A stretch of 64,000 nucleotides of DNA from assembly GCA_965223845.1 (NCBI GenBank), contig CBDCXR010000004.1, forward strand, positions 7,805,200 to 7,869,199. The letters run 5' to 3'. This document shows positions 1-64,000 of this stretch, one piece after another. Positions within the stretch are counted from its first letter, which is position 1. The number at the start of each line of letters is the position of its first letter. The stretch is from Planctomycetota bacterium. Lineage in GTDB: Bacteria > Planctomycetota > UBA8108 > SXIK01. The notes beneath the pieces are model-generated. The model did not search any database. It saw only the letters and a program-made list of their open reading frames with translations, and was not told where the DNA came from. The position numbers and the translations under genes are program-made.

Positions 1-557
1 TGGAAACGCTGGCGACGCCGTTTGTCCTCGCGAGCTTCGGCGAGCGATTCGAATTGGAGATCGTCGCGAGTCAGCCGATCGAGTACTTCGCCCGGCGCGG
101 CGACGGACTCTACGAGCTGAAGTCGGTCGATCGGCGACCGGGCGTCTATCTCTCCGGCGCCGCCGAGCGCGGCCCGAACGGCCGCATCGTGCTGCGCAAC
201 CTGGGTCTCCTCCTCCGCGCCGTTTCGAAGCGGGAGCCGATCGAGGGTGTCTCGCTGAATGTCGGGAAGCCGGTGTTCAGCGAAGAACAGCTGTCGACGA
301 CGATGAGCCTGCAGCCGGGACGAGCCTACGGGATTCAGTACCTCACGCGGACGGGCGGCGTGCTCTTTCTGCGCGTGGTCACCGAGGTCGTGGATGCCGA
401 CACGCGCATACCGATCCCGAGCGACGTCGAGGACCGTCGGGCTTCCGAGAAGGACACCGAAACTCCGACGAAAGTCCCCGATCGAGCTCGCCGCGCGTCG
501 TCGAATCCAAGCCCGGGGGCCGGCGCGGGAGAGAAGAACTCCGAGCCGCCCCGGTAA
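1..557 (+). CDS. 5'-truncated hypothetical protein, secretin-like C-terminal region
   Basis: Frame is open from the window edge (ETLATPFVLASFGERFELEIV...GKPVFSEEQLSTTMSL), loosely resembling secretin C-domains; low-complexity tail. Confidence 0.45.
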   Translation, partial: ETLATPFVLASFGERFELEIVASQPIEYFARRGDGLYELKSVDRRPGVYLSGAAERGPNGRIVLRNLGLLLRAVSKREPIEGVSLNVGKPVFSEEQLSTTMSLQPGRAYGIQYLTRTGGVLFLRVVTEVVDADTRIPIPSDVEDRRASEKDTETPTKVPDRARRASSNPSPGAGAGEKNSEPPR

Positions 558-584
558 CTCTCTGGCTCTCGGGCGCCCGGAGGA

Positions 585-1748
585 TCACTCCTCTCTACCG
601 AGGGCGCGCGAGACCGCCGCGAACACCTGCTTCGGCGAAATCAACGTCATGCAGATTCGGTGCTCGCAGCGGCGCAGCGTACAGGGACTGCACGGTGCGG
701 AGCTCGTAACGACTTCTCCGCGGCGCGGATAGGGCGCAAATACGGCGGGGTCTTTCGGCCCGTAGAGGCCGACCGTGGGCGTGCCGCACATCGCGGCGAT
801 CGGGAGGGCGCCCGTGTCGGCGGCGACGACGAGGTCCGCCGCGCGAAGGAGCGCGGCAAAACGTCGGAGATCGATCAGTTCGCCGAGCACGGTCGGGCGG
901 TCGATCGATCGGCAAAGTTCTTCTTCACCGGGACCCCACGTGAGAAGTGTCCGCGCGGGCAGCTCGTGGAGCTGATCGATTAGCGCGCGAAAGTGTTCGA
1001 CCGGCCACCGCTTGATCTCGCCGAACCGGCTGACCGGAGGATGGACGACGACGGCGGGACCCGATCCGGGCAGACGCTCGACCACCGACCGCGCCCAGTC
1101 CAAATCCTCCTCGCGGTGCGGGACTTCACCCGTCGGACAGGGGCCGGTGTAGCCGAGCTTGCGGACGAGGCTGAGATTCTTCTCCACGCGACTGATGCGC
1201 GCAGGAGTCCGCTCTCCGGAATGGGTGAGCGGAAGGCCGGTGCCGGCCTCCCGCCGGTCGGCGCGGTGAAATCCCAGGCGATACCTGCCGCCCGACAGCA
1301 TGAGAGCCACGGCGCTGCGCACGTTGCCCTGGAAATCGATGACGAGGTCGTACTCTCTCTCGCGAAGCACGCTCGCGAGGCGAGCGAGCTCGACGGCGAT
1401 GCTCGGCCACAACCACGGCCGGCGCCAACGGCGCTTCCACCGCGGTCGCGGCACCGTCTGGATGCGGGCGAGACTCGGATGGTCGGCTAGGAGCGCGGCG
1501 CCCATCGGTTCGACCAGCCAGTCGATCTCGGCCGCCGGGAATCGCTCGCGGAGCGCGCTCAGAGCCGGAAGCGTGTGCGCGACATCTCCGAGCGCGCTCA
1601 TCCGGACGATGAGGACTCGGCGAATCTCGTCGTCGGTAAACTTCAAATCGCTCCGTCGTATCCTTTCTATCCCCGCACGCGGACGGAATCCCCGGCGGCG
1701 ATCCGGAACGCGCGCCGGCATTCTCGGAGGGGCGTCTTCGCTTGTCAA
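585..1748 (-). CDS. Glycosyltransferase family 9 (LPS heptosyltransferase, WaaC/WaaF-like)
   Basis: VLIVRMSALGDVAH, IDFQG, DTGALPIA, TVGLYGP motifs; true start may be ATG 1721 or TTG 1646. Confidence 0.9.
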   Translation of the reverse strand: MTSEDAPPRMPARVPDRRRGFRPRAGIERIRRSDLKFTDDEIRRVLIVRMSALGDVAHTLPALSALRERFPAAEIDWLVEPMGAALLADHPSLARIQTVPRPRWKRRWRRPWLWPSIAVELARLASVLREREYDLVIDFQGNVRSAVALMLSGGRYRLGFHRADRREAGTGLPLTHSGERTPARISRVEKNLSLVRKLGYTGPCPTGEVPHREEDLDWARSVVERLPGSGPAVVVHPPVSRFGEIKRWPVEHFRALIDQLHELPARTLLTWGPGEEELCRSIDRPTVLGELIDLRRFAALLRAADLVVAADTGALPIAAMCGTPTVGLYGPKDPAVFAPYPRRGEVVTSSAPCSPCTLRRCEHRICMTLISPKQVFAAVSRALGREE

Positions 1749-2037
1749 AGGTCGAACGCGTGTCTTGGAGGTCGGTCGCGGCGATGCCCGAGCGCGCTGA
1801 CCCGCCTCGGTCTCGGTGGGTTCTCGACGTTCGGGACGCCCGCCATCCGCGAGAGGAATCCGAAGGGCGAAACATTGTCGACTCCCGGTCCGCCGGGAGT
1901 GGCGCGGTGGAATCCGGCGAGACGACCGCGCTATACTCCGGGCGGCAGCGTTCGAGCCGTGAGCGAACCTCGCGGCGTCATCGCGATCCCGCTCCGGCCA
2001 GGAGGCCGATCCTCTGCGTCTCCCCGAAGGCTACTCC

Positions 2038-2979
2038 GTGCGGTACTTCTCCCCGGACGGGGAAGAGCCGACCGAATCGGCGACCGGCGCCCGTCCTTCC
2101 GGAGTGCGCTTTCCCGGCGGGCGCGCTCTCGTCTGTCGGGATGACTCGCTCGAACTCGCGCTGCGTGCCGGTCTTCACGATCCCCGGGCGGTCCTGGCAT
2201 CGGACGCGGTCGTCGGTTGGCTCTCGGGCGGCCGCACCCGTCACGCGCGTCTCTCGATCGAGGGCGAGTCCTGGGTGCTCAAGGCGTACCGACGGGGCGG
2301 AGCCATCGGCGTCGTGAATCCCGATCTCTATTGGGGAAACGGACGGTTCGTCCGCGAGCTCGGCGTGGCTGCGTCCGCCCAGCGCGTCGGCATCCCGACG
2401 GCCGAGTTGATCGCGCTCATCACCGAGTCGGTTCCCGGCGGTGCCCTCCGCGCGTGGCTGGTCTCGCGGTACGTCGAGGGTGTGCGGCCGCTCGAAGAGT
2501 TCGTCGGCGATCCCGGCTTCGAACAGCCCGAGGCGATCTCGATGTTCTCGTCCGCGGGCGAGCTCGTCGCGCGGATGCACGCCGCGGGGATCGACCACCC
2601 CGACCTCCACCTGCAGAACATCGTCGGGCGGCTAGGGAACGGTGGGGAATCGCTCACGTATATTCTCGACTGGGATCGCGCCCGAAAACGTGACGCGGGC
2701 AGCTGGAACCCTCACGTCAACCTCCTCCGGCTCTGGCGTTGGGTGCAGAAGGTGGAGCGGCAGGGCCGCCTGAGGTCCGAGAGCCTCGGGAGCGAGGCGA
2801 CGGGAATTGCGACGCGCGCGTTTCTTCGCGGCTACTTCCGCGGTCGGCCGGGCGAGATTCCCCGCGCGCGCTCCTACTTTCGCCGACGGGCCCTCTGTGT
2901 GGAGCTGCGCACGCGGGTTCGCGGTCGACCGGAGCGGGTTGCCCGCGCCCGCCCCCGTGCTATGATCGGCCGACCGTAA
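2038..2979 (+). CDS. Lipopolysaccharide kinase, Kdo/WaaP family (KdkA-like)
   Basis: VLKAYRRGG, MHAAGIDHPDLHLQNI, ILDWDRA, NLLRLWR motifs; LPS gene context. Confidence 0.85.
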   Translation: MRYFSPDGEEPTESATGARPSGVRFPGGRALVCRDDSLELALRAGLHDPRAVLASDAVVGWLSGGRTRHARLSIEGESWVLKAYRRGGAIGVVNPDLYWGNGRFVRELGVAASAQRVGIPTAELIALITESVPGGALRAWLVSRYVEGVRPLEEFVGDPGFEQPEAISMFSSAGELVARMHAAGIDHPDLHLQNIVGRLGNGGESLTYILDWDRARKRDAGSWNPHVNLLRLWRWVQKVERQGRLRSESLGSEATGIATRAFLRGYFRGRPGEIPRARSYFRRRALCVELRTRVRGRPERVARARPRAMIGRP

Positions 2980-3092
2980 ACTCGAGGCAGGCGCGGTGAA
3001 GGATCCTCCGGCGCTGCGGTTGTCCGGATGGACGGTCGCGGCGCGACCGAATCAACCAATTCCGCGAGGTCAGGAGGACGCGGAGAGGAAAC

Positions 3093-4019
3093 ATGACCGT
3101 CGGCGACACCGTCGCGCGAGCGACAGGCGATGCGCGAAACTCGGAATCGCGGGAGCGCGATGATCGCTCGCTCGTTCGCGTGGGCGGCATCGACTACCTG
3201 AACTCGCTCCCGCTCACCGCCTATCTGGCCGGGGCGGGCGAGCCGCGATTCGAGCTCGTTAATCTCGTCCCGAGCGCGCTCGCCGATGGCCTGCGGCGTC
3301 GCGAGCTCGATGTCGCGCTCGTACCCGTCGTCGAGTACTTCGCGGACGATCGTTACGAGATCGTTCCCGGAATGTGCATCTCGAGCTACGGCGCGGTGGA
3401 CAGCATCCGACTCTTCGTGCGCAGCTCCGTGCGCGAATGTCGTCGCGTGTTGCTCGATGCGAGCTCGCGTACGTCGGTGCTTCTCACTCAGCTCCTCTTT
3501 CGGCGCGCTTGGACGATGGACGCCGATCCCGAGTTCACCACTCGTCCGTCCGACGAACTGGAAGCGCTCCTCGAGCGCGTCCGTTCGGGCGCGTCGAGGG
3601 CGAACGACGAGGCCGTCGATGCGGTTCTTCTCATCGGCGACGCGGCACTCCGCCAGAGCGCTCCTCCCGGCTGGCAGCAACTCGATCTCGGCAATGAGTG
3701 GACTCGCTGGACGGGGCTGCCGTTCGTCTACGCATTCTGGGTGTGGCGAGGCGACGTGCCCGCGCCGGCCGGACTCGTCGACAAGCTGCGCGAAGGACGC
3801 CGGATCGGTGAGAGTCGCGTCGACGACATCGCGCGCGAGTGGCGCGGCGTTCGCGGCGTGGACGAACATCGGTGTCGTGAGTACCTTGCGCGGGTGATTC
3901 AGTATGAATTCTCCGTCGCTCAGCGGGAGGGACTCGAAAAGTTCTTCGCGCTCTTGTGTGCGGAGAATCTCATCGCGGGAGATCCGCCGTCGCTGCGCTT
4001 CGTCACCGAGGCGGTCTGA
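3093..4019 (+). CDS. mqnA: Chorismate dehydratase MqnA (futalosine menaquinone pathway)
   Basis: GGIDYLNSLPL, SSRTSVLL, LLIGDAAL, DLGNEWTRWTGLPFVYAFW; SD GGAGAGG upstream. Confidence 0.92.
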   Translation: MTVGDTVARATGDARNSESRERDDRSLVRVGGIDYLNSLPLTAYLAGAGEPRFELVNLVPSALADGLRRRELDVALVPVVEYFADDRYEIVPGMCISSYGAVDSIRLFVRSSVRECRRVLLDASSRTSVLLTQLLFRRAWTMDADPEFTTRPSDELEALLERVRSGASRANDEAVDAVLLIGDAALRQSAPPGWQQLDLGNEWTRWTGLPFVYAFWVWRGDVPAPAGLVDKLREGRRIGESRVDDIAREWRGVRGVDEHRCREYLARVIQYEFSVAQREGLEKFFALLCAENLIAGDPPSLRFVTEAV

Positions 4020-4048
4020 GTCGAGCTTCGAGAGAGCGCCGCGTAGAC

Positions 4049-4882
4049 TTGTCCTACACTCCGTTCAGCGCGTGTATCATCGCCTTCAACGAAGAAGAGA
4101 ACCTGCCGGACGCGCTAGCGAGCGTCGCGTTCGCCGACGAAATCGTCGTCGTTGACTCCCACTCGACCGATTCGACTCGCGAGATCGCGGCGAACTTTCG
4201 CGGTCGAGCGCGCGACGGGCGCGAGGTGGCGCCGAAGGTGATCGAACGCGATTGGCCGGGTCACGTTGAGCAGAAGAACTTCGCGATCGATGCCGCCGCG
4301 CACGACTGGGTTCTCTGCGTCGATGCCGATGAACGCGTATCGGACGAGCTACGGACGGAGATCGTCGACGTTCTCGCCGGCGACTCGCCGAGCGCGGATG
4401 CCTACAGCATGCCGCGGCGCACGTTCTATCTCGGCCGCTGGATCCGGCGCGGTGGCTGGTACCCGGACCGAAAGGTCCGGCTCTTCCGGCGCAGCCGCGG
4501 TCGGTGGGGGGGGGTGAATCCCCACGACCACGTCTACTCCGAGGGGAAGGAGGTCCAGCTTCGAGGAGACCTTCTTCACTACAGCTACCGCGACATGGCG
4601 CAGCATCTGAGGACGATCAACTTTTTCACCGACATCGCGGCCGACGAGAAGCTGCGACGCGGGGCTCGGTTCGCGGTGCTGCGGATGATCACTCACCCGC
4701 CCGCGAAGTTCTTCAAAATGTACTTTCTCCAGCAGGGGTTTCGCGAAGGAGTCGCTGGCTTCCTCATCGCGGGCCTCGGCGCGTTCTACGTTTTTCTCAA
4801 GTACGCGAAGCTCTGGGAGAAGCGCGAACGCGCCTGGAAGGAACCCGACGTTGCGCATACTGCATCTGGTCTCGAATCATAA
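4049..4882 (+). CDS. Glycosyltransferase family 2 (KdtX/WaaE-like LPS glucosyltransferase)
   Basis: IIAFNEEENL, VVDSHSTDST, QKNFA, DWVLCVDADER, GWYPDRKVRLF; TTG start inferred. Confidence 0.88.
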   Translation: MSYTPFSACIIAFNEEENLPDALASVAFADEIVVVDSHSTDSTREIAANFRGRARDGREVAPKVIERDWPGHVEQKNFAIDAAAHDWVLCVDADERVSDELRTEIVDVLAGDSPSADAYSMPRRTFYLGRWIRRGGWYPDRKVRLFRRSRGRWGGVNPHDHVYSEGKEVQLRGDLLHYSYRDMAQHLRTINFFTDIAADEKLRRGARFAVLRMITHPPAKFFKMYFLQQGFREGVAGFLIAGLGAFYVFLKYAKLWEKRERAWKEPDVAHTASGLES

Positions 4883-5984
4883 ATTGACCGGCCCCGTCGA
4901 TCCGGCGATCCGTCTGGCGAGCGCCCTCCGGGAGATCGGCGTCGAGTCGGAAGTCGCGGTCGGGCGCCCGGAGCTCGGTCCGGGACCGATCGACGATCTC
5001 GTGCGCGAGCGCGGACTCGAGCCGGTGACCGCTCTTCGGCTGCCGAAGCACCGGCGGTTCTTCGCGAATCGGCACGACGTCGGCGTCCTCGTCGAACGAC
5101 TCGGCCGCGGGCCAGTCGACGTGCTGCATGCGCATCTCGACAACGCGCATCGGACCGCCGTCCGCGCGGCGCGGCGTCTCCCGGTCGAGCGCCGACCCAG
5201 AATCGTGCGAACCCTCTACGATGACGCGGTCGGCCCGGCGAGCGGGGAGATCCGTTCGCTCTACGCTGCGACCACCGGCGTGTTCGTCTTCGGCGACCGA
5301 GTACGGGACGGGGTCGCCGAGGAGCTAGGCGTTCCGCGCGAACGAATCCGGCGAATCGAGGGCGCCGTCGTCACGGAGCGCTTTCGTCCGCGGTCCCACG
5401 ACGAGAGCCTGCGCGATCGACTCGAGCTCCCGCAGGACGCCGTCGTCGCCGGGATCGTTGCCCGCATCCAGCCGCACCGCCGTTACGAGCTTCTGTTCGA
5501 GGCCGTGCGCGAGGTGATGGCGGAGCAGCCAAATTTCTACCTGCTCGTTCTCGGCCGGGGCACGCGCGCGCAAGAGATCGCGCACGAATCGGTGCGGGCG
5601 CTCGGCATCGAGGAACGAGTGCGCCTCCCGGGTTACATCGGAGGCGACGACTACCCGCGGGCGCTCGCTTGCTTCGACTTCAAGATCTTCCTCGTTCCGG
5701 GAAGCGACGGCACCTGCCGCGCGGTGCGCGAAGCCATGGCGACGGGCGTGCCCGTGATCGCGTCGCGCCGCGGACTCCTTCCGGAAATGATTCGCGACGG
5801 TGTCGACGGAATCCTCGTGGAGGAAACGACGACCGCCCTGACGAGCGCTCTTCTCCGGCTCGCAGCGGACGCTGAGTATCGCCGCGAGTTGGGCGCGAAC
5901 GCCCTCTCGCGCGCGCGGAGCGACTTCTGTCAGACGAGCCAGGCGCGAAGCGTTCTCGACGCCTACCGCGATTGGAGCGCGTAG
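4851..5984 (+). CDS. Glycosyltransferase family 4
   Basis: MRILHLVS N-terminus; EAMATGVPVIASRRG..PEMIRDGVDGILV. Confidence 0.88.
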   Translation: MRILHLVSNHKLTGPVDPAIRLASALREIGVESEVAVGRPELGPGPIDDLVRERGLEPVTALRLPKHRRFFANRHDVGVLVERLGRGPVDVLHAHLDNAHRTAVRAARRLPVERRPRIVRTLYDDAVGPASGEIRSLYAATTGVFVFGDRVRDGVAEELGVPRERIRRIEGAVVTERFRPRSHDESLRDRLELPQDAVVAGIVARIQPHRRYELLFEAVREVMAEQPNFYLLVLGRGTRAQEIAHESVRALGIEERVRLPGYIGGDDYPRALACFDFKIFLVPGSDGTCRAVREAMATGVPVIASRRGLLPEMIRDGVDGILVEETTTALTSALLRLAADAEYRRELGANALSRARSDFCQTSQARSVLDAYRDWSA

Positions 5985-6118
5985 GGAACTCCGTCTCTGA
6001 GTTTCCGGACGGCGGCGTCATTCGCTCAACAGTCGGGCGGCGTCGAATCCCGATACCTCGTTGGGGGCTGTTCGGGCGTCGCCTCCGGCGGAGGGTTCGG
6101 CTAAGGAACGAGCGATCT

Positions 6119-6643
6119 ATGAGCATTCTCGGCCACATCGATGATATGCCGCTTGCGGATGTGCTTCAGATGGTGAGCGCCGGGAAGGGGTCGGGAGTCC
6201 TCACGCTCGTCTGCCGCGAGGGAACCGGCCGGATGCTTCTCAATCGCGGCCGGGTCATTTTCGCCGGCTCGGATGTGCGGAAACGACTCGGCGCGCTTCT
6301 CGTCGAGCGCGGTCTCGTGTCGTTTCAAGACCTCAACCTCGCGCTCAAGCAGCAGAAGACCGAGCGCGAAGCGCGACCGGTCGGCACGATTCTCGTCGAG
6401 AACGGCGTCATCCGCCGAGACCAACTCGAAGCCGTCCTCCGGCCGCACATGATCGCGGTGTTCTCGGATTTCCTTCGCTGGAAGAAGGGGATCTTCTACT
6501 TCGAGAAGAACTGGCTTCTAGCCAGCGAGATGGTGGGGCAGGAGGGGATCAAGGTCGAGTCGATCCTTCTCGAAGCCGCGCGGCTCTCCGACGAGATCGA
6601 AGAGGTCAAGACGACCGACGAGGTCCCCGAGCTCTGGCCCTGA
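6119..6643 (+). CDS. DUF4388 (PatA-N-like) domain protein
   Basis: ILGHIDDMPLADVLQMV..GKGSGVLTL, RLGALLVERG, WKKGIFYF, ILLEAARLSDE. Confidence 0.85.
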   Translation: MSILGHIDDMPLADVLQMVSAGKGSGVLTLVCREGTGRMLLNRGRVIFAGSDVRKRLGALLVERGLVSFQDLNLALKQQKTEREARPVGTILVENGVIRRDQLEAVLRPHMIAVFSDFLRWKKGIFYFEKNWLLASEMVGQEGIKVESILLEAARLSDEIEEVKTTDEVPELWP

Positions 6644-6786
6644 ACCGGGCCGGAACCTGAGCTCGCGGTCACGACCTCGAATCGAGGGTGCAGCCCCGCC
6701 GCGGCGTCTCGTGCATCGCGGCGAAGGTGCCGGGAACGGGACTCCGGCGACAACGTGTCGTCGAGCTCGAAACTACCACGCGCGGC

Positions 6787-7482
6787 TCACGTCCTCGCGG
6801 GACGAGCGCGGTAGAGGAAGTGGTAGGCGAAGTTCCGCGGGAGGAGTCGCTTCCACCACTTGAAGCGGTTGTAGGGGAGGATCTCGTCGACGGCGAGGCC
6901 GTTGGCCTCGAGCAGGTCGCGCCACTCGTGAATCGTCGCGAAGCGATCGACGATCTGGTGGTGATTCGGGCCGTAGCCGGTGCGCCAAACGCGCCAGATG
7001 CTTCCCGAATAGTAGCTGTTCGGGAGGAGGATCCAGACCGTGCCATCCGCGCGGCACACTCGAGCGAGCTCGCGCGCGCCGCGTTCGGGGTCGAGAAAGT
7101 GCTCGAGGTTTCCGCTGCAGAGAACGATGTCGAAACTCGCGCTCGCGAACGGGAGCCGCTCTCCCTGGCCGAGTACACGGCGAGCTTCGGGAGCGGCGCG
7201 ACGCACGAACGCGAGAGCGGCGTCGGAGAGATCGAGCGCGACCATCGACCGCAGGTCTCCGCCAGCGGTCGCGAGCATCGCGCGCGCGAGCTCGCCTTGA
7301 CCGCAGCCGGCGTCGAGCACATGCGCATCGGCGCGTCGTCCCGGTTCGAGGTGGGCGAGTGCGCGGCGGGTGAGCCACCGGTAGTAGCGCGGTGAGTCGC
7401 CGAGGGGGGCGCGGACGTAGCGTTCGTTGTACGCGCGGCGCACCGCGGCGAGGGACGGATTCGGCCCGCGGGGGCGCTTCAA
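6787..7482 (-). CDS. Class I SAM-dependent methyltransferase
   Basis: VLDAGCGQG, LPFASASFDIV, LEHFLDP motifs. Confidence 0.88.
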   Translation of the reverse strand: MKRPRGPNPSLAAVRRAYNERYVRAPLGDSPRYYRWLTRRALAHLEPGRRADAHVLDAGCGQGELARAMLATAGGDLRSMVALDLSDAALAFVRRAAPEARRVLGQGERLPFASASFDIVLCSGNLEHFLDPERGARELARVCRADGTVWILLPNSYYSGSIWRVWRTGYGPNHHQIVDRFATIHEWRDLLEANGLAVDEILPYNRFKWWKRLLPRNFAYHFLYRARPART

Positions 7483-8498
7483 TCTCGGGGCTCCGCAGCG
7501 GCTCGTTTCGCGTGGTAGCCGTCCCAGCCGCGCACCAGATTCGAACCGACCGCGGCGAGCGCGGCGGCGCCGAGTGGCGCGTCCGCATCGATGCGAATCG
7601 CCTCCTCCACCGTGAATCCCGCGCCGCGCAGCTCGTCGAGCGCGCGTGCAGCGTCTTCATCGGGACCGGAAACGAATCGCTCGATCGTCGAGTACCCGCT
7701 TTGCGCCGCACGCCGGCGAGTCCAGCCGCTCGGCGCCGAGGCGTCGTTCGTCGAGGCGACTCCGAAGCGCCACCGGTCCCCGGTGTCCGGACTTCGCGTA
7801 CGCCACAGCATCGTGCGCGCGAGATCGGCGACGCCGACGAACTCCGCGTCGCGCTCGTGCGCGCCCGCGACCACCCACGTCCCGCCCGGGAGGCTCGTCT
7901 GGCGGACTCCGTCCTCGCTCAGTCGTCCGGTGACCGCTTCTGAGCTGAACACGGGGACGAGCCATTCGTCACGCCAGCCGGCTGCTCGCGCCGCGTCTTC
8001 GTTCCATCGCTCTCCCGAGGCGAGGAAACCGAGGCGATCGACATCGGTGACATCGGTGGCGAGCGCTCCACTGAGAGCGAAGCGCAGGTAGTCCTTCGGT
8101 GCGAGGACGACGCTCGTTCGCTCCGCTGCCCGAGGATCGCTGGCGAACGCCGTCGCGACGTCCGCCGCGACGCTCTCTGCCGGGAGGCAATGGAGCGGGC
8201 CCGACGGCTCGTAGTTCACGTCGAGCGCGATCCAGCCACTCGGCGCGGAAAGGGCGAGCCCCCACAGCTTGCGCGACTTGACCGGCAGCTCGAAGTACGC
8301 CTCCTGAAGCGCGAACGCCCCGGCGCGGACCCACTCCGCCGGCGGGATCTCGACGCGCTGAGGGCGTGCGTCTCCGGCGGCGACCTCACGCGCGTTCACA
8401 ACCGGAACCGACGCGCGGCTCCACTCCGCGAGGTCGCGGCCGAGTGCGACCGCCGTCGCTCGAGTCGCGTCGACGTGGAGACCGAAGAACTGAATCAT
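7479..8498 (-). CDS. Degenerate FGGY-family sugar-kinase-like protein (mainly N-terminal domain)
   Basis: PKDYLRFALSGALATDVTD, VTGRLS, LPGGTWVVAGAHE resemble xylulokinase N-domain; short and divergent. Confidence 0.6.
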   Translation of the reverse strand: MIQFFGLHVDATRATAVALGRDLAEWSRASVPVVNAREVAAGDARPQRVEIPPAEWVRAGAFALQEAYFELPVKSRKLWGLALSAPSGWIALDVNYEPSGPLHCLPAESVAADVATAFASDPRAAERTSVVLAPKDYLRFALSGALATDVTDVDRLGFLASGERWNEDAARAAGWRDEWLVPVFSSEAVTGRLSEDGVRQTSLPGGTWVVAGAHERDAEFVGVADLARTMLWRTRSPDTGDRWRFGVASTNDASAPSGWTRRRAAQSGYSTIERFVSGPDEDAARALDELRGAGFTVEEAIRIDADAPLGAAALAAVGSNLVRGWDGYHAKRAAAEPRD

Positions 8499-8711
8499 GG
8501 TGGAACCGTCTGTCTGAGAACGGATTCGAAGAGGAGGATGACTCCATCCCGGGCGGCGCCTCGGCCGGCCTGCGATTCGCGTCGAAGGGGATTCGCGCCG
8601 AACGGATCTGAAGCGCGTTCGAAGCCAGCTTGGGATCAGGCCAGCGACGCACGTTCGGGTGCGATTCGCGCTCCGCGATGTCGTCCGAGAGTCTGGTGAG
8701 AGCTACGGAGA

Positions 8712-9698
8712 CTAGAGGAGGTCCCGGACGACGTCGCGCTCTTCCTCGAGTTCGGCGATCGTCGTCGCGAGCTTGTCGCGGCAGTAGCCGTCGAGCTCGA
8801 GTCCCTCGACGATCTCCCAGCGGCCGTTGGATACGCGGACGGGAAACGACGAGATCAGTCCTTCGGGCACGCCGTAGCTGCCGTCCGAGCACACCGCCGC
8901 CGACGTCCAGTCGTCTCCTTCCGTTCCGAGGGCGAACGTCCGAACGTGATCCTTCGCCGCGTTGGCGGCCGACGCCGCGGACGACTTGCCCCGCGCGGCG
9001 ATGATCTCCGCCCCGCGCTTCTGCACTCGCGTCTGGAACTCACCTTCGAGCCAGGCGCGGTCGCCGATCACCTCTTCGGCCGGACGGCCGTCGATTCTAG
9101 CGTGGATGAAGTCCGGAAACTGGGTCGTGCTGTGGTTTCCCCAGATCGTCATCTGCGATACCGATGTCACCGGTCGCCCGGCGCGCCCGGCGAGCTGCGC
9201 GATCGCGCGGTTGTGATCGAGTCGCGTCATCGCGAACCAGCGGTCCCGCGGCACCGACGGGGCATTGTGCATCGCGATGAGACAATTCGTATTGCACGGA
9301 TTCCCGACCACGAGCACGCGCACGTCGCTCGCCGCAGCCGCGGCGATCGCCTTTCCCTGCGTTGTGAAGATCGGACCGTTCTCGCGAATCAGATCGGCTC
9401 GCTCCATTCCGGGGCCCCGCGGCTTGCTGCCGACGAGGAGCGCCCATTGGGCATCGCCGAACGCCTCCTCCGGTTGGTCGCTCAGCTTGACCTCCGTGAG
9501 CAAGGGGTACGCGCCGTCCTCGAGCTCGAGCGCGACGCCGCGTAGAGCGTCCATCGCCGGCGGGATCTCGAGGAGCTGGAGCGCGACCGGCTGATCGGGG
9601 CCGAGCATCGCGCCGTCGGCGATCGAGAAGAGGAGGTTGTAGGCGATCTGACCGGCGGCGCCGGTGACCGCCACACGGACGGGAGCCTTGGTGGTCAT
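8712..9698 (-). CDS. mdh: Malate dehydrogenase
   Basis: [49 protein letters not shown]. Confidence 0.96.
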
Positions 9699-9907
9699 GT
9701 CGAGAAGTCCTCGGGATTCGTTCATTCGAACCGACTCGCGGAGAGCGGGGATGGGCCCGCGCCGCGGAGCCGGGTGTCTCACCAGACGGTGAGCGAAGTG
9801 GGGAGACGCCGTGCGGCGGGAACGACAACGCGTCGCCGCAGCGGGGCCTCGACAGTAGCTGCGCCTCCGGGGTCGGTCAACTGTTCGTTGTCGAGCCGGC
9901 GGACCCC

Positions 9908-10687
9908 TTAGTCGGAGCGGCGGATGAGGTCGTCGTACGCCTTCTTCAGCTCGACGAACTTCGCGTGCGCGACGCGCTGAAACTCCTCGCCGCGGTGGAA
10001 CACCTTGTCGGGATGGTATTGGCGTGCGAGGCGGTGGAACGCGGCGCGGATCTCCGCATCGGACGCGTCTGAGGCGATGCCGAGAATCTCGTAGGGCGAG
10101 GCTACGTGGCGGGGGCGCGTACGCCGACCCGCGCTGCGATCTCCGGCGCCGTCCTCCCGGTCGCCGGTCGCCGCACCGCTCCGCCGGTCGCTCGTCCGCG
10201 CTCGCTCTGCTCGGTCGTGCTCGGAGTCGCGCGACGCCCGTCCTCCGGCGGCGCCCGGTTCATCGCGGTCCGTCCGTCCCCTCGACGTCGGTGCCGTTCC
10301 TGCCTGAGTCCGCCCCCAAAACCGCCACCACGGCTTCGAGTAGCGGCGGTCGCCGTCGCGCTCGAAGGCGTAGCGCCGTCGATCTTCGTTGTCGCGCAGC
10401 CACGCGGCCGCCGCCAAGAAGTCCTCTGGGCGCGTGTCGAGCCAGCTCGAAAAGAAGTACTCGACGACCGAGACCTGGAGATTGGGCGAGGCGAACCAGC
10501 GACCGCGCTTCGTTTTCTCGCAGCGATTCTCTCGCCGACACGTCGGGCAAAGGAGGAGGCGATACGGCCCGCCGTCGCGCGCGCGACGACTGCGCAGGAT
10601 CCCGTCCCGCGCGATCTGACCCGCGGCGAACTCTTGGTCGCAGAACCAGCAGCGCGCCGCAGACGGCGCCGGAGAATCGGTCGACAT
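9908..10687 (-). CDS. J-domain protein with N-terminal Cys4 zinc-ribbon-like region
   Basis: C-terminal PYEILGI...YHPDK J-domain; N-terminal CWFC and CPTC. Confidence 0.8.
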
Positions 10688-10732
10688 GGATCGATCGGCT
10701 CGCGAGTCGGACCGCCGCCCCGCGGCGGACGC

Positions 10733-11830
10733 TCACGCGATGAGCATCGCGTCGCCGTAGCTGAAGAAGCGGAAGCGCCGCTCGATCGCCCGGGCGTAGG
10801 CGTGGAGCATGCGCTCGCGCCCCGCGAACGCACAGACGAGAACGAAGAGACTGCTCTGGGGGAGATGAAAGTTCGTGATGAGAGCATCGACCATCTCAAA
10901 ACGCATCCCAGGCTTCAAAAAAAGCTCGGTCCCGAAGCGGTACGCGCCCTCCTCGGGCTCGCCGCCGAAGCGAGCCCAGCTCTCGAGAGCTCGCGTCGTC
11001 GTCGTTCCGACGGCGATGACCCGTCGGCCCTCGGCGCGCGCGCGCACGATCGCCTCAGCGGTCGCGATGGGTATCGAGACCCGCTCGCGGTGGAGGGTCG
11101 ATGCCGCCAGCTTCGCGTCGGAGAGCGGCTCGAAGGTTCCGAGACCGACGTGGAGGACGAGGTTGCGCCGCTCGACGCCGCGGGCCGATAGGTCGTCGAG
11201 GAGCTCCGGGGTGAAGTGCAGTCCCGCCGTCGGAGCTGCCGAGGACCCGGACGACCGCGCGTAGATCGTCTGGTAGCGTTCAGCGTCGAGTGCCCGCCGG
11301 GCATCCTCCGCCGCGCGCTCGATATACGGCGGGAGCGGTACTTCGCCCGCGTGTTCGCACAGCCGAAACACCGCCGCCGCATCGAGAGCCGAACCGGAAG
11401 CGTCGCGGAACTCGACGTCGACCCGTCGTTCGCGCCGATCGAGCGGATGCGCCGTCGCCTCCGCTCGATCGATGGCGAGGACACTCCCGGCGGCGAAGGC
11501 TTTCGCGGGTCGGCCGAGCGCCGTCCACGTCGTCCCATCCGATGCGGGCTCGAGGAGGAGCAGCTCTCCGCGCCCGCCGCTTTCCCGCCGGAATCGGAGG
11601 CGGGCGGGAAAGACTCTCGTCTCGTTGAAGACGAGGAGGTCGCCGGGCCGGAGTCGCTCCGCGAGTGATCCGAAGCGGTCCGCTTCGACGGCAGGTTCCC
11701 CGCGGCGCGGTACCACGAGGAGACGCGAGTCTCCGCGTTCGGCCGGCGGCTCTTGGGCGATGAGCTCGGGAGGGAGAGCGAAATCGTATTCGGTGAGCGA
11801 AGTCTTCGGCGCGGGACGCGGCGAGTTCAT
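10733..11830 (-). CDS. queA: S-adenosylmethionine:tRNA ribosyltransferase-isomerase QueA
   Basis: YDFALPPELIAQEP, VPLPPYI, YQTIYA, AAPTAGLHFT, VGTTTTRALE, TNFHLPQS, FFSYGDAM. Confidence 0.96.
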   Translation of the reverse strand: MNSPRPAPKTSLTEYDFALPPELIAQEPPAERGDSRLLVVPRRGEPAVEADRFGSLAERLRPGDLLVFNETRVFPARLRFRRESGGRGELLLLEPASDGTTWTALGRPAKAFAAGSVLAIDRAEATAHPLDRRERRVDVEFRDASGSALDAAAVFRLCEHAGEVPLPPYIERAAEDARRALDAERYQTIYARSSGSSAAPTAGLHFTPELLDDLSARGVERRNLVLHVGLGTFEPLSDAKLAASTLHRERVSIPIATAEAIVRARAEGRRVIAVGTTTTRALESWARFGGEPEEGAYRFGTELFLKPGMRFEMVDALITNFHLPQSSLFVLVCAFAGRERMLHAYARAIERRFRFFSYGDAMLIA

Positions 11831-13419
11831 CCTCTCGCGCCTCCGCGAGCGTCGGTGTCCTCCGCGCCGGTGCCGGGAAGCGGATCCGGCAGCGTTTCGA
11901 TCTCGAGTCGGGGCAGCCAGGCCGCGACCGCCGCGAACCACGGGCCGGGAGAGTCGAGCGAGGACGAGAAGACGGGAATTCGGCGCGCATCGGGCCGCGG
12001 ATCGGCCAGGGTGGCGTCGAGGGGGCGCCAGCGATCGACGTGCACCTCCGTCCAGAGGTGTCCGTGGAATGCATCCTCGTGCGCGACGAGGCCGGCGACG
12101 ACGCGCGAGGGGATTCCGATCGCGCGACAGAGCGCCGCGAGGAGAAGTGCGTGCTCGGTGCAATCGCCGGCGCGGTTCACGAACGCTTCCTTCGCTGAGC
12201 CGAACGCGAGCGCGCTCGGATCGAGATCGAGATACCCCCGGACCCATTCCGCGAGTCGGAGCGCGCGTTTCCAATCCGAGGCCAGTTCCGCCGTCAGTGC
12301 GGTGGCGCGGCGAACGATCGCGGGATCGTTCGCTTCGAGATGCGCGGTCGGCGAGAGGTAGGCGATCGATTCCGCGTCCGACAGTCGGCGCGATTCGGCG
12401 GTGTTCGCGTCGGCGACCACGCGAATCCGTACCACGCGATCGCGGAGTTCGTGTTCCGGGACGGGGCGGAGCACCGTGACGCAGGCCGCATCGAAGAGCC
12501 CCTTCGCGTCCGGGAGCATCCCGCGGGGAAGGCGGACGCGGTATTCCGCGCGGTCGCGCGATCGCGGGACACCTCCGACGGGTTTCACGACGGCGATTTC
12601 GATCGGCGGCGGGGGCGATCGCGCGGCCTGGAGAGCGGCGCGCCGCGTCGACGTGTTCGAATCGAGCTGGCCGCCGAGGAGTGCGACCCTCGAGGCGATG
12701 GGGCGAAACCCGCGGTCGACACTTCGCTCGACGGTTACGCCCGCAGTGGTGACGCGAAGGCGGAATCCCTGCTCGTCGACCGCGATGATCTCGACCAGCT
12801 CGGTCACCGCGATTCCGCTCCCGGGACGGAGGACGGTGATCGAGACAGAATCGCCGGCGTTCCTGAGCGCATCCGTGAGGACGCGGCGCGCCCCGATGGG
12901 ACCGAGCGTCGCGGGAGGAAGGATCGATTCGCTCCGGCGATCTTGCGGGAGTGTGCGTTCAACCCGAATGCCGTCGCCGGCCCGGTAGCCGGAGATCTCC
13001 TCCGTGCGTCCATTCGCGACTCGCCGTGATGAGAACGCCGCGATCTCCCCGTTCGCGTCTTCGTCGGTCGTCGTCGCAGTGACCAGCGTGAGTGCTCGCC
13101 CGTCGCGGCGCCACGCGAGTCGCTGCGTAAACTCGCTGCGGTAGCCTCCACCCGCTCGCCGGTTTGCGCGGAAGCGGGAGTAGCCGATCGTTCGCGCCGA
13201 GGCTTCCGCAGAGGCGCGGTAGGAAAGAATCCGCCACTCGTCGATCTCGGCCGAACGTCGCCGGTTCGATGGCGAGGCGGGGTTCGGGTCGAGCTTCGCC
13301 TCCGGAGGGGACACCGATGACGCACAGCTTCCGCTCACCGTCACGGCGACCACAGCGCTCACCGTCCGCAAGCTTCGGCGAAGAGCGCCCTCGCGATTCA
13401 GCGGCGATGGCGCTTCCAT
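11827..13419 (-). CDS. Transglutaminase-like domain protein (putative lipoprotein)
   Basis: GDCTEHALL, HLWTEV, LDAT Cys-His-Asp triad; hydrophobic N-terminus ending SGSC; start uncertain (13464 or 13419). Confidence 0.8.
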   Translation of the reverse strand: MEAPSPLNREGALRRSLRTVSAVVAVTVSGSCASSVSPPEAKLDPNPASPSNRRRSAEIDEWRILSYRASAEASARTIGYSRFRANRRAGGGYRSEFTQRLAWRRDGRALTLVTATTTDEDANGEIAAFSSRRVANGRTEEISGYRAGDGIRVERTLPQDRRSESILPPATLGPIGARRVLTDALRNAGDSVSITVLRPGSGIAVTELVEIIAVDEQGFRLRVTTAGVTVERSVDRGFRPIASRVALLGGQLDSNTSTRRAALQAARSPPPPIEIAVVKPVGGVPRSRDRAEYRVRLPRGMLPDAKGLFDAACVTVLRPVPEHELRDRVVRIRVVADANTAESRRLSDAESIAYLSPTAHLEANDPAIVRRATALTAELASDWKRALRLAEWVRGYLDLDPSALAFGSAKEAFVNRAGDCTEHALLLAALCRAIGIPSRVVAGLVAHEDAFHGHLWTEVHVDRWRPLDATLADPRPDARRIPVFSSSLDSPGPWFAAVAAWLPRLEIETLPDPLPGTGAEDTDARGGARG

Positions 13420-13432
13420 TTCGGGCCCTCGT

Positions 13433-14353
13433 TCAGCACGGGTGTGGCTGGACGAGGCGGCCATCGATCGTCACGCTCCGGAGCCCCACGTGTACACAGA
13501 AGAGTCTCACCGCGAAGATGAGGTCGCTGCGGGTGAGCTCCTTCCGATCGATCGCGAGCTCTACGCAGCCGTTCTCGTCCACGTAGAACTCGAAGCCCGG
13601 CTCGCCGGCGACGACCTCCGGGGCGGTCCTTCGCAGGCGGTGCGCTCGATCGTTCTCGACGTGGTAGTAGAACGGATCGACTGCACTCAGTGCGCCTTCG
13701 CCTGACCATCGGCGCGCGAGGTGCGGAAGCTCACGGCGGAAGAATTCGCGGGTGAAGACCGACATCGGAACGAATGGAAGTTCGTCGGAACCGTCGGTGC
13801 GACGCGAGACGAGACCGACGTCGATCCACTGACGCAGCGGCGCGGGCGGAAGAACGCTCGGCGCGAAGTGACGCCGCGGATCGCTCACGGCGCGGAGGCG
13901 GAGGGGGGCGCTCAGTCGGAGCGCCTCGGCGAGATGGCGTCTCGGCGAGATGGCGCGACCCTCGGCGAGGCGGTCGGAGAGACTGCGGAGATACTCGCGG
14001 GCCTGCGGTGAGAGCTCGGAGTCCCCGGGCAGCACGGAGAGGAAGGTTGCCACGAGCCGCGCCGAAGCGGCGGTTTCGCCAGAGCCGGAGACTCGCAGCG
14101 ATACCGGGAGAGCGCGGTCGGCGAGCTCCGAGACTCCGCGGAGCCAGTGGATGAGCGACCCGCGCGAGCGGTGTGCGCTCAGATACTCGTCGATCGACCG
14201 CGCGACCGCGCGGAGACCCACGGCGCCGCGGTCGTCGGCGTCCCGCCGGTTCGTCCGGGGACTCTCCTCGCCCATGTGACGTCTCCTCTTCTTCGGTCCT
14301 CTTCCGCGGACTTCCTTCTCTGGGTCCTCGTCGTCGGCCCGTTTCGACGTCAC
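13433..14353 (-). CDS. Hypothetical protein
   Basis: Long ORF filling the gap, co-oriented with downstream genes; no recognised motif; start uncertain. Confidence 0.5.
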   Translation of the reverse strand: MTSKRADDEDPEKEVRGRGPKKRRRHMGEESPRTNRRDADDRGAVGLRAVARSIDEYLSAHRSRGSLIHWLRGVSELADRALPVSLRVSGSGETAASARLVATFLSVLPGDSELSPQAREYLRSLSDRLAEGRAISPRRHLAEALRLSAPLRLRAVSDPRRHFAPSVLPPAPLRQWIDVGLVSRRTDGSDELPFVPMSVFTREFFRRELPHLARRWSGEGALSAVDPFYYHVENDRAHRLRRTAPEVVAGEPGFEFYVDENGCVELAIDRKELTRSDLIFAVRLFCVHVGLRSVTIDGRLVQPHPC

Positions 14354-14666
14354 CGTCTCGCTCGGTCGCGGCGCGCGCAGCCGGCGGCTCGCGCGATCGC
14401 GCTACGTATGGCGGACCCCAACCCTGGTCGCGTCACATTGTAGGAGGGGGCGAGAGTCGACCCACGGAAAAAAAGTGGCCGCGACGAAGTGTCCCGCGCG
14501 CCTCAGAAGCGTGGATTCACACGCTAGCGCGTGCGAGCGCGAAATCGCTTGAGTTCGGTTCGGACGGGGAATATCGTCGGGCGGTTTCTCGCGCGCCGGC
14601 GCTGGACTCGCGGCCGCGACGGGCGGAGACGATACGCCGCCGCGGGGCCCGGAGAACGATCTTCAG

Positions 14667-15944
14667 ATGCTCGATCCCAAACGCATTCGTCAGGATCCCG
14701 ATGCGATCAAGGCGGGCGCACGAAAAAAACGCATCGACGCCGACGGGCTCGTCGATCAGTTTCTCGGGCTCGACGACGAACGGCGAGCGATCGTCCGCGA
14801 ACGCGACGAGCTGAAGGCGGAGCAGAATCGCGTCGGGAAGGAAATCGCGAAGCTCTCGGGTCCCGAGAAGGCAGAGCGCGGACGCGAAATGAAAGAGATC
14901 TCCGCTCGGCGGAAGACACTCGACTCGCGTCTCGCGGAGATCGAGACGGGCCTCCACGACGTTCTGCTTCAGATTCCGAATGTTCCCGACGCGGACGTTC
15001 CGGAGGGTGCTGACGAGGCGGAGAACGTCGAGCTGCGTACGGTCGGCGAGCCGCCGGCGTTCGACTTCGAACCAAAGGACCACCTCACGCTCGGAGAAGA
15101 GCTCGACCTCATCGACATGACGCGCGCCGCGAAGCTCTCGGGCTCGCGCATGTACATCCTCAAGAACGATGCGGCGCTCCTCGAGCTCGCGGTGCTTCAG
15201 TTCACGCTCGACTCGCTCGTCAAGAAGGGCTTCTCTCCGATGATCGTGCCGACTCTCGTTCGGCCGGAAGCGCTCATCGGTACGGCGTACTTTCCCGGGG
15301 GCGAGGACCAAGCGTACAAGTGCGCGCAGGACGATCTCTACCTGATCGGCACTTCGGAAGTGCCGGTCACGTCCTACCACTCGGGCGAGATCCTCGAAGA
15401 GGACGCTCTCCCACGGCTCTATGCCGGGTACTCGACGTGCTACCGCCGGGAAGCCGGAGCGGCCGGACGCGACACGAAGGGGCTCTATCGGATTCACCAG
15501 TTCAGCAAGGTCGAGCAGGTGGTCGTCTGCCGGAACGACGAGGAGGAGTCGCGCCGCTTCCACGAGTTCATCCTCACGAACGCCGAGGAAGTGCTCCAGG
15601 CGCTCGAGCTCCCGTACCGCGTCGTCAACGTCTGCGGCGGTGACCTCGGCGTGCCGCAGATTCAGAAGTACGACATCGAGACGTGGATGCCCTCGCGCGG
15701 CGGATACGGCGAAACCCACAGCGCCTCTCGGTTCTACGACTACCAGGCGCGCCGGCTGAGTCTCCGCTATCGCGGCGCCGACGGCAAACTCCGCTTCTGT
15801 CACACGCTCAACAACACCGCGATCGCGAGCCCGCGCGTCCTGATCGCCTTGCTCGAAAACCACCAGCTCGCGGACGGGACGGTGCGCATCCCAGAGGTGC
15901 TCCGTCCGTACTTCGGAGGGCGGGAGCGCATCGTTCCGAGGTGA
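14667..15944 (+). CDS. serS: Serine--tRNA ligase
   Basis: IPNVPDADVP, LIGTSEVP, CYRREAGAAGRDTKGLYRIHQFSKVEQ, HTLNNTAIASPR. Confidence 0.97.
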   Translation: MLDPKRIRQDPDAIKAGARKKRIDADGLVDQFLGLDDERRAIVRERDELKAEQNRVGKEIAKLSGPEKAERGREMKEISARRKTLDSRLAEIETGLHDVLLQIPNVPDADVPEGADEAENVELRTVGEPPAFDFEPKDHLTLGEELDLIDMTRAAKLSGSRMYILKNDAALLELAVLQFTLDSLVKKGFSPMIVPTLVRPEALIGTAYFPGGEDQAYKCAQDDLYLIGTSEVPVTSYHSGEILEEDALPRLYAGYSTCYRREAGAAGRDTKGLYRIHQFSKVEQVVVCRNDEEESRRFHEFILTNAEEVLQALELPYRVVNVCGGDLGVPQIQKYDIETWMPSRGGYGETHSASRFYDYQARRLSLRYRGADGKLRFCHTLNNTAIASPRVLIALLENHQLADGTVRIPEVLRPYFGGRERIVPR

Positions 15945-16147
15945 TCCGCGACGGCGAAATCCAGCCCGTCATGACGCGCCGCCGCGCGGCTCGTCCGCGG
16001 GCGCCGCAAAGCCCCCGTCCGGGTGGAAAAGCGGGGGGACGCATACCATAATGGCGCACTTGTGTCGCTGCCGCCCCCGTCGCAAGAGTACGCGAGCGCT
16101 CGTTCGCCGCGGTTGTCGATAGTTCCGCTCAGTGAAAGGAGTTCCCT

Positions 16148-17314
16148 GTGGTCCTGCCGGTGGCAAAGATCGCGCTCGAAGACGGCACCGTCCTCACGGG
16201 ACGGTCGATCGGCGCGGACGGCGAGTCCGTCGGCGAGGTCGTCTTCAACACCTCGCTGACCGGTTACCAAGAGATCTTCACCGACCCGTCGTACAACGGG
16301 CAGACCGTAGTGATGACGAATCCGCTCATCGGGAACTACGGAATCAATCCCGACGACGAGGAGTCGTTTCGCCCGTTCGTCCGCGGGGTGGTCGTCAAGG
16401 AACTGAGTCGACGGCCGTCGAACTTCCGTTCCCACGGCTCGCTCTCGGGCTACCTGCAGAAATTCGGGATCGTCGGCATTTCCGGCGTCGACACGCGAGC
16501 GATCACCCGCCGCGTTCGCGTGTCGGGGTCGCTGCGCGGAATCATCGTGACCGGAGACGCCGCCGCTCGTTCGGACTCCGAGCTCGTCGATCGCGCGAAG
16601 GCCTGGTCAGGGCTCGACGGCGCCGACATGGTCGCTGATGTGACGTGCGGGCGCATCGAAGAGTGGACGCGCGGATTCAGCTCGCCGTTTTCGAACTGTT
16701 TCCGCTCGAATCGTGCCGACGCGGGGATGGGGAGCGGGCTCAAGGTGGCCGCGTTCGACTTCGGGATCAAACACAACATACTCCGGATCCTTTACGACAT
16801 GGGATTCGAGATCCATGTCTTTCCCGCGAGTGCGACCGCGGACGAAGTGCGCGCGATCCAGCCCGACGGTCTCTTCCTCTCGAACGGACCCGGTGATCCC
16901 CTCGGTCTCCCGTACGCCATCGACACCGTTCGCTCGCTCGTTGGAGAGCTGCCGACCTTCGGCATCTGCCTCGGGCACCAGCTCACCGCGCTCGCGCTCG
17001 GCGCGTCGTCGTACAAGCTCAAGTTCGGGCATCACGGCGGGAACCATCCCGTCAAGAATCTCGTGACCGGCAAGGTCGAGATCTCGGTGCAGAATCACTG
17101 CTACGCCATCGACGAGAACACTCTCCCGGCGGGCGTCGAGCCGTACTTCGTGAATCTCAACGACCAGTCGCTCGAGGGGCTCAAGCACGCCGAGCTCCCG
17201 CTCTTTACGGTGCAGTTTCATCCCGAGGCGGCGCCCGGTCCCAACGACTATACGTTTCTGTTCGATCAATTCGCCGCTATGGTCCGCAGTCGCCAGCCGC
17301 TCGAGGCGTGCTGA
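16148..17314 (+). CDS. carA: Carbamoyl-phosphate synthase small subunit
   Basis: GEVVFNTSLTGYQE, LSNGPGDP, FGICLGHQL, QFHPEAAPGP. Confidence 0.97.
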   Translation: MVLPVAKIALEDGTVLTGRSIGADGESVGEVVFNTSLTGYQEIFTDPSYNGQTVVMTNPLIGNYGINPDDEESFRPFVRGVVVKELSRRPSNFRSHGSLSGYLQKFGIVGISGVDTRAITRRVRVSGSLRGIIVTGDAAARSDSELVDRAKAWSGLDGADMVADVTCGRIEEWTRGFSSPFSNCFRSNRADAGMGSGLKVAAFDFGIKHNILRILYDMGFEIHVFPASATADEVRAIQPDGLFLSNGPGDPLGLPYAIDTVRSLVGELPTFGICLGHQLTALALGASSYKLKFGHHGGNHPVKNLVTGKVEISVQNHCYAIDENTLPAGVEPYFVNLNDQSLEGLKHAELPLFTVQFHPEAAPGPNDYTFLFDQFAAMVRSRQPLEAC

Positions 17315-17404
17315 AACGGGCGGAGACCCGGCGCGGCGACCGCGTTTCGCGGTGAGGAACGCGCGCGGGCAGCCGCGGATCGTGTGGCAGAAGGATGCTT
17401 CGTG

Positions 17405-18715
17405 ATGGCCGATGTCGCCCGGCACTACTGCGTGGTCGGAATCCAGTGGGGGGACGAGGGGAAAGGGAAGATCGTCGACGCGCTGATGGGCGAGTTCGAC
17501 GTCGTCGTCCGCTACCAAGGCGGAGCGAACGCGGGGCACACGGTCAAAATCGGGGACGCCGAGTACGTTTTTCATCTGATCCCGTCGGGAATCCTGCAGG
17601 ACGGGAAGATCTGTGCGATCGGGAACGGCGTCGTCGTCGATCCCCGCGCGTTGATCGAGGAACTCGACGGGCTCATCGCGAGCGGATTCGACCGCGAGAG
17701 CAGTCTCTGGGTGAGCGAGCGAGCGCACGTCGTGCTGCCGTACCATCGCGCGCTCGACGCCGCGCGCGAGTCGGCATCGCGGAACGGGAAGATCGGAACG
17801 ACCCTGCGCGGAATCGGACCCTGCTACACGGACAAAGCTTCACGGCAGGGGCTGCGGATGCTCGACCTCGTCGATCCCGATCGATTGCGTCCGCTTCTCC
17901 GCGCTCGGATCGAGGAAAAGAACGTCGAGCTCGTCAAACTCTACGGCGCGGATCCCATCCCGGTCGAATCGAGCATCGAAGACTACGTCGAGTACGGCGA
18001 GCGACTGCGGCCGCTCGTGCGCGATCTGACGGCGGCGCTCTGGGAGCGGGACCGGCGCGGCGAGCGAATCCTCTTCGAGGGGGCGCAGGGTCTCTTGCTC
18101 GATCTCGACCTCGGAACGTATCCCTACGTGACGTCGTCGAACACGTCGTTCCTCGGGCTCGGCCCGGGCTCCGGCTTTTCTCCGCGACGCGTGGAGACCG
18201 TGCTCGGGATCGTCAAGGCGTACTGCACGCGCGTCGGCGAAGGCCCGTTCCCGACGGAAGACGACGGCGAGGGCGGGGATCGCCTCCGCCGGACCGGCGG
18301 CGAGTTCGGAGCGACCACGGGACGACCGCGTCGCTGTGGCTGGCTCGATATCCCGGCCGTGAACTACGCGATAGAGGTCGGTGACGTCGACGCGCTCGTC
18401 GTGACGAAGCTCGATGTGCTCGATGCGCTCGAAGAGATCCCGGTCGCGGTTGCGTATGAACGCGACGGCGAGCGGTTCGACCGATTTCCGACGGACGTGG
18501 CCGGCGTGACGCCGGTCTACGAGACCCTTCCGGGATGGTGCGCGTCGACTGAAGGATGTCGCCATCCCCGCGACCTTCCGCCGCGCGCGAAAGACTATCT
18601 GCAGTTTCTTGCCGACCGCACCGGACGACCCGTCGCGATGGCTTCGGTGGGGCAAGAGCGGAACGCGCTGCTTCGATTCGACCCGTGGCTCGCGCCGCGA
18701 GTGATGTCCCGATGA
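17405..18715 (+). CDS. purA: Adenylosuccinate synthetase
   Basis: QWGDEGKGKIVD, GGANAGHT, FEGAQG, GTYPYVTSS, GATTGRPRRCGW. Confidence 0.97.
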   Translation: MADVARHYCVVGIQWGDEGKGKIVDALMGEFDVVVRYQGGANAGHTVKIGDAEYVFHLIPSGILQDGKICAIGNGVVVDPRALIEELDGLIASGFDRESSLWVSERAHVVLPYHRALDAARESASRNGKIGTTLRGIGPCYTDKASRQGLRMLDLVDPDRLRPLLRARIEEKNVELVKLYGADPIPVESSIEDYVEYGERLRPLVRDLTAALWERDRRGERILFEGAQGLLLDLDLGTYPYVTSSNTSFLGLGPGSGFSPRRVETVLGIVKAYCTRVGEGPFPTEDDGEGGDRLRRTGGEFGATTGRPRRCGWLDIPAVNYAIEVGDVDALVVTKLDVLDALEEIPVAVAYERDGERFDRFPTDVAGVTPVYETLPGWCASTEGCRHPRDLPPRAKDYLQFLADRTGRPVAMASVGQERNALLRFDPWLAPRVMSR

Positions 18716-19509
18716 TCGACCGATCGGATGATCGCCACGGCGACGCGGAACCGTCGCGAGTGCTCGACGGTGTCGCGCCGAACGATCTTCCGCGTCACGT
18801 CGCCCTCATTATGGACGGCAACGGCCGCTGGGCGCGTCGCCGTGGACTCCTGCGCGTCGTCGGCCACGAGAGCGGCGCCGAGTCGCTCCGTCGCATCACG
18901 CGTCGCAGTCGCGCGCTCGGCATCAGCGAGCTGACGTTCTATGCGCTGTCGACGGAGAACTACACCCGGCGGCCGCGCGCGGAGGTCGAGTTTCTCATGG
19001 GGCTCCTCCGCCGCTATCTCATCGACGAGCGCGACGAGCTCATGACGAACGATATTCGTCTCCGCTCGATCGGCTCCGTCGAGGATCTCCCGGATTCCGT
19101 CGTCGCCGAACTTCGCACGACGGAGAAGCTCACCGCCGAGAATCGCTCGATGCGCCTTCGGCTCGCACTCAACTACGGCGGCCGACAAGAGATCATCGCG
19201 GCTGTGAATTCCTGGCTGCGCTCGCGAGATGCTGGTTCCCGCATCGGATTCGACGAGGACGCTCTCCGCGCGAACTTTTACGATCCGGAGATGTCGGACC
19301 CCGATCTCTTGATTCGGACGGCCGGAGAGTACCGGCTCTCGAACTTTCTTCTCTGGCAATGCTCCTACAGCGAGCTGTGGGTGACTGAGACCCTGTGGCC
19401 GGACTTCGGCGTCGAAGAGTTCGACGCGGCGCTGCGGGATTTCGCCCGTCGCGAACGCAAGTACGGAGCCGTCGGAAACGAGCCCGAGCGCGGCTCGGCT
19501 CGGCGGTGA
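18712..19509 (+). CDS. uppS: Polyprenyl (undecaprenyl) diphosphate synthase
   Basis: HVALIMDGNGRWA, STENYTRRP, NYGGRQEI, RTAGEYRLSNFLLWQ; ATGA overlap with purA. Confidence 0.95.
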   Translation: MIDRSDDRHGDAEPSRVLDGVAPNDLPRHVALIMDGNGRWARRRGLLRVVGHESGAESLRRITRRSRALGISELTFYALSTENYTRRPRAEVEFLMGLLRRYLIDERDELMTNDIRLRSIGSVEDLPDSVVAELRTTEKLTAENRSMRLRLALNYGGRQEIIAAVNSWLRSRDAGSRIGFDEDALRANFYDPEMSDPDLLIRTAGEYRLSNFLLWQCSYSELWVTETLWPDFGVEEFDAALRDFARRERKYGAVGNEPERGSARR

Positions 19510-19607
19510 GGCTACGGCGACGGATCGAAAGCTCGTCGGCGGGAGGTTGAGCCCATCTTGTCCGCGAGAGAATCGAACTCGAGCTCAGAGCTCAGAAAGT
19601 CGAACCG

Positions 19608-20435
19608 GTGAAGATTCGCATCCTCCTCGGCGCGGTGATGATCGCCGTCATCGTTCTCCTCTTCTGGCTCGATCACCACTTCGATTCGCGCGCGTTCGTG
19701 GGCAGCGTCGTTTGTCTCGTCGGCGTCGCGGGATGGTGGGAATTCTCGCGCATGAGTGGGGTCGCTGCGAACGGGGGGCGCGCACTGTCCGCGGTGGGCT
19801 TTGTCGCGACCGCGTGGTTTCTCGCGTTCGCGTGGCTCGACTCCGCGCGCACGGACCTTCCGGCGGCGCTCTCCGTCCTCGGCTTCGCCGCTCTCGTCTT
19901 CGGGGCGTTCGTATCGGTGCTCTTTCGGGGCGACTTTCGCACGAGCCTTCACGCGGTGCTCGCGACCATCGCCGGCGCACTTCTCTTCGGCTTCCTCTTC
20001 TCCCACGTTCTGAGAATCTATTTCCTCCCGCGCGGTTTATTGCTCGGCGTGGTGTTTCTTTTCGGAGCGAAGGGGAATGACATCATCGCTTATTTTTCGG
20101 GCCGCGCGTTCGGCCGGCGCCGTTTTCTCAAAGTGAGTCCGGGGAAGACTTTGGAAGGTTGCTCCGGCGCTGTCGTGTTCAGTGTGGTGTGGTTCGTGGC
20201 GGCGGGTCAGCTCTGGCCGGAACTCTTTTTTCGTTGGCCGCAATCGATTGTCTTGGGGATAATTTTTTCGGTGGCAACGCAAGTGGGTGACCTCGCTGAA
20301 TCGCTGCTGAAACGCGCCTACGAAGTGAAGGATTCAGCGGCTTTGCTGCCGGAGTTCGGCGGAGTGCTGGACTTGATCGACAGCACGCTCTTCAGTGGGT
20401 TTCTCTTCTGGTTCGTGTTCGCCCTCACGCAGTGA
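19608..20435 (+). CDS. cdsA: Phosphatidate cytidylyltransferase
   Basis: Multi-TM; SPGKTLEG, GDLAESLLKR..VKDS..LPEFGGVLDLIDS. Confidence 0.92.
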   Translation: MKIRILLGAVMIAVIVLLFWLDHHFDSRAFVGSVVCLVGVAGWWEFSRMSGVAANGGRALSAVGFVATAWFLAFAWLDSARTDLPAALSVLGFAALVFGAFVSVLFRGDFRTSLHAVLATIAGALLFGFLFSHVLRIYFLPRGLLLGVVFLFGAKGNDIIAYFSGRAFGRRRFLKVSPGKTLEGCSGAVVFSVVWFVAAGQLWPELFFRWPQSIVLGIIFSVATQVGDLAESLLKRAYEVKDSAALLPEFGGVLDLIDSTLFSGFLFWFVFALTQ

Positions 20436-20756
20436 CGACGATTTCATCGCTTTCGACCGCGAGACGAGCTCGATCGCAGCCGAGGGAGCAGGCTTTGCCG
20501 CGCCCTCGCGAAGCGCGACGTTCCCGTGAGCCGATCGAGGGGCGCCGAGGAGAGAACTCCATGCAGCCGCTAAGGAGCTTCGGTTGAGGAGCATGTCGCT
20601 CGCGAATCGGCGGCGCACCGCGTCTCGAGCCGCGCGGGTCGGTCATCCCCGGTCGCGCCGCGACCGGGGCCGGACGCCCGGGATCGCGTGCCGACCGGTA
20701 ACGGTGCCCGGCGCGCTGGCGCGTGCTCCCGTTCTTTTCCCGTGGATCGATTGTCT

Positions 20757-21752
20757 ATGGAGATGACCATCGAAGTCGCCTCCCCCGAGGAGGCGATGAT
20801 TCTTTTCGGTCTCGGCGACCGCAATCTCAAGCTGCTCCGTCACGCGCTCAACGTGGAGCTGACGGCACGGGATCGAACGGTCAAGCTTTCCGGCGATTCG
20901 GAGCCCGTGGAGCAGGCGGCGTCGATGCTCAACGACATGATCGAGCTCCATCGCCACGGTACGGCGATGGCGCCCGACTACCTCGAACGGCAGCTCGAAG
21001 CGCTCCAGTCGGGCGGGGACGACACGGCGCTCGCCGAAGGTTCGATGGGACTCTCGACCGACGGTCGATCCGATCGACGGGTCTCGGAGATCTACGCCGG
21101 CTTCGTCGTCTCCTCTGCGCGCTCCGCCGGCCAGGAGGCGTATCTCGCCTCGATCCTCGACAACGACATCGTCTTTTGCATCGGGCCGGCCGGCACGGGA
21201 AAGACGTTTCTCGCGGTACGTGCGGCGGTGCAACTACTGCGGACCGGCGACATTCGGCGCATTATCTTGTGCCGCCCCGCGGTCGAAGCGGGCGAGAAGC
21301 TCGGTTTTCTTCCGGGCGACCAGCAAGCGAAGATCAATCCGTATTTGCGGCCGCTCCACGACGCACTCAACGACATCCTTGATTACGACCAGGTGAAGCG
21401 CTACATGGAGCGGGGGATCATCGAGATCATCCCTCTCGCGTACATGCGCGGGCGTACGCTCAACGACGCGTTTATCATCCTCGATGAGGGACAAAACTCG
21501 ACCGCGGCTCAAATGAAGATGTTCCTCACGCGGATGGGAATGAACTCGAAGATCGTCGTCAACGGAGACGTGACGCAGGTGGACCTTCCGAGCGGTCAGG
21601 TCTCCGGACTCGTCCACTCGCAACGTCTGCTGCGAAAGGTCGAGGGCATCGGTTGGTCGACGATGCAGAAAGTCGACATCGTTCGGCATCCGCTCGTTCG
21701 TCGGATCGTCGACGCCTACGAGGCGGCCGAAGAGTCGCCGCCGAGCCGGTGA
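20757..21752 (+). CDS. phoH: PhoH family ATPase (YbeZ-like)
   Basis: GPAGTGKTFLA, RPAVEAGEKLGFLPGD, AYMRGRTL, DEGQN, DIVRHPLV. Confidence 0.93.
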   Translation: MEMTIEVASPEEAMILFGLGDRNLKLLRHALNVELTARDRTVKLSGDSEPVEQAASMLNDMIELHRHGTAMAPDYLERQLEALQSGGDDTALAEGSMGLSTDGRSDRRVSEIYAGFVVSSARSAGQEAYLASILDNDIVFCIGPAGTGKTFLAVRAAVQLLRTGDIRRIILCRPAVEAGEKLGFLPGDQQAKINPYLRPLHDALNDILDYDQVKRYMERGIIEIIPLAYMRGRTLNDAFIILDEGQNSTAAQMKMFLTRMGMNSKIVVNGDVTQVDLPSGQVSGLVHSQRLLRKVEGIGWSTMQKVDIVRHPLVRRIVDAYEAAEESPPSR

Positions 21753-21860
21753 GTATGCCGCGAGCAGATATGATTGCTTTCTCTTCTGAGCTGGTGCGTC
21801 CCGCCGACGCGGTCGAGTTCGTCTCGATCGCGGATCCGAAACCTACACGGACGGCCCACT

Positions 21861-23594
21861 ATGGGTAGAAAACGCCGATTGGAGCAGTATCTCGCGCGGC
21901 GCCGTCAGAATCAGGACGCCGCGCTCGAGGAAGGTACGCGAATCTCGAATCGGCTCTTTCGTCTCGGGGTGGGCTCCGTCCTCGTCCTGATCATGGTTCT
22001 CCTCGCGAGCTCGCCCTACGAGAGAACACCTACGTTCATGATCGGTGCGGCGATTCTGATCGTCCTCGCGGCCGCCCTCAGCGCCGCTTGCCTCAATCGC
22101 GTACAGCATCAGCTGTTCGAGCGCCCGTCGACGTTCAACCAGTTCGTCGTGCTGTTGCTCCTCCTTCTCGGCGCGCATCGTTTCATCGCGGCGATGGGTT
22201 GGTCACCGTTTCTCACGCCTCTCCCTCTCTTCGCGATGATTTTCGCGATGCTCTTCTCGCAGGGGACGGCGATTCTCCTCGGTCTCGTGCTCGCGACGTT
22301 CCTCGCGGTCTTCGGCCCCTGGGAGCTGAGCGGGGCGGCGCGGTCGCTCCCGCTCCTCTTCGGTCTGGGGCTCGGTTCCACGACGGCGGTGCTCGGAATG
22401 CGGCGCATCCGAAGGCAGACGCGACCCGTCATCGTCGGAGCATACGCTGGACTGACGCAAGCGGCGGTGCTTCTCGCCTTCACTCTCATGGGCGCGTCGG
22501 GCGAGCTCCGCGACGTCGACTTCACCGCCCTTACGGAGGAGCAGGCTCAGGTCCTCTGGCGAGAGCCCGCGTGGGCGTTCGCCGGCGGACTCTTTTCGGG
22601 CGCCATCCTCACCTGTCTTCTTCCCGCGGTCGAGCGGATGCTCGGACTCCTCACCGATCGCCGACTCCTCGACCTAGCCGACCCGAGCAATGATCTTCTC
22701 CGCGTTCTCTCCGAGCAGGCCCCCGGCACTTACCAACACACGCTCGGAGTGTCGACGCTCGCCAGTTCGGCGGCCGGTGCGATCGGGGCGGATTCACTCT
22801 TAGCCCGCGTCGGAGCCTACTACCACGACATCGGGAAGATCAAGACGCCGCACTACTTCGTCGAGAACATGGGCGAAGACAAGTCGATCCACGAGCGCCT
22901 GCGCCCATCGATCTCGAAGATGATCATCATCTCGCACGTCAAGGAGGGCATCCTTCTCGCCAAGGACGAGGGCTTGCCGCAGAAGATCATCGACATGATC
23001 CCGATGCATCACGGGACGACCGTCGTCGAATACTTCTTCCACAAGGCGAAGCGGACGACGGATCCGAATCTCGCCGGCGAGCCCGGCGACGTGGAGTACC
23101 GCTATCCCGGTCCAAAGCCGCGGTTCAAGGAAGCGGGAATCCTGATGCTCGCCGATTCCGTCGAGGCGCGAGCGAAGGTCGAGTCGCATCCCAATCCGAA
23201 TCGATTTCGAGTCATGGTGCACGAGGAGATTCAGAAGCGACTCCTCGACGGACAGCTCGACGAGAGCGATCTGACGCTGAACGACCTCCGCGTCGTCGAG
23301 GACAGCTTCGTCCGTCAGCTCACGACGATGTATCACGGACGGATCAAGTATCCCGGGCCCGAGCGCGAAGCCCGCAGCCCGAAGCGGTCGCGGACGCCCG
23401 ACGAACCCGGAGCGGGCGGGGACAAGCCGGCTCCGGATGCGGAACCGCGCGCGAATGGGGCGGACGAGCCGCCCAAACGTCGTCGGGATCGCAAAGCGAA
23501 GGATGCGAACGACGCGCCGGAGGAGGGTGACGAGGGCGAACGCGGCGCGGCGACCGGCCGTCCGCGCGAAAAGAGTGAGGTCCGCAGCTTGTGA
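21861..23594 (+). CDS. 7TM-HDIG domain phosphohydrolase (PgpH-like)
   Basis: TM helices then APGTYQH, YYHDIGK, FVEN, HHGTT, YRYPGPKP, MLADSVEA; conserved phoH-HDIG-ybeY order. Confidence 0.9.
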   Translation: MGRKRRLEQYLARRRQNQDAALEEGTRISNRLFRLGVGSVLVLIMVLLASSPYERTPTFMIGAAILIVLAAALSAACLNRVQHQLFERPSTFNQFVVLLLLLLGAHRFIAAMGWSPFLTPLPLFAMIFAMLFSQGTAILLGLVLATFLAVFGPWELSGAARSLPLLFGLGLGSTTAVLGMRRIRRQTRPVIVGAYAGLTQAAVLLAFTLMGASGELRDVDFTALTEEQAQVLWREPAWAFAGGLFSGAILTCLLPAVERMLGLLTDRRLLDLADPSNDLLRVLSEQAPGTYQHTLGVSTLASSAAGAIGADSLLARVGAYYHDIGKIKTPHYFVENMGEDKSIHERLRPSISKMIIISHVKEGILLAKDEGLPQKIIDMIPMHHGTTVVEYFFHKAKRTTDPNLAGEPGDVEYRYPGPKPRFKEAGILMLADSVEARAKVESHPNPNRFRVMVHEEIQKRLLDGQLDESDLTLNDLRVVEDSFVRQLTTMYHGRIKYPGPEREARSPKRSRTPDEPGAGGDKPAPDAEPRANGADEPPKRRRDRKAKDANDAPEEGDEGERGAATGRPREKSEVRSL

Positions 23595-24088
23595 TGGCGC
23601 CGGATTCCAATCTTCGGACGAGGCGCCCGACCGGCGGAGCCACGATCCGCGTGCTGCTCACCCGCCGGGAGAGATCCGTCGATGCACCTTGGGTGCCCAT
23701 TCGGCGCGTTCTGAAGCGCGTCCTCGCCGACCACCAGCAGAGCGGAGCGCTCAGCGTGGTGTTCGTCGGCGATCGTGAGATCGCCGAAATTCACGAGGAG
23801 TTTCTCGGGGACGATCGTCCGACCGACGTGATCTCGTTTCCCTATCCCGCGGAGGATCACCCAGAGGGAGAGGAGACAGTGATCGGCGAGGTGGTACTCT
23901 CGGTGGAGACGGCGCGGCGCGAAGCGGCGCGGCGCGGGATTCCGGTGCCGCGCGAAGTCGCTCTCTACGCGATCCACGGCGCGCTTCATATCGTCGGTTT
24001 CGACGATCGTGACGCGGCCGGACGACGGGAGATGCGGCGATTGGAGCGACGGTACTTGGGCGTCTATCGCGAGTGCGGGGGTGAATGA
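23591..24088 (+). CDS. ybeY: rRNA maturation endoribonuclease YbeY
   Basis: PTDVISF, GEVVLS, IHGALHIVGFDD. Confidence 0.9.
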   Translation: MMAPDSNLRTRRPTGGATIRVLLTRRERSVDAPWVPIRRVLKRVLADHQQSGALSVVFVGDREIAEIHEEFLGDDRPTDVISFPYPAEDHPEGEETVIGEVVLSVETARREAARRGIPVPREVALYAIHGALHIVGFDDRDAAGRREMRRLERRYLGVYRECGGE

Positions 24089-24164
24089 TGCGCGGGGGTT
24101 CCACGGTGATCTCGCTGCCTCGACCCGGGTCGACGCGCGGCGCGCTCGCTGACGGTCGGTTTCC

Positions 24165-24938
24165 ATGAGCGAGTCGAACAACATCGCGTTCATCTCCGAT
24201 GTGCACGGCAATCTCGAGGCTCTGACGGCGGTCCTCGAGCATATCGACGCGTCCGCGGGCCCAGCGCCGACGATCTACTGTCTCGGTGACGTGGTCGGTT
24301 ACGGTCCGGATCCGGCGGAGTGCGTTGATCTCGTCCGCGAGCGCTGCTCCGTGACTCTTTTGGGCAATCACGACGAGGCGCTTTTCAAAGGAGCCCTCGG
24401 GTTCAACGGAGTCGCGCGCGCGGCGATCGATTGGACGCGCAAGATGCTGCGGCCGTCGCTCTTTCGCTCGCAGAATCGGGAGCGCTGGCGGTTCCTCGAG
24501 AAGCTTCCCCTCACGCACGAGCTCGGCGACTGGCTCCTCGTGCACGGCTCGCCGCGGGATCCTACTTCGGAATACATCCTCCCGCGCGACGCCCACTGGC
24601 CGGGAGCGGCGAAGTTCGACGAGCTCTTTGCCCTCGTTCCGTCGCTCTGCTTCGTCGGCCACACGCACATCCCCGGGATTTTCACCCGGGAGCCGAGCTT
24701 CACTTCCGCGCGAGACATCGAGGGCGAGTTTCGGTTCGCGGACGAGGAGTGGATCATCAACGTGGGTTCGGTGGGGCAGCCGCGCGACGGGGATCCGCGC
24801 GCGTGCTACCTGAGCTACCGCGACGGCGCGTTTCAGTTTCATCGCGTCGAGTACGACATCGAAGCGACGCGGGCGAAGATCCGGGAGCTGCCGCTCCTCG
24901 ATGACCGTCTGGGCGATCGGCTGCTCGAGGGTACCTAG
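24165..24938 (+). CDS. Metallophosphoesterase (calcineurin-like, YfcE/PP1-like)
   Basis: SDVHGNLEAL, LGDVVGYG, GNHD, VHGSP, GHTH, NVGSVGQPRD. Confidence 0.9.
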   Translation: MSESNNIAFISDVHGNLEALTAVLEHIDASAGPAPTIYCLGDVVGYGPDPAECVDLVRERCSVTLLGNHDEALFKGALGFNGVARAAIDWTRKMLRPSLFRSQNRERWRFLEKLPLTHELGDWLLVHGSPRDPTSEYILPRDAHWPGAAKFDELFALVPSLCFVGHTHIPGIFTREPSFTSARDIEGEFRFADEEWIINVGSVGQPRDGDPRACYLSYRDGAFQFHRVEYDIEATRAKIRELPLLDDRLGDRLLEGT

Positions 24939-25163
24939 TTCTCTGTCCGAGGGTTCTGCGTCCTTGGGCTCGGCTCGGACGAGGTCACCCGGCGCCATGG
25001 TTCGTGGGCGGCCGGACCCTCTCGCGCTGACGAAACGGCGTATCGATCGCTCGGGCGCGCCTCGGCTTCGACGCGGAATCAGCCCGCCGGAGCGTCGTTG
25101 CAACTCTCACCGGTGCACCTCCTTACGTCGATGGTCGGCGCGAGGTGGGCGGTTCCATTTTGC

Positions 25164-25192
25164 TTGTCGATCGACAGGCGAATCTGTACAGT
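25164..25192 (+). promoter_or_regulatory. Putative sigma70 promoter for the EF-G paralogue
   Basis: TTGTCG-N17-TACAGT in the intergenic region, about 210 nt upstream of ATG 25403. Confidence 0.45.
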
Positions 25193-25402
25193 CTACGCAT
25201 CCGTCGAAGCGATTCCCGACCGCGCCTTCGGATGCCGGTCACGGCGGCCGCGACGAGCGCCCGAGACCTCGACGCTCCCCGCCCCGGACGGACGTGCGTG
25301 CGATACGTGCACTCGCGCGCAGCGTCCCGCTGCGATGAGGTTCGACGGATGGAGCCCCGCCCGGTCGGGTGGGGCCGCTCCCCGTTTGGAGGACAACCGA
25401 GC

Positions 25403-27427
25403 ATGGCAGCGAGAACACCGCAGACGACGCGGAACGTCGCGTTCTGTGGACATGGAACGTGTGGAAAAACGACGCTGATCGAGGGTCTCCTCGCGAAGGC
25501 GAAGGCGATCTCTCGACCGGGCTCGGTCGCTGACAAATCGACGGTGTGCGACTTCGACGACCTCGAGAAGGAGAAGGGCTACAGCATCGATCTCGCGACG
25601 GCGCACCTCGATCACGGCGGGGCGACGGTCAATATCATCGATACTCCGGGATACCGCGACTACGTCGGTCAAGTGTACTCCGCCGTGCGCGCGATCGAGT
25701 GCATGATCGTCGTCGTCGACTCCGACGACGGCGTCCGGCCGAACACGCGCAAGGTGTGGGAGATCGCCGATCAGGCGGGAGTTCCGCGCATCGTCGTGAT
25801 CAATCGCTGCGATCGCGAGCATGCGAAGGACGACGAAGTCGTCGCGGAGCTCCGTGAGCAACTGAGCCCGGCTTGCCATCCGATTCAGAAGCCCGACGCG
25901 ATCGGCCCCTCGTTCTCGTCCGTATCGAGCCTCGTCGGTGGGGAAGGCGGCGAAGATCTTCAGGACGCGATCGCCGAAGCGGACGACGATCTGATGGAGC
26001 GCTACCTCGGCGGCGAGGACGTGAGCGCCGAGGAGTGGCAGAGCGGACTCGTCGCCGCCGTGAAGAGCTGCAGCGTGTTTCCCGTGCTCTACGCGGCCGG
26101 CGAGAAAGACATCGGAACTGCGGAGCTTCTCGATGCGATCGTCGAGCTCGTCCCGAATGCGAGTGAGAGCCTCGGGAGAACGTGCTCGAAGCCAGCGGAT
26201 GGTGACGCCGAGCCGGAGCAGGTCCCCGTCGCTACCGACGTCGATTCGCCGCTCTGTGGATTCGTCTTTCGCGTGGCGAGTGATCCCTACGTCGGGAAGC
26301 TGTCCTACGTGCGCATTTTTTCCGGTTCCCTCGCTGCGAACGGAACGTTCTACAATCCGAATTCGCGCAAGATGGAGAAGGCGGGCAAGTTCGTTCGGCT
26401 CCAGGGTAAGGAGCAGGAGGCCGTCGAGTCTGCGGTCGCGGGCGACGTGATCGCGCTCGTCAAGGTCGAAGGCTTGAAGGCGTTCGATACGATCACCGCG
26501 GGCGAGCCACTCGCGCTCGCAGCGCCGAAGCTGCCGATGCCGATGTACCGCCGCGCGGTGGGACCAAAGTCGAAGGCCGACGAAAAGAAGTTTGCCGAAG
26601 CGATCGCCAAGTGCATCGACGAAGATGTCATGTTCGCCGGCGACCGTGACAAGCGGACGCACGAGCTGGTCGTTTCAGGCGTGAGTCAGCTCCACCTCTC
26701 GGTGCTCTGGGATCGACTCAAGGGGCGCTACGGCGTCGAGGTCACCACGACGGAGCCGAAGACTCCGTACCTCGAGACGATCACTGTGAATGCCTCCGGG
26801 AGCTATCGTCACAAGAAGCAATCGGGCGGCGCCGGTGAGTTCGCCGAAGTGCACCTTCGACTCGAGCCGCTCGAGCGCGGCTCCGGGCACGAGTTCGTCA
26901 ACTCCGTGTTCGGCGGTGCGATCGCCGCGACCTACGTTCAGTCGGCCGAAAAGGGCATCCGGGCCGCGCTCGAGTCCGGAGTGATCGCGGGTTACCCGGT
27001 CGTCGACGTCAAGGTCGACATCTACGACGGCAAGGAGCACCCCGTCGACTCGAAGGACATCGCGTTCCAGAAGGCGGGTCGCGAGGCGTTCAAGGTCGCG
27101 TTCCAGGAGTGTAAGCCCGTGCTTCTCGAGCCGATCGTGAACCTCGAGGTGACCTTTCCGGTCGAGAACATGGGTGACATCCAGGGCGATCTCAACCGCC
27201 GCCGCGGCCGCGTCGTCGGGATGGACGCGGTCGGAAGCTTCCAGACGCTCAAGGCGCAGGCGCCCCTCGCTGAGATCTCCGACTACGCGACGACGCTCGG
27301 CTCGATGACGGCGGGACAGGGAACGTTCGACATCGAGCTGTCCCACTACGAGGTCGTCCCGTCGAACCTGCAGCAGAAGATCTGCGAGCAGGCGAAGGCG
27401 GAACTCGAGAAGGACCAGGTCGCGTAA
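25403..27427 (+). CDS. Elongation factor G paralogue (EF-G2-like, outside the str operon)
   Basis: GHGTCGKTT, DTPGY, KKQSGGAGEF, GYPVVDV, HPVDS, LLEPI; deviant G2 (KGYSI) and G4 (NRCD); SD GGAGG. Confidence 0.92.
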   Translation: MAARTPQTTRNVAFCGHGTCGKTTLIEGLLAKAKAISRPGSVADKSTVCDFDDLEKEKGYSIDLATAHLDHGGATVNIIDTPGYRDYVGQVYSAVRAIECMIVVVDSDDGVRPNTRKVWEIADQAGVPRIVVINRCDREHAKDDEVVAELREQLSPACHPIQKPDAIGPSFSSVSSLVGGEGGEDLQDAIAEADDDLMERYLGGEDVSAEEWQSGLVAAVKSCSVFPVLYAAGEKDIGTAELLDAIVELVPNASESLGRTCSKPADGDAEPEQVPVATDVDSPLCGFVFRVASDPYVGKLSYVRIFSGSLAANGTFYNPNSRKMEKAGKFVRLQGKEQEAVESAVAGDVIALVKVEGLKAFDTITAGEPLALAAPKLPMPMYRRAVGPKSKADEKKFAEAIAKCIDEDVMFAGDRDKRTHELVVSGVSQLHLSVLWDRLKGRYGVEVTTTEPKTPYLETITVNASGSYRHKKQSGGAGEFAEVHLRLEPLERGSGHEFVNSVFGGAIAATYVQSAEKGIRAALESGVIAGYPVVDVKVDIYDGKEHPVDSKDIAFQKAGREAFKVAFQECKPVLLEPIVNLEVTFPVENMGDIQGDLNRRRGRVVGMDAVGSFQTLKAQAPLAEISDYATTLGSMTAGQGTFDIELSHYEVVPSNLQQKICEQAKAELEKDQVA

Positions 27428-27436
27428 GGCGGGCGG

Positions 27437-28366
27437 GTGCGGCGTCGAGTGCTTCGGGCGAGCGGGCTCTTCGCAGGGGGCTTACTCGCGATCGTTGTTG
27501 CATCGCCGCGTTCTGCCATCGCCCAGGAGGGCGGCATCGAGGTGTTCGCGGCGGAAACGCTCTTTAGCGAAGGCTGGAGGGTTTCCGCGAGCTGGATCAC
27601 CAAGCGACGCGACCGCTTGTTTCACGGCGACAGCAGGACGAGCGATCCTCAGCATCGCTCTCTCGAAGAGCATCGCGCCGTGCTCGGAGTCGACTACGGT
27701 CTCCTCCCCGAGCTCACTCTTTCGCTTCTCGTTCCGAGCGTCTACCGGGAAGCCCGGGTCGGTTCGCGACGCCTCGAATCGTTCGGCCTCGGCGACGTCG
27801 CTGCGCTCGGAAAGTTCCGTCTCTTCAAGGTCGATGGACGGCGCCGGTCGTTCAATCTTTCGCTCGTCGGCGGACTCGAGCTCCCGACCGGGGAGACGCG
27901 CGAGCGAGACGATGGCGGGCGACTCGATCCCACGCTACAGCCGGGCTCGGGCTCGTGGGATCCATTCGCAGCGCTCACCGCGACCGGCGACCTCGATCTT
28001 TGGCGATTCGACGCGCACGCGTTTTACAAGCTGAATACCGAGGGCGCGCAGGACTTTCGCGAGGGCGACTTTTTTTCCTTCGAGGTCGACGCCGCGTATC
28101 GCTTTTTCTACACGGAGTATCCCGGCCCGACGGCGAGCGCGCGCGTCGGACTTCAGTGGCGGCAGACGGGACGTTCGAAACAGGACGGGAGAACGCGTGA
28201 AGACTCGGGGTCGCACCAGCTATTCCTCCGGCCGGGGCTTTCGTACCATCCGATTCCGGCGCTCGACGTCTCCGTTTCGGTGGACATTCCGCTCTATCAA
28301 TATTTCCACGGGCGTCAGCTCGCGCTAGACTACCGGTGGTTCGCGGCGATCGGGCTTCGCTTCTGA
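27437..28366 (+). CDS. Outer-membrane beta-barrel 'transporter' (Phenol_MetA_deg/SphA-like)
   Basis: Signal peptide (AIA-QE), GLGDVAALGKFRL, GLELPTG, QPGSGSWD, amphipathic strands, C-terminal Phe (IGLRF). Confidence 0.75.
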   Translation: MRRRVLRASGLFAGGLLAIVVASPRSAIAQEGGIEVFAAETLFSEGWRVSASWITKRRDRLFHGDSRTSDPQHRSLEEHRAVLGVDYGLLPELTLSLLVPSVYREARVGSRRLESFGLGDVAALGKFRLFKVDGRRRSFNLSLVGGLELPTGETRERDDGGRLDPTLQPGSGSWDPFAALTATGDLDLWRFDAHAFYKLNTEGAQDFREGDFFSFEVDAAYRFFYTEYPGPTASARVGLQWRQTGRSKQDGRTREDSGSHQLFLRPGLSYHPIPALDVSVSVDIPLYQYFHGRQLALDYRWFAAIGLRF

Positions 28367-28425
28367 TCGGAGCGACGACGGCGCCCCCTGACCGCGGAAA
28401 CTCACTTGTGGATCGAACTCCCCGA

Positions 28426-29001
28426 ATGAAGAACACTCATCGCGCGCTCCTCGCAACTTCGGCGCTCCTCTTCGCCGTGAGCTGCGAGTTGCCCGGACCG
28501 GCGCCGGGCGGCAAGTCGTTCGCGACGCTCACGCTCCTCGTCGACAGCTGAATCTGAAACGACAAGGCCTTCGGTCTCGAGAAGGCCCTCCGGCGCCGGG
28601 TCGGCGCCGATCGCATCGAGCTCGACGCGCGCGACGGAATCGCCCGGGCCCACATCGATCGTCCGCGCAAGATCGATCTCGCCGCCGCGGAGCGAGCGGC
28701 CTACGGAGCGGGATATACGCTGAAGCGGCTCGACATCGAGGCGGATGGGCGCGTCGAGACCGTCCGCTGCGCGGAGTGCGTCCGCGACGTGTCGGTGTTC
28801 AAGCTTTCGACGGGGCAAACGTTCGAGCTGGGCGACGCGCCGAACGGAGCAACGAGCGCGAGCGGCGAACAGCGACTGCGGATCCGGATCGAGGCGGGGA
28901 AGACGTTCCCGCCGGCGCATCCGGTGTTCTCGCCGGTGGCGGCGCCGAGCACTCCGAAAGTCACTGAGTCGTCGCCGTCGGAAGCCCGCGACGAAAGCTG
29001 A
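28426..29001 (+). CDS. Putative selenoprotein: HMA-like lipoprotein with U-x-U motif (in-frame TGA 28549-28551 and 28555-28557), 191 aa
   Basis: Lipoprotein signal (MKNTHRALLATSALLFAVSC) runs in frame through TGA-ATC-TGA into NDKAFGLEKALRRRVGADRIELD...AGYTL (HMA-like), a CAEC motif and ORF 28789..29001; SECIS-like hairpin follows. Confidence 0.72.
28566..28587 (+). promoter_or_regulatory. Candidate bacterial SECIS element
   Basis: Stem GGCCTTC/GAAGGCC with G-initiated loop GGTCTCGA; 21 and 15 nt separate the two UGAs from the loop. Confidence 0.6.
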
Positions 29002-29031
29002 AGCTACTTGCGGTCTTCTCGGAACTCCGGT

Positions 29032-30687
29032 TTATCGTTCGCGCGCGTGTCGAATTCGCGCAGCGATGCACGCGGCTACGAGGCCGACGACCGTTGCGGC
29101 TCCGAAGAAACCTGAGTAGCAACCGGCGATGGTCGCGCTCCGGGTCGCGTCGGTGGCCCAAGGATCGAGCGCTTGGTTGAGCGCGAGGAACGGAAACGCC
29201 GCCACCAGCTGCGCGGGGCTAGAGGGGGGGAGACCGACCGTCGAATCGACGAGCAGTGGGAGGACGATGTTCCACGCTGCCAGGACACCGAACGCCAAAA
29301 CGAGCGCGTTCACGCTGCGTCGACAGACGACTGAAATGAGTACACCGGTGGCACCGCAAAGAACGTAGGTGACGGCAGTGATGACGATCGCAGCGGGAAC
29401 TGCCGCGCGGGGCGCCTCATCGTCGAGGAGGGCGAACGGGAGAATTACGACGAGCGGTCCGACGAGACACGCTCCGGAGTAGAGGCTCGAGTAGAACTTC
29501 CCGATGACGATGCGAGGCATCGTGATGAGCGAGCTCCGGAGAAAGTCGATGTTTCCCTGCTCGATCTCTCGCGTGAAGCTCGTCGACGCCACTGCCGTGA
29601 CAAAGAGGAGAGTGAAGAAGAGGTTGAGGTTGAAGAGGGGGTAGAGACAAGACACGCCCCCATCTGCAGCCACCAGGGCGATGAGGAGGTAGAGCATGAA
29701 GATAGACCCGAACGCGATCACGCGGTACTGAACGCGTGAGAAGAACTCGCTGCGAAGCTCCTTCTGAAAGATGGGATTCTCGAACCCGGGAAGCGATTTT
29801 CCCAGCCGCATCAAGACACGCGTGAGCCAGGTTCGGGCGAGCTTGCGAGGTTGCTCGATGAGACCCTGAGTAACCGTCATCGGCGCGTCGCTTGTCTCAG
29901 CGTCGTAGGGGCGTCGAGTTCGTCGCAGGAGGTACCCGAGATGGGGGACCGCCACGATGGTGCTCGCGATTGAGTAGATCACGAACGCGGTCCGCAGCGA
30001 ACCGAACGGTTGGAAGGGGCCCTGGTACCCTGCGATCACGATCGGGCCGTACGGGGTGAGGGACATGATCAGCGTCCCGTCGGCCGCTCGGCCGATCGAC
30101 GCCATGAGGGCGAGAACGAGCGATAGTCCGCCGTTCCAAAAGAGAAGCCATGCGATCGAGCGGATCACCGCTCCGGCCGTCGTCTTCGCGCGAAGGGAAA
30201 CAGTGAGGCAGACGAGCGTCGAAACAGTGACGGCGATGAACGTCGTTGCGTAGGTGATGATGACCACCTGCGTGTCGAGGCCGCCGAGCAGGTAGAGGAG
30301 ACAGATGACGGGGGCGCACGCGACGATGAGAATGACCGTGTAGCCGATCGACGAGAGGAACTTGGAGAAGACGATGGAGGAGGGGCGGAGCAGCGTCGAG
30401 TAGACGAGGTCGAAGGTGTTGTTCTCGCGTTCACTCGTAAACGCGAGCGCGGAAAACGCCGGGACGATCACGAGCGCCGCCGTGAGCTGAGCAACGGCGC
30501 AGAACAGGAAGAGCTCGGCGTTTCTCACCGAATCAGCATGTGCGTTTCCGTGGAAGGTCGGCCAATTCATGAGCGGGACCGCCGCGGCACCGGCCACTCC
30601 GGCCAGGAGAAGCCAGATCGCGCGGCGCGTACGGAGATGGCCGATGAGCTCGCGGCGGAGGAGGGGAAACTCGAACAAGAGGTTCAC
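29032..30687 (-). CDS. ABC transporter permease (two ABC-2-like repeats)
   Basis: FPLLRREL / NPIFQKELR repeats; ERENNTFDLV..T.L / EIEQGNIDFL; IVFSKF / IVIGKF; multi-TM. Confidence 0.85.
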   Translation of the reverse strand: MNLLFEFPLLRRELIGHLRTRRAIWLLLAGVAGAAAVPLMNWPTFHGNAHADSVRNAELFLFCAVAQLTAALVIVPAFSALAFTSERENNTFDLVYSTLLRPSSIVFSKFLSSIGYTVILIVACAPVICLLYLLGGLDTQVVIITYATTFIAVTVSTLVCLTVSLRAKTTAGAVIRSIAWLLFWNGGLSLVLALMASIGRAADGTLIMSLTPYGPIVIAGYQGPFQPFGSLRTAFVIYSIASTIVAVPHLGYLLRRTRRPYDAETSDAPMTVTQGLIEQPRKLARTWLTRVLMRLGKSLPGFENPIFQKELRSEFFSRVQYRVIAFGSIFMLYLLIALVAADGGVSCLYPLFNLNLFFTLLFVTAVASTSFTREIEQGNIDFLRSSLITMPRIVIGKFYSSLYSGACLVGPLVVILPFALLDDEAPRAAVPAAIVITAVTYVLCGATGVLISVVCRRSVNALVLAFGVLAAWNIVLPLLVDSTVGLPPSSPAQLVAAFPFLALNQALDPWATDATRSATIAGCYSGFFGAATVVGLVAACIAARIRHARER

Positions 30688-30724
30688 GGTCGTCCCTTAG
30701 CTCCAGCCTCTGGGCGATTCGGGC

Positions 30725-31735
30725 TCAAGCGATTTTTCCTTCAGTGAGTTTCATGAACGCCGCCTCGAGGTCGACGACGTCTTCCGCGAACTCGATGAAC
30801 GCGATCCCCGCGCCGACGAGAGCACTCGGAATGGCGCTGATCTCGGCATCGGAAGCCGTAATTTCAATTCGGAGAACGGCACCGTCCGAGCGGACGGCCG
30901 ACACTCCCGCGAGCGGCTCTAGAAGCTCGATCGCTCGCTTCTCGTCGTCGCGCTCGAGGAGCTTCAGCGAGAACTCTCGGTGGCGGCGGAGACTGCGGAG
31001 GATCTCGTCGACATTCCCCGCGGCGACGAGTTGTCCCTGCTCGAGGATGCCGACCGAGTCGCAGATCGCCGAGAGCTCGACGAGGATGTGACTCGAGACG
31101 AGGATCGTCTTTCCCATCGTCTTCAACTCGCGGAGGAGCTCGCGGAACTCGATCCGCGCCCGGGGGTCGAGCCCCGACGCGGGCTCGTCCAGAATGAGCA
31201 CCGCCGGATCGTGGAGGAGGGTCTTCGCGAGGCACGCACGCTGCTTCATCCCCTTCGAGAACCCGCTGACCAGATCGCGGCGCTTCGAGCCGAGGTCGGT
31301 CAGTGCCAGGACATCCTCGATCATCGCCCGCCGCCGCTTGCGCGCGAGCCGGTAGGCCGCGGCAAAGAACTCGAGGTACTCGTCGAGCGTCATATTGTCG
31401 TACACCCCAAACGAGTCGGGCATGTAGCCGACGAACTCCTTGACGCGCTGCGGGTTCTTCTCTACGTCTACGCCGAGAATCTCGGCGCGTCCTTTCGAAG
31501 GCTTGAGGAGTCCCGCGAGGATGCGGATCGTGGTCGTCTTGCCGGCGCCGTTCGGGCCGATGTAGCCGAAGATCTTTCCGCACTCGATTTCGAGGTCGAG
31601 CGAGTCGAGGGCCGGCTTGTCGCCGTACATCTTGGACAGACCCTTCGTGTAGACCGCCGCCGAAGGCGCGCCTTCTGGCTTGGGCGTCGTCGGCGGTTCG
31701 ACGGGGGACGCGGCGGCGTCGATGGGCTCAGTCAT
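30725..31735 (-). CDS. ABC transporter ATP-binding protein
   Basis: GPNGAGKTT, FSKGMKQR, LILDEPASGLDP, SSHIL. Confidence 0.95.
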   Translation of the reverse strand: MTEPIDAAASPVEPPTTPKPEGAPSAAVYTKGLSKMYGDKPALDSLDLEIECGKIFGYIGPNGAGKTTTIRILAGLLKPSKGRAEILGVDVEKNPQRVKEFVGYMPDSFGVYDNMTLDEYLEFFAAAYRLARKRRRAMIEDVLALTDLGSKRRDLVSGFSKGMKQRACLAKTLLHDPAVLILDEPASGLDPRARIEFRELLRELKTMGKTILVSSHILVELSAICDSVGILEQGQLVAAGNVDEILRSLRRHREFSLKLLERDDEKRAIELLEPLAGVSAVRSDGAVLRIEITASDAEISAIPSALVGAGIAFIEFAEDVVDLEAAFMKLTEGKIA

Positions 31736-33975
31736 CTATTCCCAAGCTCGGAGAACTGTGACGGCAGCTCGAAAACAACAAACGAGATTGCGCGGTGCGT
31801 CTCGAACCGCTCCGTCGGTGAAAAGAGCCCCCGAGTCGTCACTGCGATGATGTATCGCGGCGAGAATCCGGCTAATGTCGACGCCGATTTAGCTCGACGG
31901 CGGTGTCGCCACGAGTTCGGGTCATCCGAACGACCTGGATCGAGCGCGAGTCCGAGCGCGTCAAGTACGACGGTCAATTCGTCGGGTTCCGGAAGCCAAT
32001 CCGGTTCTCGCGCGTCCGTCGGATGGCTGGCCTTGCGTGCCAGGGCGCGGATTTTCGCTGCGAGTCCGGACGAGCGAAACGGGTCGGTCGAGAACCAAAC
32101 TCGATCCCAGAGGGACGTCGCACGATCCTCGAGGCCGAAGTCCGCCTCCTCGTCCGCGCGGAGAGGCTCCTTGCGGAGGACGAATCCGGACGGAGCTTGC
32201 GAAACGAGCAGAATCTCGTCCTTCCCCTCATTCTTCAATCGAAGCGAAGGCCCGTTCGCGCCCCGTTCGTAGGACCACGAAAGATCAGTGAGATCAGTGC
32301 GATGGTCGATTCGGAACGAGCGCCGGGCGTTCGTGGAGATTCGAAACGGGGCGAGCCACATACGCCCTGACGCGTCGAGCCGAATCGGTGTGTCCGGATG
32401 CTGGACTTCCATGTGCGACCGCAGGTCGCTCACTCCGGTAAGCGGATGGATCCGCGGCGGGAGTCCACCGTCAGCGGCGGCGAATTCCCGCCCGGCGAGA
32501 TCGATCACTCGCGGCTTAGGTGAGAACACCGATACGAACGAAGTGGCGTCACACGTTTTGCCGTCGGCGTGCGCCACCGCGATGGTGAGTTCACTCAGTT
32601 CTGGTTGCTCGACTGCGCTCAGTGCACCGAACTGATAAATCGCGATCGTTCCGACCGCCGCGGCCGCGATGATCGCCACGAACGCCAGCTCCCGCCGCCG
32701 GCGAAAGATCCACGCCGGGACGACGATCCCGATCGCCAGATAGAGGGCGAGGGCCGTCACCACGACCTCGCCCCTGGGAACGCGGAAGCTCGCCATCGAG
32801 TAGAGCTGAGGCACGACGACGTTTTCGACGAGTCCCAATCCGTACTCCCGATCCCCCGCGAAGGTCAGCGCCCGGGCGAGCGAAGGCTGAAGCTCTGAGT
32901 AGAGACCGGGCAGAGCGCTTTCCTGCGGGAACGAGTCTCCGAGCGGAGTGAACGAGCAGGTCTGCACGACGCCCGCGCCCCGACGATAGCGGAGCGAGAG
33001 CTCCGAGTGTCGCAGCAGATCGCGAAAATTGTCCACTGCGGCGGGACCGTCGGGGGCGATCGTATGGTACGCACCGGCAATCGATTTGCGCTCCGGATCG
33101 CCTGGTTCCGGCGGAGGCTCCGCCGCGGCGTCCCGCCGGAGTAAGCGGGCGACGACGTCCGGAACGTCGGCGCGGCGACCTTCGAGGCTGACACCGAGAA
33201 GGTCTCGAGTTTCCGGTGGAAGCCCCGAAGCCCACTCCGGCCCCGGAAACGCGACGAGCGTTCCGCCGCGCTCCACCCAGGTGCGAACCGCGTTGATCGC
33301 TTTTGGCTCCGTGTCGGCGAACGAGACTCCCCAGAGAACGATGAGCTGAAATGGCGCGAGCGCGTCCGCGAGACCGCTCAAGGCCTCGGGACGGACCGAC
33401 TCGACGGTGAATGTCGGCCTCGGCCCCGAGTTTATCGCCGCGGGATCGTAGGGCGCGAGTCGACGGAGTAGCGCCTCCCCGAGCGGTTGAAATCTCGGGA
33501 CGTTTGAGTTCCCGAGAACGAGGATGCGTACGCGGACCTCTCGCGTGCTCACGTAGGGGGCATAGACCGTCCTTCGGTATCCGCTCTGCTCGAATCGGAC
33601 GCGGAGCCTTCCGCCGCTTCGGAGGCCTCGAGCCGACATGTACGGGAGCGCGAGTTGCTTTGTCGCGCCGGAAGAGACATCGAGCTTGCAGCGGTAGCGG
33701 ACGGCGGATGGCTCACCCGCGACACCTTCGTCTCGGATCTCGACCGTACCGAAGAACGGCGCGCCGGTGTTCTTGACCCGGAGGGCGAGCGCGACGTAGC
33801 CCGCTTCCGGTGGTCGACGCATGAGCTCGACCTTCACCCGGACGTTTTCGGGGAGAAACTCCGGCGTGGATTCATCCCGCCCGCAGGAGGCGATCGAGGT
33901 CAGACTCACCACCGAGGCAGCCGCGAGTCCCAGTAGTCTGCCCAGTGATCGATCGAGCACGATCCCGCTCACCAC
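31732..33975 (-). CDS. Membrane-anchored ABC-accessory hypothetical protein (class I GATase-like fold segment)
   Basis: Lipoprotein-like N-terminus (IASC), VRTWVERGGTLV, two central TM helices; overlaps the ATPase start. Confidence 0.65.
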   Translation of the reverse strand: MVSGIVLDRSLGRLLGLAAASVVSLTSIASCGRDESTPEFLPENVRVKVELMRRPPEAGYVALALRVKNTGAPFFGTVEIRDEGVAGEPSAVRYRCKLDVSSGATKQLALPYMSARGLRSGGRLRVRFEQSGYRRTVYAPYVSTREVRVRILVLGNSNVPRFQPLGEALLRRLAPYDPAAINSGPRPTFTVESVRPEALSGLADALAPFQLIVLWGVSFADTEPKAINAVRTWVERGGTLVAFPGPEWASGLPPETRDLLGVSLEGRRADVPDVVARLLRRDAAAEPPPEPGDPERKSIAGAYHTIAPDGPAAVDNFRDLLRHSELSLRYRRGAGVVQTCSFTPLGDSFPQESALPGLYSELQPSLARALTFAGDREYGLGLVENVVVPQLYSMASFRVPRGEVVVTALALYLAIGIVVPAWIFRRRRELAFVAIIAAAAVGTIAIYQFGALSAVEQPELSELTIAVAHADGKTCDATSFVSVFSPKPRVIDLAGREFAAADGGLPPRIHPLTGVSDLRSHMEVQHPDTPIRLDASGRMWLAPFRISTNARRSFRIDHRTDLTDLSWSYERGANGPSLRLKNEGKDEILLVSQAPSGFVLRKEPLRADEEADFGLEDRATSLWDRVWFSTDPFRSSGLAAKIRALARKASHPTDAREPDWLPEPDELTVVLDALGLALDPGRSDDPNSWRHRRRAKSASTLAGFSPRYIIAVTTRGLFSPTERFETHRAISFVVFELPSQFSELGNR

Positions 33976-34109
33976 AAATCACCTTGGCCGGAGACGAAGC
34001 TCTCCGCGACGCCCTCCCGCAACGATTCCGGCATTCTACCGCCGGCGACGCGCGCCCGCCGGTGGATTGTCTCTGTGAGCTCGCCTTCCGACGGGCGCCG
34101 CCCGATCCG

Positions 34110-34391
34110 TCAGATGATCTCCAGGTCCACGTCGACCACCCGGATGAGATTCTCCGACTCGAGAAAGTCCTCGATCTTCTCGAGCACGGAGTTGACGAAG
34201 CGTCCGTCGTTCGCCACTGTCGCGATTCCGATCTCGCCCATCTGCCACGAGTCGTTCGAGCCGATCTCCGCGACCGACACGTTGAAGGTGTTCATGAGTC
34301 GGTCCTTGAGCGAGCGCAGCACGCGCCGCTTCTCTTTGAGGTTCTGCGCGTCGAGAACCATGAACGAAACGCGCAGGGTGCCGATTCTCAC
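34110..34391 (-). CDS. DUF503 (YlxP-like) protein
   Basis: [24 protein letters not shown]; GTGA overlap with the upstream stop. Confidence 0.88.
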
Positions 34392-36151
34392 TCGCTCTCT
34401 CCTTCGCGAAGCCCTTCGAGCCCGAGGTCGTTCGCTTTCTTTTCGATGACGTCGACGGGAATGTCGATCGTCGCAGCCATCGCCGCGACGTCTCCCGCTG
34501 CGCGCGCGAGTTCCGTCTCGAGATACGCGCGCAGCTCGGTGCGCAGCTTCGTCGGGCTGATTCCGAGGAGCCGCGCCGCTGGCCGGAGCTTCCAATCCGC
34601 TGCACGCAGACCTTCGACGATCGCGCGGGCACCGAGCTCGAGCTGCACGCGGTAAAACGGAGTGTCCTTCTTTGCGCGACCCGTTTCGTTGCTCGTCGAC
34701 TCGATCAGCTCGCGAAATGCCGTCCGATCGATGCTCACGAGACCGCGAGCGCTACGCGCCGCGTCGGCGGGCGAAGCGGCGCGGCGAAGCGATTCTCCCT
34801 TCTGTACGCGAAATACGCGCTCGATCACCTCTGCGGTGATCTCGTCTCCCTGGCACAGATCGGCGGCGAGCTCGATCGCGTTCCGGAGCTCGCGCACGTT
34901 GTTCTCGCTCCACGATTCTCTCATCAGTCGCTCGATGCCCGATGGGTGCATGGACATCCGCCGTGCGCCGTCTTGCTTCGTCGCTCGCTCGAGGAAGTAG
35001 TGGACGAGGAGTGGGATGTCTTCGCGCCGCTCGCGGAGCGCCGGCAGGCGGACGGGAAACTTGTTCACGCGGAAATAGAGATCGCGGATGAACTCCCCGG
35101 ATTCGACGAGCTGGGAGAGGTCCTTGTTGGTCGCGCAAATGACACGCACGTCGACCGTGCGCGGCAGATTGTCGCCGACGCGGCGGATCTCGCCCTCCTG
35201 GAGAACCCGCCGCAGCTTTTGCTGGAGCGCCTTCGACGCGTCGCTGATCTCATCGAGAAAAATCGTTCCGCCGTTCGCTTCCTCGAACGCGCCGATTTTG
35301 TCCGCCCCCGCACCGGTGAACGCGCCCTTTCGGTGGCCGAAGAGCTCGCTCTCGAGGAGATGCTCCGAGAGGCTCGAGCAGTCGACGACGACGAAGGGGC
35401 GACCGCGCCGTCGGCCGTTGTAGTGAATCGCGTGCGCGACCAGCTCCTTCCCCGAGCCCGACTCGCCGGTGATGAGGACCGTACGATCAACGTCGGCGGC
35501 GATCCGGACGAGATCGAAGACGTTCCGCATCGACTCCGATCGCCCGATGATTCGGCTGAACTGGTAGCGATCTTCGATCTCGGCGCTGAGGTCGCGGATC
35601 TTCTGTAGATGCGTGTCGTGCTTCACCCCGGCGCGGAGATACGGAGCTAGCGTGCGCGCGAACTCCTCGAGGAACTCGAGGTCGCCTTCGTGAAACATGT
35701 CGCCGGGATTCTTGCTCTCGATGTAGAGCGCTCCGCGGCTCCGGCCGTCGAATCGAATCGGTACGGAAATGAGCGACAGCGTCTCGAGCTGCTTGATGCT
35801 CTCCGCCTCCATGAAGCGAGGGTCGTCTTTTGCGTTCTCGCAGAGGATCGGCTCCGACGACTCCATCGTCTGCTCGACGACGGTGCGACTGAAGGAAAGC
35901 TCGAGGTCATCGGTCTTCCAGCCCGCGTGAACCTCGAGTTCACCGGCGGATGAGCTCTCGAGGATGATCAACGCTCGCTGAATCGGACGGCCTCCCTCGA
36001 ATTCGATCTCTTCGAGGGCGAGACCGATGATGCGTTCGAGTGTGCTGTAGAGGTCGTACTCCCAATCGATGTCCTGAAGCATGTAGAACGCGTCGAGCGC
36101 ACTCCGGATGCGGGAGAGAATCGCGCGCCGGCGGTACTGCACTTGGCTCAT
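34388..36151 (-). CDS. Sigma-54-dependent transcriptional activator with GAF domain
   Basis: GAF ([18 protein letters not shown]), [30 protein letters not shown]-terminal HTH. Confidence 0.93.
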
Positions 36152-36161
36152 CGTCGCTTGC

Positions 36162-39100
36162 TCACTGCGGTTTCGTTCTCAAAGTTTGCAGCTCGTCGAG
36201 GCGACGGGGTGCGTCGAGGCGGCGCCACATCTCCGTTGCCTCGTCGTAGGATTCAGCCGCGATCTCGTCCTCTCCGAGGAGACGCCAATAGGTCGCGAAA
36301 TCGACGAGCGTTTGAGCGACGTACTGAGGAGTCTTCATGTCGCGGTACTCTTCGAGTGCGACTTGCAGATGTTTCTCGGTTCGATCGGCCCAGTCCGGAC
36401 CGAGATCGCAGTACGCCCGCCCGAGCTCGCGGTGAAGATGGGCGCGTCCCACGCGCTCGACACCGCTGTCGCACGCAGCGAGCGCATCGGTCCCCGCGCT
36501 CACTGCGGCTTCTGGGTCGCTCCTCGCCGCCGTCAGTCGCACGCGGTGACTCGCGAACTCGGCGTACTTCTCTTTCGCCTCCGCCGATTCGAGAATGAAT
36601 AGGCACTCCTCGAGCGCGTCACGAGCGTCCTCGAACTCTTCCGTTCGGATGAGGACTCCCGTGAGGGCCCCGAGCGCGTTCGCCCGCAGCACGGGCGGCG
36701 CGGAGTCGGGAACGTGGCGAAGCGCACTCCGGAGCGTATCGGCGGCGCGCTCGAGCTCGCCACGATCTGCGTCGAGCAGCGCGAGATTGCAAAGGTAGGG
36801 AACGCGAAGGAGCCGGAGACCGACCTCGTCCGCGTGGGCCATCCCGCGTTCGAGAGTCTCGCGCGCCCGCGCGAACTCCCCGACGTAACGAAGCACTTCG
36901 CCGAGATTGCACTGCGCGATCGCGACGCCCTTCTGATCTCCGACTTCTCGGAAGAGCGCGTCGGCTTTCTCCGTGCGCTCGACGGCAAACGCGAACTCGC
37001 CGCGGAAGTGATGGACTTGCCCGAGACTGCTCAGCGAAACGGCGAGACCCAGACGGTCGCCGATTCGTTCACGCGTCGAGATCGATCGACGCAATGATTC
37101 GATCGCACCGGCGTCATCTCCTCGCGCGCGCTGGATATTGGCGAGGTTGTTGAGCGCGGTCGCGATCACAGCGTCTCGCCCCGAGCGCTCCGCGCTCTCG
37201 AGCGCGAGCTCGAAGCGACGAGTCGCCGCTTCGAGCTGACCGCCGAGTTTCTCGACGAGCCCGAGCTGCCACTGCGCGCGCGCCATCGCCTCGAAATCCT
37301 GCTCGGACTCGTCGAGTCGGCAGCTCTCCTCGAGGTGAGTTCGCGCCCGTTCGGCGTTTCCGGTCTCGTAGTACAGCGTCCCGAGGCGGAAGTGCGCTCG
37401 GGCGCGGTGCGAGTGAGTCGCTGCTCGATCGAGGCAGCGGCCGAAAACGCGCTCCGCGCGGGAGTACTCGCCCTGAAGGTGAAGCACGTGACCGATCTTG
37501 TCGAGAATCTTCGGCGCAAGCTCCGCGTTCTCCGGGGCTCCGTCGCCGTCCGAGGTCGATCGGCCCCCGGCGAGGAGGAAGCTCTCCATCGCCGCGGGAA
37601 GCTCGCCGAGCCGAGTTTGAAAATCGCCGAGGGCCTCGGCGGCGGCGCTCCGAGTCTCGCCCGCGGGCGAAAGATCGATCGCCTTGAGGTACGAGTCTCG
37701 AGCGCGGCGGTGGGCGTGCTCGCGGTCGGCGACGCGCGCGGCGTCGAGATAGTGCTCGGCCGCCGTGCTCGCGTGCCCGGCGAGCTCGTAATGTCGCGCT
37801 GCCCGCAGAGCCGCTCCGGGTGGAAGTGTGCCGGAGCCCGCGATGAGTCCGTCGGCGAGCGCGCGGTGTAGTTCCGCGAGACGACCGTCGTCGAGCTTCG
37901 CGGTGACGATCTCGGCATCGAGCTCACTCGGCGTGGCGAGTCCGTCGTTCGTCTCGACGAGGAGTCCGCGGGAGAGGAGGCGGCGCGTCACCGCTCGGAG
38001 CTCGAGTGAGTCCGAGCACACGCTCGCCGCGAGAGCAGCGTCAGCAATTCCTCGGCCACCGCCGAACGCCGGCGGCGCTCCGGCGATGGCGATGACTGCG
38101 AGCAGCTCGCGCTCATCGGTCGCGAGTGCGTCCACCCGCGCCTCCAATCGGCCGGCGGCATCGGACGTCCGATGCGCTGCTTCGCGTTCGAGGAGCGACC
38201 ACTCGACACGCTCGTTCTGCCTGCGCACTGCCAGGGCGCCGCGATCCCAGAGCGCGCGCAGCTCGCGGGCAACGGCGGCTGGTCGACCGAGCGACCGGGC
38301 GCAGAGGTGGGCCGCGAGCTCGGGTCGGATCGTGCCGCGCGGACTCAGCATGTGCTCCGCCATCGTTTCGACCTCGCGATCGGTGAGTCCGCCGAGGCGC
38401 AGGGTGTGTTCCGCCCGCTCCGAGAGCGAAGTCAACCACGCGGGAACGTTCGGATCGGATTCACTCGAGGACGGAAACGTGACGACGACGAGTCCGCGCA
38501 GTTGGTCGCTCTCGTTGACGCAAGCTTCAACGAATTCGCGCTCGAGGTCTTCGGCGTGCTGGGCGTCGTCGATGAGGACGAGGAGAGGCTGGGTTTCGCA
38601 GGCGAGGCGAAGTCCGCCGAGGATTCCGGTTAGCACCGAGCTCCGGTGAGTCGCGACCGGAACATCGGGCTCGGCCGTGCTTCGAAGCTGGAGGGCGTAG
38701 CGAGCTGCATCAAACGCCGGTCCGAGCCGGCGAGCGATCTCCGCGCTTGTCCAGTGCGCCTCGAGAAGGGCGAGGAGATCGCGCGCGAAGGCGCGCAAGC
38801 CGCCGCGCTCGCCGCTCGGGGAAAAACGGCACTCGAGCGCAATCGCCTCGAATTCCGCGAAGGCTTCACCCTTGAGACGGCTTTCGTCGAGCAGCGATGA
38901 TCGACCGATGCCCGACTCTCCGGTGACGAAATGCGCGCGGCCGGACCCGGACGCGCCGACCGAAGCGCCGGCGAGGAGTCTCTCGAGATCGCGCGTGCGC
39001 CCGACGAAAGACGGCGGAAGAAGCTCGCCCTTGCGTTCGCCGGGATCGAACTCCACTCGCGGGGCGCGCAAGGCGCGATCGAGTGCCTCGAGCGTCTCCG

Positions 39101-39917
39101 CGGCGCTCGCGTAGCGACGGTGACGCTCCTTGGCGAGGAGCTTCATCACGACGACCGACAGCGACTCCGGGCAGAGGGAGAGCAGCGTGTGCGGTGGGGG
39201 AGGAGGCGATCGGTGAGTGAGTGCGTCACCGAGACTTCGAAACGGAGCGCGCCCCGTGAGAAGGTGATAGAGAACGGCGCCCGTCGAGTACAGGTCGGCG
39301 CGTGCGTCCACCCCGCGGTTCCCCGCGATCTGTTCGGCCGCCATGTAGAGGGGCGTCCCCGCCGCGCCTTGTTCGGCCGTGAGCGCGGCGAGGCGATGCG
39401 TCGCGAGGCCGAAATCGAGAAGCTTCACGCGCGGCGACGACGTCTCCCGGACCTCTGTCTCTGGTTTGCCGCAAACGATCACGTTGGCAGGCTTGACGTC
39501 GCGGTGAAGGAATCCGCGCGAGTGAAGGTGCTCGAGCGCCGCAAGAAGCTGGCGGACGATCTCGACGCGTCGCTCGACCTCTTCGAGGGATTCCGGAGGA
39601 CGACCCGCCCACGCGGCGAGGCTTTCGCCCTCGATGCACTCCATGGTGAAGTAGACGCCGTCCTCGACGACACCGACTTCGTAGAGGTGGACGATGTTCT
39701 CGTGGTTCGTACCGCTCAGCGCGCCGATCTCTCCGCGAAGTCGCGCGCGGTCCTCCTCGTCCTTCGCCGCGACGATCTTGAGCGCGACGACTTCGTCGCG
39801 CGAGCGGTCACGGACGCGATACACGGAACCCATCGCGCCGCTTCCGAGCGGAGCGACCAGCTCGTAACGATCCGGGAGGAGAGACGGGAGCGGCGGGGAG
39901 ATGTCGAACGGAGACAT
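36162..39917 (-). CDS. Ser/Thr protein kinase with AAA ATPase and TPR domains
   Basis: [28 protein letters not shown]; [17 protein letters not shown]; TPR-like helices; start 39917 or 40007. Confidence 0.9.
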
Positions 39918-40150
39918 CGCGGTGAGAGCGACGGCCTGACGCGGGTAGACGACTCGATCGTCTGAGCCTGCTGATCGATTACCGGGGGCGAGCAAGACGC
40001 CGGCCACTGGAGGGTGCGCCGCTTGGGCTGGCGAGAAAGTGGCCGCTTGGGTCCATGGTACGGTCGGAGGCGGAACAAGGCGGGCAAAAACCAGCCGTTT
40101 TGTCTTGGGAGCGGTTGATTTTGGCTGAGAGTGCGATTTAAACCGATATT

Positions 40151-40163
40151 TATCAATGATTTA
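40151..40163. promoter_or_regulatory. IHF-consensus site in AT-rich intergenic island
   Basis: TATCAATGATTTA matches WATCAANNNNTTR exactly, upstream of the kinase/sigma54-activator operon. Confidence 0.45.
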
Positions 40164-40246
40164 AGGGTTTTCCCGTTTCCTTGCCGAGCGGTGCGGCGAC
40201 GCCGTCCCTGAGCGCCCGAAGTGGCCAGAATTCCGGCGCGTTCGGC

Positions 40247-41374
40247 CTACGGAGCGCGCTCGAGCCAAGCTCCGCACGCTCGGCGCAGGGCCTGAAAATG
40301 CGGCCCCCAGTCGCACGCCTCGGCGGTCTCTCGCGCCCGCCGCGCCGCCGCCGTGCGCCGAACCGGGTCGCACAGAGACGCCATCGCCTGCGCCCACTCG
40401 ACTGGCGAGTCCGAACGGACGACCAGCCCGTTCTCGCCCGGCCGGACGAGCTCGCTCGCGCCCGCGGCCGACGAAACGAGCGCCGGGAGGCCGGCGGCCC
40501 ACGCCTCGAGAACCGCGATCCCGAAGATGTCGTAGCGACTCGGGAACGCGAAGACGTCCGCGGCCGCGAGGAACGAGTGCGGGCGGCACGCCCCGAGAAA
40601 CCGAGCGTCGACGCCGAGCCTCCGTGCGTAGCGCTCGTAGTCGTCGAGCCGACGATCGTGACCGACGACCCAGAGGCACGCGTCGAGGCGACCGGACGCC
40701 TTGAGTGCCTGAAGAGCCGTCGTCACGCCCTTCCGCCGGAAGTCGCTGCCGACGACGATGAAGACCGTGCGCTCGGGGCCGACACCGAGCTCGTCCCGCG
40801 TTCGCCGGCGTATCTCATCGGCGTTCGGCAGACGAAACTCGCTCGCGTCGATCGCGGGATGGGAGACGGCGACCCGATCGGCGAGTTGAGGATACTGCGT
40901 GAGGATCTGGTCCTTCGCCATCTCCGACATCGCGAAGACGAGCGGAGGACGAGTCGCGCCGAAGCGACGCCGCTCGGTGTGGACGTACGCGAAGTCGAGT
41001 AACGGGCGGAATTTTCCCAGCCGCCGGAGGATCGGCGCGGAGCGCAGGTAACGCCGGTAGGTCGAGAAGAGTCCGCTGCCGTCGATGTAAATGTCTTGCA
41101 CGAAGGTCTTCGAAAATCCGAGGACGACGTCGAACGACTCACGCCGCAGCCGGCGGGCGGAAGCGTAGGCGAAGCTGAGTGCCTTCATGCCTTCGCCGAG
41201 GGGGAGCGCCGGGACACGGTGAAACGAGAGCCTCTCGTGTTCGAGCGGCTCCCATCGTCGCACGAAACAGTGGACCTCATCGCCCGCGTCGAGAAATCGG
41301 CGGACGAGAGAGTGGATGTACTTTTCGATGCCGCCCGTCGATGCGAAGCGGGTGTGGTTGATCGCGATCTTCAC
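40247..41374 (-). CDS. Glycosyltransferase family 4 (WaaG/RfaG-like)
   Basis: GGIEKY, SDFRRKGV, FPSRYDIFGIAVLEAWAAGLP. Confidence 0.88.
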   Translation of the reverse strand: MKIAINHTRFASTGGIEKYIHSLVRRFLDAGDEVHCFVRRWEPLEHERLSFHRVPALPLGEGMKALSFAYASARRLRRESFDVVLGFSKTFVQDIYIDGSGLFSTYRRYLRSAPILRRLGKFRPLLDFAYVHTERRRFGATRPPLVFAMSEMAKDQILTQYPQLADRVAVSHPAIDASEFRLPNADEIRRRTRDELGVGPERTVFIVVGSDFRRKGVTTALQALKASGRLDACLWVVGHDRRLDDYERYARRLGVDARFLGACRPHSFLAAADVFAFPSRYDIFGIAVLEAWAAGLPALVSSAAGASELVRPGENGLVVRSDSPVEWAQAMASLCDPVRRTAAARRARETAEACDWGPHFQALRRACGAWLERAP

Positions 41375-41614
41375 CGCGGTGATCGTCGGATTCGCTTCGG
41401 TTTCAGGAAGGGCGAGGACTCGGCGCGAGGCGATCGCGTCGACGGCAAGTCGAAGAGTGGATCATCGTCGTTTGGCGAAGAGAGAAGCGGCCGTGGAGTA
41501 GAATCTGGCGAGAGCTCCGGGTTAGTATGGTGCGCTTCCTCCGCACGAGCAACGGCCTCTGGTCGCTGCACTCGTTTATGCACTCGAGCGAATCTCTCAC
41601 TTGACGACGCACAA

Positions 41615-42829
41615 ATGATCCACGACAAGACCCGAGAGCTCATCACGCGCCCCGACGGGCGAAAGATCATTTTTCTCGTCGCGGACGGACTCGGCGGACT
41701 GCCGCACCGAGAGACCGGCCTCACCGAGCTCGAGACGGCGACGCTGCCGAATCTCGATCGCCTGGCGAGTGCTTCATCGGTGGGGCGGATGCAGGTGGTC
41801 GATCCCGGGGTGACGCCGGGAAGCGGCCCGGCCCACCTCTCCCTCTTCGGCTATCACCCCTACGCGGTCGAATTTGGGCGCGGAGCCCTCGAGGCGCTCG
41901 GGAGCGAGTTCGACCTCCGAACCGACGACGTCGCCGCGCGCGCGAACTACGCGACGATCGACGCCGATGGACTCGTACAAGATCGGCGTGCCGGCCGTCC
42001 TTCCGACGAGGAGAATCGCCGGCTCTGCGGGAAGCTGAGCGAGGCGTTCGCGGGTGGTCTCGAAGGCTGCGAGGTGCACATCTTGCCGGGTAAGGAACAC
42101 CGCTTCACGGTCGTGTTTCGCGGCGACGGTCTCCACGCGGCGCTGAACGATAACGACCCCCAGCGCGAGGGACGACCTCTCGTCCCGATCACGCCGCAAG
42201 ATCCCCGGGCGGAGAAGACGGCGATGCTCGTGCAGGATTTTCTCGCGCGTGCGCGAGACGTCCTCGCCGACGAGACCGCCGCGACCGGGATGCTCCTCCG
42301 AGGGTTCTCCGGTCTTCCGGACGTCGTTCCGTTCGAGGAGCGCTACGGACTTCGCGCCGGCGCCATCGCGGCGTATCCGATGTACCGCGGGGTCGCCCGA
42401 ATGGTCGGGATGACCGTGCTCGGACAGCCGAAGGACTTCGGGGAGGAGGTGGCACTCCTCGAAGAAACCTTCGGCGAGTACGATTTTTTCTACATCCACT
42501 ACAAGGGAACGGATACCGCGGGTCACTCCGGACAGTTCGACGAGAAGGTTCGGCATCTCGAGATCGTGGACGGTTTCATTCCGCGCCTGCTCGAGCTCGG
42601 TCCCGAAGTGCTCGTCGTCACGGGAGATCATTCGACGCCGTGTATCCACATGGAGCACAGCTGGCATCCCGTCCCTACGTGTATCCACTCGCCGCTCGCG
42701 CTCCCCAGTGGATCGATCGGGTTTGACGAACGTCAGACCATGGGGGGCGATCTCGGTGTGTTCCCCGCGACGCATCTCATGCCGCTTGCGCTCGCGCACG
42801 CTTCGCGGTTCGACAAGTTCGGGGCGTGA
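41615..42829 (+). CDS. apgM: 2,3-bisphosphoglycerate-independent phosphoglycerate mutase, ApgM type
   Basis: VADGLGG, TPGSGPAHLSLFGY, GRGALEALG, TDTAGH, TGDHSTP, HSWHPVP. Confidence 0.9.
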   Translation: MIHDKTRELITRPDGRKIIFLVADGLGGLPHRETGLTELETATLPNLDRLASASSVGRMQVVDPGVTPGSGPAHLSLFGYHPYAVEFGRGALEALGSEFDLRTDDVAARANYATIDADGLVQDRRAGRPSDEENRRLCGKLSEAFAGGLEGCEVHILPGKEHRFTVVFRGDGLHAALNDNDPQREGRPLVPITPQDPRAEKTAMLVQDFLARARDVLADETAATGMLLRGFSGLPDVVPFEERYGLRAGAIAAYPMYRGVARMVGMTVLGQPKDFGEEVALLEETFGEYDFFYIHYKGTDTAGHSGQFDEKVRHLEIVDGFIPRLLELGPEVLVVTGDHSTPCIHMEHSWHPVPTCIHSPLALPSGSIGFDERQTMGGDLGVFPATHLMPLALAHASRFDKFGA

Positions 42830-42867
42830 GACGAGCGACCGCGCGGATCTGATTCGCCGGGAGTCTC

Positions 42868-43926
42868 ATGGACGTCAGCGTCATCGTCACCACGTTCGAG
42901 CGTCCGCGACACCTCGCCCGCTCGCTCGAAGGGCTCCTTCGACAGACGGAGGCCGGCCGCTTCGAGGTCATCGTTGCAGACGACGGCTCGACCGATGAAA
43001 CGGCGGACGTCGTTGAGGAATACCGAGATCGATTCGATCCGCCGCTCAAGTCGGTCCGACAGGAGCACGAAGGATACCGTTTGGCGCGGCTCCGAAATCT
43101 CGGCGCGAGAGAGGCGATCACGTCGCGATTCGTGTTTCTCGACGGGGACTGCGTCCCCGGGGACCGGTTCGTCGCGGCGCATCGTGCGGCCGGACGGCGC
43201 GGCGACTTCGCCGTCGGTGCGCGTCACAACCTAGACGCAAAACAGACGGAAGCTGTGACTCCGGAGAGCATCCGCGCGCGGGGGGGGCGAGGGCTCATCG
43301 GTCGAGCCGGACGTCGTCACCTGTGGCTGCGCGCAGTGTCGAACCGGGTGTACTCGATCACGGGGCTCAAGGATCGCCCGAAGATCATCGGCGCGAACTT
43401 CGGCGTGTCGCGCGAGCTTTGGTTGAGAGTCAACGGCTTCGATGAGCGCTACGTCGGCTGGGGATATGAAGACGAAGACTTCGCGCGCCGACTCCGATCC
43501 GTCGGAGCGAGGAAGATCGACGTCACCGCGACCGCACGCGTCGCCCATCTCTGGCATCCGGCGGTACCGTCGTTCAGCGGACGTGCGCGCGACAGTCAGA
43601 ACCGGGTGCGATTCGATCGTGGACCCGTACTCGCTCGCTGCCGGCGCGGCTACGATGCCATCCCGCTCCGCGAAGTCGCGCTGCAGACCTCCATCGCTCC
43701 GCTCGCGGAGCGGTTTCCCCGCGGCCGCATCGACCCGCCGGAAGTGATTCTCTACGCGGCCGGCGAGAGTTCGACGCGCCCGCTGGCGGGCATCCCCTGC
43801 GGGGTTGCACTCCTTCGCGGTGAATCAGCGCCCGACGCCAGTTTCGTCGTCCGCGTCGAAGCGACGAGCTGGTCCGACCCGAATGCCGTTTCGAGCGCGC
43901 TTCGGCAGCTCGATGCGATCCTTTAG
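42868..43926 (+). CDS. Glycosyltransferase family 2 (with GT7C-like motif)
   Basis: VADDGS, FLDGDC, VNGFDERYVGWGYEDED, HLWH. Confidence 0.88.
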   Translation: MDVSVIVTTFERPRHLARSLEGLLRQTEAGRFEVIVADDGSTDETADVVEEYRDRFDPPLKSVRQEHEGYRLARLRNLGAREAITSRFVFLDGDCVPGDRFVAAHRAAGRRGDFAVGARHNLDAKQTEAVTPESIRARGGRGLIGRAGRRHLWLRAVSNRVYSITGLKDRPKIIGANFGVSRELWLRVNGFDERYVGWGYEDEDFARRLRSVGARKIDVTATARVAHLWHPAVPSFSGRARDSQNRVRFDRGPVLARCRRGYDAIPLREVALQTSIAPLAERFPRGRIDPPEVILYAAGESSTRPLAGIPCGVALLRGESAPDASFVVRVEATSWSDPNAVSSALRQLDAIL

Positions 43927-43949
43927 CTCGTGACGAGGCGCACCGCAGC

Positions 43950-44996
43950 GTGATCTCCGTCATCCTCTCCACCTACAACCGTCCCGACGCTCTTCGCGTC
44001 GTGCTCGAGAACTACCGGCGGGTCCGCGGCGTCGACTTCGAGGTCGTCGTCGCCGATGACGGGTCGACGTCCGACACCGCGGAGGTCGTGCGCGCGGCGG
44101 CGAGTAGCGCGTCGTTTCGTATCCATCACGCTTTTCAGGAGGATCGAGGATTTCGCTTGGCGGCCGCGAGGAATCTCGCCGTGCGCGCTGCTTCCGGTAC
44201 GATTCTCGTGTTCACCGACGGTGACTGCGTGCCGCTTCCGAATACGCTCACGGCACACGCCGAGCGGTGTGCCGCAGGCCGTGCACACTCTGGCTACCGG
44301 CTTCTTCTCGATGAGGACGAGACGGAGGACGTGATCTCCGGTCGCGTCGACGCCGGGGAGCTGTCGAGTCGAGCGGAGCGGCGTGAGCGCACGAAGAGGC
44401 GATGGCTCTGGCTCAAGAACCGCTACTACTCGCTCACCCGAACGAAGCCTCGACCCAAGCTCACGACTGCGAACTGCGCCGTCCATCGCGCGGATTTCGA
44501 GCGCGTGAACGGGTTCGACGAGAGTTTTGTCGGCTGGGGGTACGAGGATGAGGATCTCGCGCGTCGTCTGCGCCGCGTGGGAGTACACGTCGCCGACGGA
44601 GCGCTCCGCTCCGCGGTGCTCCACCTCTTCCATCCCGTGCACGTTTCGCATCGCCCGAGTGCGCGCGGTTCGCCGAATGAGGTCTACTTTCGCCGCGGCG
44701 ATTATCTCACTCGGCCGCTCGCCGGCTACGTCGCGCGCCGGACCTCCGAGCTGCGGCTCTCCTACTCGGGGAACTTGCCGGGTTGGCTCGAGCGCGATGC
44801 GGCGGAAGGTCCTCGTGGATCGCCCGAAGTGCTCGTTCACTTCGCTCGCCCGGGAGAGACTACGCCGAGAGCGACGCGCAGAAACGCCGAGATCGTGGTC
44901 TCGGTGCCGGCGAACCACACGCTCGGAGATCGCGGCGAGCTCGAGCGTTGGATCGCTGCCTCTCTGCGGGGACCTGGGGGGCGGCAATCCATCTGA
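43950..44996 (+). CDS. Glycosyltransferase family 2, tandem paralogue
   Basis: STYNRP, VADDGS, FTDGDC, VNGFDESFVGWGYEDED, HLFH. Confidence 0.88.
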   Translation: MISVILSTYNRPDALRVVLENYRRVRGVDFEVVVADDGSTSDTAEVVRAAASSASFRIHHAFQEDRGFRLAAARNLAVRAASGTILVFTDGDCVPLPNTLTAHAERCAAGRAHSGYRLLLDEDETEDVISGRVDAGELSSRAERRERTKRRWLWLKNRYYSLTRTKPRPKLTTANCAVHRADFERVNGFDESFVGWGYEDEDLARRLRRVGVHVADGALRSAVLHLFHPVHVSHRPSARGSPNEVYFRRGDYLTRPLAGYVARRTSELRLSYSGNLPGWLERDAAEGPRGSPEVLVHFARPGETTPRATRRNAEIVVSVPANHTLGDRGELERWIAASLRGPGGRQSI

Positions 44997-45068
44997 GCGG
45001 CTGTTTCAGACTCCGCTCCGGTGATTCGACGAAGTCGACCGAAGCTACGACGGAGTCTGAACTTCCTG

Positions 45069-47054
45069 CTAAGCCGCGCAGGGCGGAAACCGATCGCAGC
45101 CGGTTGCGTCTGGCGTGGGATCGGAGCCGCACGTCTCGAACGGTTCGGGAGGCGCCGACCCAGTCGAGAAGAGATAGAGAAGAAGGTAGATCGGATCGGC
45201 GATGTCGGTCGCTCCGCTATCGTTCGTATCCGTTGCCTTCAGGCATTCGGGATCGCGAGTGCCGGAGAACAGGTAGTCGAGGATGAACAGCGCATCACTG
45301 ATGTCGATCGAGGCATCCGCGTTTGCGTTGCCACGAACGAATCGAGGCGACACGAGTCCTTCGCCGGAGAGTGGAACATCGAGGCTGGGCGTGTCGGGAT
45401 CGTTGCTTTGGAAAGTCAGCGTCCCCGTACGACTGCCACCCGCATCCGGTGAGAACTCGACCTCGACGACGCGACTTTCGCCGGCGGGAATCATCGCCGG
45501 CGGAGCGTCCGTGAGAGAGAAGCTGGATCCGATGTCGTCGAGCTCTACGACGTCGAACAGCAAGCCCGCGGCGCCGGTGTTGGTCAGAGTGAGTGTGTCC
45601 ACGACGGACTCTCCAACGAGCACCTCACCGAATGTCAGCGCACCCGGCTCGACTCCGATGTTCGGCAGTTCGAGTTCCGTACCCTCGCCCGCGAGAGGGA
45701 TCACCACCGGGTTTTGAAGCTCGTCGTTGCTCTCGATCATCACCGCGCCGCTCGCGACTCCCGGATCGGTCGGTACGAACACGGCTGCGAACACGGCGGT
45801 CGCTCCTGGCGCGAGAACGACTCCGTCGAGCTCGGTGTCGAGTGAGAACGCCGCGAACGTGTCCTCGTCGAAGCGGACGCGTTCGATCTCGAGGGCCGCA
45901 CCGCCCGCGTTTCGAATCTGGACTTCCCGTCGATCCTCCGATCCGAGCGTCACTTGTCCGAAATCGATGCGGCTCGGAATCGTCTCTATCCGCGGCAGAA
46001 CGGGATCGGTTCCGGTACCGGAGAGCTCGACGGTCAACTCCGGCGAATCCGGGGCATTCGAGCCGATCACGAGCGAAGCCGAATGCTCGCCCGGTGCGCC
46101 CGGTTCGTACTGAACGTCGAGCTCCACGACGTCCGTCGGCGGCAGCGCGAGCGGAAGTTCGAGCGGCGCGACCGCAAAGTTTCCGTCACCGCCGAAGACT
46201 TCGATCGACGCGACCTCGAGCGTGCTCGAGCCTACGCTCCGCACCTCGACGACGAGCGAGCTCGTCGCGCCCACCGGGACGGAGTCGAACCGGATCTCGG
46301 TGGGGAACACTTCAATGCGTGAGACGGGAGCCGCCTCGCCCGTTCCCGTGACTTCTACCGCGAGCTCGGGCGTCGCGGGATCGTCGCTCGAGAGAATCAC
46401 CGCTCCACTGAGTTCGGCCGCCTCCGACGGCGCGAATCGAATGTCGAGCTCGACCGACGCGCCGGGCGGAATCGACGTCGGGGAGAACGGGCTCGATAGC
46501 GCGAACGCGGAGCTCGACTCCTCGGCGAACGCCGCGTCGGCGACGTCGAGATCGACTGCGCCAGTATTCCCGATGGTGAGCGCCAGCGTCGCTTCTTCGC
46601 CGATCGAAACGAATCCGAACTCGAGTGACTCGGGCTCCACCGAAATCTCTCCCGTCGGCAGTTCGTCGGGAACGCCTGGATTCGTGACGAGCGCGGAATC
46701 GCCCGGCGCCGAATCTCCCGGCGTCCACTCGCCGAGAGGATCCTCCAGCTCGTTACCGTTCGAACGCCCGTCACCATCGGAATCGAGGGCTGCTAGCGCC
46801 GCATCCCAAAACTCATCGCAGCCGCCGATGGAGACGAGCGGTCGCACGTCCTCACCGAACGGCGTCCGAACCCCGCCGCCGTTCGGGTTCTGATGGCAGG
46901 CTCCGCAGCCGACGACGTCACCGTTGGGGATGAGCTCGGGGCGGCAGCGGCGCGCTAACGTCTCCGGCGGGAAGACGGCACTCGTCGCGATCAGCGTCAG
47001 AAAAACAAGGGTCGATTTCCACCTGCCCCCGATATCGAAGCTGCGAGTTCGCAT
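45069..47054 (-). CDS. Secreted protein: temptin-like CxxCH domain, four choice-of-anchor-D (ASH/Ig-like) repeats, dockerin-like C-terminus
   Basis: Signal peptide; IPNG..CGACH..PFGED..DSDGDGRSNGNELEDP; four FG.V..G...N.G...L repeats; FVRGNANAD...DTNDSG tail. Confidence 0.75.
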   Translation of the reverse strand: MRTRSFDIGGRWKSTLVFLTLIATSAVFPPETLARRCRPELIPNGDVVGCGACHQNPNGGGVRTPFGEDVRPLVSIGGCDEFWDAALAALDSDGDGRSNGNELEDPLGEWTPGDSAPGDSALVTNPGVPDELPTGEISVEPESLEFGFVSIGEEATLALTIGNTGAVDLDVADAAFAEESSSAFALSSPFSPTSIPPGASVELDIRFAPSEAAELSGAVILSSDDPATPELAVEVTGTGEAAPVSRIEVFPTEIRFDSVPVGATSSLVVEVRSVGSSTLEVASIEVFGGDGNFAVAPLELPLALPPTDVVELDVQYEPGAPGEHSASLVIGSNAPDSPELTVELSGTGTDPVLPRIETIPSRIDFGQVTLGSEDRREVQIRNAGGAALEIERVRFDEDTFAAFSLDTELDGVVLAPGATAVFAAVFVPTDPGVASGAVMIESNDELQNPVVIPLAGEGTELELPNIGVEPGALTFGEVLVGESVVDTLTLTNTGAAGLLFDVVELDDIGSSFSLTDAPPAMIPAGESRVVEVEFSPDAGGSRTGTLTFQSNDPDTPSLDVPLSGEGLVSPRFVRGNANADASIDISDALFILDYLFSGTRDPECLKATDTNDSGATDIADPIYLLLYLFSTGSAPPEPFETCGSDPTPDATGCDRFPPCAA

Positions 47055-47239
47055 CGATCGGATTCTCGGTCGTATCGTGGTTGGTTCGGGAGGGGCTGCG
47101 TTCGCGGCCGGGTGGTCCATTCTACCGCCCGAGCGACGTTCCCCGAGCGATGACCTGTCCCGGAGAAACTCGGGCGAGAGTGCTGCGGACGGCGTCGCCC
47201 CGGGGTACCTCGTCTCCGCGACTGCGGTACACTGTTCTC

Positions 47240-48085
47240 ATGATGCTCTCGCTCTCCGTCCGCATCGCGGAATCCTTTCACTCGAAGACGACGAGCGAAA
47301 TGTCGATCGATGAGATCGCCGACCTCGCCGCCTCGCTCGGATACTCGGCGATCTGCATGCGCGCGTCGCAAGCGGGCGTCCACAGTCCGCCGGAAGTCGT
47401 CGCAAGCGCGCGCGAGGCGGTCGATCGACGCGGGCTCCGCGTTTCGATGGTGACGGGAGATTTCGCCGTGCCGGAGAACGGCTCCGCAGGCCCTTCCAGT
47501 CTTCGCTCCATCACTCCCTACCTCGATCTGGCCGAGGAGTTCGGCGCGGACCTCATTCGCGTCTGTATGAAAGATGAAGAAGACATCACGTACGCGCGCG
47601 CTGCCGCCGACGAAGCGCGGGAGCGCGGGATCCGTCTCGCGCACCAGTCCCACTTTGCGAGCCTTTTCGAAACGGTCGCGGGAAGTCGAGAGACGCTCGC
47701 GGCGATCGGACGCGACAACTTCGGTCTCATCTACGAGCCCGCGAATTGGTTCATCTGCGGTGAGGACTATCTCGAAGGAATCCGCGCGCTCGCCCCGCAC
47801 ATCTTCAACGTGTACGTGCAGAACCACCGCGTGCGGACCGGCGGATCGGGCGACGACTCCGTCGAGACGTGGACGCGCGGACGGGTCGAGCTCGATCATA
47901 TCGGCGTCTGGGAGACCGGCGGAGTCGACGTCGAGGCGGTCTTCCGCGAGCTAGCGGGGATCGGGTACGCGAGCTGGGTTACCGTTCATCAGGCCTTCGC
48001 CGGTGTGATGGCTCCGGCGGAAGCGGCGCGGCGCTCGTACGAGTATCTGCGTCCGCTCGCCGCGAGGCCGTTGCCCGAAGTCTGA
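47240..48085 (+). CDS. Sugar phosphate isomerase/epimerase (xylose isomerase-like TIM barrel)
   Basis: DLAEEFGADLIRV, NFGLIYEPAN, HIFNVYVQN, GYASWVTV pattern. Confidence 0.8.
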   Translation: MMLSLSVRIAESFHSKTTSEMSIDEIADLAASLGYSAICMRASQAGVHSPPEVVASAREAVDRRGLRVSMVTGDFAVPENGSAGPSSLRSITPYLDLAEEFGADLIRVCMKDEEDITYARAAADEARERGIRLAHQSHFASLFETVAGSRETLAAIGRDNFGLIYEPANWFICGEDYLEGIRALAPHIFNVYVQNHRVRTGGSGDDSVETWTRGRVELDHIGVWETGGVDVEAVFRELAGIGYASWVTVHQAFAGVMAPAEAARRSYEYLRPLAARPLPEV

Positions 48086-48101
48086 TTGCGTCGCGTCGAA
48101 A

Positions 48102-49598
48102 TCAGCTCTCGTCGATCGCGTCGAGTTTGGCATCGAGGCGCTTCTTGAGCGCAGCAACCGTGCCGGCGTGATCTGGGTCTCGGGCGAGATTCGTAAACTG
48201 TCCGGGATCGACCTTCATGTCGTAGAGCTCCGACGAGCCGTCTGCGTACGCGAGGAACGCCCACCTCTCGGTCCGGAGAAGATGGTCCTTCCGGCGAAGA
48301 CAGTAGATTTCGTCCTGTACGCGCGCGGACGGATCGTCGATGACCTTCACGAGGCTGCGCCCCTGAACGTGCGGGGGAACGGAGAGCCCGCAGAGCTCGG
48401 CCAGCGTCGGATAGATGTCGATCTGCTGGGTGAGAGCCTCCGTCGTCGCCGCCTTCTTCCCCGGCGCCGCGATGACGAGTGGGATGCGCGTCGATTCTTC
48501 GTGGAGACTCATCTTCTGCCAGAAATCGTGCTCGCCGAGGTGGTAGCCGTGATCGGCGGTGAACACGACGACGGTGTTTTTCCAAAGATCGAGTCGATCG
48601 AGAGCTAGGAGGATCTTTCCCACCTGCGCGTCCATGTACGTGACGGACGCGTAGTACGCCTCGAGAACGCGCTGCTCCTTCGCGCGATCGCCCTCGAGTC
48701 CGATCTGCCGGGAGTTCTTCGAGATCCCGGCCCGCGGAATGTCATCCCAGTCGCTCTCTACGCGTTTTGCGGTGCGCATCGATTCTGCGGGATACGGATC
48801 GAAGAACGACGCCGGCGCAACGAGTGGCACGTGTGGGCGGACGAGGCCGACCGCGAGGAAAAACGGCTTTCCGGCGCGCGTCTCGAGCAGCTCGACGGCT
48901 TTCGCGGCTGCCTTGTGGTCTGCTTGCTCGGCGCCGTCGCTCGCGCCGCGAACGACGTAGAACGCGCCGCCGAAGCCGAGGTTGTAGTGCTTGTCGGGAT
49001 CGCGACGGAGCTTCTCGCGCGTGAGGTGCTCGTGCTCGCCCTCCGTCATCCATTCGGGCGCCTGGCAGTTGAAGCGTTCGGTCCACGACGCGGCGTGATC
49101 GGGACCGTCGACTCCGGCCGTGATGTCGCCGGGTACGCGCATGTGGTAGATCTTGCTCACGCGCGCGGCGTAGTAGCCGTGATCGCGAAAGTGCTGCGAC
49201 ATCGACGGCCGCGCCCCGAGGTTCGCCGTAAAGCGTCCCGACATCCCGTTCGACGTAACTCCGATCGCTTGCGCGTACATGCCGGACATCAACGCGGCGC
49301 GCGACGGACCGCAGACGGGGTATTGGGTGTACGCGCGCGTAAAGCGCACGCCGCGCCGCGCGAGGCGGTCGATATTCGGCGTGCGGCACTGCGTGTTGCC
49401 GTAGCAGGCGAGCGACTGCGCACCAAGATCGTCAGAAATGATGAAGACGACGTTTCGGCGCGACTCGCCGCCGGCCTCGGAGTCGGCACGAGCGATCGCG
49501 GAGTGGAGCGATGCGATGAGGACGAAGCCGAGCGCGGGAGTGCTTGTTCCGCAGATCCGCCAGTGTGTCGATCGTGTGGATGGAGAGCAGACGTTCAT
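48102..49598 (-). CDS. Sulfatase (S1, iduronate-2-sulfatase-like)
   Basis: NVVFIISDDL, TPNIDRLA, CGPSRAALMSG (CxPxR), RPHVP, DHGYHLGEH. Confidence 0.92.
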   Translation of the reverse strand: MNVCSPSTRSTHWRICGTSTPALGFVLIASLHSAIARADSEAGGESRRNVVFIISDDLGAQSLACYGNTQCRTPNIDRLARRGVRFTRAYTQYPVCGPSRAALMSGMYAQAIGVTSNGMSGRFTANLGARPSMSQHFRDHGYYAARVSKIYHMRVPGDITAGVDGPDHAASWTERFNCQAPEWMTEGEHEHLTREKLRRDPDKHYNLGFGGAFYVVRGASDGAEQADHKAAAKAVELLETRAGKPFFLAVGLVRPHVPLVAPASFFDPYPAESMRTAKRVESDWDDIPRAGISKNSRQIGLEGDRAKEQRVLEAYYASVTYMDAQVGKILLALDRLDLWKNTVVVFTADHGYHLGEHDFWQKMSLHEESTRIPLVIAAPGKKAATTEALTQQIDIYPTLAELCGLSVPPHVQGRSLVKVIDDPSARVQDEIYCLRRKDHLLRTERWAFLAYADGSSELYDMKVDPGQFTNLARDPDHAGTVAALKKRLDAKLDAIDES

Positions 49599-49848
49599 CG
49601 TCGGAGAGCCGCAGAGTGGGGTGTGATCGAGTCGGACTCCAGTCGGCGACTCGCCGCGTCCTACCGCGCGAATAGAGAGAAGAGACTGCGGAGCCTCGTC
49701 TGCGAATTCTACCGGGATGAGCTCGAGAGGCTGCCGTCCGATTGTCGATTCGGATCGATCGACCGGCGCCCGCGACGCGCTCCAGTCGTACGGTGCTCGT
49801 TGCCGCGGGACCCCGGCTTCTCGCTTCGCGCTCGTTTCCGAGCGCGTA

Positions 49849-51435
49849 TCAGGGCGCGAACCACACCCGGAGGAGCTCGATCCACTCGTCGAACAGGCGA
49901 ACGGCTTCAGGGTCTCGCCGAACTGGAGAGAGGACGTGGACGCCTTCGGCGCTGCCTCCGGCCGCGTAGTAGCCGTACGCACCGCCGCCGAGCGCGATGT
50001 AGCCGGCGGATCCGCCGCCACAGGCGAGGGCGCCGATCGCCGCTCCCCCGAAGGCAACTCCTCCCAAGGCGAAGCCCCCGAGCGCGAGAAGTAGACCGAT
50101 GCTGCAACCACCGAACGTGATTCCGCCGATCGACAATCCCCCGAAGGCGATTCCTCCGATCGCGACATTTCCCATCGCGATCCAGCCTTTGGCTACGCGT
50201 GGCTGGCCGGTCGGTGTGATCCCGCGGTTGATGTGAACGAGCGGCAAGCCGAGGAACTCGCGGCTCGAGCGGTACTCGTACCCGAGCGGCGAGCGGTGCA
50301 CGCGAGCCGCGCGCGCCCCCCGCCGGGTTCTCGCGGTCACGCGATCACCGGCGGCGAGACGATCGAGATCCTCGGCGAGCTCCTCGGCGTTCTCGTAGCG
50401 CAGATCTGGCTCCTTCGCCATCGCCTTCTCGACCACGGCAGACGCATCCCGGCTCGCTGTGGACAGGCTCCGGAGAGACGGCACCGGCTCGTGGCGGATC
50501 GCGTCGAACACCGCCCACATCGAATCGCCGTCGAACGGCCGGCGGCCGGCGAGCGCTTCGAAGAGCGTGACGCCGAGACTGTAGATGTCGCTTCTCGAAT
50601 CGACCGGACTTTGGCTCTGAGCGACCTGTTCGGGAGACATGTAGTACGGAGTGCCGAGGATCTCTCCCGTCATCGAAAGCGCGAGCTCCGCATTGTCCTT
50701 CGCGAGCCCGAAGTCGGTCACGACGGCGCGACCATCGGAGTGAACGAGGATGTTCGAAGGCTTGAGATCGCGGTGGACGATGCCGAGCGCGTGTGCCGCT
50801 CCGAGCGCGCGGGCGACATCGCCGAGAAGGCGCGATAGCGCCTGTTCGTAGGTGTCCCCCGGACGAGCGACCGCTCTGGACTCACAGGCGCTCGCGAGCG
50901 TTTCGGCGGTCCGATCGCGCGCCGGCGGTAGTCGATCGAACACCTCCGCGAGGTTCGGTCCGTCGACGAGCTCCATCGCGATGAAGTGATGACCCGCGAT
51001 CTCACCCACGGCGTAGATCTGAAGAATGTTTCCGTGTCGAACTTTCGCGACGGCCAGCGCTTCCCGGCGAAAGCGATCGACGTGGCGGCGATCGACGGCG
51101 AGCGCCGGGCGAAGCACTTTGAGTGCGACCGGACGCCGGAGCTCGACCTCCTCCGCGAGATAGACGATCGCCATTCCGCCGCTACCGAGAACGCTCTCGA
51201 TCCGGTACGCGCCGAGCGTATCGCCTGGGCCGAGCGGTGCGGGTGGGCCGCTCGCGGGGGACGCGAGTCCCGCGTCGACCATCTCGAGGCAGCGCGCGAG
51301 AGTTTCGCGATGCTCGGGTGGAACTTGCTCCAGGTAGTCCTGGACGCGAGGCGAAGCGCCGGCGGAAGCGAGGTCGGAGTACTCCGCGACCAGGCTGTCG
51401 ATGAGGTCGTCGAGAGATCTTCGGTGCGTGCTCAT
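49849..51435 (-). CDS. Ser/Thr protein kinase with C-terminal Gly-rich membrane domain
   Basis: LGSGGMAIVY, HRDLKPSN, DFGLAK, GTPYYMSPEQ; YEYRS..GLPLVHI + Gly-rich helices; ATGA overlap with the ECF sigma. Confidence 0.92.
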   Translation of the reverse strand: MSTHRRSLDDLIDSLVAEYSDLASAGASPRVQDYLEQVPPEHRETLARCLEMVDAGLASPASGPPAPLGPGDTLGAYRIESVLGSGGMAIVYLAEEVELRRPVALKVLRPALAVDRRHVDRFRREALAVAKVRHGNILQIYAVGEIAGHHFIAMELVDGPNLAEVFDRLPPARDRTAETLASACESRAVARPGDTYEQALSRLLGDVARALGAAHALGIVHRDLKPSNILVHSDGRAVVTDFGLAKDNAELALSMTGEILGTPYYMSPEQVAQSQSPVDSRSDIYSLGVTLFEALAGRRPFDGDSMWAVFDAIRHEPVPSLRSLSTASRDASAVVEKAMAKEPDLRYENAEELAEDLDRLAAGDRVTARTRRGARAARVHRSPLGYEYRSSREFLGLPLVHINRGITPTGQPRVAKGWIAMGNVAIGGIAFGGLSIGGITFGGCSIGLLLALGGFALGGVAFGGAAIGALACGGGSAGYIALGGGAYGYYAAGGSAEGVHVLSPVRRDPEAVRLFDEWIELLRVWFAP

Positions 51436-52067
51436 GAATCTTCCGAGCGAGAACCACCGCCGGATTCGTCGCTCGTTTTTTGAGATTCTTCGATCTCGTC
51501 GCCGGCCTGGTCGCGCCACGCCAGAAGGGCCCGCCGGTAGAGCGAGTGAACGGCGGTCTCCGACCGCGCCATCCGGACGGCGGTCTCCGCCGCGGTGAGT
51601 CCCTCGAACTGCCGGAGTGCGATCACGCGCTGGTGCGATTTTGACAGCCGTCCGAACGCGGCCGCGAGGTTGCCCTCCGACTCCAGCGCGACGGCTCGAG
51701 TCGCCGGGCCTGGAGCGGACGCGGCGATCGCGTTTCCGTGGACGCCGGTGATGCTCCAGTCCGAGCGAGCGAGCGGTACTTCGCGCCCTGCTCGCTTGTG
51801 CGCACGGATCGCGCGAGCGAGGTCGATTACGGTGTGGCGCGCGATCCGCGCGAGGAATCGGCGCAGCCGGAGCTCGCCGGGTTCGACAGGAGGAAGTCCA
51901 TCGCGCGCGGCGAGTGCGCGCAGGTAAACCTCCTGGGCGAGATCGTCGATCTCTGCTCGCGCGCGGACTCTCCGTCCGGCGAGATGGACGAGGAGCAGCG
52001 CGAGCCAGCTCGCCTGAGCGTTCAGACGAGCTCCGGGATCCCCGTCGGAAGAGTCTTCAGGCATCAC
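51432..52067 (-). CDS. ECF RNA polymerase sigma factor (kinase-associated)
   Basis: DDLAQEVYL, FLARIARHTVIDLAR, LRQFEGLTAAETA..M.RSETAVHSLYRRAL. Confidence 0.88.
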   Translation of the reverse strand: MMPEDSSDGDPGARLNAQASWLALLLVHLAGRRVRARAEIDDLAQEVYLRALAARDGLPPVEPGELRLRRFLARIARHTVIDLARAIRAHKRAGREVPLARSDWSITGVHGNAIAASAPGPATRAVALESEGNLAAAFGRLSKSHQRVIALRQFEGLTAAETAVRMARSETAVHSLYRRALLAWRDQAGDEIEESQKTSDESGGGSRSEDS

Positions 52068-52229
52068 GGGCGAAACAACTCAGTGGACGGCCGCCTGCAG
52101 CGCCGGCGGGACGGGGTGGAGGATCGGAACGACGGTGAAACGACGCGCCGGCGCACGCGTCTTGGTCTTTGATCGGGCTTTTTGCGCGCGGCGGTTCGTC
52201 GATCGCGCAGCTCAGCGTATCATATCCAC

Positions 52230-52754
52230 ATGGATCGACGTCGATTTCGAGTTGTGACGATCGCTGCGATCGGGGCAGGCGCGACGATGCTCCTCGCGGC
52301 GGCGGTGTTTTGGATCCCGCTCTCGGACCACTACCACCGCTACCGTCTGCGATCGAGCGATGAGACGGTGCGGCTCGACGCCATCGCGCGGCTGGTTCAG
52401 AGTGGGAGCTCGCGGTCCGTGCCCGCGCTCGTCGAGACGTTTCGCTCGGACTCTTCCGCGCGAGTTCGGCTGGCGGCGCTGCGGGCGCTCGAGGTCTTGC
52501 CGCTCGGCGGGCACCGCGCGAGCGTTTTCGACGCCGTGCAGAAGACCATCCTCGAGGAGGCGCTGAGCGCTGGATCCGTTGCAGAGGACCCGGAGTTCCG
52601 AGTCCGAGTCGCGCGCAAAGATCGTTTTCACGTCGAGGTTTCCTTCGGCGTCGACTCAAAGTGGCACATCGTCGTAGGCGCGATCGATTCGAGCCGAGAG
52701 CTCGGAATCGAGAGCGTCACATTGACGACCGAGGAAAGCCGCTCCACGCCGTGA
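52230..52754 (+). CDS. Membrane-anchored HEAT-repeat hypothetical protein
   Basis: N-terminal TM; DETVRLDAIARL, VPALVE..DSSARVRLAALRAL. Confidence 0.6.
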   Translation: MDRRRFRVVTIAAIGAGATMLLAAAVFWIPLSDHYHRYRLRSSDETVRLDAIARLVQSGSSRSVPALVETFRSDSSARVRLAALRALEVLPLGGHRASVFDAVQKTILEEALSAGSVAEDPEFRVRVARKDRFHVEVSFGVDSKWHIVVGAIDSSRELGIESVTLTTEESRSTP

Positions 52755-52773
52755 GGCGAGCTCGGAGGAAGAA

Positions 52774-54342
52774 GTGAACGATCGGGGAGAGATGATCCGC
52801 CGTGCGGATCCGCGCGATCCGGAGATCGGCCGCCGAGAGATGTTGCGGCGCGTCGCCGGTGGAAGCCTCGCGTGGCCGCTGATCGGCTGCCGGACGTTCG
52901 ATCGAACCGGGGCGCGAGTCGATCGCGATCGACTCGTGCGGGAGAACCGTCGACCGGGAACTCGCGCGTGGATGCTCGAAACGACGGGCGTCGATACCGA
53001 GGCGCGTTACCGTTGTCCGCGTATCGAAGGCTACTGCTCAAAGACGAGCGTGCGGGCCGGGGACACGATTCAGCTTCACGTCAGCACGAATCCCGCATCG
53101 CCGTTTACGATCGATCTCTATCGAATGGGCTACTACGGCGGCGACGGCGCACGTCACGTGCTCTCGCTCGGACCGTTTCCCGGGAGCACTCAGGGCGATC
53201 CGCCGGTCGGGCGGCGGCGTATCCGGGAGTGCGGGTGGGAGCCTTGCGCGGCGCTTCGAATCCCCGACGATTGGCTGAGCGGTGTCTACATCGGAAAGTT
53301 GACGGCCGAGCGGAGCGGCTGGCAGAGCTACATAATCTTCATCGTGCGCGATGACCGTCCCGCCGACGTCATCTTTCAGTGCTCCGACACAACGTGGCAG
53401 GCCTACAACCGCTGGCCGGATCAGTTCTCTCTTTACGACGACGGGAAGACGGAGTGGTACTGGGGCCCGGGTGTGGACGTCAGCTTCGATCGTCCGTACG
53501 GGAAGTACTGTCAGATTCTCGATGCGCCGCTCTCGATCGGGTCGGGCGAGTGGTTCCTCTGGGAGTTCCCCGTGGCGTTTTGGCTCGAGGCGCGGGGATA
53601 CGACGTGACCTACATTTCGAATCTCGACACGCATGCAGACCCCACGGGACTCCTTCGCGCGAGGGGGTTCCTCTCGGTCGGCCACGACGAGTACTATTCG
53701 CTCGAGATGTACCACGGGATTCAGCACGCGATCGCGAGCGGAGTGAGTGTGGCGTTTCTCTCGGGAAATACGTGCTGCGGCCGGATCGATCCTCGTCCGA
53801 GCTCGTCCGGCGCGCCGAACCGGGTGTTTTCTCGGATCGACTTCTTCGGTCCGCGTGACGAAGCCGAGCTCGAGCGGTTTCCGACCATGGCTCTTCTTCC
53901 GCACCGAAGTCCGAATCCCGCCGATCTCATCGGCGCCCGGAGCGTCGCACCGATCACCGGCGGAGCCGACTGGACGTGCTCGCGGCCGGATCACTGGCTC
54001 TTCGCCGGAACGGGCATGCGGCAGGGTGAAGGGATCCCGGGACTCGTCGGATGGGAGTGGCACGGCGATCCGGCGGACCGGGACGGACTCGAGGTCGTCT
54101 CGACGGGGCCGACCTATTCCGCGCCCGGACAACCGAATGGCGGCGTGTATACGGCGACGGTGTATCCCGGTCCGAAAGGAAATGTCGTCTTCAATGCGGC
54201 GACGTGCTGGTGGGGCGACGCGCTCTCCGCTCCACCCGGATACGTTCGACCTTCGGTGTACACTTCGCCGCGCGGTCCGGACGCTCGCGCACAAAAGATC
54301 ACGGAGAATCTGCTCGCGCGCATGCTCGGCGGCGACGAGTGA
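52774..54342 (+). CDS. N,N-dimethylformamidase beta-subunit family protein (Tat-like signal)
   Basis: IEGYCSKTSVRAG, WLSGVY, TTWQAYNRW, VSFDRPY, SVGHDEY, FLSGN; GRREML signal. Confidence 0.8.
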   Translation: MNDRGEMIRRADPRDPEIGRREMLRRVAGGSLAWPLIGCRTFDRTGARVDRDRLVRENRRPGTRAWMLETTGVDTEARYRCPRIEGYCSKTSVRAGDTIQLHVSTNPASPFTIDLYRMGYYGGDGARHVLSLGPFPGSTQGDPPVGRRRIRECGWEPCAALRIPDDWLSGVYIGKLTAERSGWQSYIIFIVRDDRPADVIFQCSDTTWQAYNRWPDQFSLYDDGKTEWYWGPGVDVSFDRPYGKYCQILDAPLSIGSGEWFLWEFPVAFWLEARGYDVTYISNLDTHADPTGLLRARGFLSVGHDEYYSLEMYHGIQHAIASGVSVAFLSGNTCCGRIDPRPSSSGAPNRVFSRIDFFGPRDEAELERFPTMALLPHRSPNPADLIGARSVAPITGGADWTCSRPDHWLFAGTGMRQGEGIPGLVGWEWHGDPADRDGLEVVSTGPTYSAPGQPNGGVYTATVYPGPKGNVVFNAATCWWGDALSAPPGYVRPSVYTSPRGPDARAQKITENLLARMLGGDE

Positions 54343-54885
54343 GTGAATGGGATGAAGATCAGGAGCCTCACGTGTGAAAACTGCGGTGCGCCGCTCGAGA
54401 TCCCGGCGCGGAATCGACATGCGCAGTGCGAGTACTGCGGTTCCCGGCTCCAAATCGACCAGAGCGGAGCGCCGCACGTCACGGAAGGCCCCGAGGAGCA
54501 GCCGAACGCGAAGCGACTCGCGGCCGAGGTGCGCGCGCTCCGGGGAGAGAAGCGTCTCGAGCGTCTCGATCGCGAGTGGACCGAAGAGCGTCGTCGTTAT
54601 CTCTCCGGCGGGAAGAAGGGACTCCGAGTTCCGTCCATCGCCGGGAGTGCGCTCGGAGGCTGTTTCGCGACGGCGTTCGGCATCGTGTGGATGGTGATCG
54701 CGGCCGGCATCAGTGGTCCGTTCGCACTCTTCGGCCTCGTGTTCATCGGCATGGCCGTGCTGAGCTCGGCGGCTGGCATCACTCGCGCGACGAAGTTCCG
54801 CAAGGCGAGGAAGAAGTTCGATTCGAAGCGCCACAAGCTCGTCGGTGAGCTCATGAAGTGGCCGCGATGGTTCCCCGATACGTAG
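54343..54885 (+). CDS. Zinc-ribbon membrane protein
   Basis: CENCGAPL..CEYCGS, coiled coil, two TM helices. Confidence 0.7.
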   Translation: MNGMKIRSLTCENCGAPLEIPARNRHAQCEYCGSRLQIDQSGAPHVTEGPEEQPNAKRLAAEVRALRGEKRLERLDREWTEERRRYLSGGKKGLRVPSIAGSALGGCFATAFGIVWMVIAAGISGPFALFGLVFIGMAVLSSAAGITRATKFRKARKKFDSKRHKLVGELMKWPRWFPDT

Positions 54886-54947
54886 ACACTCGCGAAGAGA
54901 TCGCCGCGAAGAGCGTGCTCCCCGGATCCTTGGAGCAACTCTCGCCC

Positions 54948-56039
54948 TCAGCGACCGACGAGAGCGTCAGCGTTCGAGAGCGACCGCACGATCGTCCCCG
55001 CGAGAGTCTGCGCGGTTCGAGGCGCGAGCAAGATACCGTTGCGGAAGTGTCCGGTCGCGACGAAGGACCCGCGCGGACCGAACGGGCCGACCGTCGGAAG
55101 CGTGCTTTCGCCGCGCGGCCGGAGTCCGGCCCAGGCCTCGACGAGTTTCGTGGAGCGGAGTCCCGGGCAGAACTCGGCGGCTCGAGTTTGAAGATCGTCG
55201 ATCGCAGTGCGTTCGACGGTCTTGTCGAAACCCTTTTCTTCGACCGTCGTTCCGATGACGATCCGTCCGTCGCCGCGCGGGACGATGTAGGTGAGGTGCG
55301 AATAGATGACGTGGGTCGGAAGAAGAACGTCGCCCTGTTCCTGGGTCGACTCGAGTAGCAGCATTTGACCCTTCACCGGTCGAGCGGGCACCGAGGCGCC
55401 GTCGACTTCGACCTCGCTCGCCCACGCGCCGGCGCAGTTGACGACGACGTCGGCGGGGATGCCTTCTCCGTCGCTCGTTCGAACCCCGGTGACGCGACCG
55501 CCCCGAACGATCACTTCGCGCGCGGACACACCGGAGCGGATCTCGACTCGACGGCGACCCGAGGCGGCGACGAGCGCCTCAGCGAGTGCACGGTTGTCGA
55601 CGCTCCCTTCTTCGGAGTAGAAGAGCGCGGCCGTGACGGATGGGGCCAAGCTCGGCTCGACGCTCTCGAGCTCGTCGGGACGAAGGAGCCGGGCACCGGC
55701 CGGAACCTCGATTTGCTCGGCTGCCTCGATTGGCGAGATGATTCCGTTCAAACGAAGGCCGACATCGATCTCCGTTTCGTGCTCGAGCTCGCGCACATAC
55801 TCCGGATAGATCCGCAGCGCCTCTCGTCCGAGAGCCGCCAGTTCCGGCGCTTCGTGCGACTCGAGTCGCGGCGCCAGCATCCCTGCGGCCGCGCGCGTCG
55901 CCTCGCCGGCCGGCTGGGCCCGCTCGAGCACCGTGACGCGGAATTTCCCGCACAGAGGGGAGGCACCCGCGAGCTCGCGCGCGATCGCGAGGCCGACGAT
56001 GCCGCCGCCGACGATAATCACTCTCGGACCGGATTCCAT
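54948..56039 (-). CDS. thiO: Glycine oxidase ThiO
   Basis: GGGIVG, ATRAAAGMLAP, PVKGQM, YIVPR.DG, WAGLRP, ATGHFRNGILLAP. Confidence 0.88.
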   Translation of the reverse strand: MESGPRVIIVGGGIVGLAIARELAGASPLCGKFRVTVLERAQPAGEATRAAAGMLAPRLESHEAPELAALGREALRIYPEYVRELEHETEIDVGLRLNGIISPIEAAEQIEVPAGARLLRPDELESVEPSLAPSVTAALFYSEEGSVDNRALAEALVAASGRRRVEIRSGVSAREVIVRGGRVTGVRTSDGEGIPADVVVNCAGAWASEVEVDGASVPARPVKGQMLLLESTQEQGDVLLPTHVIYSHLTYIVPRGDGRIVIGTTVEEKGFDKTVERTAIDDLQTRAAEFCPGLRSTKLVEAWAGLRPRGESTLPTVGPFGPRGSFVATGHFRNGILLAPRTAQTLAGTIVRSLSNADALVGR

Positions 56040-56253
56040 CGCGCTTTCGGTTGGCTGGAGGAACTGCGGGCGAACTCCGAGCGAGAAGCTCGACGAGGAA
56101 GCCGGAACCGGCCGCGAAAGGTCGTCTCGGGCGGCCTCGTCGTCCGCGATGTTCGACGATTCGTCCCGAATCGTCCGCGGCTCGCATCGCGCGGCCGCCC
56201 GAGATGACTCGCCTTCCGTCTTCGAACCCGTTCCGGGGTAGACCCTCCGGGAT

Positions 56254-57798
56254 CTAACCCTTCGGGCAGGCTACCATCCGCCGCGCTCGCGCGAAGTGGA
56301 AATCCTTCAGCGTCTGCTCCTTGTTGTGGCAGACGAGGCAGTCTTTGCGCGTGATTCGACCGAACCGATGCTGCTTCGGATCATCGACGTGCTGCGGATT
56401 TGTCCCGTGGCACGATTCGCATTGTACGTTCGCGTACACTCCGGCGTTCGTCACGTCGAGGAACGCCTTCCCGTATCCGAGCGTATGGCACCCGATGCAG
56501 TCGAAACGGCGGTGGTTGTTCTCTCGCTCGAGTGACGCCATCGCGACCGCATGTTTCGTTCCTTTCCACCACTCGTACTGTTTCTCGTGGCAGCCCTGGC
56601 ACTTCGCGGCCGTCAAGTAGTCCGCGCGGTGGGGAAGCTCCGCTTCGCCCGCTTTCACGCTCGCGAGGTCGACGTTGTTCTTCCAGGCCTCGACGAGTTG
56701 GTCGATTTCCGGGTCGGTGAGGTGGTGGGGTTCGATCGACGTGATCTGGAAGTCGAACTCGTTTCGCTCGCGGAGCTCTGCGAGCTTCGCTCGGTCGGCC
56801 TCCGTCGCGTTCGGCGTCTTGACGAGATCTTCGAGGTCGGCGAGATCGGCCCAGTGAACAAGGGGTTTCCCGGAACGGGTCATCTCGATGTCGAGGCATC
56901 CGAGTCGCGCGCCTTGGCCGTCACCGCGGAGGAAGACGGTGTCTTTCCGCGTCGAGAGCCACTCGTCCTTCTTGATCCACGTGTGTGGATTCCCGTACTG
57001 GATGTAGGGATCGATCAGAATCTGCACTTCTGGGAATGCGTCCGCGAGCTCGCGGTTGACCTCCTCGCGAAGGTGCGAGAGAGCGACGATGAGGTCGACC
57101 TTCCCTTTGAGCTCGGCGAGTGACTTCGCGAGGGCATCCTTCGGGCTCTCGACGCGCGTGCCGGGGGCCACCTTGCCGAGGAAGACCTTGCTCATCGACT
57201 CGAGAGTGAGCCCGATCACGCCGACGCGCACGCCGCCGACCGTTTCGACGATGTGCGGCTCGAAGAGCAGCTCCCCGGTCTTCGCGTCGACGAGATTCGC
57301 CGACAGGAGCTCGAACTTCGCTTTCTTCTCGAGGTCGCGCAGCGCATCCAGTCCACCCGCGAGCTCAAACGGACCGACCGCCATCGCGCGGTAGCCCATG
57401 CGGTTGTACGCCTCGACGATCACCGCAGCCTTGCGGATCGCCTCAGCGCGCTCCGCGTCCTTAACGCGATCGCCGACCTTGTAGAGCGAGCTCCCGCCGT
57501 CGAGAAGAAGGATCTCCCGACCGGTTGCGCGAATCTGGCGAAGGAAGCTCGCTCGGCGCGTGAGACTCCCCTGACGCACTTCCTTGTGCTTACAACCGCA
57601 GACATCGATGTAGCCGGAGTTGTTCACATTGTAGATCAACGTGAACTTCTTCGCGGCCGCATCGGAAGGGGCCGCGGTCTCATCCGGAACGGCCGGCGCA
57701 CCGGTCGCGCTCGCGCCGTCACTCCACGCAAACACTCCGATCAGAGATCCCGCACCGAGGACGGCGCACAGCGCGCGAGCCGCGACACACTTGGACAT
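56254..57798 (-). CDS. Secreted UshA-like (CGC) domain + tetraheme cytochrome c; Cys paralogue
   Basis: Signal peptide; YNVNNSGYIDVCGC..GSLTRRA..LLDGGS; CQGCH, CIGCH, CESCH, CLVCH. Confidence 0.88.
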   Translation of the reverse strand: MSKCVAARALCAVLGAGSLIGVFAWSDGASATGAPAVPDETAAPSDAAAKKFTLIYNVNNSGYIDVCGCKHKEVRQGSLTRRASFLRQIRATGREILLLDGGSSLYKVGDRVKDAERAEAIRKAAVIVEAYNRMGYRAMAVGPFELAGGLDALRDLEKKAKFELLSANLVDAKTGELLFEPHIVETVGGVRVGVIGLTLESMSKVFLGKVAPGTRVESPKDALAKSLAELKGKVDLIVALSHLREEVNRELADAFPEVQILIDPYIQYGNPHTWIKKDEWLSTRKDTVFLRGDGQGARLGCLDIEMTRSGKPLVHWADLADLEDLVKTPNATEADRAKLAELRERNEFDFQITSIEPHHLTDPEIDQLVEAWKNNVDLASVKAGEAELPHRADYLTAAKCQGCHEKQYEWWKGTKHAVAMASLERENNHRRFDCIGCHTLGYGKAFLDVTNAGVYANVQCESCHGTNPQHVDDPKQHRFGRITRKDCLVCHNKEQTLKDFHFARARRMVACPKG

Positions 57799-57827
57799 GA
57801 GCTCATCTCTCTCCGCTGGACCGGCGG

Positions 57828-59276
57828 TCACTCCGGCTTCATCTTCGGACAGGAAACCTTGTCGATCGTCTCCGTGTAGCTGAACTGCTTTTGCGTGTAT
57901 TCGGGGTTGTGGCAGCCCCAGCACACTCCGTCGGAGACCTCGCCGAAGCGGTACGCGCGGGGGTTTGTGGCGTGCTTCGGCTCGATGCCGTGGCAGTTCT
58001 CGCACTGAACCTCTTTGAACGACTGCGCTTCAATGGGGCGCGTGTACGCGATTCCGTACCCGAGCGTGTGACAGCCGATGCAGTCGGTGCGCTCCGTCGC
58101 GCCGATCGGAACGAGCGTCTCGAAGTTGTTCGCATGGCGGGTCGACTTCCAGAACTGATCCTGCTCCTCGTGGCAGGCGGCGCAGGCCTCGGCTCCGGCG
58201 AGCTCCTCGATCGGGAACCGCTCACTGGGGTCGAAGTTCGCCGGAAGCTCGAACTTGCCGCCGCGCCTCACGAGTTTCATGAGGTCGGACATGGCGGGGT
58301 GGTCCATGATGTGCGGCTCGAGCGCGACGTTGTACCCCTCGTAGCTCGAGTACTTCTTCGTCGCGGGGTCGATCGTCATCTCGAACACGCCGACGCGTGC
58401 TCCCTGGCCGTCGATACGAAGTCGCGGTGTCCCGTGGATCTCACGGCAGTAGTCCTCGTCCCCGGAGACCCAAATCAGCTTCGATCCGAAGCGAGCGAGC
58501 GGGTCGACCATCGCATCGATGTCCGGGTTCTTCGCCAGGATCTCCGTATTCGTTTTCTCGAAGCAGTGGGAGAGTGCGATCACGATGTCGCTCTTCTCCT
58601 TGAGCTCCGCGACCACTCGCTCCGAAACGACACGGGGATCGAGGATCTCACCGTCGGGGATCACGCGCCGCGCGAAGTTCGGGTTGACGCGCTCCTGAAT
58701 GACCGCGTAGATCCCGAAGCGCACACCGCCGACCTCTTTGATGATGTACGGCTGGAAGTAGGGCTTCTTCGTCGCCTTGTCGACGAGGTTGGCGCAGAGT
58801 AGCGGAAACCGCGCATCGCGCGCGAGCCGCTGGAGACTGTCGAGCCCGAGCTGAAGGTCCTGCGGTCCGACGGCGACCGCGTCGTAGCCGAACACGTTGT
58901 ACGCGTTGAGGATCACCATCGCGTCGAGCCAAGCCCGACGTTCTTCGGTTCGGTCCGGCGCCTTGTTGGTCGCGATGCGGAAGAAAGTATCGCCGCCATC
59001 GACGAGCAGCACGGGGCGATCGAGTCCCCGGAGCTGCTGGAGATAGGTCATGCGTCTAGGCAAACTGCCTAGCTTGATCTTTTTCTTCGGTCACCCGCAG
59101 GTCTTTAGGTAGCCGACATTGTTCACCGTATACGCGAGAAAGATCTTCTCCGCGGGTTTCGGCGGCGTCGCGGGGACGGCAAACCCCCAGCGCGCAGCAG
59201 CGATCGTCGCCGCGAGGGCCACGATCCCGGCGAGGAGCTTCGGCGCCGGACGAGTGATCAAGAGTATGGTGGGCAT
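57828..59276 (-). CDS. Selenoprotein: secreted UshA-like (CGU) domain + tetraheme cytochrome c, 482 aa, Sec at TGA 59091-59093
   Basis: ORFs 59091..60104 and 57828..59063 are one frame: YTVNNVGYLKTCG-U-PKKKIKLGSLPRRMTYL aligns without gaps to paralogue CGC; CAACH, CIGCH, CENCH, CWGCH. Confidence 0.9.
59056..59072 (-). promoter_or_regulatory. Candidate bacterial SECIS element
   Basis: CTAGGCA-GTT-TGCCTAG perfect hairpin starting 18 nt after the UGA, loop begins GU; built from codons atypical for a high-GC genome (CTA, AGT, TTG, CCT, AGA). Confidence 0.75.
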
Positions 59277-59380
59277 AGGGGGATCGAATCCTCTGGGGCA
59301 GCCTTCGAAGGAAACGCATCGCGACGCCGCGCTTCGCTCGACTCTTCGGCTCGTTGCGGCCGAGCGATCGACGCTCCGAC

Positions 59381-60577
59381 TCAAACCTCGAGGCAAGACG
59401 CGGCGCAGCCCGAGTCGCCCGGCTCTTCTTCGGCCGGTGCACCCGGAGTCGCCGCACCGTGAGCGACCTGAAGCATGTACGCGACGTCCTCGACGTCCAG
59501 TTTGCCGTCGGAGTTCGGGTCCGTCGGGCACGGCGCGTCCTCGGTGGGACGAACGGTCGATTCTCCAGGATCGGCCTCGGAGCGCAACAGCCTGGACGCG
59601 AGGAAATATCCGACGCGGAGCTGTTGCTCGACCGCGGCGCTCGGCTTGATGCGAACCACGTAGACGTGAGCCCGACGAGTGCCGTGAAGCAAGATCGCGC
59701 GAACGCGCGGAGTCGAGCTGTACGTGTGGATGGCCTCGCAATCCGTGTCGGTCGCTGCGTCGAGCGGGAGCGACACCGCGAGCGGCGGCCCCAGCCGACA
59801 CGAAACCGGCTGAGTGCTCGGGCCATCGCTTCCCGGGCGCCGGCAGAGGAACATGTCGCTCGGGAGCTCGTCGGGACGCGTGGTGGAGAGGCTGGCGAGA
59901 GTGACGGCAGGCTCGGTACGAGCCGTGCTCGATCGGCTGGCGAGGACGGTGCCTTCGTCGACCATCGCGAGATCCGTCGGAATGCGTTCCTCGACAAGAC
60001 CCTTCGCCGAGCGCGGTGGCTCCGTTTCGAGCGCGCTCGAAACGGCGGCGCGTGCGGTCGCATCGTCCGGGGCGGACGCGACGATCGGAGACTCGTTCCA
60101 CCACTCGGGGCGCGAAGAGAACGTCCAGACACCCGCGGCGGCGATGACCGCCGCGGCTGCGGCCGCGATCCAGGCGGAACCGCCGCGACCGATGCGCGCC
60201 CCGACGCGCTCGAATTCCGTGCGCGCCGCGGGAGCGGATTCCGATTCGATCGCGGAGCGAACTTTACCGGCGAACCGCTCGGAGAGCGCCGGACTGTCGA
60301 GGAGTGACTCGACGAGCCAGAGCCGCTCGACGTCGAGCTGCTCCTTCCGATCGGCGCACGAACGACAAGACGCCAGGTGTTCGGCGATGCGCCGCGAACG
60401 GATCGGATCGATCTCGCCTTCGACGTAACGGTGAAGGAGCGGGACGACCGACGTACAGTTGGTTTCGTCCCGGCTCGCGGAACCCTCTATGAGTTCGTCG
60501 CCGCGCGTCGCCGCGGCGTGAACGTCATTCTGCGTCACCGGATCGTGACTGGATTCGTTCTCTCGTGAGCTGTTCAT
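59381..60577 (-). CDS. Zinc-binding anti-sigma factor (zf-HC2) with TM helix and extracytoplasmic domain
   Basis: YVEGEI..HLASCRSC, TM WIAAAAAAVIAAAGVW, C-terminal DPNSDGKLDVED loop; follows ECF sigma. Confidence 0.82.
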   Translation of the reverse strand: MNSSRENESSHDPVTQNDVHAAATRGDELIEGSASRDETNCTSVVPLLHRYVEGEIDPIRSRRIAEHLASCRSCADRKEQLDVERLWLVESLLDSPALSERFAGKVRSAIESESAPAARTEFERVGARIGRGGSAWIAAAAAAVIAAAGVWTFSSRPEWWNESPIVASAPDDATARAAVSSALETEPPRSAKGLVEERIPTDLAMVDEGTVLASRSSTARTEPAVTLASLSTTRPDELPSDMFLCRRPGSDGPSTQPVSCRLGPPLAVSLPLDAATDTDCEAIHTYSSTPRVRAILLHGTRRAHVYVVRIKPSAAVEQQLRVGYFLASRLLRSEADPGESTVRPTEDAPCPTDPNSDGKLDVEDVAYMLQVAHGAATPGAPAEEEPGDSGCAASCLEV

Positions 60578-60590
60578 CGCTTTCTACGCT

Positions 60591-61172
60591 CTACACTCGC
60601 TCTTCCCGCTCGACCGAACCTCGAAGCAGTTGCTTCCCCTTTCGGATCAGGTAGTCGATCCGATTGCTGTTGATTCCGAGCCTCTCCTCGATCTCTCGGT
60701 AGCTGAGCCCTTCGAGGTATTTCATGCGCAGAACATCGCGAACCTCCGGCGGCAGCTTTCGCATGAACTCGGACGCCGCGCTCAGGTCCGAGCTGCCGAG
60801 CGCCGGCGTCGCGCGTGCGCGACGCTCGCGCTGCCGTTCGTCCCGCCGAGCGCGTTCCCGGAGCTCGTCGAACTTGACCACCTTGATCCGCTCGCGCTGA
60901 AACCACTTGTGGCACCGGTTGTAGGCGATGCCGAACAACCAGCTCGAAAAGTTCTCCGGCGCCTGCAGCGAGTCGAGCGCCCGAAACGCCGCGAGGAAGA
61001 TGTCCTGCGTCAAGTCTTCGGCGTCGAAGTAGTTTTTGCTCTTGTAGAGCGCGACGTTGAAGACCGACTGCTGAAACTCCTCGACGAGAGCCTCGAAGGC
61101 GTCCAAGTCACCTCGCCGCGCTCGGTGGACGAGGGCGGTGATCTCCGATCGCTCGGCGCGCGGTTCACTCAT
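60591..61172 (-). CDS. ECF RNA polymerase sigma factor
   Basis: GDLDAFEALV, DAEDLTQDIFL, FSSWLFGIAYN, YLEGLSYREI. Confidence 0.92.
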   Translation of the reverse strand: MSEPRAERSEITALVHRARRGDLDAFEALVEEFQQSVFNVALYKSKNYFDAEDLTQDIFLAAFRALDSLQAPENFSSWLFGIAYNRCHKWFQRERIKVVKFDELRERARRDERQRERRARATPALGSSDLSAASEFMRKLPPEVRDVLRMKYLEGLSYREIEERLGINSNRIDYLIRKGKQLLRGSVEREERV

Positions 61173-61497
61173 GCGAAGTGGTCGTCACGTTCGGGTGGAT
61201 GCTCGTCGCCCCGAACATCCGGAGGGGCGACCCGTACATCGTAGCACCGGAGGCATGCCTTCCGTGTGCCGCGTCGGACTCGTCGCCGCCCGGCCGGTCT
61301 CGAGTGGGCTCAACGTCTTTCTTGATCAAGAGTTAGACGCTGCTCGAGCGTCCAAATACGGAGTACCCCAGGCGCGGGTGCGCTCGGAAAAAAAATCCGG
61401 GAACGGGGCCCCTCGCCGCGGAAAGAATCGTGCCGAACGGCCGGGCGACGGGGAGCGCCCCGCCGAACTCGGTGCGTGGAGGGATCCCGAAAACCGC

Positions 61498-62523
61498 TCA
61501 GAGAGCGGACCGGAGGGAGCGGACGGCGATCTCTGCGGCGCGCTCGGCTTCCCCGTCGTCGACGTCCTTGTGGAACACGAATCGGACCGCCGTGCCGAAC
61601 ATGTTGACGGCGAGAAGCCCGTCCGCCTTCATCTCGGCGACGAGCGGGGCGGGATCGCCGGGAGAGTAGAGGTAGACCATGTTCGTCTCCGGCGCGAGAA
61701 CCCGAACGCCCGGAAGCTCCGCCTCCGATAATGTCGCCGCGAACCGGCGCGCCCGGGCGTGGTCGTCCGCCAGGCGGGCGACGTTCGCTTCGAGAGCGTG
61801 GAGACCGGCCGCCGCGAGCACACCGGCTTGGCGCATTCCGCCGCCGAGCACCTTTCGAAGGCGCCGACACTCGACGATGAACTCGCTCGGTCCGGCGATC
61901 ACCGAGCCCGCTGGTGCGCCGAGCCCCTTAGAAAGGCAGAACATCACCGAATCGGCGCGCGAGGCGTACTCCGCCACGCGGACGCCCGACGCCACCGCGG
62001 CGTTGAAGATGCGAGCGCCGTCGAGATGGAAACGCAGATTTCTCTCCCGACAAAACTCGCGTACGGCGTCGAGATAGTCGACGGGAAGGATCCGGCCGCC
62101 GGCGACGTTGTTCGTCTGCTCGAGAATGAGAAGGCGCGTTCTCGGGCAGTGCACGTCGTCGGGCCGAACCGCCGACTCGAGCGCGTCGAGCGGGACTCGT
62201 CCGCCTTCGCTCGCGAGCGGTCGCATCTGAACGCCCCACAAACGCGCACCTCCGCCGGCTTCGAAGTTGAAGCTGTGTGCGCCCGCTTCGATGAGGATCT
62301 CATCGCCCGGCCGGCTCCACGCCCCGATCGCCGCTGCGTTCCCCATCGTCCCGGTGGGGACGAAGAGCGCACTTTCTTTTCCGAGTCTCTCGGCGGCGGC
62401 GGCTTCGAGCGCCTGGACGGTCGGATCATCGCCGAACACGTCGTCACCGAGGTCCGCCCGGCACATCGCCTCATACATCGCGGCGTCGGGCCGCGTGACG
62501 GTATCGCTACGAAGATCGATCAT
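61498..62523 (-). CDS. ltaE: Low-specificity L-threonine aldolase
   Basis: DLRSDTVTRP, GDDVFGDDPT, PTGTMGN, HLDGARIFNA, CLSKGLGAPAGS, GGGMRQAG. Confidence 0.93.
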   Translation of the reverse strand: MIDLRSDTVTRPDAAMYEAMCRADLGDDVFGDDPTVQALEAAAAERLGKESALFVPTGTMGNAAAIGAWSRPGDEILIEAGAHSFNFEAGGGARLWGVQMRPLASEGGRVPLDALESAVRPDDVHCPRTRLLILEQTNNVAGGRILPVDYLDAVREFCRERNLRFHLDGARIFNAAVASGVRVAEYASRADSVMFCLSKGLGAPAGSVIAGPSEFIVECRRLRKVLGGGMRQAGVLAAAGLHALEANVARLADDHARARRFAATLSEAELPGVRVLAPETNMVYLYSPGDPAPLVAEMKADGLLAVNMFGTAVRFVFHKDVDDGEAERAAEIAVRSLRSAL

Positions 62524-62607
62524 CGGGTTTCGGTCGACGGGGCTGGTCTCGGTAGGATGGGTTCGGGCTCACGGCTTCTCGGTCAGCGGACTGGAACGTG
62601 GTTGAAG

Positions 62608-62964
62608 ATGCGAGCTAGAGATACCCAAGAAGACGACGGCGGACGCAAGAATTTTCTCGGCCGCGGCAACGATGGCTTCCAGTGTTTCGTCTGCCACGCC
62701 GAAGTTCTCCCGCTCGTCTCGGGCGGCTTTCGCAGCCACTGCCCCGCGTGCCTGTGGTCGCGGCACGTCGACATCGTTCCGGGCGATCGCCGCTCGCCGT
62801 GCGGTGGTCTCATGAGACCCGCCCGGGCCGAGCAGCGCCACGGCGAGTGGGCCGTCGTCCACGTGTGCGAAGACTGCGGATTCGAGCGCCGGAATCGACT
62901 CGCGCTCGCCGACGCGCGTCAGCCGGACGAGTGGGATCGGGTCGTCGAGATCTCCGGGGGCTAG
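62608..62964 (+). CDS. RNHCP domain protein
   Basis: FQCFVC, FRSHCPACLWSRHVD..PGDR..CGGLM, HVCEDCG. Confidence 0.88.
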   Translation: MRARDTQEDDGGRKNFLGRGNDGFQCFVCHAEVLPLVSGGFRSHCPACLWSRHVDIVPGDRRSPCGGLMRPARAEQRHGEWAVVHVCEDCGFERRNRLALADARQPDEWDRVVEISGG

Positions 62965-63225
62965 ATCGGCCGTTTCGGGTTCGCGGCGGCCACGATCGAC
63001 GCGTTCTTCGTTCTCCGGCGAGAGGCGAGCGATCCGGAGGTCCCGAACGCCGATACGTGATCCATCCCGGTGACCTAGCCCGCGATCATGACGGTTGCGG
63101 CGCTTCTCGCGATCGCGATGGATCGCATGAAAGGCGCTGAGTCAGTCTGAGATTGGATGAACTTCGAAAGACCCTGAGACGCAGGTACGCGGCTCGGGAC
63201 CGGGCAAGCTACCGCCTCGAGTAGT

Positions 63226-64000
63226 TCATTCCGCTCCATGCCCGGGGCGCGCGAGCCGAGCCACGGTCAGCTCGAACGAACCGGCGACTTTCGCCCCGCC
63301 GACTTCCTCGGCGGCGTCGAGCGTCAGCGTGCCGGCGACGAAGTGGAAGCCGCCGATGGCGAGGAAACCGGTTCCACGGACCAGTGATCCTTGGACGGGG
63401 ATGCCCTGCCCGTTCGTCGGTCGAAAGTCGGACGGCTCGAGCGCCAGGGTGAGCGTGAGCTCCTTTCCCCGCGGGGTCTTCCCTTTGAGCGAAATCGCCG
63501 CCGCTCGTTTGCCGTGGTCGGGTCCGCCGCGGTGGCGAATCGACTCCGCCCGCACCTCGAGGTCTTCGAGCAGGACCGTTTTCCCATCGAGCTCGAGCAC
63601 GGGCTCGGCCCGAGATTCTCCGGCCGGCGGATCGCTCCGGTTCGCGCGCCAGGTCGTCGTAAACGTGCCGCGTGCGCTCCCCACCTTCCTCGCGTACATC
63701 GGCACGCGCTGAGGGCCGAACACCGCCGGCGGCCAGTGTTCCAGCTCCGCCATCACTTCCGCTCGGCGTTCGTCGATGAATCGTCTCTTCGCTTCGATCT
63801 TGTCGCGGAACGACGTCTGACTCGCGTGGAGGGAGTCCTTGACGAGCGGCGCGACGCGGTCGAGCCGCTCGCCGAGCTTTTTTTCGTTCCAGTGCGAATC
63901 GAGCACGGCGAGGAGTTTCTTCCGGTAGCGCTCGCGCATCGCCTCGTCGCCGTAGAGTCGGCGGGCGAGCGCGGAGTGCGGCGAGACGGACTTCGGTTCA
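63226..64000 (-). CDS. 5'-truncated protein, probable CotH-kinase-family C-terminal part
   Basis: Frame open to the window edge: SALARRLY..MRERYRKKL..HWNE..RRFIDERRAEV resembles the CotH C-terminal helices. Confidence 0.55.
   Translation of the reverse strand, partial: EPKSVSPHSALARRLYGDEAMRERYRKKLLAVLDSHWNEKKLGERLDRVAPLVKDSLHASQTSFRDKIEAKRRFIDERRAEVMAELEHWPPAVFGPQRVPMYARKVGSARGTFTTTWRANRSDPPAGESRAEPVLELDGKTVLLEDLEVRAESIRHRGGPDHGKRAAAISLKGKTPRGKELTLTLALEPSDFRPTNGQGIPVQGSLVRGTGFLAIGGFHFVAGTLTLDAAEEVGGAKVAGSFELTVARLARPGHGAE

What the first reader, a model, noticed from the sequence alone, without database searches (positions are those of the whole stretch)
28426..29001. Hidden double-UGA (U-x-U) HMA-like selenolipoprotein
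Seen: ATG 28426 gives a lipoprotein signal (…LFAVSC). The frame reads TLLVDS-TGA-ATC-TGA-NDKAFGLEKALRRRVGADRIELDARDG…AAYGAGYTL, then a CAEC motif, and stays open to 29001. The ORF track splits it into fragments. Knowledge: HMA/MerP-like domains of the type VDGMxCxxCAYGLEKKL align without gaps, with the second UGA at the first Cys, the first UGA at the Met position and Lys at the second Cys. Inference: a metal-binding or redox protein with two Sec residues two positions apart, a motif I do not know from described bacterial selenoproteins (usually UxxC, CxxU, CxU, UxxU).
Basis: partly seen in the sequence, partly recalled or inferred. Interest (0 to 1): 0.92.

Follow-up and report, generated by a model that had tools for sequence, protein, structure and literature searches.

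The report
Double-selenocysteine metal-binding lipoprotein of Planctomycetota
This is a real gene for a small lipoprotein with a copper-chaperone-like fold whose metal-binding loop holds two selenocysteines only two residues apart; the family seems undescribed and was found only in uncultured Planctomycetota, always beside the same outer-membrane channel gene.

Summary
ATG 28426 opens a lipoprotein-type signal. TGA 28549-28551 and TGA 28555-28557 lie in frame (U42-I43-U44), and the frame is coding on both sides (GC3 0.86 and 0.84).

Both TGAs are kept in every relative found: 24 genomes from two genome samples, 35 public MAG records, and 36 of 36 distinct sequences scored, while the middle codon varies.

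The genome has selA, selB, selD and tRNA-Sec, and TGA is its commonest stop.

Two conserved hairpins follow the UGAs. They are more stable than synonymous recodings, and the second shows compensatory changes.

The fold is HMA-like. U44 sits at the first Cys of CxxC, Lys47 at the second, and U42 at the Met/Val position. Sister lipoproteins carry UxxU, CxxU or CxxC and match Pfam HMA.

A PF13557/COG4313-type outer-membrane barrel gene lies directly upstream in 34 of 35 loci.

No CxC form, no NCBIfam model and no entry in a 2026 inventory of 119 selenoprotein families was found.

The function is inferred, not shown: soft-metal capture at the outer-membrane channel.

The parts
27437..28366 (+). 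Partner gene: outer-membrane beta-barrel of the PF13557 / COG4313 kind (309 aa, signal peptide, C-terminal ...GLRF). It ends 60 nt before the selenoprotein gene.
   Evidence: An orthologue lies directly upstream of the selenoprotein gene in 34 of 35 loci and in the genome-search loci. 3 of 4 orthologues tested hit PF13557 at E 4e-13 to 1e-10; the window's own copy gave no hmmscan hit. The best Atlas cluster scores 0.99 and is 93% PF13557.
28426..29001 (+). Selenolipoprotein gene: 191 codons plus stop TGA 28999-29001, with two in-frame UGA (Sec) codons.
28426..28485 (+). Signal peptide ending in the lipobox Cys20 (FAVSC).
   Evidence: Cys20 is invariant in the 14-row alignment A1, and each row has a basic and then hydrophobic N-terminus. 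No dedicated SPII predictor was run.
28516..28734 (+). HMA-like beta-alpha-beta-beta-alpha-beta domain (about residues 31-103).
   Evidence: AF2 gives pLDDT 92-96 over this part, with elements E33-39, H45-59, E63-67, E72-77, H85-94, E99-. Foldseek PDB hits include CopP, ZntA-N, CopZ, Atx1 and CCS, with target TM-scores of 0.61-0.81 and rmsd about 2-4.4 A among the single-domain HMA hits. hhalign to the HMA-positive sister proteins gives probability 98.8%.
28549..28557 (+). U42-I43-U44: TGA ATC TGA, in the beta1-alpha1 loop.
28566..28587 (+). Hairpin 1: 7-bp stem GGCCUUC/GAAGGCC with loop GGUCUCGA. The loop starts 21 nt after UGA1 and 15 nt after UGA2. SECIS candidate.
   Evidence: 98.9% of cells are paired in 13 sequences, and all changes keep the pair through wobble. 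More distant members rebuild a hairpin here from other letters and other residues. The recoding test for cols 19-51 gives z < 0 in 38 of 38, median -2.31.
28591..28609 (+). Hairpin 2: 7-8 bp stem CGGCGCCG/CGGCGCCG with a loop around GGU. The loop starts 40-41 nt after UGA2 and 46-47 nt after UGA1. It is the SECIS candidate shared with the UxxU and CxxU sister genes.
   Evidence: In 46 distinct sequences, 89.7% of cells are paired, 6 of 8 pairs change on both sides, and there are 50 such cells against 20.2 +/- 4.2 in shuffles (0 of 500 reach it). Slid controls give 26-49% paired. The hairpin is present in the CxxU gene L110 and absent in its CxxC relative L109.
28768..28779 (+). CAEC (Cys115-Cys118) at a beta-hairpin turn of the C-terminal beta-rich domain.
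   Evidence: It is present in 5 of the 14 A1 rows as CxxC and absent in the others, so it is not a defining feature of the family.

Best explanation
The gene 28426-29001 encodes a lipid-anchored, exported selenoprotein of about 170 mature residues. Both UGA codons (U42, U44) are read as selenocysteine by the cell's SelA/SelB/SelC/SelD system. A conserved two-hairpin RNA module in the next ~60 nt directs this.

The protein has a heavy-metal-associated (HMA, ferredoxin-like) domain followed by a beta-rich domain. In the ancestral GMxCxxC loop, the first Cys position is now Sec44, the second is a variable Lys/Ala/Leu/Met, and a new Sec sits at the Met/Val position. The result is a U-x-U-N-D loop.

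Inferred: the two selenolates, possibly with the invariant Asp46, chelate a soft metal or metalloid ion. The protein does this in the periplasm or at the outer membrane, together with the COG4313/PF13557-type barrel encoded immediately upstream, for capture, hand-over or detoxification.

Shown by computation: the gene is real, both UGAs are conserved, the RNA hairpins are conserved, the Sec machinery is present, the fold is HMA-like, and the barrel gene is syntenic. Inferred only: Sec is actually inserted, which hairpin binds SelB, that a metal is bound and which one, and the physical link to the barrel.
For: Coding through the UGAs:
- GC3 is 0.857 before and 0.838 after the TGAs, in one frame.
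- The AF2 model places strand beta1 (33-39) upstream and helix alpha1 (45-59) downstream of the UGAs in one domain, with pLDDT 92-96.

Conservation of the UGAs:
- 15 of 61 related genomes, own included, carry UIUND.
- 18 of 401 genomes sampled across the phylum carry UxU forms: UIUND, UTUND, UTUSE or UTUNDU.
- 35 of 37 pattern hits among 185,579 species genomes are true members.
- TGA is at both sites in 36 of 36 sequences.

Sec decoding is plausible:
- The own genome has selA, selB, selD and tRNA-Sec(tca).
- SelA is present in 24 of 24 genomes that hold a UxU gene.
- TGA ends 1934 of 3094 long open frames, so it is not reassigned genome-wide.
- The same genome has other TGA-containing Prx-like, GPx-like and SelW-like genes, including a UxxU one.

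RNA structure:
- Structure downstream of the UGAs exceeds synonymous recodings in 38 of 38 sequences (median z -2.46). Four control windows of the same genes give medians of -0.08 to -0.43.
- Hairpin 2 shows compensatory changes.

HMA fold and register. Of 8 sister proteins tested, 4 pass the Pfam HMA cut-off and 2 fall just under it.

Synteny: the barrel gene is adjacent in 34 of 35 loci, and nothing else is conserved.

No Cys form was found: no full-length Cys form among 3288 candidates, and no CICND[KA]AF relative in genome contigs.
Against: - No experiment shows Sec insertion, and no RNA run was available.
- Neither hairpin fits the published bSECIS model for both UGAs (model as given in PMC13188914, Fig. 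2A legend). Hairpin 1 is 15 nt from UGA2, against a model range of 16-37. Hairpin 2 has the canonical loop but lies 40-47 nt away.
- U42 has no Cys counterpart in any relative. The usual Sec/Cys pairing test is therefore met only for U44.
- The window's own protein has no Pfam hit, a MerP hit of only 13.7 bits, and no HMA hits in a sequence search of PDB. The HMA assignment rests on profile-profile comparison and on a predicted structure.
- SelA is in 58 of 61 relatives, so its co-occurrence does not discriminate.
- The homologous sequences are related, so the counts are not independent.
- COG4313 channels are linked to hydrophobic substrates, not to metal ions (PMC4493636, abstract and passages).
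Confidence: 0.78

Rival explanations
1. Same selenoprotein, different chemistry. The U-x-U pair is a redox centre that cycles between diselenide and diselenol and acts on a substrate passing through the neighbouring channel. It is not a metal chelator.
For: Most bacterial selenoproteins are redox proteins (PMC13188914, section 7). The second ligand position of the HMA CxxC has been given up (Lys/Ala/Leu/Met). Some members carry a further CxxC in the second domain. From my own knowledge, not from a call: CxC motifs can be redox-active.
Against: The fold and its closest relatives are metal-binding HMA domains. One relative carries U at positions 42, 44 and 47 together (UTUNDU, L043), which suggests a three-ligand site more than a redox pair. 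The extra CxxC is absent in most members. No thioredoxin-like fold and no reductase partner is conserved nearby.
Confidence: 0.15
2. The UGAs are read through or bypassed without selenocysteine (near-cognate Trp/Cys/Arg insertion, or termination followed by re-initiation). Alternatively they act mainly as a selenium-dependent switch that usually ends translation after a 41-residue peptide.
For: No direct evidence of Sec insertion exists. The spacing of both hairpins is off the consensus for at least one UGA. Two Sec insertions two codons apart should be inefficient (inference).
Against: The Sec machinery is complete. Both UGAs are invariant, whereas any sense codon would do for a non-Sec residue. 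U44 aligns with Cys or Sec in sister proteins. Hairpin 2 is shared with the UxxU and CxxU genes and is absent from a CxxC relative. The next in-frame start in the window is GTG 28789, beyond the HMA domain, so re-initiation would lose the conserved domain.
Confidence: 0.04
3. A pseudogene or an assembly or sequencing artefact: two chance nonsense changes in a former HMA gene.
For: The standard ORF call is split, and no Pfam hit was found for the read-through product.
Against: The same two TGAs occur in 36 of 36 distinct sequences from many genera, with third-position-dominated divergence on both sides. Contigs of 4 runs agree letter for letter. The coding signature continues after the TGAs.
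Confidence: 0.01

Closest known systems
HMA-domain metallochaperones and periplasmic metal binders (Pfam PF00403: CopZ, Atx1, MerP, N-terminal domains of CopA/ZntA)
   Same: Same beta-alpha-beta-beta-alpha-beta fold. Same position of the binding loop between beta1 and alpha1. Conserved helix-1 and ...A-G-Y... signatures. Sec44 sits at the first Cys of GMxCxxC. Like MerP, it is exported.
   Different: No Pfam hit for this protein. The second Cys is replaced by Lys/Ala/Leu/Met. A second ligand (Sec42) sits at the Met/Val position, giving U-x-U-N-D. Both ligands are Sec. It is lipid-anchored, carries a second beta-rich domain, and is tied to an outer-membrane barrel gene.
NF041115 'UxxU_metal_bind' metal-binding (seleno)protein (listed in PMC13188914, Table 1, as UxxU with 2 Sec) and NF045683 MerT/CopZ fusion-like selenoprotein
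   Same: These are HMA-type bacterial selenoproteins in which Sec replaces the metal-binding Cys residues, some with two closely spaced UGAs.
   Different: The window protein gives no hit to either model at E <= 0.1. Even the UxxU sister lipoproteins score only 21.7-25.0 bits against a cut-off of 95. The motif is UxU, not UxxU. The protein is about 190 aa with two domains and a lipoprotein signal, against a 74-position model.
Sister lipoproteins found here: UxxU (L021, L041, L042, L045, L047, L049, L052), CxxU (L048, L110) and CxxC (L044/L109) forms
   Same: Same two-domain lipoprotein architecture, the same upstream PF13557-type barrel gene, and the same hairpin 2 in the Sec forms. hhalign gives E 8e-17.
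   Different: They keep the canonical positions 44 and 47 and match Pfam HMA. In the tree they lie across a branch with 94/90 support. The UxU clade has moved one ligand three positions upstream.
UxU form of a rhodanese-related sulfurtransferase (Zhang and Gladyshev 2007, PMC1976440) and UxU motifs in the Sec-rich tail of eukaryotic SELENOP (PMC11818150)
   Same: Two selenocysteines separated by one residue.
   Different: Unrelated folds and contexts. The rhodanese case was a single new form in one metagenome (passage only). SELENOP uses 3'-UTR SECIS elements.

Membership tests
Bacterial selenoprotein gene (SelB/SECIS-dependent UGA decoding) | In-frame UGA conserved among orthologues, with coding sequence on both sides | tested here: met
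   TGA is at both sites in 36 of 36 sequences.
Bacterial selenoprotein gene (SelB/SECIS-dependent UGA decoding) | selA, selB, selC (tRNA-Sec) and selD in the genome | tested here: met
   SelA, 453 bits; SelB wing, 69 bits; SelD, 308 bits; tRNA-SeC tca.
Bacterial selenoprotein gene (SelB/SECIS-dependent UGA decoding) | bSECIS hairpin: 4-16 bp stem, 3-9 nt loop with G in the first two loop positions, 16-37 nt from the UGA, MFE <= -7.5 kcal/mol (PMC13188914, Fig. 2A legend) | tested here: inconclusive
   Hairpin 1 has a 7-bp stem and an 8-nt loop starting GG. It is 21 nt from UGA1 (fits) and 15 nt from UGA2 (1 nt short). Hairpin 2 has the canonical [A/G]G[G/U]NN loop but lies 40-47 nt away. Both are conserved.
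Bacterial selenoprotein gene (SelB/SECIS-dependent UGA decoding) | Cys-containing homologues aligned at the Sec position | tested here: inconclusive
   U44 aligns with Cys in the CxxC and CxxU relatives. U42 aligns with Met/Val/Ile/Gly and never with Cys. No CxC form was found.
Bacterial selenoprotein gene (SelB/SECIS-dependent UGA decoding) | Selenium demonstrated in the protein | not testable with these tools
   This needs 75Se labelling or mass spectrometry.
HMA domain (Pfam PF00403) | Match to the family HMM above the gathering score | tested here: not met
   There are 0 Pfam families for the read-through protein even at E <= 10, and no PF00403 match anywhere in the genome at E <= 0.1. Sister proteins: 4 of 8 score above 24.8 bits and 2 score just under.
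HMA domain (Pfam PF00403) | beta-alpha-beta-beta-alpha-beta ferredoxin-like fold with the binding loop between beta1 and alpha1 | tested here: met
   One search gives the secondary structure, with pLDDT 92-96. One search gives Foldseek probability 0.99-1.00 to the single-domain CopP, ZntA-N, CopZ, Atx1 and Ccc2a structures, with target TM-scores of 0.61-0.81, though E-values are only 2e-3 to 7e-2.
HMA domain (Pfam PF00403) | GMxCxxC with two thiolate ligands three residues apart | tested here: not met
   The first position is Sec44 and the second is Lys47, which varies in the family. The extra Sec42 sits at the Met position.
NF041115 UxxU metal-binding (seleno)protein | Score over the curated cut-off of 95 bits | tested here: not met
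   There is no hit for the window protein. Sister proteins score 21.7-25.0 bits.
MerP (TIGR02052) | Score over the curated cut-off of 92.55 bits | tested here: not met
   13.7 bits, E 0.069.
Bacterial lipoprotein | Signal peptide ending in a lipobox with an invariant Cys | tested here: met
   Cys20 is invariant in 14 of 14 rows and is preceded by a hydrophobic stretch with a small residue at -1. This was judged by eye. No SPII predictor was available, and the window's own box (A-V-S-C) is not textbook.
COG4313 / PF13557 outer-membrane channel (the neighbour gene 27437-28366) | Match to PF13557 and a mature length of 270-320 aa | tested here: inconclusive
   Orthologues with 45-57% identity hit PF13557 at 42.6-50.4 bits against a cut-off of 22, but the window's own copy gives no hmmscan hit. 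The Atlas first cluster scores 0.99. The length is 309 aa with signal. The length range is from PMC4493636. The barrel fold itself was not modelled.

The most novel reading that the evidence does not exclude
An obligately double-Sec HMA protein, with no Cys form found anywhere. During evolution one selenolate ligand moved from the canonical CxxC position to the 'Met' position, by way of a three-Sec intermediate (UTUNDU, L043). A single SECIS module, sited 11 +/- 3 nt from the two UGAs, or a tandem pair of hairpins, recruits SelB twice within three codons.

The resulting bis-selenolate lipoprotein would work with a COG4313 channel. That family is so far linked to hydrophobic substrates. Together they would trap neutral or organometallic species such as Hg or methyl-Hg, or scarce soft metals such as Cd, Cu or Zn, at the outer membrane of uncultured Planctomycetota. 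In this genome it would be the only HMA-like protein.
Probability: 0.3. Interest if true: 0.85.

Novelty: new variant of a known kind. Interest (0 to 1): 0.72.

Why it matters
1. It adds an apparently uncatalogued selenoprotein family. The family has no NCBIfam model in release 20 and is not among the 119 families tabulated in a 2026 review. Gene callers cannot see it because they stop at the first TGA.

2. It offers a natural test of how bacterial SelB and SECIS cope with two UGAs only 6 nt apart. It also tests how far from a UGA a bacterial SECIS can act.

3. It shows Sec arising at a position that was never Cys. This breaks the Sec/Cys-pair rule that most selenoprotein searches rely on.

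4. It points to a conserved two-gene module, an outer-membrane channel plus a selenolate-bearing lipoprotein. The module may bear on trace-metal or mercury handling in widespread uncultured Planctomycetota.

Tried and rejected
Searches that found nothing or were uninformative:
- Rfam scan of 28300-29100: only chance-level hits and no SECIS family.
- Pfam on the read-through protein: nothing.
- PDB sequence search with profile A1: only chance hits, archaeal histone at E 0.14.
- The search for homologous proteins, near lengths: none of 3288 candidates scored. The 'longer' and 'shorter' options were not run.
- The search for related loci in genome contigs back-translated the motif with Cys codons. 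It found 15 stretches, none a relative. This is useful only as a search for a CxC form.

Neighbourhood:
- The window genes for an EF-G-like protein, the ABC permease and ATPase, and a DUF4350-like protein are not conserved next to the family.
- All-against-all clustering of ORFs in 35 loci found only the barrel gene, the selenoprotein gene and their antisense shadows in more than 9 loci.

SelA co-occurrence does not discriminate: 58 of 61 relatives have it.

Sequencing runs: no RNA holder was listed. The four DNA holders come from one study and may be the assembly's own source.

The tree places the triple-Sec L043 near the midpoint with weak support (72/16). The single-U L040 and L046 sit on very long branches. 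The order of events is therefore a suggestion only.

Supplementary files of papers were closed. Lists of predicted selenoproteins in the supplements of the works cited in PMC13188914 might contain this family, and I could not check.

Claims that something is not in print rest on searches, and on reading Table 1 of PMC13188914.
Full report
THE OBSERVATION.
- ATG 28426 opens MKNTHRALLATSALLFAVSC.
- The frame reads TLLVDS, then TGA (28549-28551), ATC, TGA (28555-28557), then NDKAFGLEKALRRRVGADRIELDARDG...AAYGAGYTL.
- It contains CAEC (28768-28779) and stays open to TGA 28999-29001.
- Under table 11 the ORF list breaks it into 28336..28551 and 28789..29001.

The window is 65.9% G+C, so long open frames alone mean little. 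The codon-position signature is that of a gene and does not change across the TGAs: G+C at positions 1/2/3 is 0.595/0.548/0.857 before and 0.703/0.541/0.838 after. The antisense ORF 28402..28920 has the wrong pattern, 0.821/0.526/0.688.

Contigs assembled independently from four public runs each cover 28300-29100 without a single difference or gap. The runs come from two samples of one study and may be the source of this assembly.

IS TGA A STOP HERE, AND CAN THE CELL MAKE SEC? TGA ends 1934 of 3094 open frames of at least 500 codons in this genome (TAG 882, TAA 278). It also ends both the upstream gene and this gene. There is therefore no genome-wide reassignment.

The genome holds the Sec machinery:
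- SelA (453 bits)
- the SelB winged-helix domain (69 bits)
- SelD (308 bits)
- a tRNA-Sec with anticodon tca

It is also rich in other candidate selenoproteins. 7 of 35 AhpC/TSA-family matches carry in-frame TGA, one of them with two. One of two Rdx/SelW-like matches also carries in-frame TGA. The contexts are WUGPC, UAGC, UPFC, RUGLT, CVQU and a double FULMU.

CONSERVATION. A six-frame search that reads stops through gave the following.
- Among 61 related genomes, own included, 18 had a match. 15 of those carry two in-frame TGAs in the motif U-I-U-N-D.
- With a profile over 401 genomes sampled across the phylum, 29 matched and 18 are of the U-x-U kind: UIUND, UTUND, one UTUSE and one UTUNDU.
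- A DNA pattern for the motif, scanned over one genome for each of 185,579 species, hit 37 records. 35 are true members, and the 2 others are chance hits with no gene around them.
- All 35 are metagenome-assembled genomes. 29 are labelled Planctomycetota, -mycetes, -mycetia or -mycetaceae. 4 are labelled only 'bacterium'. One is labelled Glaciecola and one Deltaproteobacteria.

Altogether there are 38 distinct 90-nt motif segments. In the 36 with enough flank, both codons are TGA in 36 of 36. The middle codon varies (ATA 20, ATC 10, ACT 4, ACC 2). Pairwise differences per site at codon positions 1/2/3 are 0.49/0.41/0.63 upstream and 0.51/0.41/0.68 downstream, which is the pattern of a translated sequence.

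No Cys/Cys version turned up. The word-indexed search of 5.8 billion proteins with U read as C scored none of 3288 candidates. A scan for CICND[KA]AF with Cys codons found no relative. SelA was found in all 24 genomes known to carry a UxU gene, but it is in 58 of 61 relatives anyway.

RNA STRUCTURE AFTER THE UGAs. Two hairpins follow.

Hairpin 1 (28566-28587) has a 7-bp stem, GGCCUUC/GAAGGCC, and the loop GGUCUCGA.
- In 13 sequences 98.9% of its cells pair, and every change keeps the pair through a wobble.
- In more distant members the letters and even the encoded residues differ (AFGFDQSL, AVGLDRVL, ELLGLERLF, AFGLSRAL), yet a hairpin of 7-10 bp is rebuilt at the same place.

Hairpin 2 (28591-28609) has a 7-8 bp stem and a loop [A/G]G[G/U]NN. 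It is shared with the sister genes described below.
- In 46 distinct sequences 89.7% of cells pair.
- 6 of 8 pairs change on both sides.
- There are 50 such cells against 20.2 +/- 4.2 in shuffles, and none of 500 shuffles reaches that.
- Sliding the partner by 1-3 columns drops pairing to 26-49%.

Both hairpins lie in conserved protein sequence, so I tested them against synonymous recodings that keep the protein.
- The 54 nt after the second UGA fold better than their recodings in 38 of 38 sequences (median z -2.46, 76% at p <= 0.05).
- Four control windows further down the same genes give median z -0.08 to -0.43, with 0-16% at p <= 0.05.
- The sequences are related, so these are not 38 independent trials.

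A natural control points the same way. In one taxonomic family, the CxxU gene (L110) has hairpin 2, and its CxxC relative (L109) has no comparable structure (-6.3 kcal/mol). That is one pair only.

WHICH HAIRPIN IS THE SECIS? This is unresolved. The published bacterial model asks for a 4-16 bp stem, a 3-9 nt loop with G among its first two letters, and 16-37 nt between the UGA and the loop (PMC13188914, Fig. 2A legend).
- Hairpin 1 meets the model for UGA1 (21 nt) and misses by one for UGA2 (15 nt).
- Hairpin 2 has the textbook loop but lies 40-41 nt from UGA2 and 46-47 nt from UGA1.
- In the UxxU sister genes, and in an unrelated UxxU HMA family (GMDUGQU), a GGU-loop hairpin lies 31 nt after the second UGA and 40 nt after the first. 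So 40 nt seems tolerated in these organisms.
- This genome's own UxxU Prx-like gene likewise has two hairpins, the second with a GGUC loop.
- The stem of hairpin 1 starts 14 nt after UGA1 and 8 nt after UGA2. That is 11 +/- 3 nt, and 11 nt is the distance given for the E. coli minimal element (PMC8659212, passage).

A single element serving both codons is therefore conceivable. This is inference.

THE PROTEIN. AlphaFold2 on a 14-row alignment gives mean pLDDT 79, with 92-96 for residues 31-130.
- The elements are beta 33-39, helix 45-59, beta 63-67, beta 72-77, helix 85-94 and beta 99-115, followed by more strands.
- The two Sec residues lie in the loop between beta1 and helix 1.
- Foldseek against the PDB returns almost only HMA proteins: the copper chaperone for SOD1, CopP, CopA and ZntA N-terminal domains, TTHA1718, PacS, CopZ, Atx1 and Ccc2a. 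Among the single-domain HMA hits the probability is 0.99-1.00, the target TM-score 0.61-0.81 and the rmsd about 2-4.4 A, though E-values are modest at 2e-3 to 7e-2.

By sequence the protein itself is too diverged for a direct match.
- Pfam gives no hit.
- The MerP model gives 13.7 bits.
- A PDB sequence search finds no HMA.

The link is made through sister lipoproteins found with the profile.
- They have the same two-domain layout and the same upstream gene.
- They carry G-[GA]-[VI]-T-U-P-[IMV]-U, or the CxxU or CxxC versions.
- Read with Cys, 4 of 8 pass the Pfam HMA cut-off, 2 fall just under it and 2 do not match.
- They are not members of NF041115 (21.7-25.0 bits against a cut-off of 95).

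Profile-profile comparison of the UxU family with these sisters gives probability 98.8% and E 8e-17. It aligns Sec44 with the first Cys/Sec, Lys47 with the second, and Sec42 with the Val/Met before it.

Invariant in the UxU family are Cys20, Ala33, U42, U44, Asn45, Asp46, Ala48, Phe49, Gly50, Leu55, Arg57, Gly60, Ala61, Asp67, Ile83, Ala91, Ala95, Tyr97, Gly108 and Gln131. Ile43 is invariant in those 14 rows, but Thr replaces it in more distant members. Position 47 varies (K, A, L, M, S), so the old second ligand has been given up.

One relative at a contig edge has TGA at positions 42, 44 and 47 (UTUNDU, L043). In a tree built with the Sec positions masked:
- The UxU genes and the UxxU/CxxU/CxxC genes fall on either side of a 94/90-supported branch.
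- L043 joins near the midpoint with weak support.
- Two long-branch rows (L040, L046) are of uncertain place.

This fits a shift of the ligand by way of a three-Sec form, but it does not prove it.

THE NEIGHBOURHOOD. The gene 60 nt upstream (27437-28366) has an orthologue directly upstream of the selenoprotein gene in 34 of 35 loci; the 35th starts inside the gene. This also holds in the UxxU, CxxU and CxxC loci.

None of the window's other neighbours (EF-G-like, ABC-2 permease, ABC ATPase, DUF4350-like) is conserved. An all-against-all comparison of ORFs in the 35 loci found nothing else shared by more than 9 loci.

Three of four orthologues of the upstream protein match PF13557 (Phenol_MetA_deg) at 42.6-50.4 bits. 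The window's copy does not reach hmmscan's filters, but its nearest Atlas cluster (0.99) is 93% PF13557.

This family, COG4313, forms 12-stranded outer-membrane barrels of 270-320 mature residues. It is implicated in the uptake of hydrophobic molecules (PMC4493636, abstract and passages).

The unit is thus a two-gene module: an outer-membrane channel plus an exported, lipid-anchored HMA-like (seleno)protein. The genome gave no Pfam HMA match at all at E <= 0.1, although the same search rings in all 14 control genomes. This protein may therefore be its only HMA-like domain.

HOW IT MOST LIKELY WORKS. My reading has four steps.
- The ribosome reaches UGA42 and then UGA44, and SelB with Sec-tRNA is recruited by the hairpin module.
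- The product is exported and lipidated at Cys20.
- Its HMA-like domain presents two selenolates on alternate residues of an extended loop, next to the invariant Asn-Asp. From my own knowledge, not from a call: this arrangement is like the CxC sites of metallothioneins and of the copper chaperone for SOD1, and an Asp in the loop is a ligand for divalent metals in ZntA.
- It binds a soft metal or metalloid that passes the neighbouring channel.

Shown by computation are the gene, the conserved UGAs, the machinery, the RNA structures, the fold and the synteny. Sec insertion, the metal, the partner contact and the direction (uptake or defence) are inferred. A redox role for a U-x-U diselenide is the main alternative. 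Read-through without Sec, or a pseudogene, is very unlikely.

WHAT IS KNOWN. A 2026 review tabulates 119 prokaryotic selenoprotein families (PMC13188914, Table 1, read).
- It lists HMA-related or metal-related entries: NF041115 'metal-binding protein' with UxxU, cation-transporting ATPase with UxxC, putative mercuric transport protein, and MbdU.
- It lists several CxU and UxC motifs.
- It lists no UxU motif and no lipoprotein of this kind.

NCBIfam release 20 has no model that matches. Full-text searches found UxU in bacteria only as a variant of a rhodanese-related sulfurtransferase (PMC1976440, passage) and otherwise in SELENOP (PMC11818150, passage). Searches found nothing closer. Supplements could not be read.

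I therefore rate it a new variant of a known kind: an HMA-type metal-binding selenoprotein with a shifted, apparently obligate double-Sec site, its own architecture and a fixed partner gene.

VERDICT. This is a genuine, conserved, apparently undescribed double-Sec family.
- Interest is high for selenoprotein and recoding specialists, because of two UGAs 6 nt apart, Sec at a never-Cys position and off-consensus SECIS spacing.
- Interest is moderate more broadly until a function is measured.

Noticed in passing
whole genome G000 (search with PF00403): No Pfam HMA-domain match anywhere in this 7.9-Mb genome (92% complete) at E <= 0.1. The same search rings in all 14 control genomes. The UxU lipoprotein may be its only HMA-like domain.
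   Followed up: no
G000:C4:7394122-7394478 (L062); also C4:339807, 2926746, 4433395, 6700085, 6272189, 5691152, 3346343: A rich candidate selenoproteome. 7 of 35 AhpC/TSA-family matches carry in-frame TGA. They include a double-Sec Prx/TlpA-like gene (FULMU, UxxU) followed by two hairpins, the second with a GGUC loop. There are also a GPx-like gene (RUGLT) and a SelW/Rdx-like gene (CVQU).
   Followed up: partly
L043:55-72 (G334, contig edge): A family member with three in-frame TGAs, U-T-U-N-D-U. All of positions 42, 44 and 47 are Sec, and a different 7-bp hairpin follows directly. It could be an intermediate between the UxxU and UxU forms, or a three-ligand site. The gene is cut by the contig start.
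   Followed up: partly
L114, L117-L120, L123, L125, L126 (several families of the phylum): Another small HMA family with two TGAs, G-M-D-U-G-Q-U. It is also followed by two hairpins, the second with a GGUC loop about 31 nt after the second UGA. I did not test whether it is NF041115.
   Followed up: no
L021 (G002, same taxonomic family as the window's genome): A close taxonomic relative carries the UxxU sister form with its barrel gene instead of the UxU form. The gene tree does not follow the taxonomic families (for example f66 and f11 are split), which hints at transfer or old paralogy.
   Followed up: partly
window 25145-27427 (+): An EF-G-like gene ends 10 nt before the barrel gene and runs in the same direction. 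Its listed ORF starts with about 85 residues that do not look like EF-G, so the true start is probably further in. It is not conserved next to the module in other loci.
   Followed up: partly
L069, L073, L078, L086, L092, L093, about 1.2-1.8 kb upstream of the motif: In six loci there is a conserved ORF of about 180-200 aa just upstream of the barrel gene. The one example read (L069) is rich in Cys, with CC and CxxCC runs. It was not annotated.
   Followed up: no
L041 / L108 (G083): The UxxU lipoprotein frame continues past a further TGA into a second weak HMA-like stretch (...HVTGM...). This may be a longer multi-Sec form.
   Followed up: no
L083 and L084 (records labelled Glaciecola sp. and Deltaproteobacteria bacterium): True family members with the barrel gene sit on contigs of MAGs labelled outside Planctomycetota. 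This could be mis-binning or transfer. L083 groups with Planctomycetota rows in the tree.
   Followed up: partly

What the first reader, a model, noticed from the sequence alone, without database searches (positions are those of the whole stretch)
56254..61172. ECF sigma / anti-sigma / Sec-cytochrome / Cys-cytochrome operon: candidate undescribed periplasmic redox system
Seen: four co-oriented genes with gaps of 13, 104 and 29 bp: ECF sigma, zf-HC2 anti-sigma, then tandem Sec and Cys paralogues of identical architecture, both ending in V[SA]CPK. Inference: a signal-inducible module where the paralogues act as a heterodimer (8 hemes, CxU plus CxC) or the Cys copy is a backup under selenium limitation. 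UGA read-through in the upstream gene could also tie downstream expression to Se supply.
Basis: partly seen in the sequence, partly recalled or inferred. Interest (0 to 1): 0.8.

Follow-up and report, generated by a model that had tools for sequence, protein, structure and literature searches.

The report
Sigma-controlled selenoprotein/cysteine haem enzyme pair
A stress-type regulator pair sits in front of two related periplasmic four-haem proteins, one with selenocysteine and one with cysteine at the same site; the protein family is already catalogued but its function is untested, and the link to the regulator appears to be unpublished.

Summary
Four minus-strand genes, with gaps of 13, 104 and 29 bp, encode an ECF sigma factor, a zf-HC2 anti-sigma factor, and two paralogues that are 33% identical. 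Each paralogue joins a 5'-nucleotidase-like domain to a c554-like tetrahaem domain. The first has an in-frame UGA (Cys-Gly-Sec); the second has Cys-Gly-Cys.

The UGA is almost certainly selenocysteine. It is conserved in 20/20 class genes, a covarying hairpin follows it, and the genome has selA, selB, selD and tRNA-Sec.

The cytochromes are not undescribed. They belong to NCBIfam NF041198, "UshA-like (seleno)protein", listed since 2008 with no tested function.

Three points seem to be new:
- In this Planctomycetota class the sigma and anti-sigma genes precede the pair in 20/20 fetched relatives. They were next to none of 67 homologues in other phyla.
- The Sec/Cys duplication predates the class radiation, which argues against a simple selenium-backup role.
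- The C-terminal Cys aligns with His in other lineages, which suggests a His/Cys-ligated haem.

The anti-sigma factors end in a periplasmic dockerin-like module and a CxxxC tail.

Heterodimer formation, co-transcription and substrate remain untested. My best guess is a haem-fed selenol/thiol oxidoreductase induced by envelope stress.

The parts
60591..61172 (-). ECF sigma factor gene (193 aa, P0005)
   Evidence: Sigma70_r2 53.4 bits and Sigma70_r4_2 48.3 bits. TIGR02937 sigma70-ECF 92.3 bits against a cut-off of 42.9.
59381..60577 (-). Single-pass anti-sigma factor gene (398 aa, P0004)
   Evidence: zf-HC2 35.3 bits at residues 41-75. The sequence shows an Ala-rich hydrophobic stretch at about residues 135-153. 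Orthologues lie between the sigma gene and the cytochrome genes in relatives.
60353..60457 (-). zf-HC2 anti-sigma domain (H-x3-C-x2-C)
   Evidence: Pfam PF13490 match to residues 41-75. The HL..C..C motif is conserved in the 19 aligned relatives.
59486..59521 (-). Dockerin-like calcium-loop motif (DPNSDGKLDVED) in the periplasmic part of the anti-sigma factor
   Evidence: It aligns with the second of two such loops in f4/f5 orthologues. Dockerin_1 was detected in 5 of 9 orthologues scanned, 2 of them above the cut-off, but not in the window's own protein.
59384..59410 (-). Extreme C-terminal Cys-x3-Cys tail of the anti-sigma factor (GCAASCLEV)
   Evidence: A C-x3-5-C tail at the very C-terminus is seen in all 19 cleanly read class orthologues, often as ...C...CP-stop.
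57828..59276 (-). Selenoprotein gene: UshA-like domain plus tetrahaem cytochrome c (482 aa, P0002)
   Evidence: NF041198 264.8 bits with C standing for U, against a cut-off of 275, E 1.3e-78. Four CxxCH motifs. The frame is open and conserved upstream of the TGA.
59091..59093 (-). In-frame UGA read as selenocysteine (U62, motif Cys-Gly-Sec)
   Evidence: It aligns with Cys69 of the paralogue. A TGA stands at the same position in 20 of 20 class genes and in 27 of 67 homologues from other phyla. The genome has selA, selB, selD and tRNA-Sec.
59056..59072 (-). SECIS-like hairpin (7 bp stem, GUU loop) 18 nt after the UGA
   Evidence: MFE fold. On the 20-sequence alignment 93.6% of cells are paired, against 27-48% when the partner is slid. 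One pair covaries as CG:9 GC:9 AU:1 GU:1, at two third-codon positions.
56254..57798 (-). Cysteine paralogue: UshA-like domain plus tetrahaem cytochrome c (514 aa, P0003)
   Evidence: NF041198 299.5 bits, above the 275 cut-off. AF2 model pLDDT 87.6, pTM 0.84.
57592..57600 (-). Cys67-Gly68-Cys69 motif of the Cys paralogue
   Evidence: At least 90% conserved in the 56-sequence alignment. PCGC is also present in out-of-class homologues.
56668..57657 (-). 5'-nucleotidase-like (calcineurin-fold) N-domain of the Cys paralogue, residues 48-377
   Evidence: VIA-align: Z 31.3 to 3ivd and 2z1a, 30.8 to UshA 1ush, 30.3 to SoxB 2wdc; rmsd 2.5-2.7 A over 274-277 residues. Foldseek E about 1e-20.
56257..56631 (-). 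c554-like tetrahaem domain of the Cys paralogue, residues 390-514
   Evidence: VIA-align: Z 9.9, rmsd 2.8 A, 123 residues aligned, 27% identity to cytochrome c554 1bvb. The profile matches 1bvb at E 3e-12 and OcwA 6i5b at E 1.5e-14.
56266..56268 (-). C-terminal Cys511 (VACPKG), proposed haem axial ligand
   Evidence: At least 90% conserved. It aligns with His in the f36, f8 and f100 homologues and with Cys in f9, f27 and f64. The ligand role is an inference.
57849..57851 (-). Equivalent C-terminal Cys476 of the Sec paralogue (VSCPK)
   Evidence: Invariant Cys-Pro in the Sec-clade alignment.
61400..61412 (-). Terminator-like hairpin with a T-run between the upstream aldolase gene and the sigma gene; a possible boundary of the unit
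   Evidence: Consensus scan only. No such site falls in the three intergenic gaps of the module.

Best explanation
Shown: this is a conserved four-gene unit. It consists of an ECF sigma factor, its single-pass zf-HC2 anti-sigma factor, and two paralogous exported c-type cytochromes of the catalogued 'UshA-like (seleno)protein' family. Each cytochrome joins a 5'-nucleotidase-fold domain, in which the metal-ligand motif GNHE is replaced, to a c554-like tetrahaem domain. Near the N-terminus the first carries Cys-Gly-Sec and the second Cys-Gly-Cys.

Inferred mechanism: a periplasmic signal is sensed by the anti-sigma factor's outer part (a dockerin-like loop plus a C-terminal CxxxC tail). The sigma factor is released and transcribes the unit. 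The two proteins are exported and receive haem. Their tetrahaem domains exchange electrons with the periplasmic electron pool and feed a selenol/thiol (CxU or CxC) redox centre in the former phosphoesterase cleft. One haem is probably His/Cys-ligated through the conserved C-terminal Cys, and one (haem 2, as in c554) probably lacks a distal ligand. The pair would then act together as a haem-driven selenol/thiol oxidoreductase on a disulfide or a sulfur/selenium compound during envelope stress.
For: Anatomy.

Family: the NF041198 model covers both domains (positions 12-272 and 340-518).

Fold: 5'-nucleotidases and SoxB at Z 30-31; c554 at Z 9.9.

Dead phosphoesterase: where 5'-nucleotidases have GNHEF, the family profile has G-s-l-d-l. 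The window proteins read GPFEL and GPQDL.

Selenocysteine.

Linkage inside the class:
- Sigma upstream in 20 of 20 fetched class relatives.
- Anti-sigma found in 17 of 20 by phmmer, in 2 more by Pfam, and in the last one by its motif.
- Sec gene followed by Cys gene in 19 of 20.
- In a second sample, 8 of 9 informative Planctomycetota contigs had the sigma gene.

No linkage outside the class: 0 of 67 loci from other phyla. Among 20 out-of-class loci of the same phylum there was only one weak hit, beside a true 5'-nucleotidase.

Tight spacing: the first ATG of the Cys gene lies -1 to +37 nt from the Sec gene's stop in 18 of 20 loci.

Haem ligands: only H416 and H470 are invariant His residues outside the CxxCH motifs, and C511 is at least 90% conserved. 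C511 aligns with His in other lineages. In c554-type modules haem 2 has no conserved distal ligand and is the active site (PMC6703420, passages read).

A thiol-partner theme: 4 of the 12 out-of-class loci annotated have a DUF1573 gene directly upstream of the single cytochrome gene. All 4 of those proteins carry one CxC motif.
Against: - No RNA data exist, so co-transcription and sigma dependence are not shown.
- No shared ECF-type promoter motif was found. In the f5 relatives the sigma genes are preceded by a housekeeping-like TGnTATACT box.
- Conserved adjacency in this class also covers unrelated housekeeping genes: L-threonine aldolase upstream in 18 of 20, and ThiO downstream in 6 of 20. 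Synteny alone is therefore weaker evidence here than it looks.
- Electron transfer from haem to a selenylsulfide has no direct support. Coordinates of the model were not available, so no distance between the CGC motif, C511 and the haem sites could be measured.
- CxU could instead be a metal site.
- Some relatives (G023, L088, L089, L091) have only the Cys-type gene, so the pair is not obligatory.
- No Rfam SECIS family matched.
Confidence: 0.55

Rival explanations
1. The two cytochromes are independent enzymes with different substrates. They share a regulator but do not interact physically or pass electrons or substrates to each other.
For: They are only 33% identical. The Cys clade is more conserved than the Sec clade, and each clade has its own invariant residues, for example DGGD and LCANL in the Sec clade against DGGS/N and LSANL in the Cys clade. 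Cys-type genes occur alone in G023, L088, L089 and L091. Single-copy Sec or Cys forms are the rule in other phyla.
Against: Among the loci examined, the Sec copy was never seen without the Cys copy: 19 of 19 in the first sample and 6 of 6 in the second. The intergenic distance is very short. The order has been kept since before the class radiated.
Confidence: 0.25
2. The Cys paralogue is a selenium-independent backup isoenzyme, used when selenium is scarce.
For: The two have the same architecture, with Cys exactly where Sec stands. Some relatives keep only the Cys type. Sec/Cys isoenzyme pairs are known in methanogens and sulfate reducers (recalled, not checked here).
Against: The duplication predates the split of the four families with copies here. 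The Cys copies form one clade (SH-aLRT 99) whose branching mirrors that of the Sec copies, and the two copies are only 33% identical. The Cys gene lies directly downstream of the Sec gene, so termination at the UGA under selenium shortage would be expected to lower its expression, not raise it (inference). G023, which lost the Sec copy, keeps selA and a Sec-containing selD.
Confidence: 0.12
3. Cys-Gly-Sec/Cys is a soft-metal binding site (for example Cu, Ni or Fe) that replaced the dimetal centre of the phosphoesterase. The proteins would then be haem-metal enzymes, not selenylsulfide oxidoreductases.
For: The hard-ligand motifs of the calcineurin fold are replaced, while a Cys/Sec pair appears in the loop after the first strand. 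The profile weakly matches the haem-copper sulfite reductase MccA (E 2.9e-5, one short stretch). Sec as a metal ligand is known in formate dehydrogenase and [NiFeSe] hydrogenase (recalled).
Against: Only two soft ligands are conserved. The MccA match covers a haem motif only. CxU and CxC motifs in most catalogued selenoproteins are redox motifs (PMC2398784, passage read).
Confidence: 0.12
4. The sigma/anti-sigma pair is only a neighbour by descent and controls other genes. The cytochromes are expressed on their own.
For: Housekeeping neighbours (threonine aldolase, ThiO) are conserved next to the module too, so adjacency persists in this class without any evident function. Gaps of about 100 nt or more before the Sec gene in the window, the four f3 relatives and L050 could hold a promoter. 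No ECF promoter motif was found.
Against: The four genes keep the same strand and order in all 19 relatives that have all four. The aldolase gene, by contrast, is inverted in the f3 family. In several f5 relatives the gap between the anti-sigma and Sec genes is only 7-22 nt. The sigma, anti-sigma and cytochrome scores fall together with phylogenetic distance. No terminator-like site lies in the gaps.
Confidence: 0.1
5. The TGA is a true stop, and the upstream gene is split or broken.
For: Public gene calls start after the TGA: P0125 is 407 aa, and 36 further orthologues are 302-418 aa. No Rfam SECIS model matched.
Against: The 61 codons upstream are open, conserved, and encode the signal peptide and first strand. 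The TGA aligns with Cys. It stands at the same place in 20 of 20 class genes and in 27 of 67 homologues from other phyla. A covarying hairpin follows it, and the full Sec machinery is present.
Confidence: 0.02

Closest known systems
NCBIfam NF041198 'UshA-like (seleno)protein' (UshA_like_PCGU), equal to 'COG0737 UshA-like, CxU' of the 2008 GOS selenoproteome paper
   Same: Both window proteins match it over both domains. They share the PCG-U/C motif, the 5'-nucleotidase-like N-domain and the four-haem C-domain.
   Different: The catalogue entries give no function, context or regulation. Here the family occurs as an ancient tandem Sec plus Cys pair behind an ECF sigma/anti-sigma pair. That arrangement was seen only in one Planctomycetota class. 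The window's Sec copy scores 264.8 bits, just under the 275-bit cut-off.
Periplasmic 5'-nucleotidase UshA, and thiosulfohydrolase SoxB
   Same: The N-domain has the same fold: Z 30.8 to 1ush and 30.3 to 2wdc.
   Different: The GNHE metal and catalysis motif is replaced. The C-terminal nucleotide-binding domain is replaced by a tetrahaem domain. Scores are far below the UshA and SoxB family cut-offs: 70 against 600, and 56 against 550.
Cytochrome c554 of Nitrosomonas europaea, and the c554-like module of OcwA
   Same: The C-domain aligns with c554 at Z 9.9, 27% identity, and by profile at E 3e-12; OcwA matches at E 1.5e-14. There are four CxxCH motifs but only three candidate distal ligands, which fits an open haem 2 (PMC6703420).
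   Different: The domain is fused to a phosphoesterase-fold domain. The last candidate ligand is Cys rather than His in this class.
His/Cys-ligated haem enzymes of sulfur metabolism (TsdA, SoxAX, DsrJ); comparison recalled, not tested
   Same: There may be a Cys axial haem ligand in a periplasmic multihaem protein, which would suggest sulfur chemistry.
   Different: No sequence or fold match to these families was obtained. The ligand role of C511 is inferred only from a His/Cys alternation in alignments.
ZAS-type (zf-HC2) anti-sigma factors of ECF sigma factors, such as RsrA, ChrR and RslA
   Same: An N-terminal H-x3-C-x2-C anti-sigma domain encoded directly after the sigma gene.
   Different: This one is membrane-anchored. 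Its periplasmic part carries a dockerin-like module (Dockerin_1 above the cut-off in 2 of 9 orthologues scanned) and a C-terminal CxxxC tail. Scores to the ChrR and RsrA models are far below their cut-offs.
Sec/Cys isoenzyme pairs (for example the hydrogenases of Methanococcus and Desulfovibrio); recalled
   Same: Two homologues that differ by Sec or Cys at the same site.
   Different: Here both lie in one unit, are only 33% identical, and have been co-retained since before the class diversified.

Membership tests
NF041198 UshA-like (seleno)protein | Score above the curated cut-off (275 bits) | tested here: met
   P0003, the Cys copy, scores 299.5 bits. The genome scan gives 299.7 bits when the pieces in the frame are added.
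NF041198 UshA-like (seleno)protein | Score above the curated cut-off, for the Sec copy | tested here: not met
   P0002, with C standing for U, scores 264.8 bits, below 275, at E 1.3e-78. It is clearly homologous and has the same two-domain coverage. I call it a family relative just below the equivalog line.
NF041198 UshA-like (seleno)protein | Cys-x-Sec/Cys motif near the N-terminus of the nucleotidase-like domain | tested here: met
   TCG-U in P0002 and VCGC in P0003. The motif reads PCG-U in the f4 and f5 orthologues.
NF041198 UshA-like (seleno)protein | 5'-nucleotidase-like fold followed by a multihaem domain | tested here: met
   AF2 model of P0003: Z 31 to 5'-nucleotidases and Z 9.9 to c554. 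The Sec copy was not modelled.
Bacterial selenoprotein gene | In-frame UGA aligned with Cys in homologues and conserved in orthologues | tested here: met
   20 of 20; 27 of 67 loci from other phyla.
Bacterial selenoprotein gene | SECIS stem-loop just downstream of the UGA | tested here: met
   A 7-bp hairpin with G in the loop 26 nt after the UGA. 93.6% of cells are paired and there is one covarying pair. The 71-nt fold energy on its own is not unusual (z -0.23). No Rfam family matched.
Bacterial selenoprotein gene | Sec-decoding machinery in the genome | tested here: met
   selA 536 bits, selB 352.7, selD 307.8, tRNA-Sec 68.1 bits with anticodon TCA.
Bacterial selenoprotein gene | Selenium in the protein product | not testable with these tools
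   This needs 75Se labelling or mass spectrometry.
ECF sigma factor (group 4 sigma-70) | Regions 2 and 4 only, score over the family cut-off | tested here: met
   TIGR02937 scores 92.3 bits against 42.9. Sigma70_r2 and Sigma70_r4_2 are present and the protein is 193 aa. No specific ECF subgroup model reached its cut-off.
ECF sigma factor (group 4 sigma-70) | Co-transcription with the anti-sigma gene and an autoregulated ECF promoter | tested here: inconclusive
   The gap is 13 bp. No shared -35/-10 motif was found, and no RNA runs were available.
zf-HC2 (ZAS-type) anti-sigma factor | N-terminal H-x3-C-x2-C domain | tested here: met
   PF13490 scores 35.3 bits against 22.2. The motif is conserved in relatives.
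Dockerin type I domain (in the anti-sigma periplasmic part) | Pfam PF00404 above its cut-off (22.9 bits) | tested here: not met
   The window's P0004 had no hit at E up to 0.1. Of the 9 orthologues scanned, L051 (33.6 bits) and L061 (23.3 bits) pass, 3 score 15.5-20.4 bits, and 4 have no hit. The window keeps only one calcium-loop-like repeat.
UshA / 5'-nucleotidase (active enzyme) | Dimetal ligand and catalytic motifs (GNHE and others) and the C-terminal nucleotide-binding domain | tested here: not met
   GNHEF is replaced by GPFEL and GPQDL. There was no 5_nucleotid_C hit. The score is 70 bits against a cut-off of 600.
His/Cys-ligated haem proteins (TsdA or SoxAX type) | Cys thiolate as an axial haem ligand | not testable with these tools
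   The only support is an alignment-based alternation between Cys and His at the C-terminal position. This needs spectroscopy or a structure with haem.

The most novel reading that the evidence does not exclude
The module is a self-contained periplasmic selenium-based redox circuit. Haem-fed Cys-Gly-Sec and Cys-Gly-Cys enzymes, each with a His/Cys-ligated haem, act as a relay on thiol or chalcogen substrates. They also set the redox state of the anti-sigma factor's own periplasmic Cys tail, so the enzymes would feed back on the switch that induces them. That would give the UshA-like selenoprotein family its first function and would describe a new kind of input for ECF signalling.
Probability: 0.12. 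Interest if true: 0.8.

Novelty: new variant of a known kind. Interest (0 to 1): 0.5.

Why it matters
The UshA-like selenoproteins form a large environmental family: 1,979 clusters at 50% identity score E<=1e-30 against the profile. The family has been known since 2008, but no function, partner or regulator has been described.

A clade in which the gene is duplicated into a fixed Sec/Cys tandem and placed behind a dedicated sigma/anti-sigma switch gives three experimental handles:
- An inducing condition to look for.
- A natural Sec-versus-Cys comparison within one operon.
- A candidate His-to-Cys haem-ligand switch.

It also shows that public gene calls cut these genes off at the UGA, so the family is under-annotated in Planctomycetota genomes assembled from metagenomes.

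Tried and rejected
- Rfam at E<=10 over 56000-61500 gave four chance-level hits and no SECIS family.
- The search for sequencing runs found four holders from one study. No RNA holder was listed, so no reads were laid.
- The sigma-70 promoter scan found 0 sites. The terminator-like sites lie inside genes, apart from one upstream of the sigma gene.
- Looking for a shared ECF-type promoter upstream of the sigma genes and of the Sec genes by eye and by k-mer counts gave nothing convincing. The f5 relatives show a TGnTATACT box.
- The regex estimate of the gap between the anti-sigma and Sec genes picked spurious peptides in 7 of 20 loci. Only the other 13 were used.
There is therefore no complex result of any kind.
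- hmmalign of 150 cluster representatives left the C-terminal ligand column as a gap in 69 of them. It could not quantify His against Cys.
- Literature searches: 'selenocysteine + multiheme + nucleotidase' gave 0 papers. 'ECF, anti-sigma, Planctomycetes, cytochrome c, selenocysteine' with at least 4 of 5 terms gave 4 papers, all unrelated genome or transcriptome papers judging by the listing.
- Look-ups of earlier scan notes by place and by sequence found nothing.
- Cohesin and dockerin genes are plentiful in the genome (6 and 125 matches), but none lies in this locus.
- Supplements of the 2008 and 2026 selenoproteome papers were not opened. They may list members or contexts of the family.

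Full report
**Observation**

The minus strand of 56254-61172 carries four genes:
- An ECF sigma factor (60591..61172, 193 aa).
- A zf-HC2 anti-sigma factor (59381..60577, 398 aa).
- A gene of 482 codons (57828..59276) that is open only if TGA 59091-59093 is read through.
- A gene of 514 codons (56254..57798).

Pfam and NCBIfam confirm the sigma factor (Sigma70_r2, Sigma70_r4_2, TIGR02937 92.3 bits) and the anti-sigma domain (zf-HC2 35.3 bits). Both downstream proteins have an N-terminal hydrophobic signal segment and four CxxCH motifs, and they end in VSCPK... and VACPKG. They are 33% identical (E 8e-95), and the read-through codon aligns with Cys69 of the second protein: Cys-Gly-Sec against Cys-Gly-Cys.

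**Is the UGA selenocysteine?**

- The genome (7.93 Mb, 4 contigs) has selA (536 bits), selB (352.7), selD (307.8) and a tRNA-Sec (68.1 bits; ARAGORN gives anticodon TCA).
- In the window and 19 relatives the TGA stands at the same place, in [TP]CG-U-PK[KR]K[IV]KLGSL. The upstream frame is open and conserved.
- Eighteen nt downstream lies a 7-bp hairpin with a GUU loop. On the 20-sequence alignment 93.6% of cells pair, against 27-48% when the 3' partner is slid. One pair covaries as CG:9, GC:9, AU:1, GU:1, and both of its sides are third codon positions.
- The fold energy of the 71-nt stretch alone is not unusual (z -0.23), and no Rfam SECIS model matched.
- All 37 close database orthologues of this gene are called as 302-418 aa proteins that begin after the UGA. 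None is full length with Cys.
- In other phyla, 27 of 67 homologous loci also have TGA directly after PCG. Most are followed by a hairpin (median z -1.3, and 11 of 27 below -1.5).

I put Sec at about 0.97.

**What the proteins are**

They are not an undescribed family. NCBIfam NF041198, 'UshA-like (seleno)protein' (UshA_like_PCGU), matches both proteins over the N-domain (model positions 12-272) and the haem domain (340-518). The Cys copy scores 299.5 bits against a cut-off of 275. The Sec copy scores 264.8 bits with C for U.

The family appears as 'COG0737, UshA-like, CxU' with 76 Sec and 92 Cys sequences in the 2008 GOS selenoproteome paper (PMC2398784, passages read). It also appears in tables of a 2022 and a 2026 review (PMC9312934, PMC13188914, passages read). 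In what I read, none of them gives a function.

An AF2 model of the Cys copy (pLDDT 87.6, pTM 0.84) was compared with solved structures:
- Residues 48-377 align with 5'-nucleotidases (Z 31.3 to 3ivd and 2z1a, 30.8 to UshA) and with SoxB (Z 30.3), at rmsd 2.5-2.7 A over 274-277 residues.
- Residues 390-514 align with cytochrome c554 (Z 9.9, rmsd 2.8 A, 123 residues, 27% identity).
- A profile search of PDB sequences agrees: 5'-nucleotidases at 1e-20, OcwA at 1.5e-14, c554 at 3e-12, SoxB at 1e-5.

The GNHE catalytic and metal motif is replaced (GPFEL and GPQDL), so this is a disabled phosphoesterase scaffold.

A whole-library profile search finds 1,979 clusters at 50% identity with E<=1e-30. The family is large.

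**Linkage to the sigma and anti-sigma genes**

A scan of 401 genomes of the phylum found matches at E<=1e-20 in 241. In the matches listed, TGA-interrupted copies occurred only in genomes of the window's class.

Of 22 sampled genomes of the class other than the window's, 21 had the family; G128 did not. I fetched 20 and left out G183, whose hit sits at a contig start. The results:
- All 20 have a P0005-like sigma gene directly upstream on the same strand (90-252 bits).
- 17 of 20 have a P0004-like anti-sigma gene by phmmer. Two more were confirmed by zf-HC2. The last one (L052) shows the motif, but its N-terminal and C-terminal parts lie in different frames.
- 19 of 20 have the Sec gene followed by the Cys gene. 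G023 has only a Cys-type gene.

A second sample from named MAG records held 13 Planctomycetota contigs. Two are the same contigs as before and two are too short. Of the other 9, 8 have the sigma gene (L091 does not), 6 of those also have the Sec gene, and 2 have only the Cys type.

Outside the class:
- Of 20 loci from other families of the phylum, only one had a sigma hit within about 8 kb, and it was weak (45.5 bits). That locus encodes an ordinary 5'-nucleotidase.
- 0 of 67 loci from other phyla had such a hit.

So the coupling is real and is specific to this clade.

There is a caveat. The L-threonine aldolase gene upstream is also adjacent in 18 of 20 relatives, and the ThiO gene downstream in 6 of 20. 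Adjacency in this class can therefore persist without any evident function. The four genes, however, keep strand and order even where the aldolase gene is inverted (family f3).

**History of the pair**

A tree of 47 rows was built: 20 Sec copies, 21 Cys copies and 6 of the 20 out-of-class homologues. The other 14 out-of-class loci were left out, among them two plain nucleotidases. The method was quick IQ-TREE with LG+G4.
- All 41 class sequences fall in one clade (SH-aLRT 98).
- The Cys copies form one clade (99).
- The Sec copies fall in two groups. Their union with the Cys clade is not strongly resolved (89).
- Both sub-trees mirror the family structure.

The duplication therefore predates the radiation of the class. 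Together with 33% identity, the position of the Cys gene downstream of the Sec gene (first ATG -1 to +37 nt after the Sec stop in 18 of 20 loci), and the fact that G023 lost the Sec copy while keeping selA and a Sec-containing selD, this argues against a simple selenium-backup role.

**Further features bearing on mechanism**

(i) Haem ligands. Outside the CxxCH motifs only H416 and H470 are invariant His residues, and C511 is at least 90% conserved. That gives three candidate distal ligands for four haems. It fits c554-type modules, in which haem 2 lacks a conserved distal ligand and is the active site (PMC6703420, passages read).

(ii) The C-terminal Cys. The Cys of 'V[SA]CP' aligns with His in homologues of families f36, f8 and f100, and with the C-terminal '...KIKH' of many homologues in other phyla. 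It aligns with Cys in f9, f27 and f64. This looks like a His/Cys switch at a haem-ligand position, which is an inference. The comparison with TsdA, SoxAX and DsrJ is recalled, not tested.

(iii) CxC motifs elsewhere. The PCGC motif is also present in the single-copy homologues of other Planctomycetota families. In 4 of the 12 out-of-class loci that I annotated, a DUF1573 Ig-like gene lies directly upstream, and all 4 of those proteins carry one CxC motif. This hints that the family works with a second periplasmic CxC partner. In this class the paralogue may fill that role.

(iv) The anti-sigma factors. They share a periplasmic dockerin-like module: two calcium-loop repeats in f4/f5 and one in f1/f3. 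Dockerin_1 was detected in 5 of the 9 scanned, 2 of them above the cut-off, but not in the window's own protein. They also share a Cys before the last loop and a C-x3-5-C tail at the very C-terminus.

**Most likely working**

Shown: the anatomy, the Sec codon, the family, the folds and the clade-specific conserved arrangement.

Inferred:
- The sigma factor, once released from the anti-sigma factor on a periplasmic signal, drives the unit.
- The tetrahaem domains link the periplasmic electron pool to the CxU/CxC centre in the former phosphoesterase cleft.
- The two paralogues act together on a disulfide or a sulfur/selenium compound.

I give about 0.55 to this reading as a whole. The descriptive part stands at about 0.9, and the haem-to-selenol/thiol oxidoreductase mechanism at about 0.4. 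The rivals are independent enzymes, a backup isoenzyme, a soft-metal site, a regulator that is only a neighbour, and a true stop codon. They are listed with their odds.

**What could not be done**

- No RNA runs hold the locus.
- A homodimer job for the Cys copy never found a queue slot.
- Model coordinates are not exposed, so no distances between the CGC motif, C511 and the haem sites could be measured.

**Earlier notes of this scan**

Notes on other genomes describe the same Sec/Cys tandem, the dockerin-bearing anti-sigma factor and the DUF1573/cytochrome pair. They agree with what I found independently. They are not independent evidence.

**Verdict**

The protein family is already known. 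The ECF-controlled, anciently duplicated Sec/Cys tandem with a probable His/Cys haem is a new variant of a known kind. It is of moderate interest, mainly as a route to a function for a large orphan selenoprotein family.

Noticed in passing
window 57828-59063, and database proteins P0125-P0161: Public gene calls for the Sec gene start after the UGA: 407 aa for the window's own gene, and 302-418 aa for 36 orthologues. Many of the top 150 cluster representatives also begin at profile position 56-78. The family is truncated in annotation as a rule.
   Followed up: partly
window 61498-62523 (-) and 54948-56039 (-): Low-specificity L-threonine aldolase (NF007825, 332.9 bits) lies upstream and glycine oxidase ThiO (TIGR02352, 263 bits) downstream. 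The aldolase gene is adjacent to the module in 18 of 20 class relatives and is inverted in family f3. ThiO is adjacent in all 6 f1/f3 relatives. Both are probably inherited synteny.
   Followed up: partly
P0006 (database protein, 662 aa): One ORF joins the region-4 part of an ECF sigma factor to a Cys-type cytochrome that is 69% identical to P0003, with no anti-sigma or Sec gene between them. It may be a gene-call fusion or a real variant arrangement.
   Followed up: no
L052 (G377) about 8834-9800: The zf-HC2 N-terminus and the LPCQISCP-stop tail of the anti-sigma gene lie in different frames. This is a frameshift or an assembly error.
   Followed up: no
L061 (G023), L088, L089, L091: These relatives have only the Cys-type gene. 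L061, L088 and L089 keep the sigma gene; L091 has neither a sigma hit nor a Sec gene within 6 kb. G023 still has selA and a Sec-containing selD.
   Followed up: partly
L073 (G326, family f36) 10744-15533: Close upstream of the single-copy homologue, beyond its DUF1573 gene, lie a protein with a hydrazine-synthase alpha middle domain, a CCP/MauG-like dihaem cytochrome and a beta-propeller protein.
   Followed up: no
L073, L075, L080, L081: A DUF1573 Ig-like gene lies directly upstream of the single cytochrome gene. Each of these proteins has one CxC motif (SCGCT, TCKCT, SCRCT, TCKCT).
   Followed up: partly
L055-L064 upstream of the sigma genes; window about 61210-61220: The f5 sigma genes are preceded by a TGnTATACT box that resembles an extended -10 element. 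The window has TGCTACGAT at a comparable place. This suggests a housekeeping-type promoter for the sigma gene.
   Followed up: no
genome G000, outside the window: The genome has 125 Dockerin_1 matches and 6 Cohesin matches (4 over the cut-off). This points to a large dockerin/cohesin repertoire, but none of it lies in this locus.
   Followed up: no
window 52774-54342 (+): A 522-aa protein with an N,N-dimethylformamidase beta-subunit-like C-terminal domain (DMFA2_C, 263.8 bits).
   Followed up: no
L065, L069, L070 (families f27 and f9): The out-of-class homologues here are about 800 aa long and have a C-terminal TPR extension after the tetrahaem domain.
   Followed up: no

Follow-up and report, generated by a model that had tools for sequence, protein, structure and literature searches.

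Known proteins related to parts of the locus described here fall into several groups. In UshA, a 5'-nucleotidase, the dimetal and catalytic residues lie in the motifs DxH, GD, GNHE, H and GHxH, and the same fold is used by SoxB thiosulfohydrolase, a periplasmic di-manganese enzyme of the sulfur cycle that has neither haems nor a Cys-x-Sec (CxU) site. Most selenoproteins with CxU, CxxU or UxxC motifs are thiol-type redox proteins, and bacterial SECIS elements are recognized, as in bSECISearch, by a stem-loop shortly after the UGA with a G or U in the apical loop. Motifs of these three kinds appear in the selenoprotein family tables of PMC2398784, PMC9312934 and PMC13188914; among the entries is a UshA-like family with a CxU motif, listed as 'COG0737 UshA-like, CxU' in the GOS selenoproteome in 2008 (PMC2398784) and tabulated in the other two (PMC9312934, PMC13188914). 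Sec-bearing c-type cytochromes of the periplasm are also described, for example ExtKL and the octahaem tetrathionate reductase family with Sec (PMC13188914). The UshA-like Cys-x-Sec family has a large membership in numerous phyla, and it has been catalogued since 2008 with no function given in the literature covered: a search of main texts on UshA-like selenoproteins and on planctomycete selenoproteins and ECF sigma factors returned no functional study of it, and PMC4807772 does not mention UshA, nucleotidase or cytochrome c.

Here we describe a locus of this family within a 64,000-nucleotide stretch of planctomycete DNA, analysed as a whole and referred to below as the window (Table 1). The protein of gene A matches the curated model NF041198 (E 1.3e-78) over both halves of its 519 positions (12-272 and 344-518), and as in that model a UshA-like N-terminal part and a four-CxxCH C-terminal part are combined in one polypeptide. 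Scored with C for U, gene A reaches 264.8 bits, 10 under the cut-off of 275 that the adjacent gene B passes, and because of this shortfall we file gene A as a divergent member of the wider UshA-like family, with no equivalog assignment. Because NF041198 already includes the haem tail, gene A is not a new kind of protein; its family is already curated, haem tail included, and what we provide is an annotation fix and an added member. The preliminary description of this DNA had taken UshA-like CxU selenoproteins to be already predicted, which NF041198 and the 2008 catalogue bear out, and to occur mainly in Deltaproteobacteria, which does not hold, as the 80 loci returned by our searches came from many phyla.

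Table 1. Positions in the window of the features of gene A, gene B and the upstream genes
Feature	Position	Strand	Basis or remark
ECF-type sigma-70 factor heading the cluster	60591..61172	(-)	Sigma70_r2, Sigma70_r4_2, Sigma70_ECF
Anti-sigma factor, zf-HC2, one hydrophobic span, periplasmic tail ...GCAASCLEV	59381..60577	(-)	PF13490
Gene A ATG start	59274..59276	(-)	first ATG of the frame running through the TGA
Gene A N-terminal hydrophobic helix, residues 12-31	59184..59243	(-)	sequence and AlphaFold model helix 12-31
Gene A 5'-nucleotidase (UshA)-type calcineurin-like domain, residues about 43-340	58257..59150	(-)	NF041198, PDB profile, Foldseek
Gene A Cys60-Gly61-Sec62 (predicted Sec)	59091..59099	(-)	TGA at 59093-59091 = codon 62
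SECIS-type hairpin, 7-bp stem, GUU loop	59056..59072	(-)	starts 18 nt after the TGA; CTAGGCA-GTT-TGCCTAG
Gene A cytochrome c554-like domain, four CxxCH	57831..58199	(-)	PF13435, PDB profile
CAACH, residues 365-369	58184-58170	(-)	CxxCH motif, gene A
CIGCH, residues 399-403	58082-58068	(-)	CxxCH motif, gene A
CENCH, residues 425-429	58004-57990	(-)	CxxCH motif, gene A
CWGCH, residues 452-456	57923-57909	(-)	CxxCH motif, gene A
Gene A true stop TGA	57828..57830	(-)	frame open from the ATG to here
Gene B, Cys-Gly-Cys paralogue of gene A	56254..57798	(-)	same architecture; TGT 57594-57592; NF041198 299.5 bits

The in-frame TGA of gene A

When TGA-62 is read through, gene A (59276..57828 on the (-) strand) encodes 482 residues, and the sequence GAGGA lies 12 nt upstream of its ATG. 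The text around codon 62 reads YTVNNVGYLKTCG-TGA-PKKKIKLGSLPRRMTYLQQLR, so that the residues flanking the predicted Sec are ...TCG-TGA-PKKK.... A signal peptide followed by an in-frame TGA had been reported for this gene, and both the hydrophobic stretch and the TGA were found in place; the helix at residues 12-31 may be either a signal peptide or a membrane anchor. As also reported, the ORF caller splits the gene, giving one ORF of 411 aa that begins at 59063 and another, upstream, that ends at the TGA. Public gene calls truncate the protein, and annotation therefore lacks both the signal peptide and the Sec site: the window's own product is in the database as P0003, a 407-aa fragment with identity to the read-through protein over 84% of its length, and 36 further close relatives in the database cover only 62-85% of the gene A protein.

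The TGA is a conserved feature of these genes. Codon 62 is TGA in 23/23 gene A copies, and the aligned codon is Cys in 23/23 gene B copies, of the A/B-type loci that were parsed (22 distinct loci, one contig having been counted twice), and the peptide is kept on both sides of the TGA in all 23 A-type genes. This conservation of TGA in gene A and Cys in gene B across all parsed loci indicates that the in-frame TGA is more than chance. A TGA-bearing N-terminal match was present in 35 of the 41 genomes of the planctomycete class, and among 84 site-bearing hits (80 loci, many phyla) the site codon was TGA in 44, TGC in 30 and TGT in 10. Residues C60, G61 and U/C62 are invariant in 73/73 full-length family members aligned to the family profile. 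The paralogue in the window reads YNVNNSGYIDVCGCKHKEVRQGSLTRRASFLRQIR at the site, and its TGT aligns with the TGA of gene A; the proposal that the TGA sits at the paralogue's Cys is therefore upheld, and homologues have Cys there as well. Since each Cys form is encoded by one full-length ORF, the N- and C-terminal halves are not separate genes. The stretch was recovered with 0 differences in contigs from three runs, all of one sample that is possibly the window's own source, and contigs of a fourth run covered 2 of its 30 bins.

We found the perfect hairpin of atypical codons exactly where the preliminary description had placed it. Of its six codons, five are seldom used in a set of six local genes (CTA, 1.5% of Leu; AGT, 6.1% of Ser; TTG, 5.9% of Leu; CCT, 4.1% of Pro; AGA, 2.1% of Arg), and in its spacing from the TGA and its GUU loop it has the form of a downstream stem-loop with G/U at the apex, as bSECISearch looks for. 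Across relatives, pairing is kept in 95.2% of 147 cells, compared with 22-51% after sliding the partner, and pair 24-36 is compensatory (GC 14, CG 5, AU 1, GU 1). The covariation score of 0.207, compared with 0.100 +/- 0.018 in shuffles and reached by 0 of 500 of them, rests on one pair, with three of the seven pairs never varying and the compared sequences being mutually related; the count of pairs changed on both sides did not exceed that in shuffles (399 of 500 have at least as many). No such hairpin is present at the corresponding place in the Cys paralogues, and none of SECIS type follows the true stop of gene A. As the 81-nt region does not fold more stably than shuffled sequences (z = 0.01), the case for the hairpin is one of conservation. 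An Rfam scan of 58950-59150 (E <= 10) gave two chance-level matches (chrB-a and Cyano-2) and no SECIS family.

The genome carries a complete Sec decoding set, as the identity of gene A would call for, and all four components exceed their curated cut-offs: tRNA-Sec (68.1 bits against a gathering score of 47, anticodon TCA), SelA (536 bits), SelB (352.7 bits) and SelD (307.8 bits). Together, the conserved frame at UGA-62, the alignment with Cys, the conserved hairpin and the decoding set make it highly probable that gene A encodes one exported selenoprotein of genuine UshA-like Cys-x-Sec identity, whatever its chemistry. SelB with Sec-tRNA(Sec) would bind the hairpin downstream of the UGA, and Sec would be inserted at codon 62. 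That the TGA is instead a nonsense mutation or a real stop, leaving a pseudogene or a small exported peptide plus a cytochrome from 59063, is effectively refuted: standard ORF calling yields exactly such a split, P0003 included, but every parsed orthologue has the TGA at this codon and conserves the protein across it, full-length homologues have Cys at its position, the hairpin and the Sec machinery are there, and the 411-aa ORF has no signal peptide, which a c-type cytochrome requires.

Nucleotidase-type domain, haem tail and proposed chemistry

For the N-terminal part of gene A, profile matches, PDB profile search and Foldseek agree on the UshA-like domain that had been proposed. In NF041198 it corresponds to model positions 12-273, to which weaker UshA and SoxB profile matches can be added. 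The PDB profile search returned 5'-nucleotidases at E about 1e-20 to 1e-21, and with the AlphaFold model of gene A (pLDDT 80.4, pTM 0.80) as the Foldseek query, the best PDB folds were those of E. coli UshA (E about 1e-18, TM about 0.5 over the query). The CGU loop, modelled with moderate confidence (block means 76 and 57), lies just after the first strand, beside the invariant residues G70, R74, D93, G95 and N163. At the positions that we take to correspond to the metal and catalytic ligands of UshA, gene A has NNVG at motif I, DGGD, whose last D is variable within the family, GPQD for GNHE and DP for GGH/GH. This suggests that the phosphatase metal ligands have mostly been replaced and that the domain is disarmed.

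The C-terminal part, in which four CxxCH motifs and a cytochrome c554-like domain had been noted, matches PF13435 with 46.7 bits (gathering cut-off 20.8), and the PDB profile search returned cytochrome c554 (1bvb, E 4.5e-12) and 6i5b (E 3.3e-15). By this Pfam score and its four motifs, gene A fits the cytochrome c554 family, with haem attachment predicted. All four CxxCH motifs are invariant family-wide, as are H381 and H435.

The likeliest mechanism, to which we give about even odds, is that gene A encodes a periplasmic oxidoreductase in which the Cys/Sec site is coupled to the four haems. In such an enzyme the Cys60/Sec62 pair would cycle between thiol/selenol and selenenylsulfide or, alternatively, would bear a small anionic substrate as a sulfur or selenium adduct; electrons would pass between the Cys/Sec site and the four haems, to or from them, and in the planctomycete class the product of gene A would work alongside that of its Cys-Gly-Cys sister, gene B. 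The coupling of a selenol redox site to a chain of haems, as first put forward, is a reasonable proposal.

It is also conceivable, if unlikely, that Cys60/Sec62 serves as a ligand to a metal ion, or to the iron of one haem, in a reshaped form of the old dimetal pocket, which would make gene A a metallo-haem enzyme of a new, Sec-ligated type. Its scaffold belongs to a metal-binding fold, the invariant D93 and N163 flank the loop, and H381 and H435 are the only two invariant His outside the CxxCH motifs that are candidate distal ligands for four haems. Position 53 bears on this question in both directions, being Asp in most members from other phyla (e.g. TTDVKG, GADIHG) but Asn in the planctomycete clade, and further against metal ligation are the replacement of the GNHE and GH ligand positions and the mostly thiol-type chemistry of CxU, CxxU and UxxC selenoproteins.

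The Sec/Cys tandem and its ECF sigma neighbourhood

Gene B starts 29 nt downstream of the gene A stop, and the two genes stand in tandem in 30 of the 41 genomes of the planctomycete class. In a FastTree phylogeny of 73 sequences, midpoint-rooted and built from family members only with no outgroup from outside, support was 0.944 for the A clade, 0.989 for the B clade and 0.996 for the two together, and the A+B clade branches within the Sec and Cys forms from other phyla. The Sec gene A and the Cys gene B are ancient sister paralogues in this class. Gene A is not lost together with the Sec machinery, as three genomes (G007, G009 and G021) have gene B only yet keep selA.

In the window, an ECF sigma factor and its zf-HC2 anti-sigma factor precede the tandem, and the order sigma, anti-sigma, A, B on one strand recurs in 21 of 23 relatives' loci (tblastn) and in 13/13 tandem loci of a second sample. 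That A and B lie behind an ECF sigma/anti-sigma pair suggests an envelope redox-stress role. The 200-nt stretches upstream of gene A, compared by eye at 22 loci, have no conserved block. Among 14 loci of other phyla, gene neighbours were not conserved and indicated no substrate. Single cases of AhpC/TSA (L102) and Thioredoxin_4 (L144) were seen directly upstream of other-phyla loci, with ResB (L100, L118), CcmE/CcmF (L102) and LptD (L123, L130, L131) nearby; these scattered neighbours are hints only of envelope or thiol-redox biology.

The neighbourhood can be read in another way, which we consider distinctly improbable: A and B would be primarily sensory partners of the anti-sigma factor and not metabolic enzymes, their Cys/Sec sites exchanging redox equivalents with the Cys pair of the anti-sigma tail and thereby setting ECF sigma activity. 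The recurring gene order is consistent with this, as are the two loci with B only (L091, L093), where the sigma factor is still upstream, and the C-terminal Cys pair (Cx3-5C) found in 19 of the 21 upstream ORFs parsed. The same adjacency is, however, equally compatible with A and B being the regulon. Outside the clade, a search with the query used here found an ECF sigma within 4 kb of the family gene at 0 of 61 non-A/B-type loci, and the family sits there among unrelated housekeeping genes, which indicates that its ancestral role was not sigma-linked. A complex prediction for gene B and the anti-sigma tail, with window sequences folded without alignments, gave a score of 0.00 and a mark of 0.34, which speaks neither for nor against such a contact.

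More doubtful still is a full selenium-dependent envelope redox sensor made up of A, B and the anti-sigma factor, in which the haem chains would sense how oxidised or reduced the periplasm or respiratory chain is, the CGU and CGC sites would pass that signal by thiol/selenol-disulfide exchange to the tail Cys pair, and the ECF sigma factor would be released or retained. Were it true, it would be the first case of a selenoprotein feeding an ECF sigma switch and would give the UshA-like CxU family its first assigned role. The dedicated sigma/anti-sigma pair may name the inducing stress, and the Cys pair of the anti-sigma tail is a concrete experimental handle.

Comparison with known systems

Among Sec-bearing cytochromes, ExtKL (NF040886) and the octahaem tetrathionate reductase family are related in sequence to the gene A family in the haem motifs only; NF040886 was matched by gene B alone (E 0.0046, 15.6 bits), and these selenoproteins, unlike gene A, are without a 5'-nucleotidase-type domain. 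The tetrahaem module of gene A matches Nitrosomonas cytochrome c554 (PF13435; 1bvb/1ft5) and c554-like modules such as that of OcwA (6i5b), but in gene A it stands at the C-terminal end of a bigger, enzyme-like protein, and only two invariant non-CxxCH His are found in its family. Likeness to SoxB is weak, with TIGR04486 at E 4.4e-8 for gene A and 1.7e-15 for gene B and the PDB entries 4uwq and 2wdc at E about 7e-9. The two genes score 32-56 bits where the SoxB cut-off is 550, and no sox genes were seen beside gene A or beside the inspected loci of other phyla.

E. coli UshA and the CD73-type 5'-nucleotidases are homologous to the N-terminal part of gene A in both fold and sequence, and the GG/GS-x-x-RR helix start aligns. 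Gene A differs from them in having lost the metal and catalytic motifs, in a Cys-Gly-Sec loop inserted after the first strand and in a tetrahaem cytochrome as C-terminal domain, which replaces the nucleotide-binding domain of UshA. That gene A encodes an active UshA-type phosphoesterase or nucleotidase to which the haem tail is incidental is very improbable, since its clear homology and fold likeness to UshA, the CD73-type enzymes and SoxB are set against unconserved metal and catalytic positions, a cytochrome where the substrate-binding domain would be, and a Pfam search (E <= 0.01) with no match to Metallophos (PF00149) or the 5'-nucleotidase C-terminal domain (PF02872, 5_nucleotid_C).

The closest counterpart is NF041198 'UshA_like_PCGU', the 'COG0737, UshA-like, CxU' family, which has the same architecture, the same Cys-Gly-Sec/Cys site and the same mix of Sec and Cys forms. 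Gene A departs from it in having TCGU where the family name has PCGU, and Asn at position 53 where members of other phyla mostly have Asp. The duplicated Sec/Cys pair and the ECF sigma link of the planctomycete clade are absent from the other phyla sampled. What this locus appears to add to the known family, judged from sequence comparison, is therefore the planctomycete Sec/Cys tandem, its link to an ECF sigma/zf-HC2 anti-sigma pair and the mostly replaced metal ligands, and a fixed Sec paralogue beside a fixed Cys paralogue provides a natural Sec/Cys comparison.

Reading frame and selenocysteine codon of gene A

Gene A (482 residues) opens with an ATG, encodes a hydrophobic helix at residues 12-31, carries its TGA within ...AYTVNNVGYLKTCG-TGA-PKKKIKLGSLPRRMTYLQQLR..., and ends in a C-terminal part with four CxxCH motifs (residues 365-369, 399-403, 425-429 and 452-456). 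Its paralogue gene B, 36% identical to it when aligned, reads ...VCGCKHKEVRQGSLTRR... in the motif region, with a TGT exactly at the position of the gene A TGA. We confirmed the preliminary description of a TGA-interrupted frame with a Cys-aligned paralogue, a hairpin and four CxxCH motifs, as well as its claims that the TGA sits at a Cys of the paralogue and that the ORF caller had split the gene: standard ORF calling cuts gene A in two, and the protein database has its product only in truncated form, as 407 aa that match 84% of the protein with full identity. Below, A and B also denote the orthologues of these genes.

Features of the gene A/gene B locus
Feature	Coordinates	Strand	Remarks
ECF sigma factor	60591-61172	minus	upstream of gene A
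zf-HC2 anti-sigma factor	59381-60577	minus	upstream of gene A
Gene A frame	59276 to 57828	minus	single open frame if TGA read through
In-frame TGA of gene A	59093-59091	minus	
Hairpin CTAGGCA-GTT-TGCCTAG	59072-59056	minus	starts 18 nt past TGA
Stop codon of gene A	57830-57828	minus	
Gene B, paralogue of A	57798..56254	minus	next gene downstream
DAO-family FAD oxidoreductase	54948-56039	minus	215 nt downstream of gene B

The in-frame TGA of gene A is a selenocysteine codon with decoding signals. All four Sec-decoding components are encoded in the source genome (7.93 Mb in 4 contigs), namely tRNA-Sec with anticodon TCA (68.1 bits), SelA (536 bits), SelB (352.7 bits) and SelD (307.8 bits), settling the question of sel genes that the preliminary description had left to be checked. 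A TGA at the same codon, with conserved flanking peptide, was present in 4 of 4 planctomycete MAG loci matched by protein query. We parsed the window together with 22 loci (19 from related genomes and 3 of these MAG loci), and all 23 (22 distinct, one contig occurring twice) had an upstream gene A with TGA and a downstream gene B with TGC or TGT. Among the matches listed in a search with NF041198, the NCBIfam UshA-like (seleno)protein family, at least 35 of 41 genomes of the class had a TGA-bearing N-terminal match. Contigs of three sequencing runs carry the stretch with zero differences; these come from one sample, possibly the source of the window, and give the TGA weak support. SelD itself (G000:C4:5317241-5318161 in the source genome, equal to L017:1393-3744, minus strand) is a 784-aa fusion whose AIRS/AIRS_C selenophosphate synthetase part follows a PF07992 domain (pyridine nucleotide-disulfide oxidoreductase, residues 40-333); its active-site residue is Cys, not Sec, and an in-frame stop is absent.

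The perfect hairpin of atypical codons proposed past the TGA held up. Six local genes seldom use its codons: CTA accounts for 1.5% of Leu codons and TTG for 5.9%, AGT for 6.1% of those for Ser, CCT for 4.1% of those for Pro and AGA for 2.1% of those for Arg. The loop lies 25 nt past the UGA with G as its first position, a spacing and loop-first G that we take to agree with bacterial SECIS rules. In an alignment of 21 A genes, 95.2% of the 147 cells of the 7-bp stem were paired, against 22-51% with the 3' arm slid. A single pair covaries (G-C 14, C-G 5, A-U 1, G-U 1), in two others G-C gives way to G-U or U-G, and three are invariant; in three A sequences the register is shifted and the loop is 6 nt. 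The covariation score exceeded all 500 shuffles. Because the count of double-change pairs was not above shuffles (399 of 500 reached the observed value) and the sequences are related, this conservation lends moderate support. The parsed B genes had no hairpin at the equivalent place, the 81-nt region was not more stable than shuffles (z = 0.01), and an Rfam scan of the hairpin region gave no family match.

Fold, invariant residues and candidate activity

NF041198 matched gene B at 299.5 bits, above its cut-off of 275, and gene A just below it (264.8 bits, E 1.3e-78). Since the gene A match spans positions 12-272 and 344-518 of the model, the haem tail is already part of the curated family. Pfam returned only Cytochrome_C554 and related haem families for gene A, with neither Metallophos nor the 5'-nucleotidase C-terminal domain; both the UshA-like and c554-like families named in the preliminary description were thus matched. 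Among solved structures, a profile built from 34 sequences of A and B matched 5'-nucleotidases (E about 1e-21), OcwA (E 3.3e-15), cytochrome c554 (E 4.5e-12) and SoxB (E about 7e-9), and the AlphaFold model (pLDDT 80.4, pTM 0.80) had E. coli UshA as its best structural match (E about 1e-18).

In the alignments, where 5'-nucleotidases have GNHE and GGH motifs, gene A reads G-P-Q-D and D-P, and the motif I position reads NNVG; in UshA these motifs contain metal-binding and catalytic residues. G55, C60, G61, U/C62, G70, G95 and N163 are invariant in 73 full-length family members, as are the four CxxCH motifs, H381 and H435, while R74 (93%) and D93 (85-100%) are nearly so. The phosphatase motifs are lost, and the Cys-Gly-Sec/Cys loop and haem motifs invariant. 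The scaffold is thus that of a phosphatase fold which has been disarmed, has gained a Cys-Gly-Sec loop next to basic residues, and is joined to a wire of four haems.

The Sec machinery, the conserved TGA and the NF041198 match support the earlier interpretation of a UshA-like tetraheme selenoprotein; the selenol redox site wired to a heme chain that it put forward is a reasonable proposal. Since c-type haems need periplasmic maturation and gene A encodes a signal or anchor helix, its protein is probably exported; a redox-active Cys/Sec pair could swap electrons with the haems. We give an even chance to the gene A protein being a selenenylsulfide-to-haem oxidoreductase. That Sec and Cys instead ligate a metal or haem centre appears rather unlikely.

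The Sec/Cys tandem and its ECF sigma neighbours

A profile scan of species-representative genomes, from the same collection as the genomes of the class and overlapping them, yielded 80 loci among at least 531 relative-encoding stretches. The loci listed belong to Planctomycetota, Eisenbacteria, Acidobacteriota, Latescibacterota, Nitrospirota, Myxococcota, Binatia, Gammaproteobacteria and others, and the 84 site-bearing matches listed, in 69 loci, have TGA (44), TGC (30) or TGT (10). In a midpoint-rooted FastTree tree (73 sequences, 414 columns), A (14 tips, all Sec, support 0.944) and B (19 tips, all Cys, 0.989) were monophyletic sister clades (0.996), nested among other phyla's forms (24 Sec, 16 Cys). 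The proposed internal Sec/Cys control thus goes back to an old duplication, after which one copy was fixed for Sec and its sister for Cys.

Among the matches listed, 30 of 41 genomes of the class have A immediately upstream of B; A is cut by a contig edge in two (G004, G040), alone on a 4-kb contig in one (G017) and on a separate contig from B in four (G022, G024, G026, G028), three have B only, with selA still present (G007, G009, G021), and one has neither (G005). Some class genomes have a third member of general 'EPCG-TGA-...GGLARR' type (L071 in G022:C11, about 7056, minus strand; also G024:C144), with a frame of about 710 aa and an extra N-terminal region. An Eisenbacteria MAG locus, L135, has three members on one strand in the order Cys, Sec, Cys (sites 868, 3673 and 5081), the third with two CxxCH motifs only, so the family has multiplied locally outside Planctomycetota too.

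Of 23 relatives' loci, 21 have the ECF sigma gene upstream, as do, among the loci listed in the profile scan, 13 of 13 tandem and two B-only loci; the sigma query used found none within 4 kb in the other 61 loci of that scan. The anti-sigma periplasmic tail has a DxNxDG-type (EF-hand or dockerin-like) loop and then a terminal Cys pair (Cx3-5C), found in 19 of the 21 parsed upstream ORFs (window; loci L052-L070 and L029-L031), with endings such as ...GCAASCLEV, ...DCDNREPCV and ...LPCLEICP. In the other two loci the ORF parsed lacks the tail; of these, L065 shows the expected ...LPCQISCP. A and B may work jointly, under control of, or as input to, this ECF system. A mainly sensory role, compatible with either the oxidoreductase or the metal/haem-centre reading, seems improbable to us.

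Of 23 related loci, 12 contain a homologue of the DAO-family gene, which in those checked follows B on the same strand; this may be plain synteny. Fourteen loci of other phyla had no common set of neighbours; cytochrome c maturation or LptD genes were nearby in some. The gene immediately upstream of the Sec-form member encodes an AhpC/TSA peroxiredoxin in a Latescibacterota locus (L102:3280-3774) and a Thioredoxin_4 (DsbA-like) protein in a Syntrophaceae locus (L144:3082-3840).

Relation to the catalogued family

The GOS analysis lists a predicted selenoprotein 'COG0737, UshA-like' with CxU and 76 sequences (PMC2398784), and two later review tables include this family (PMC9312934, PMC13188914); the entries in these three sources give no function, and our literature search found no functional study. 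Gene A adds a new member, somewhat divergent, to this catalogued UshA-like (seleno)protein family, and the present analysis contributes the conservation of the Sec/Cys tandem and the link of that tandem to an ECF sigma/anti-sigma pair in one planctomycete class.
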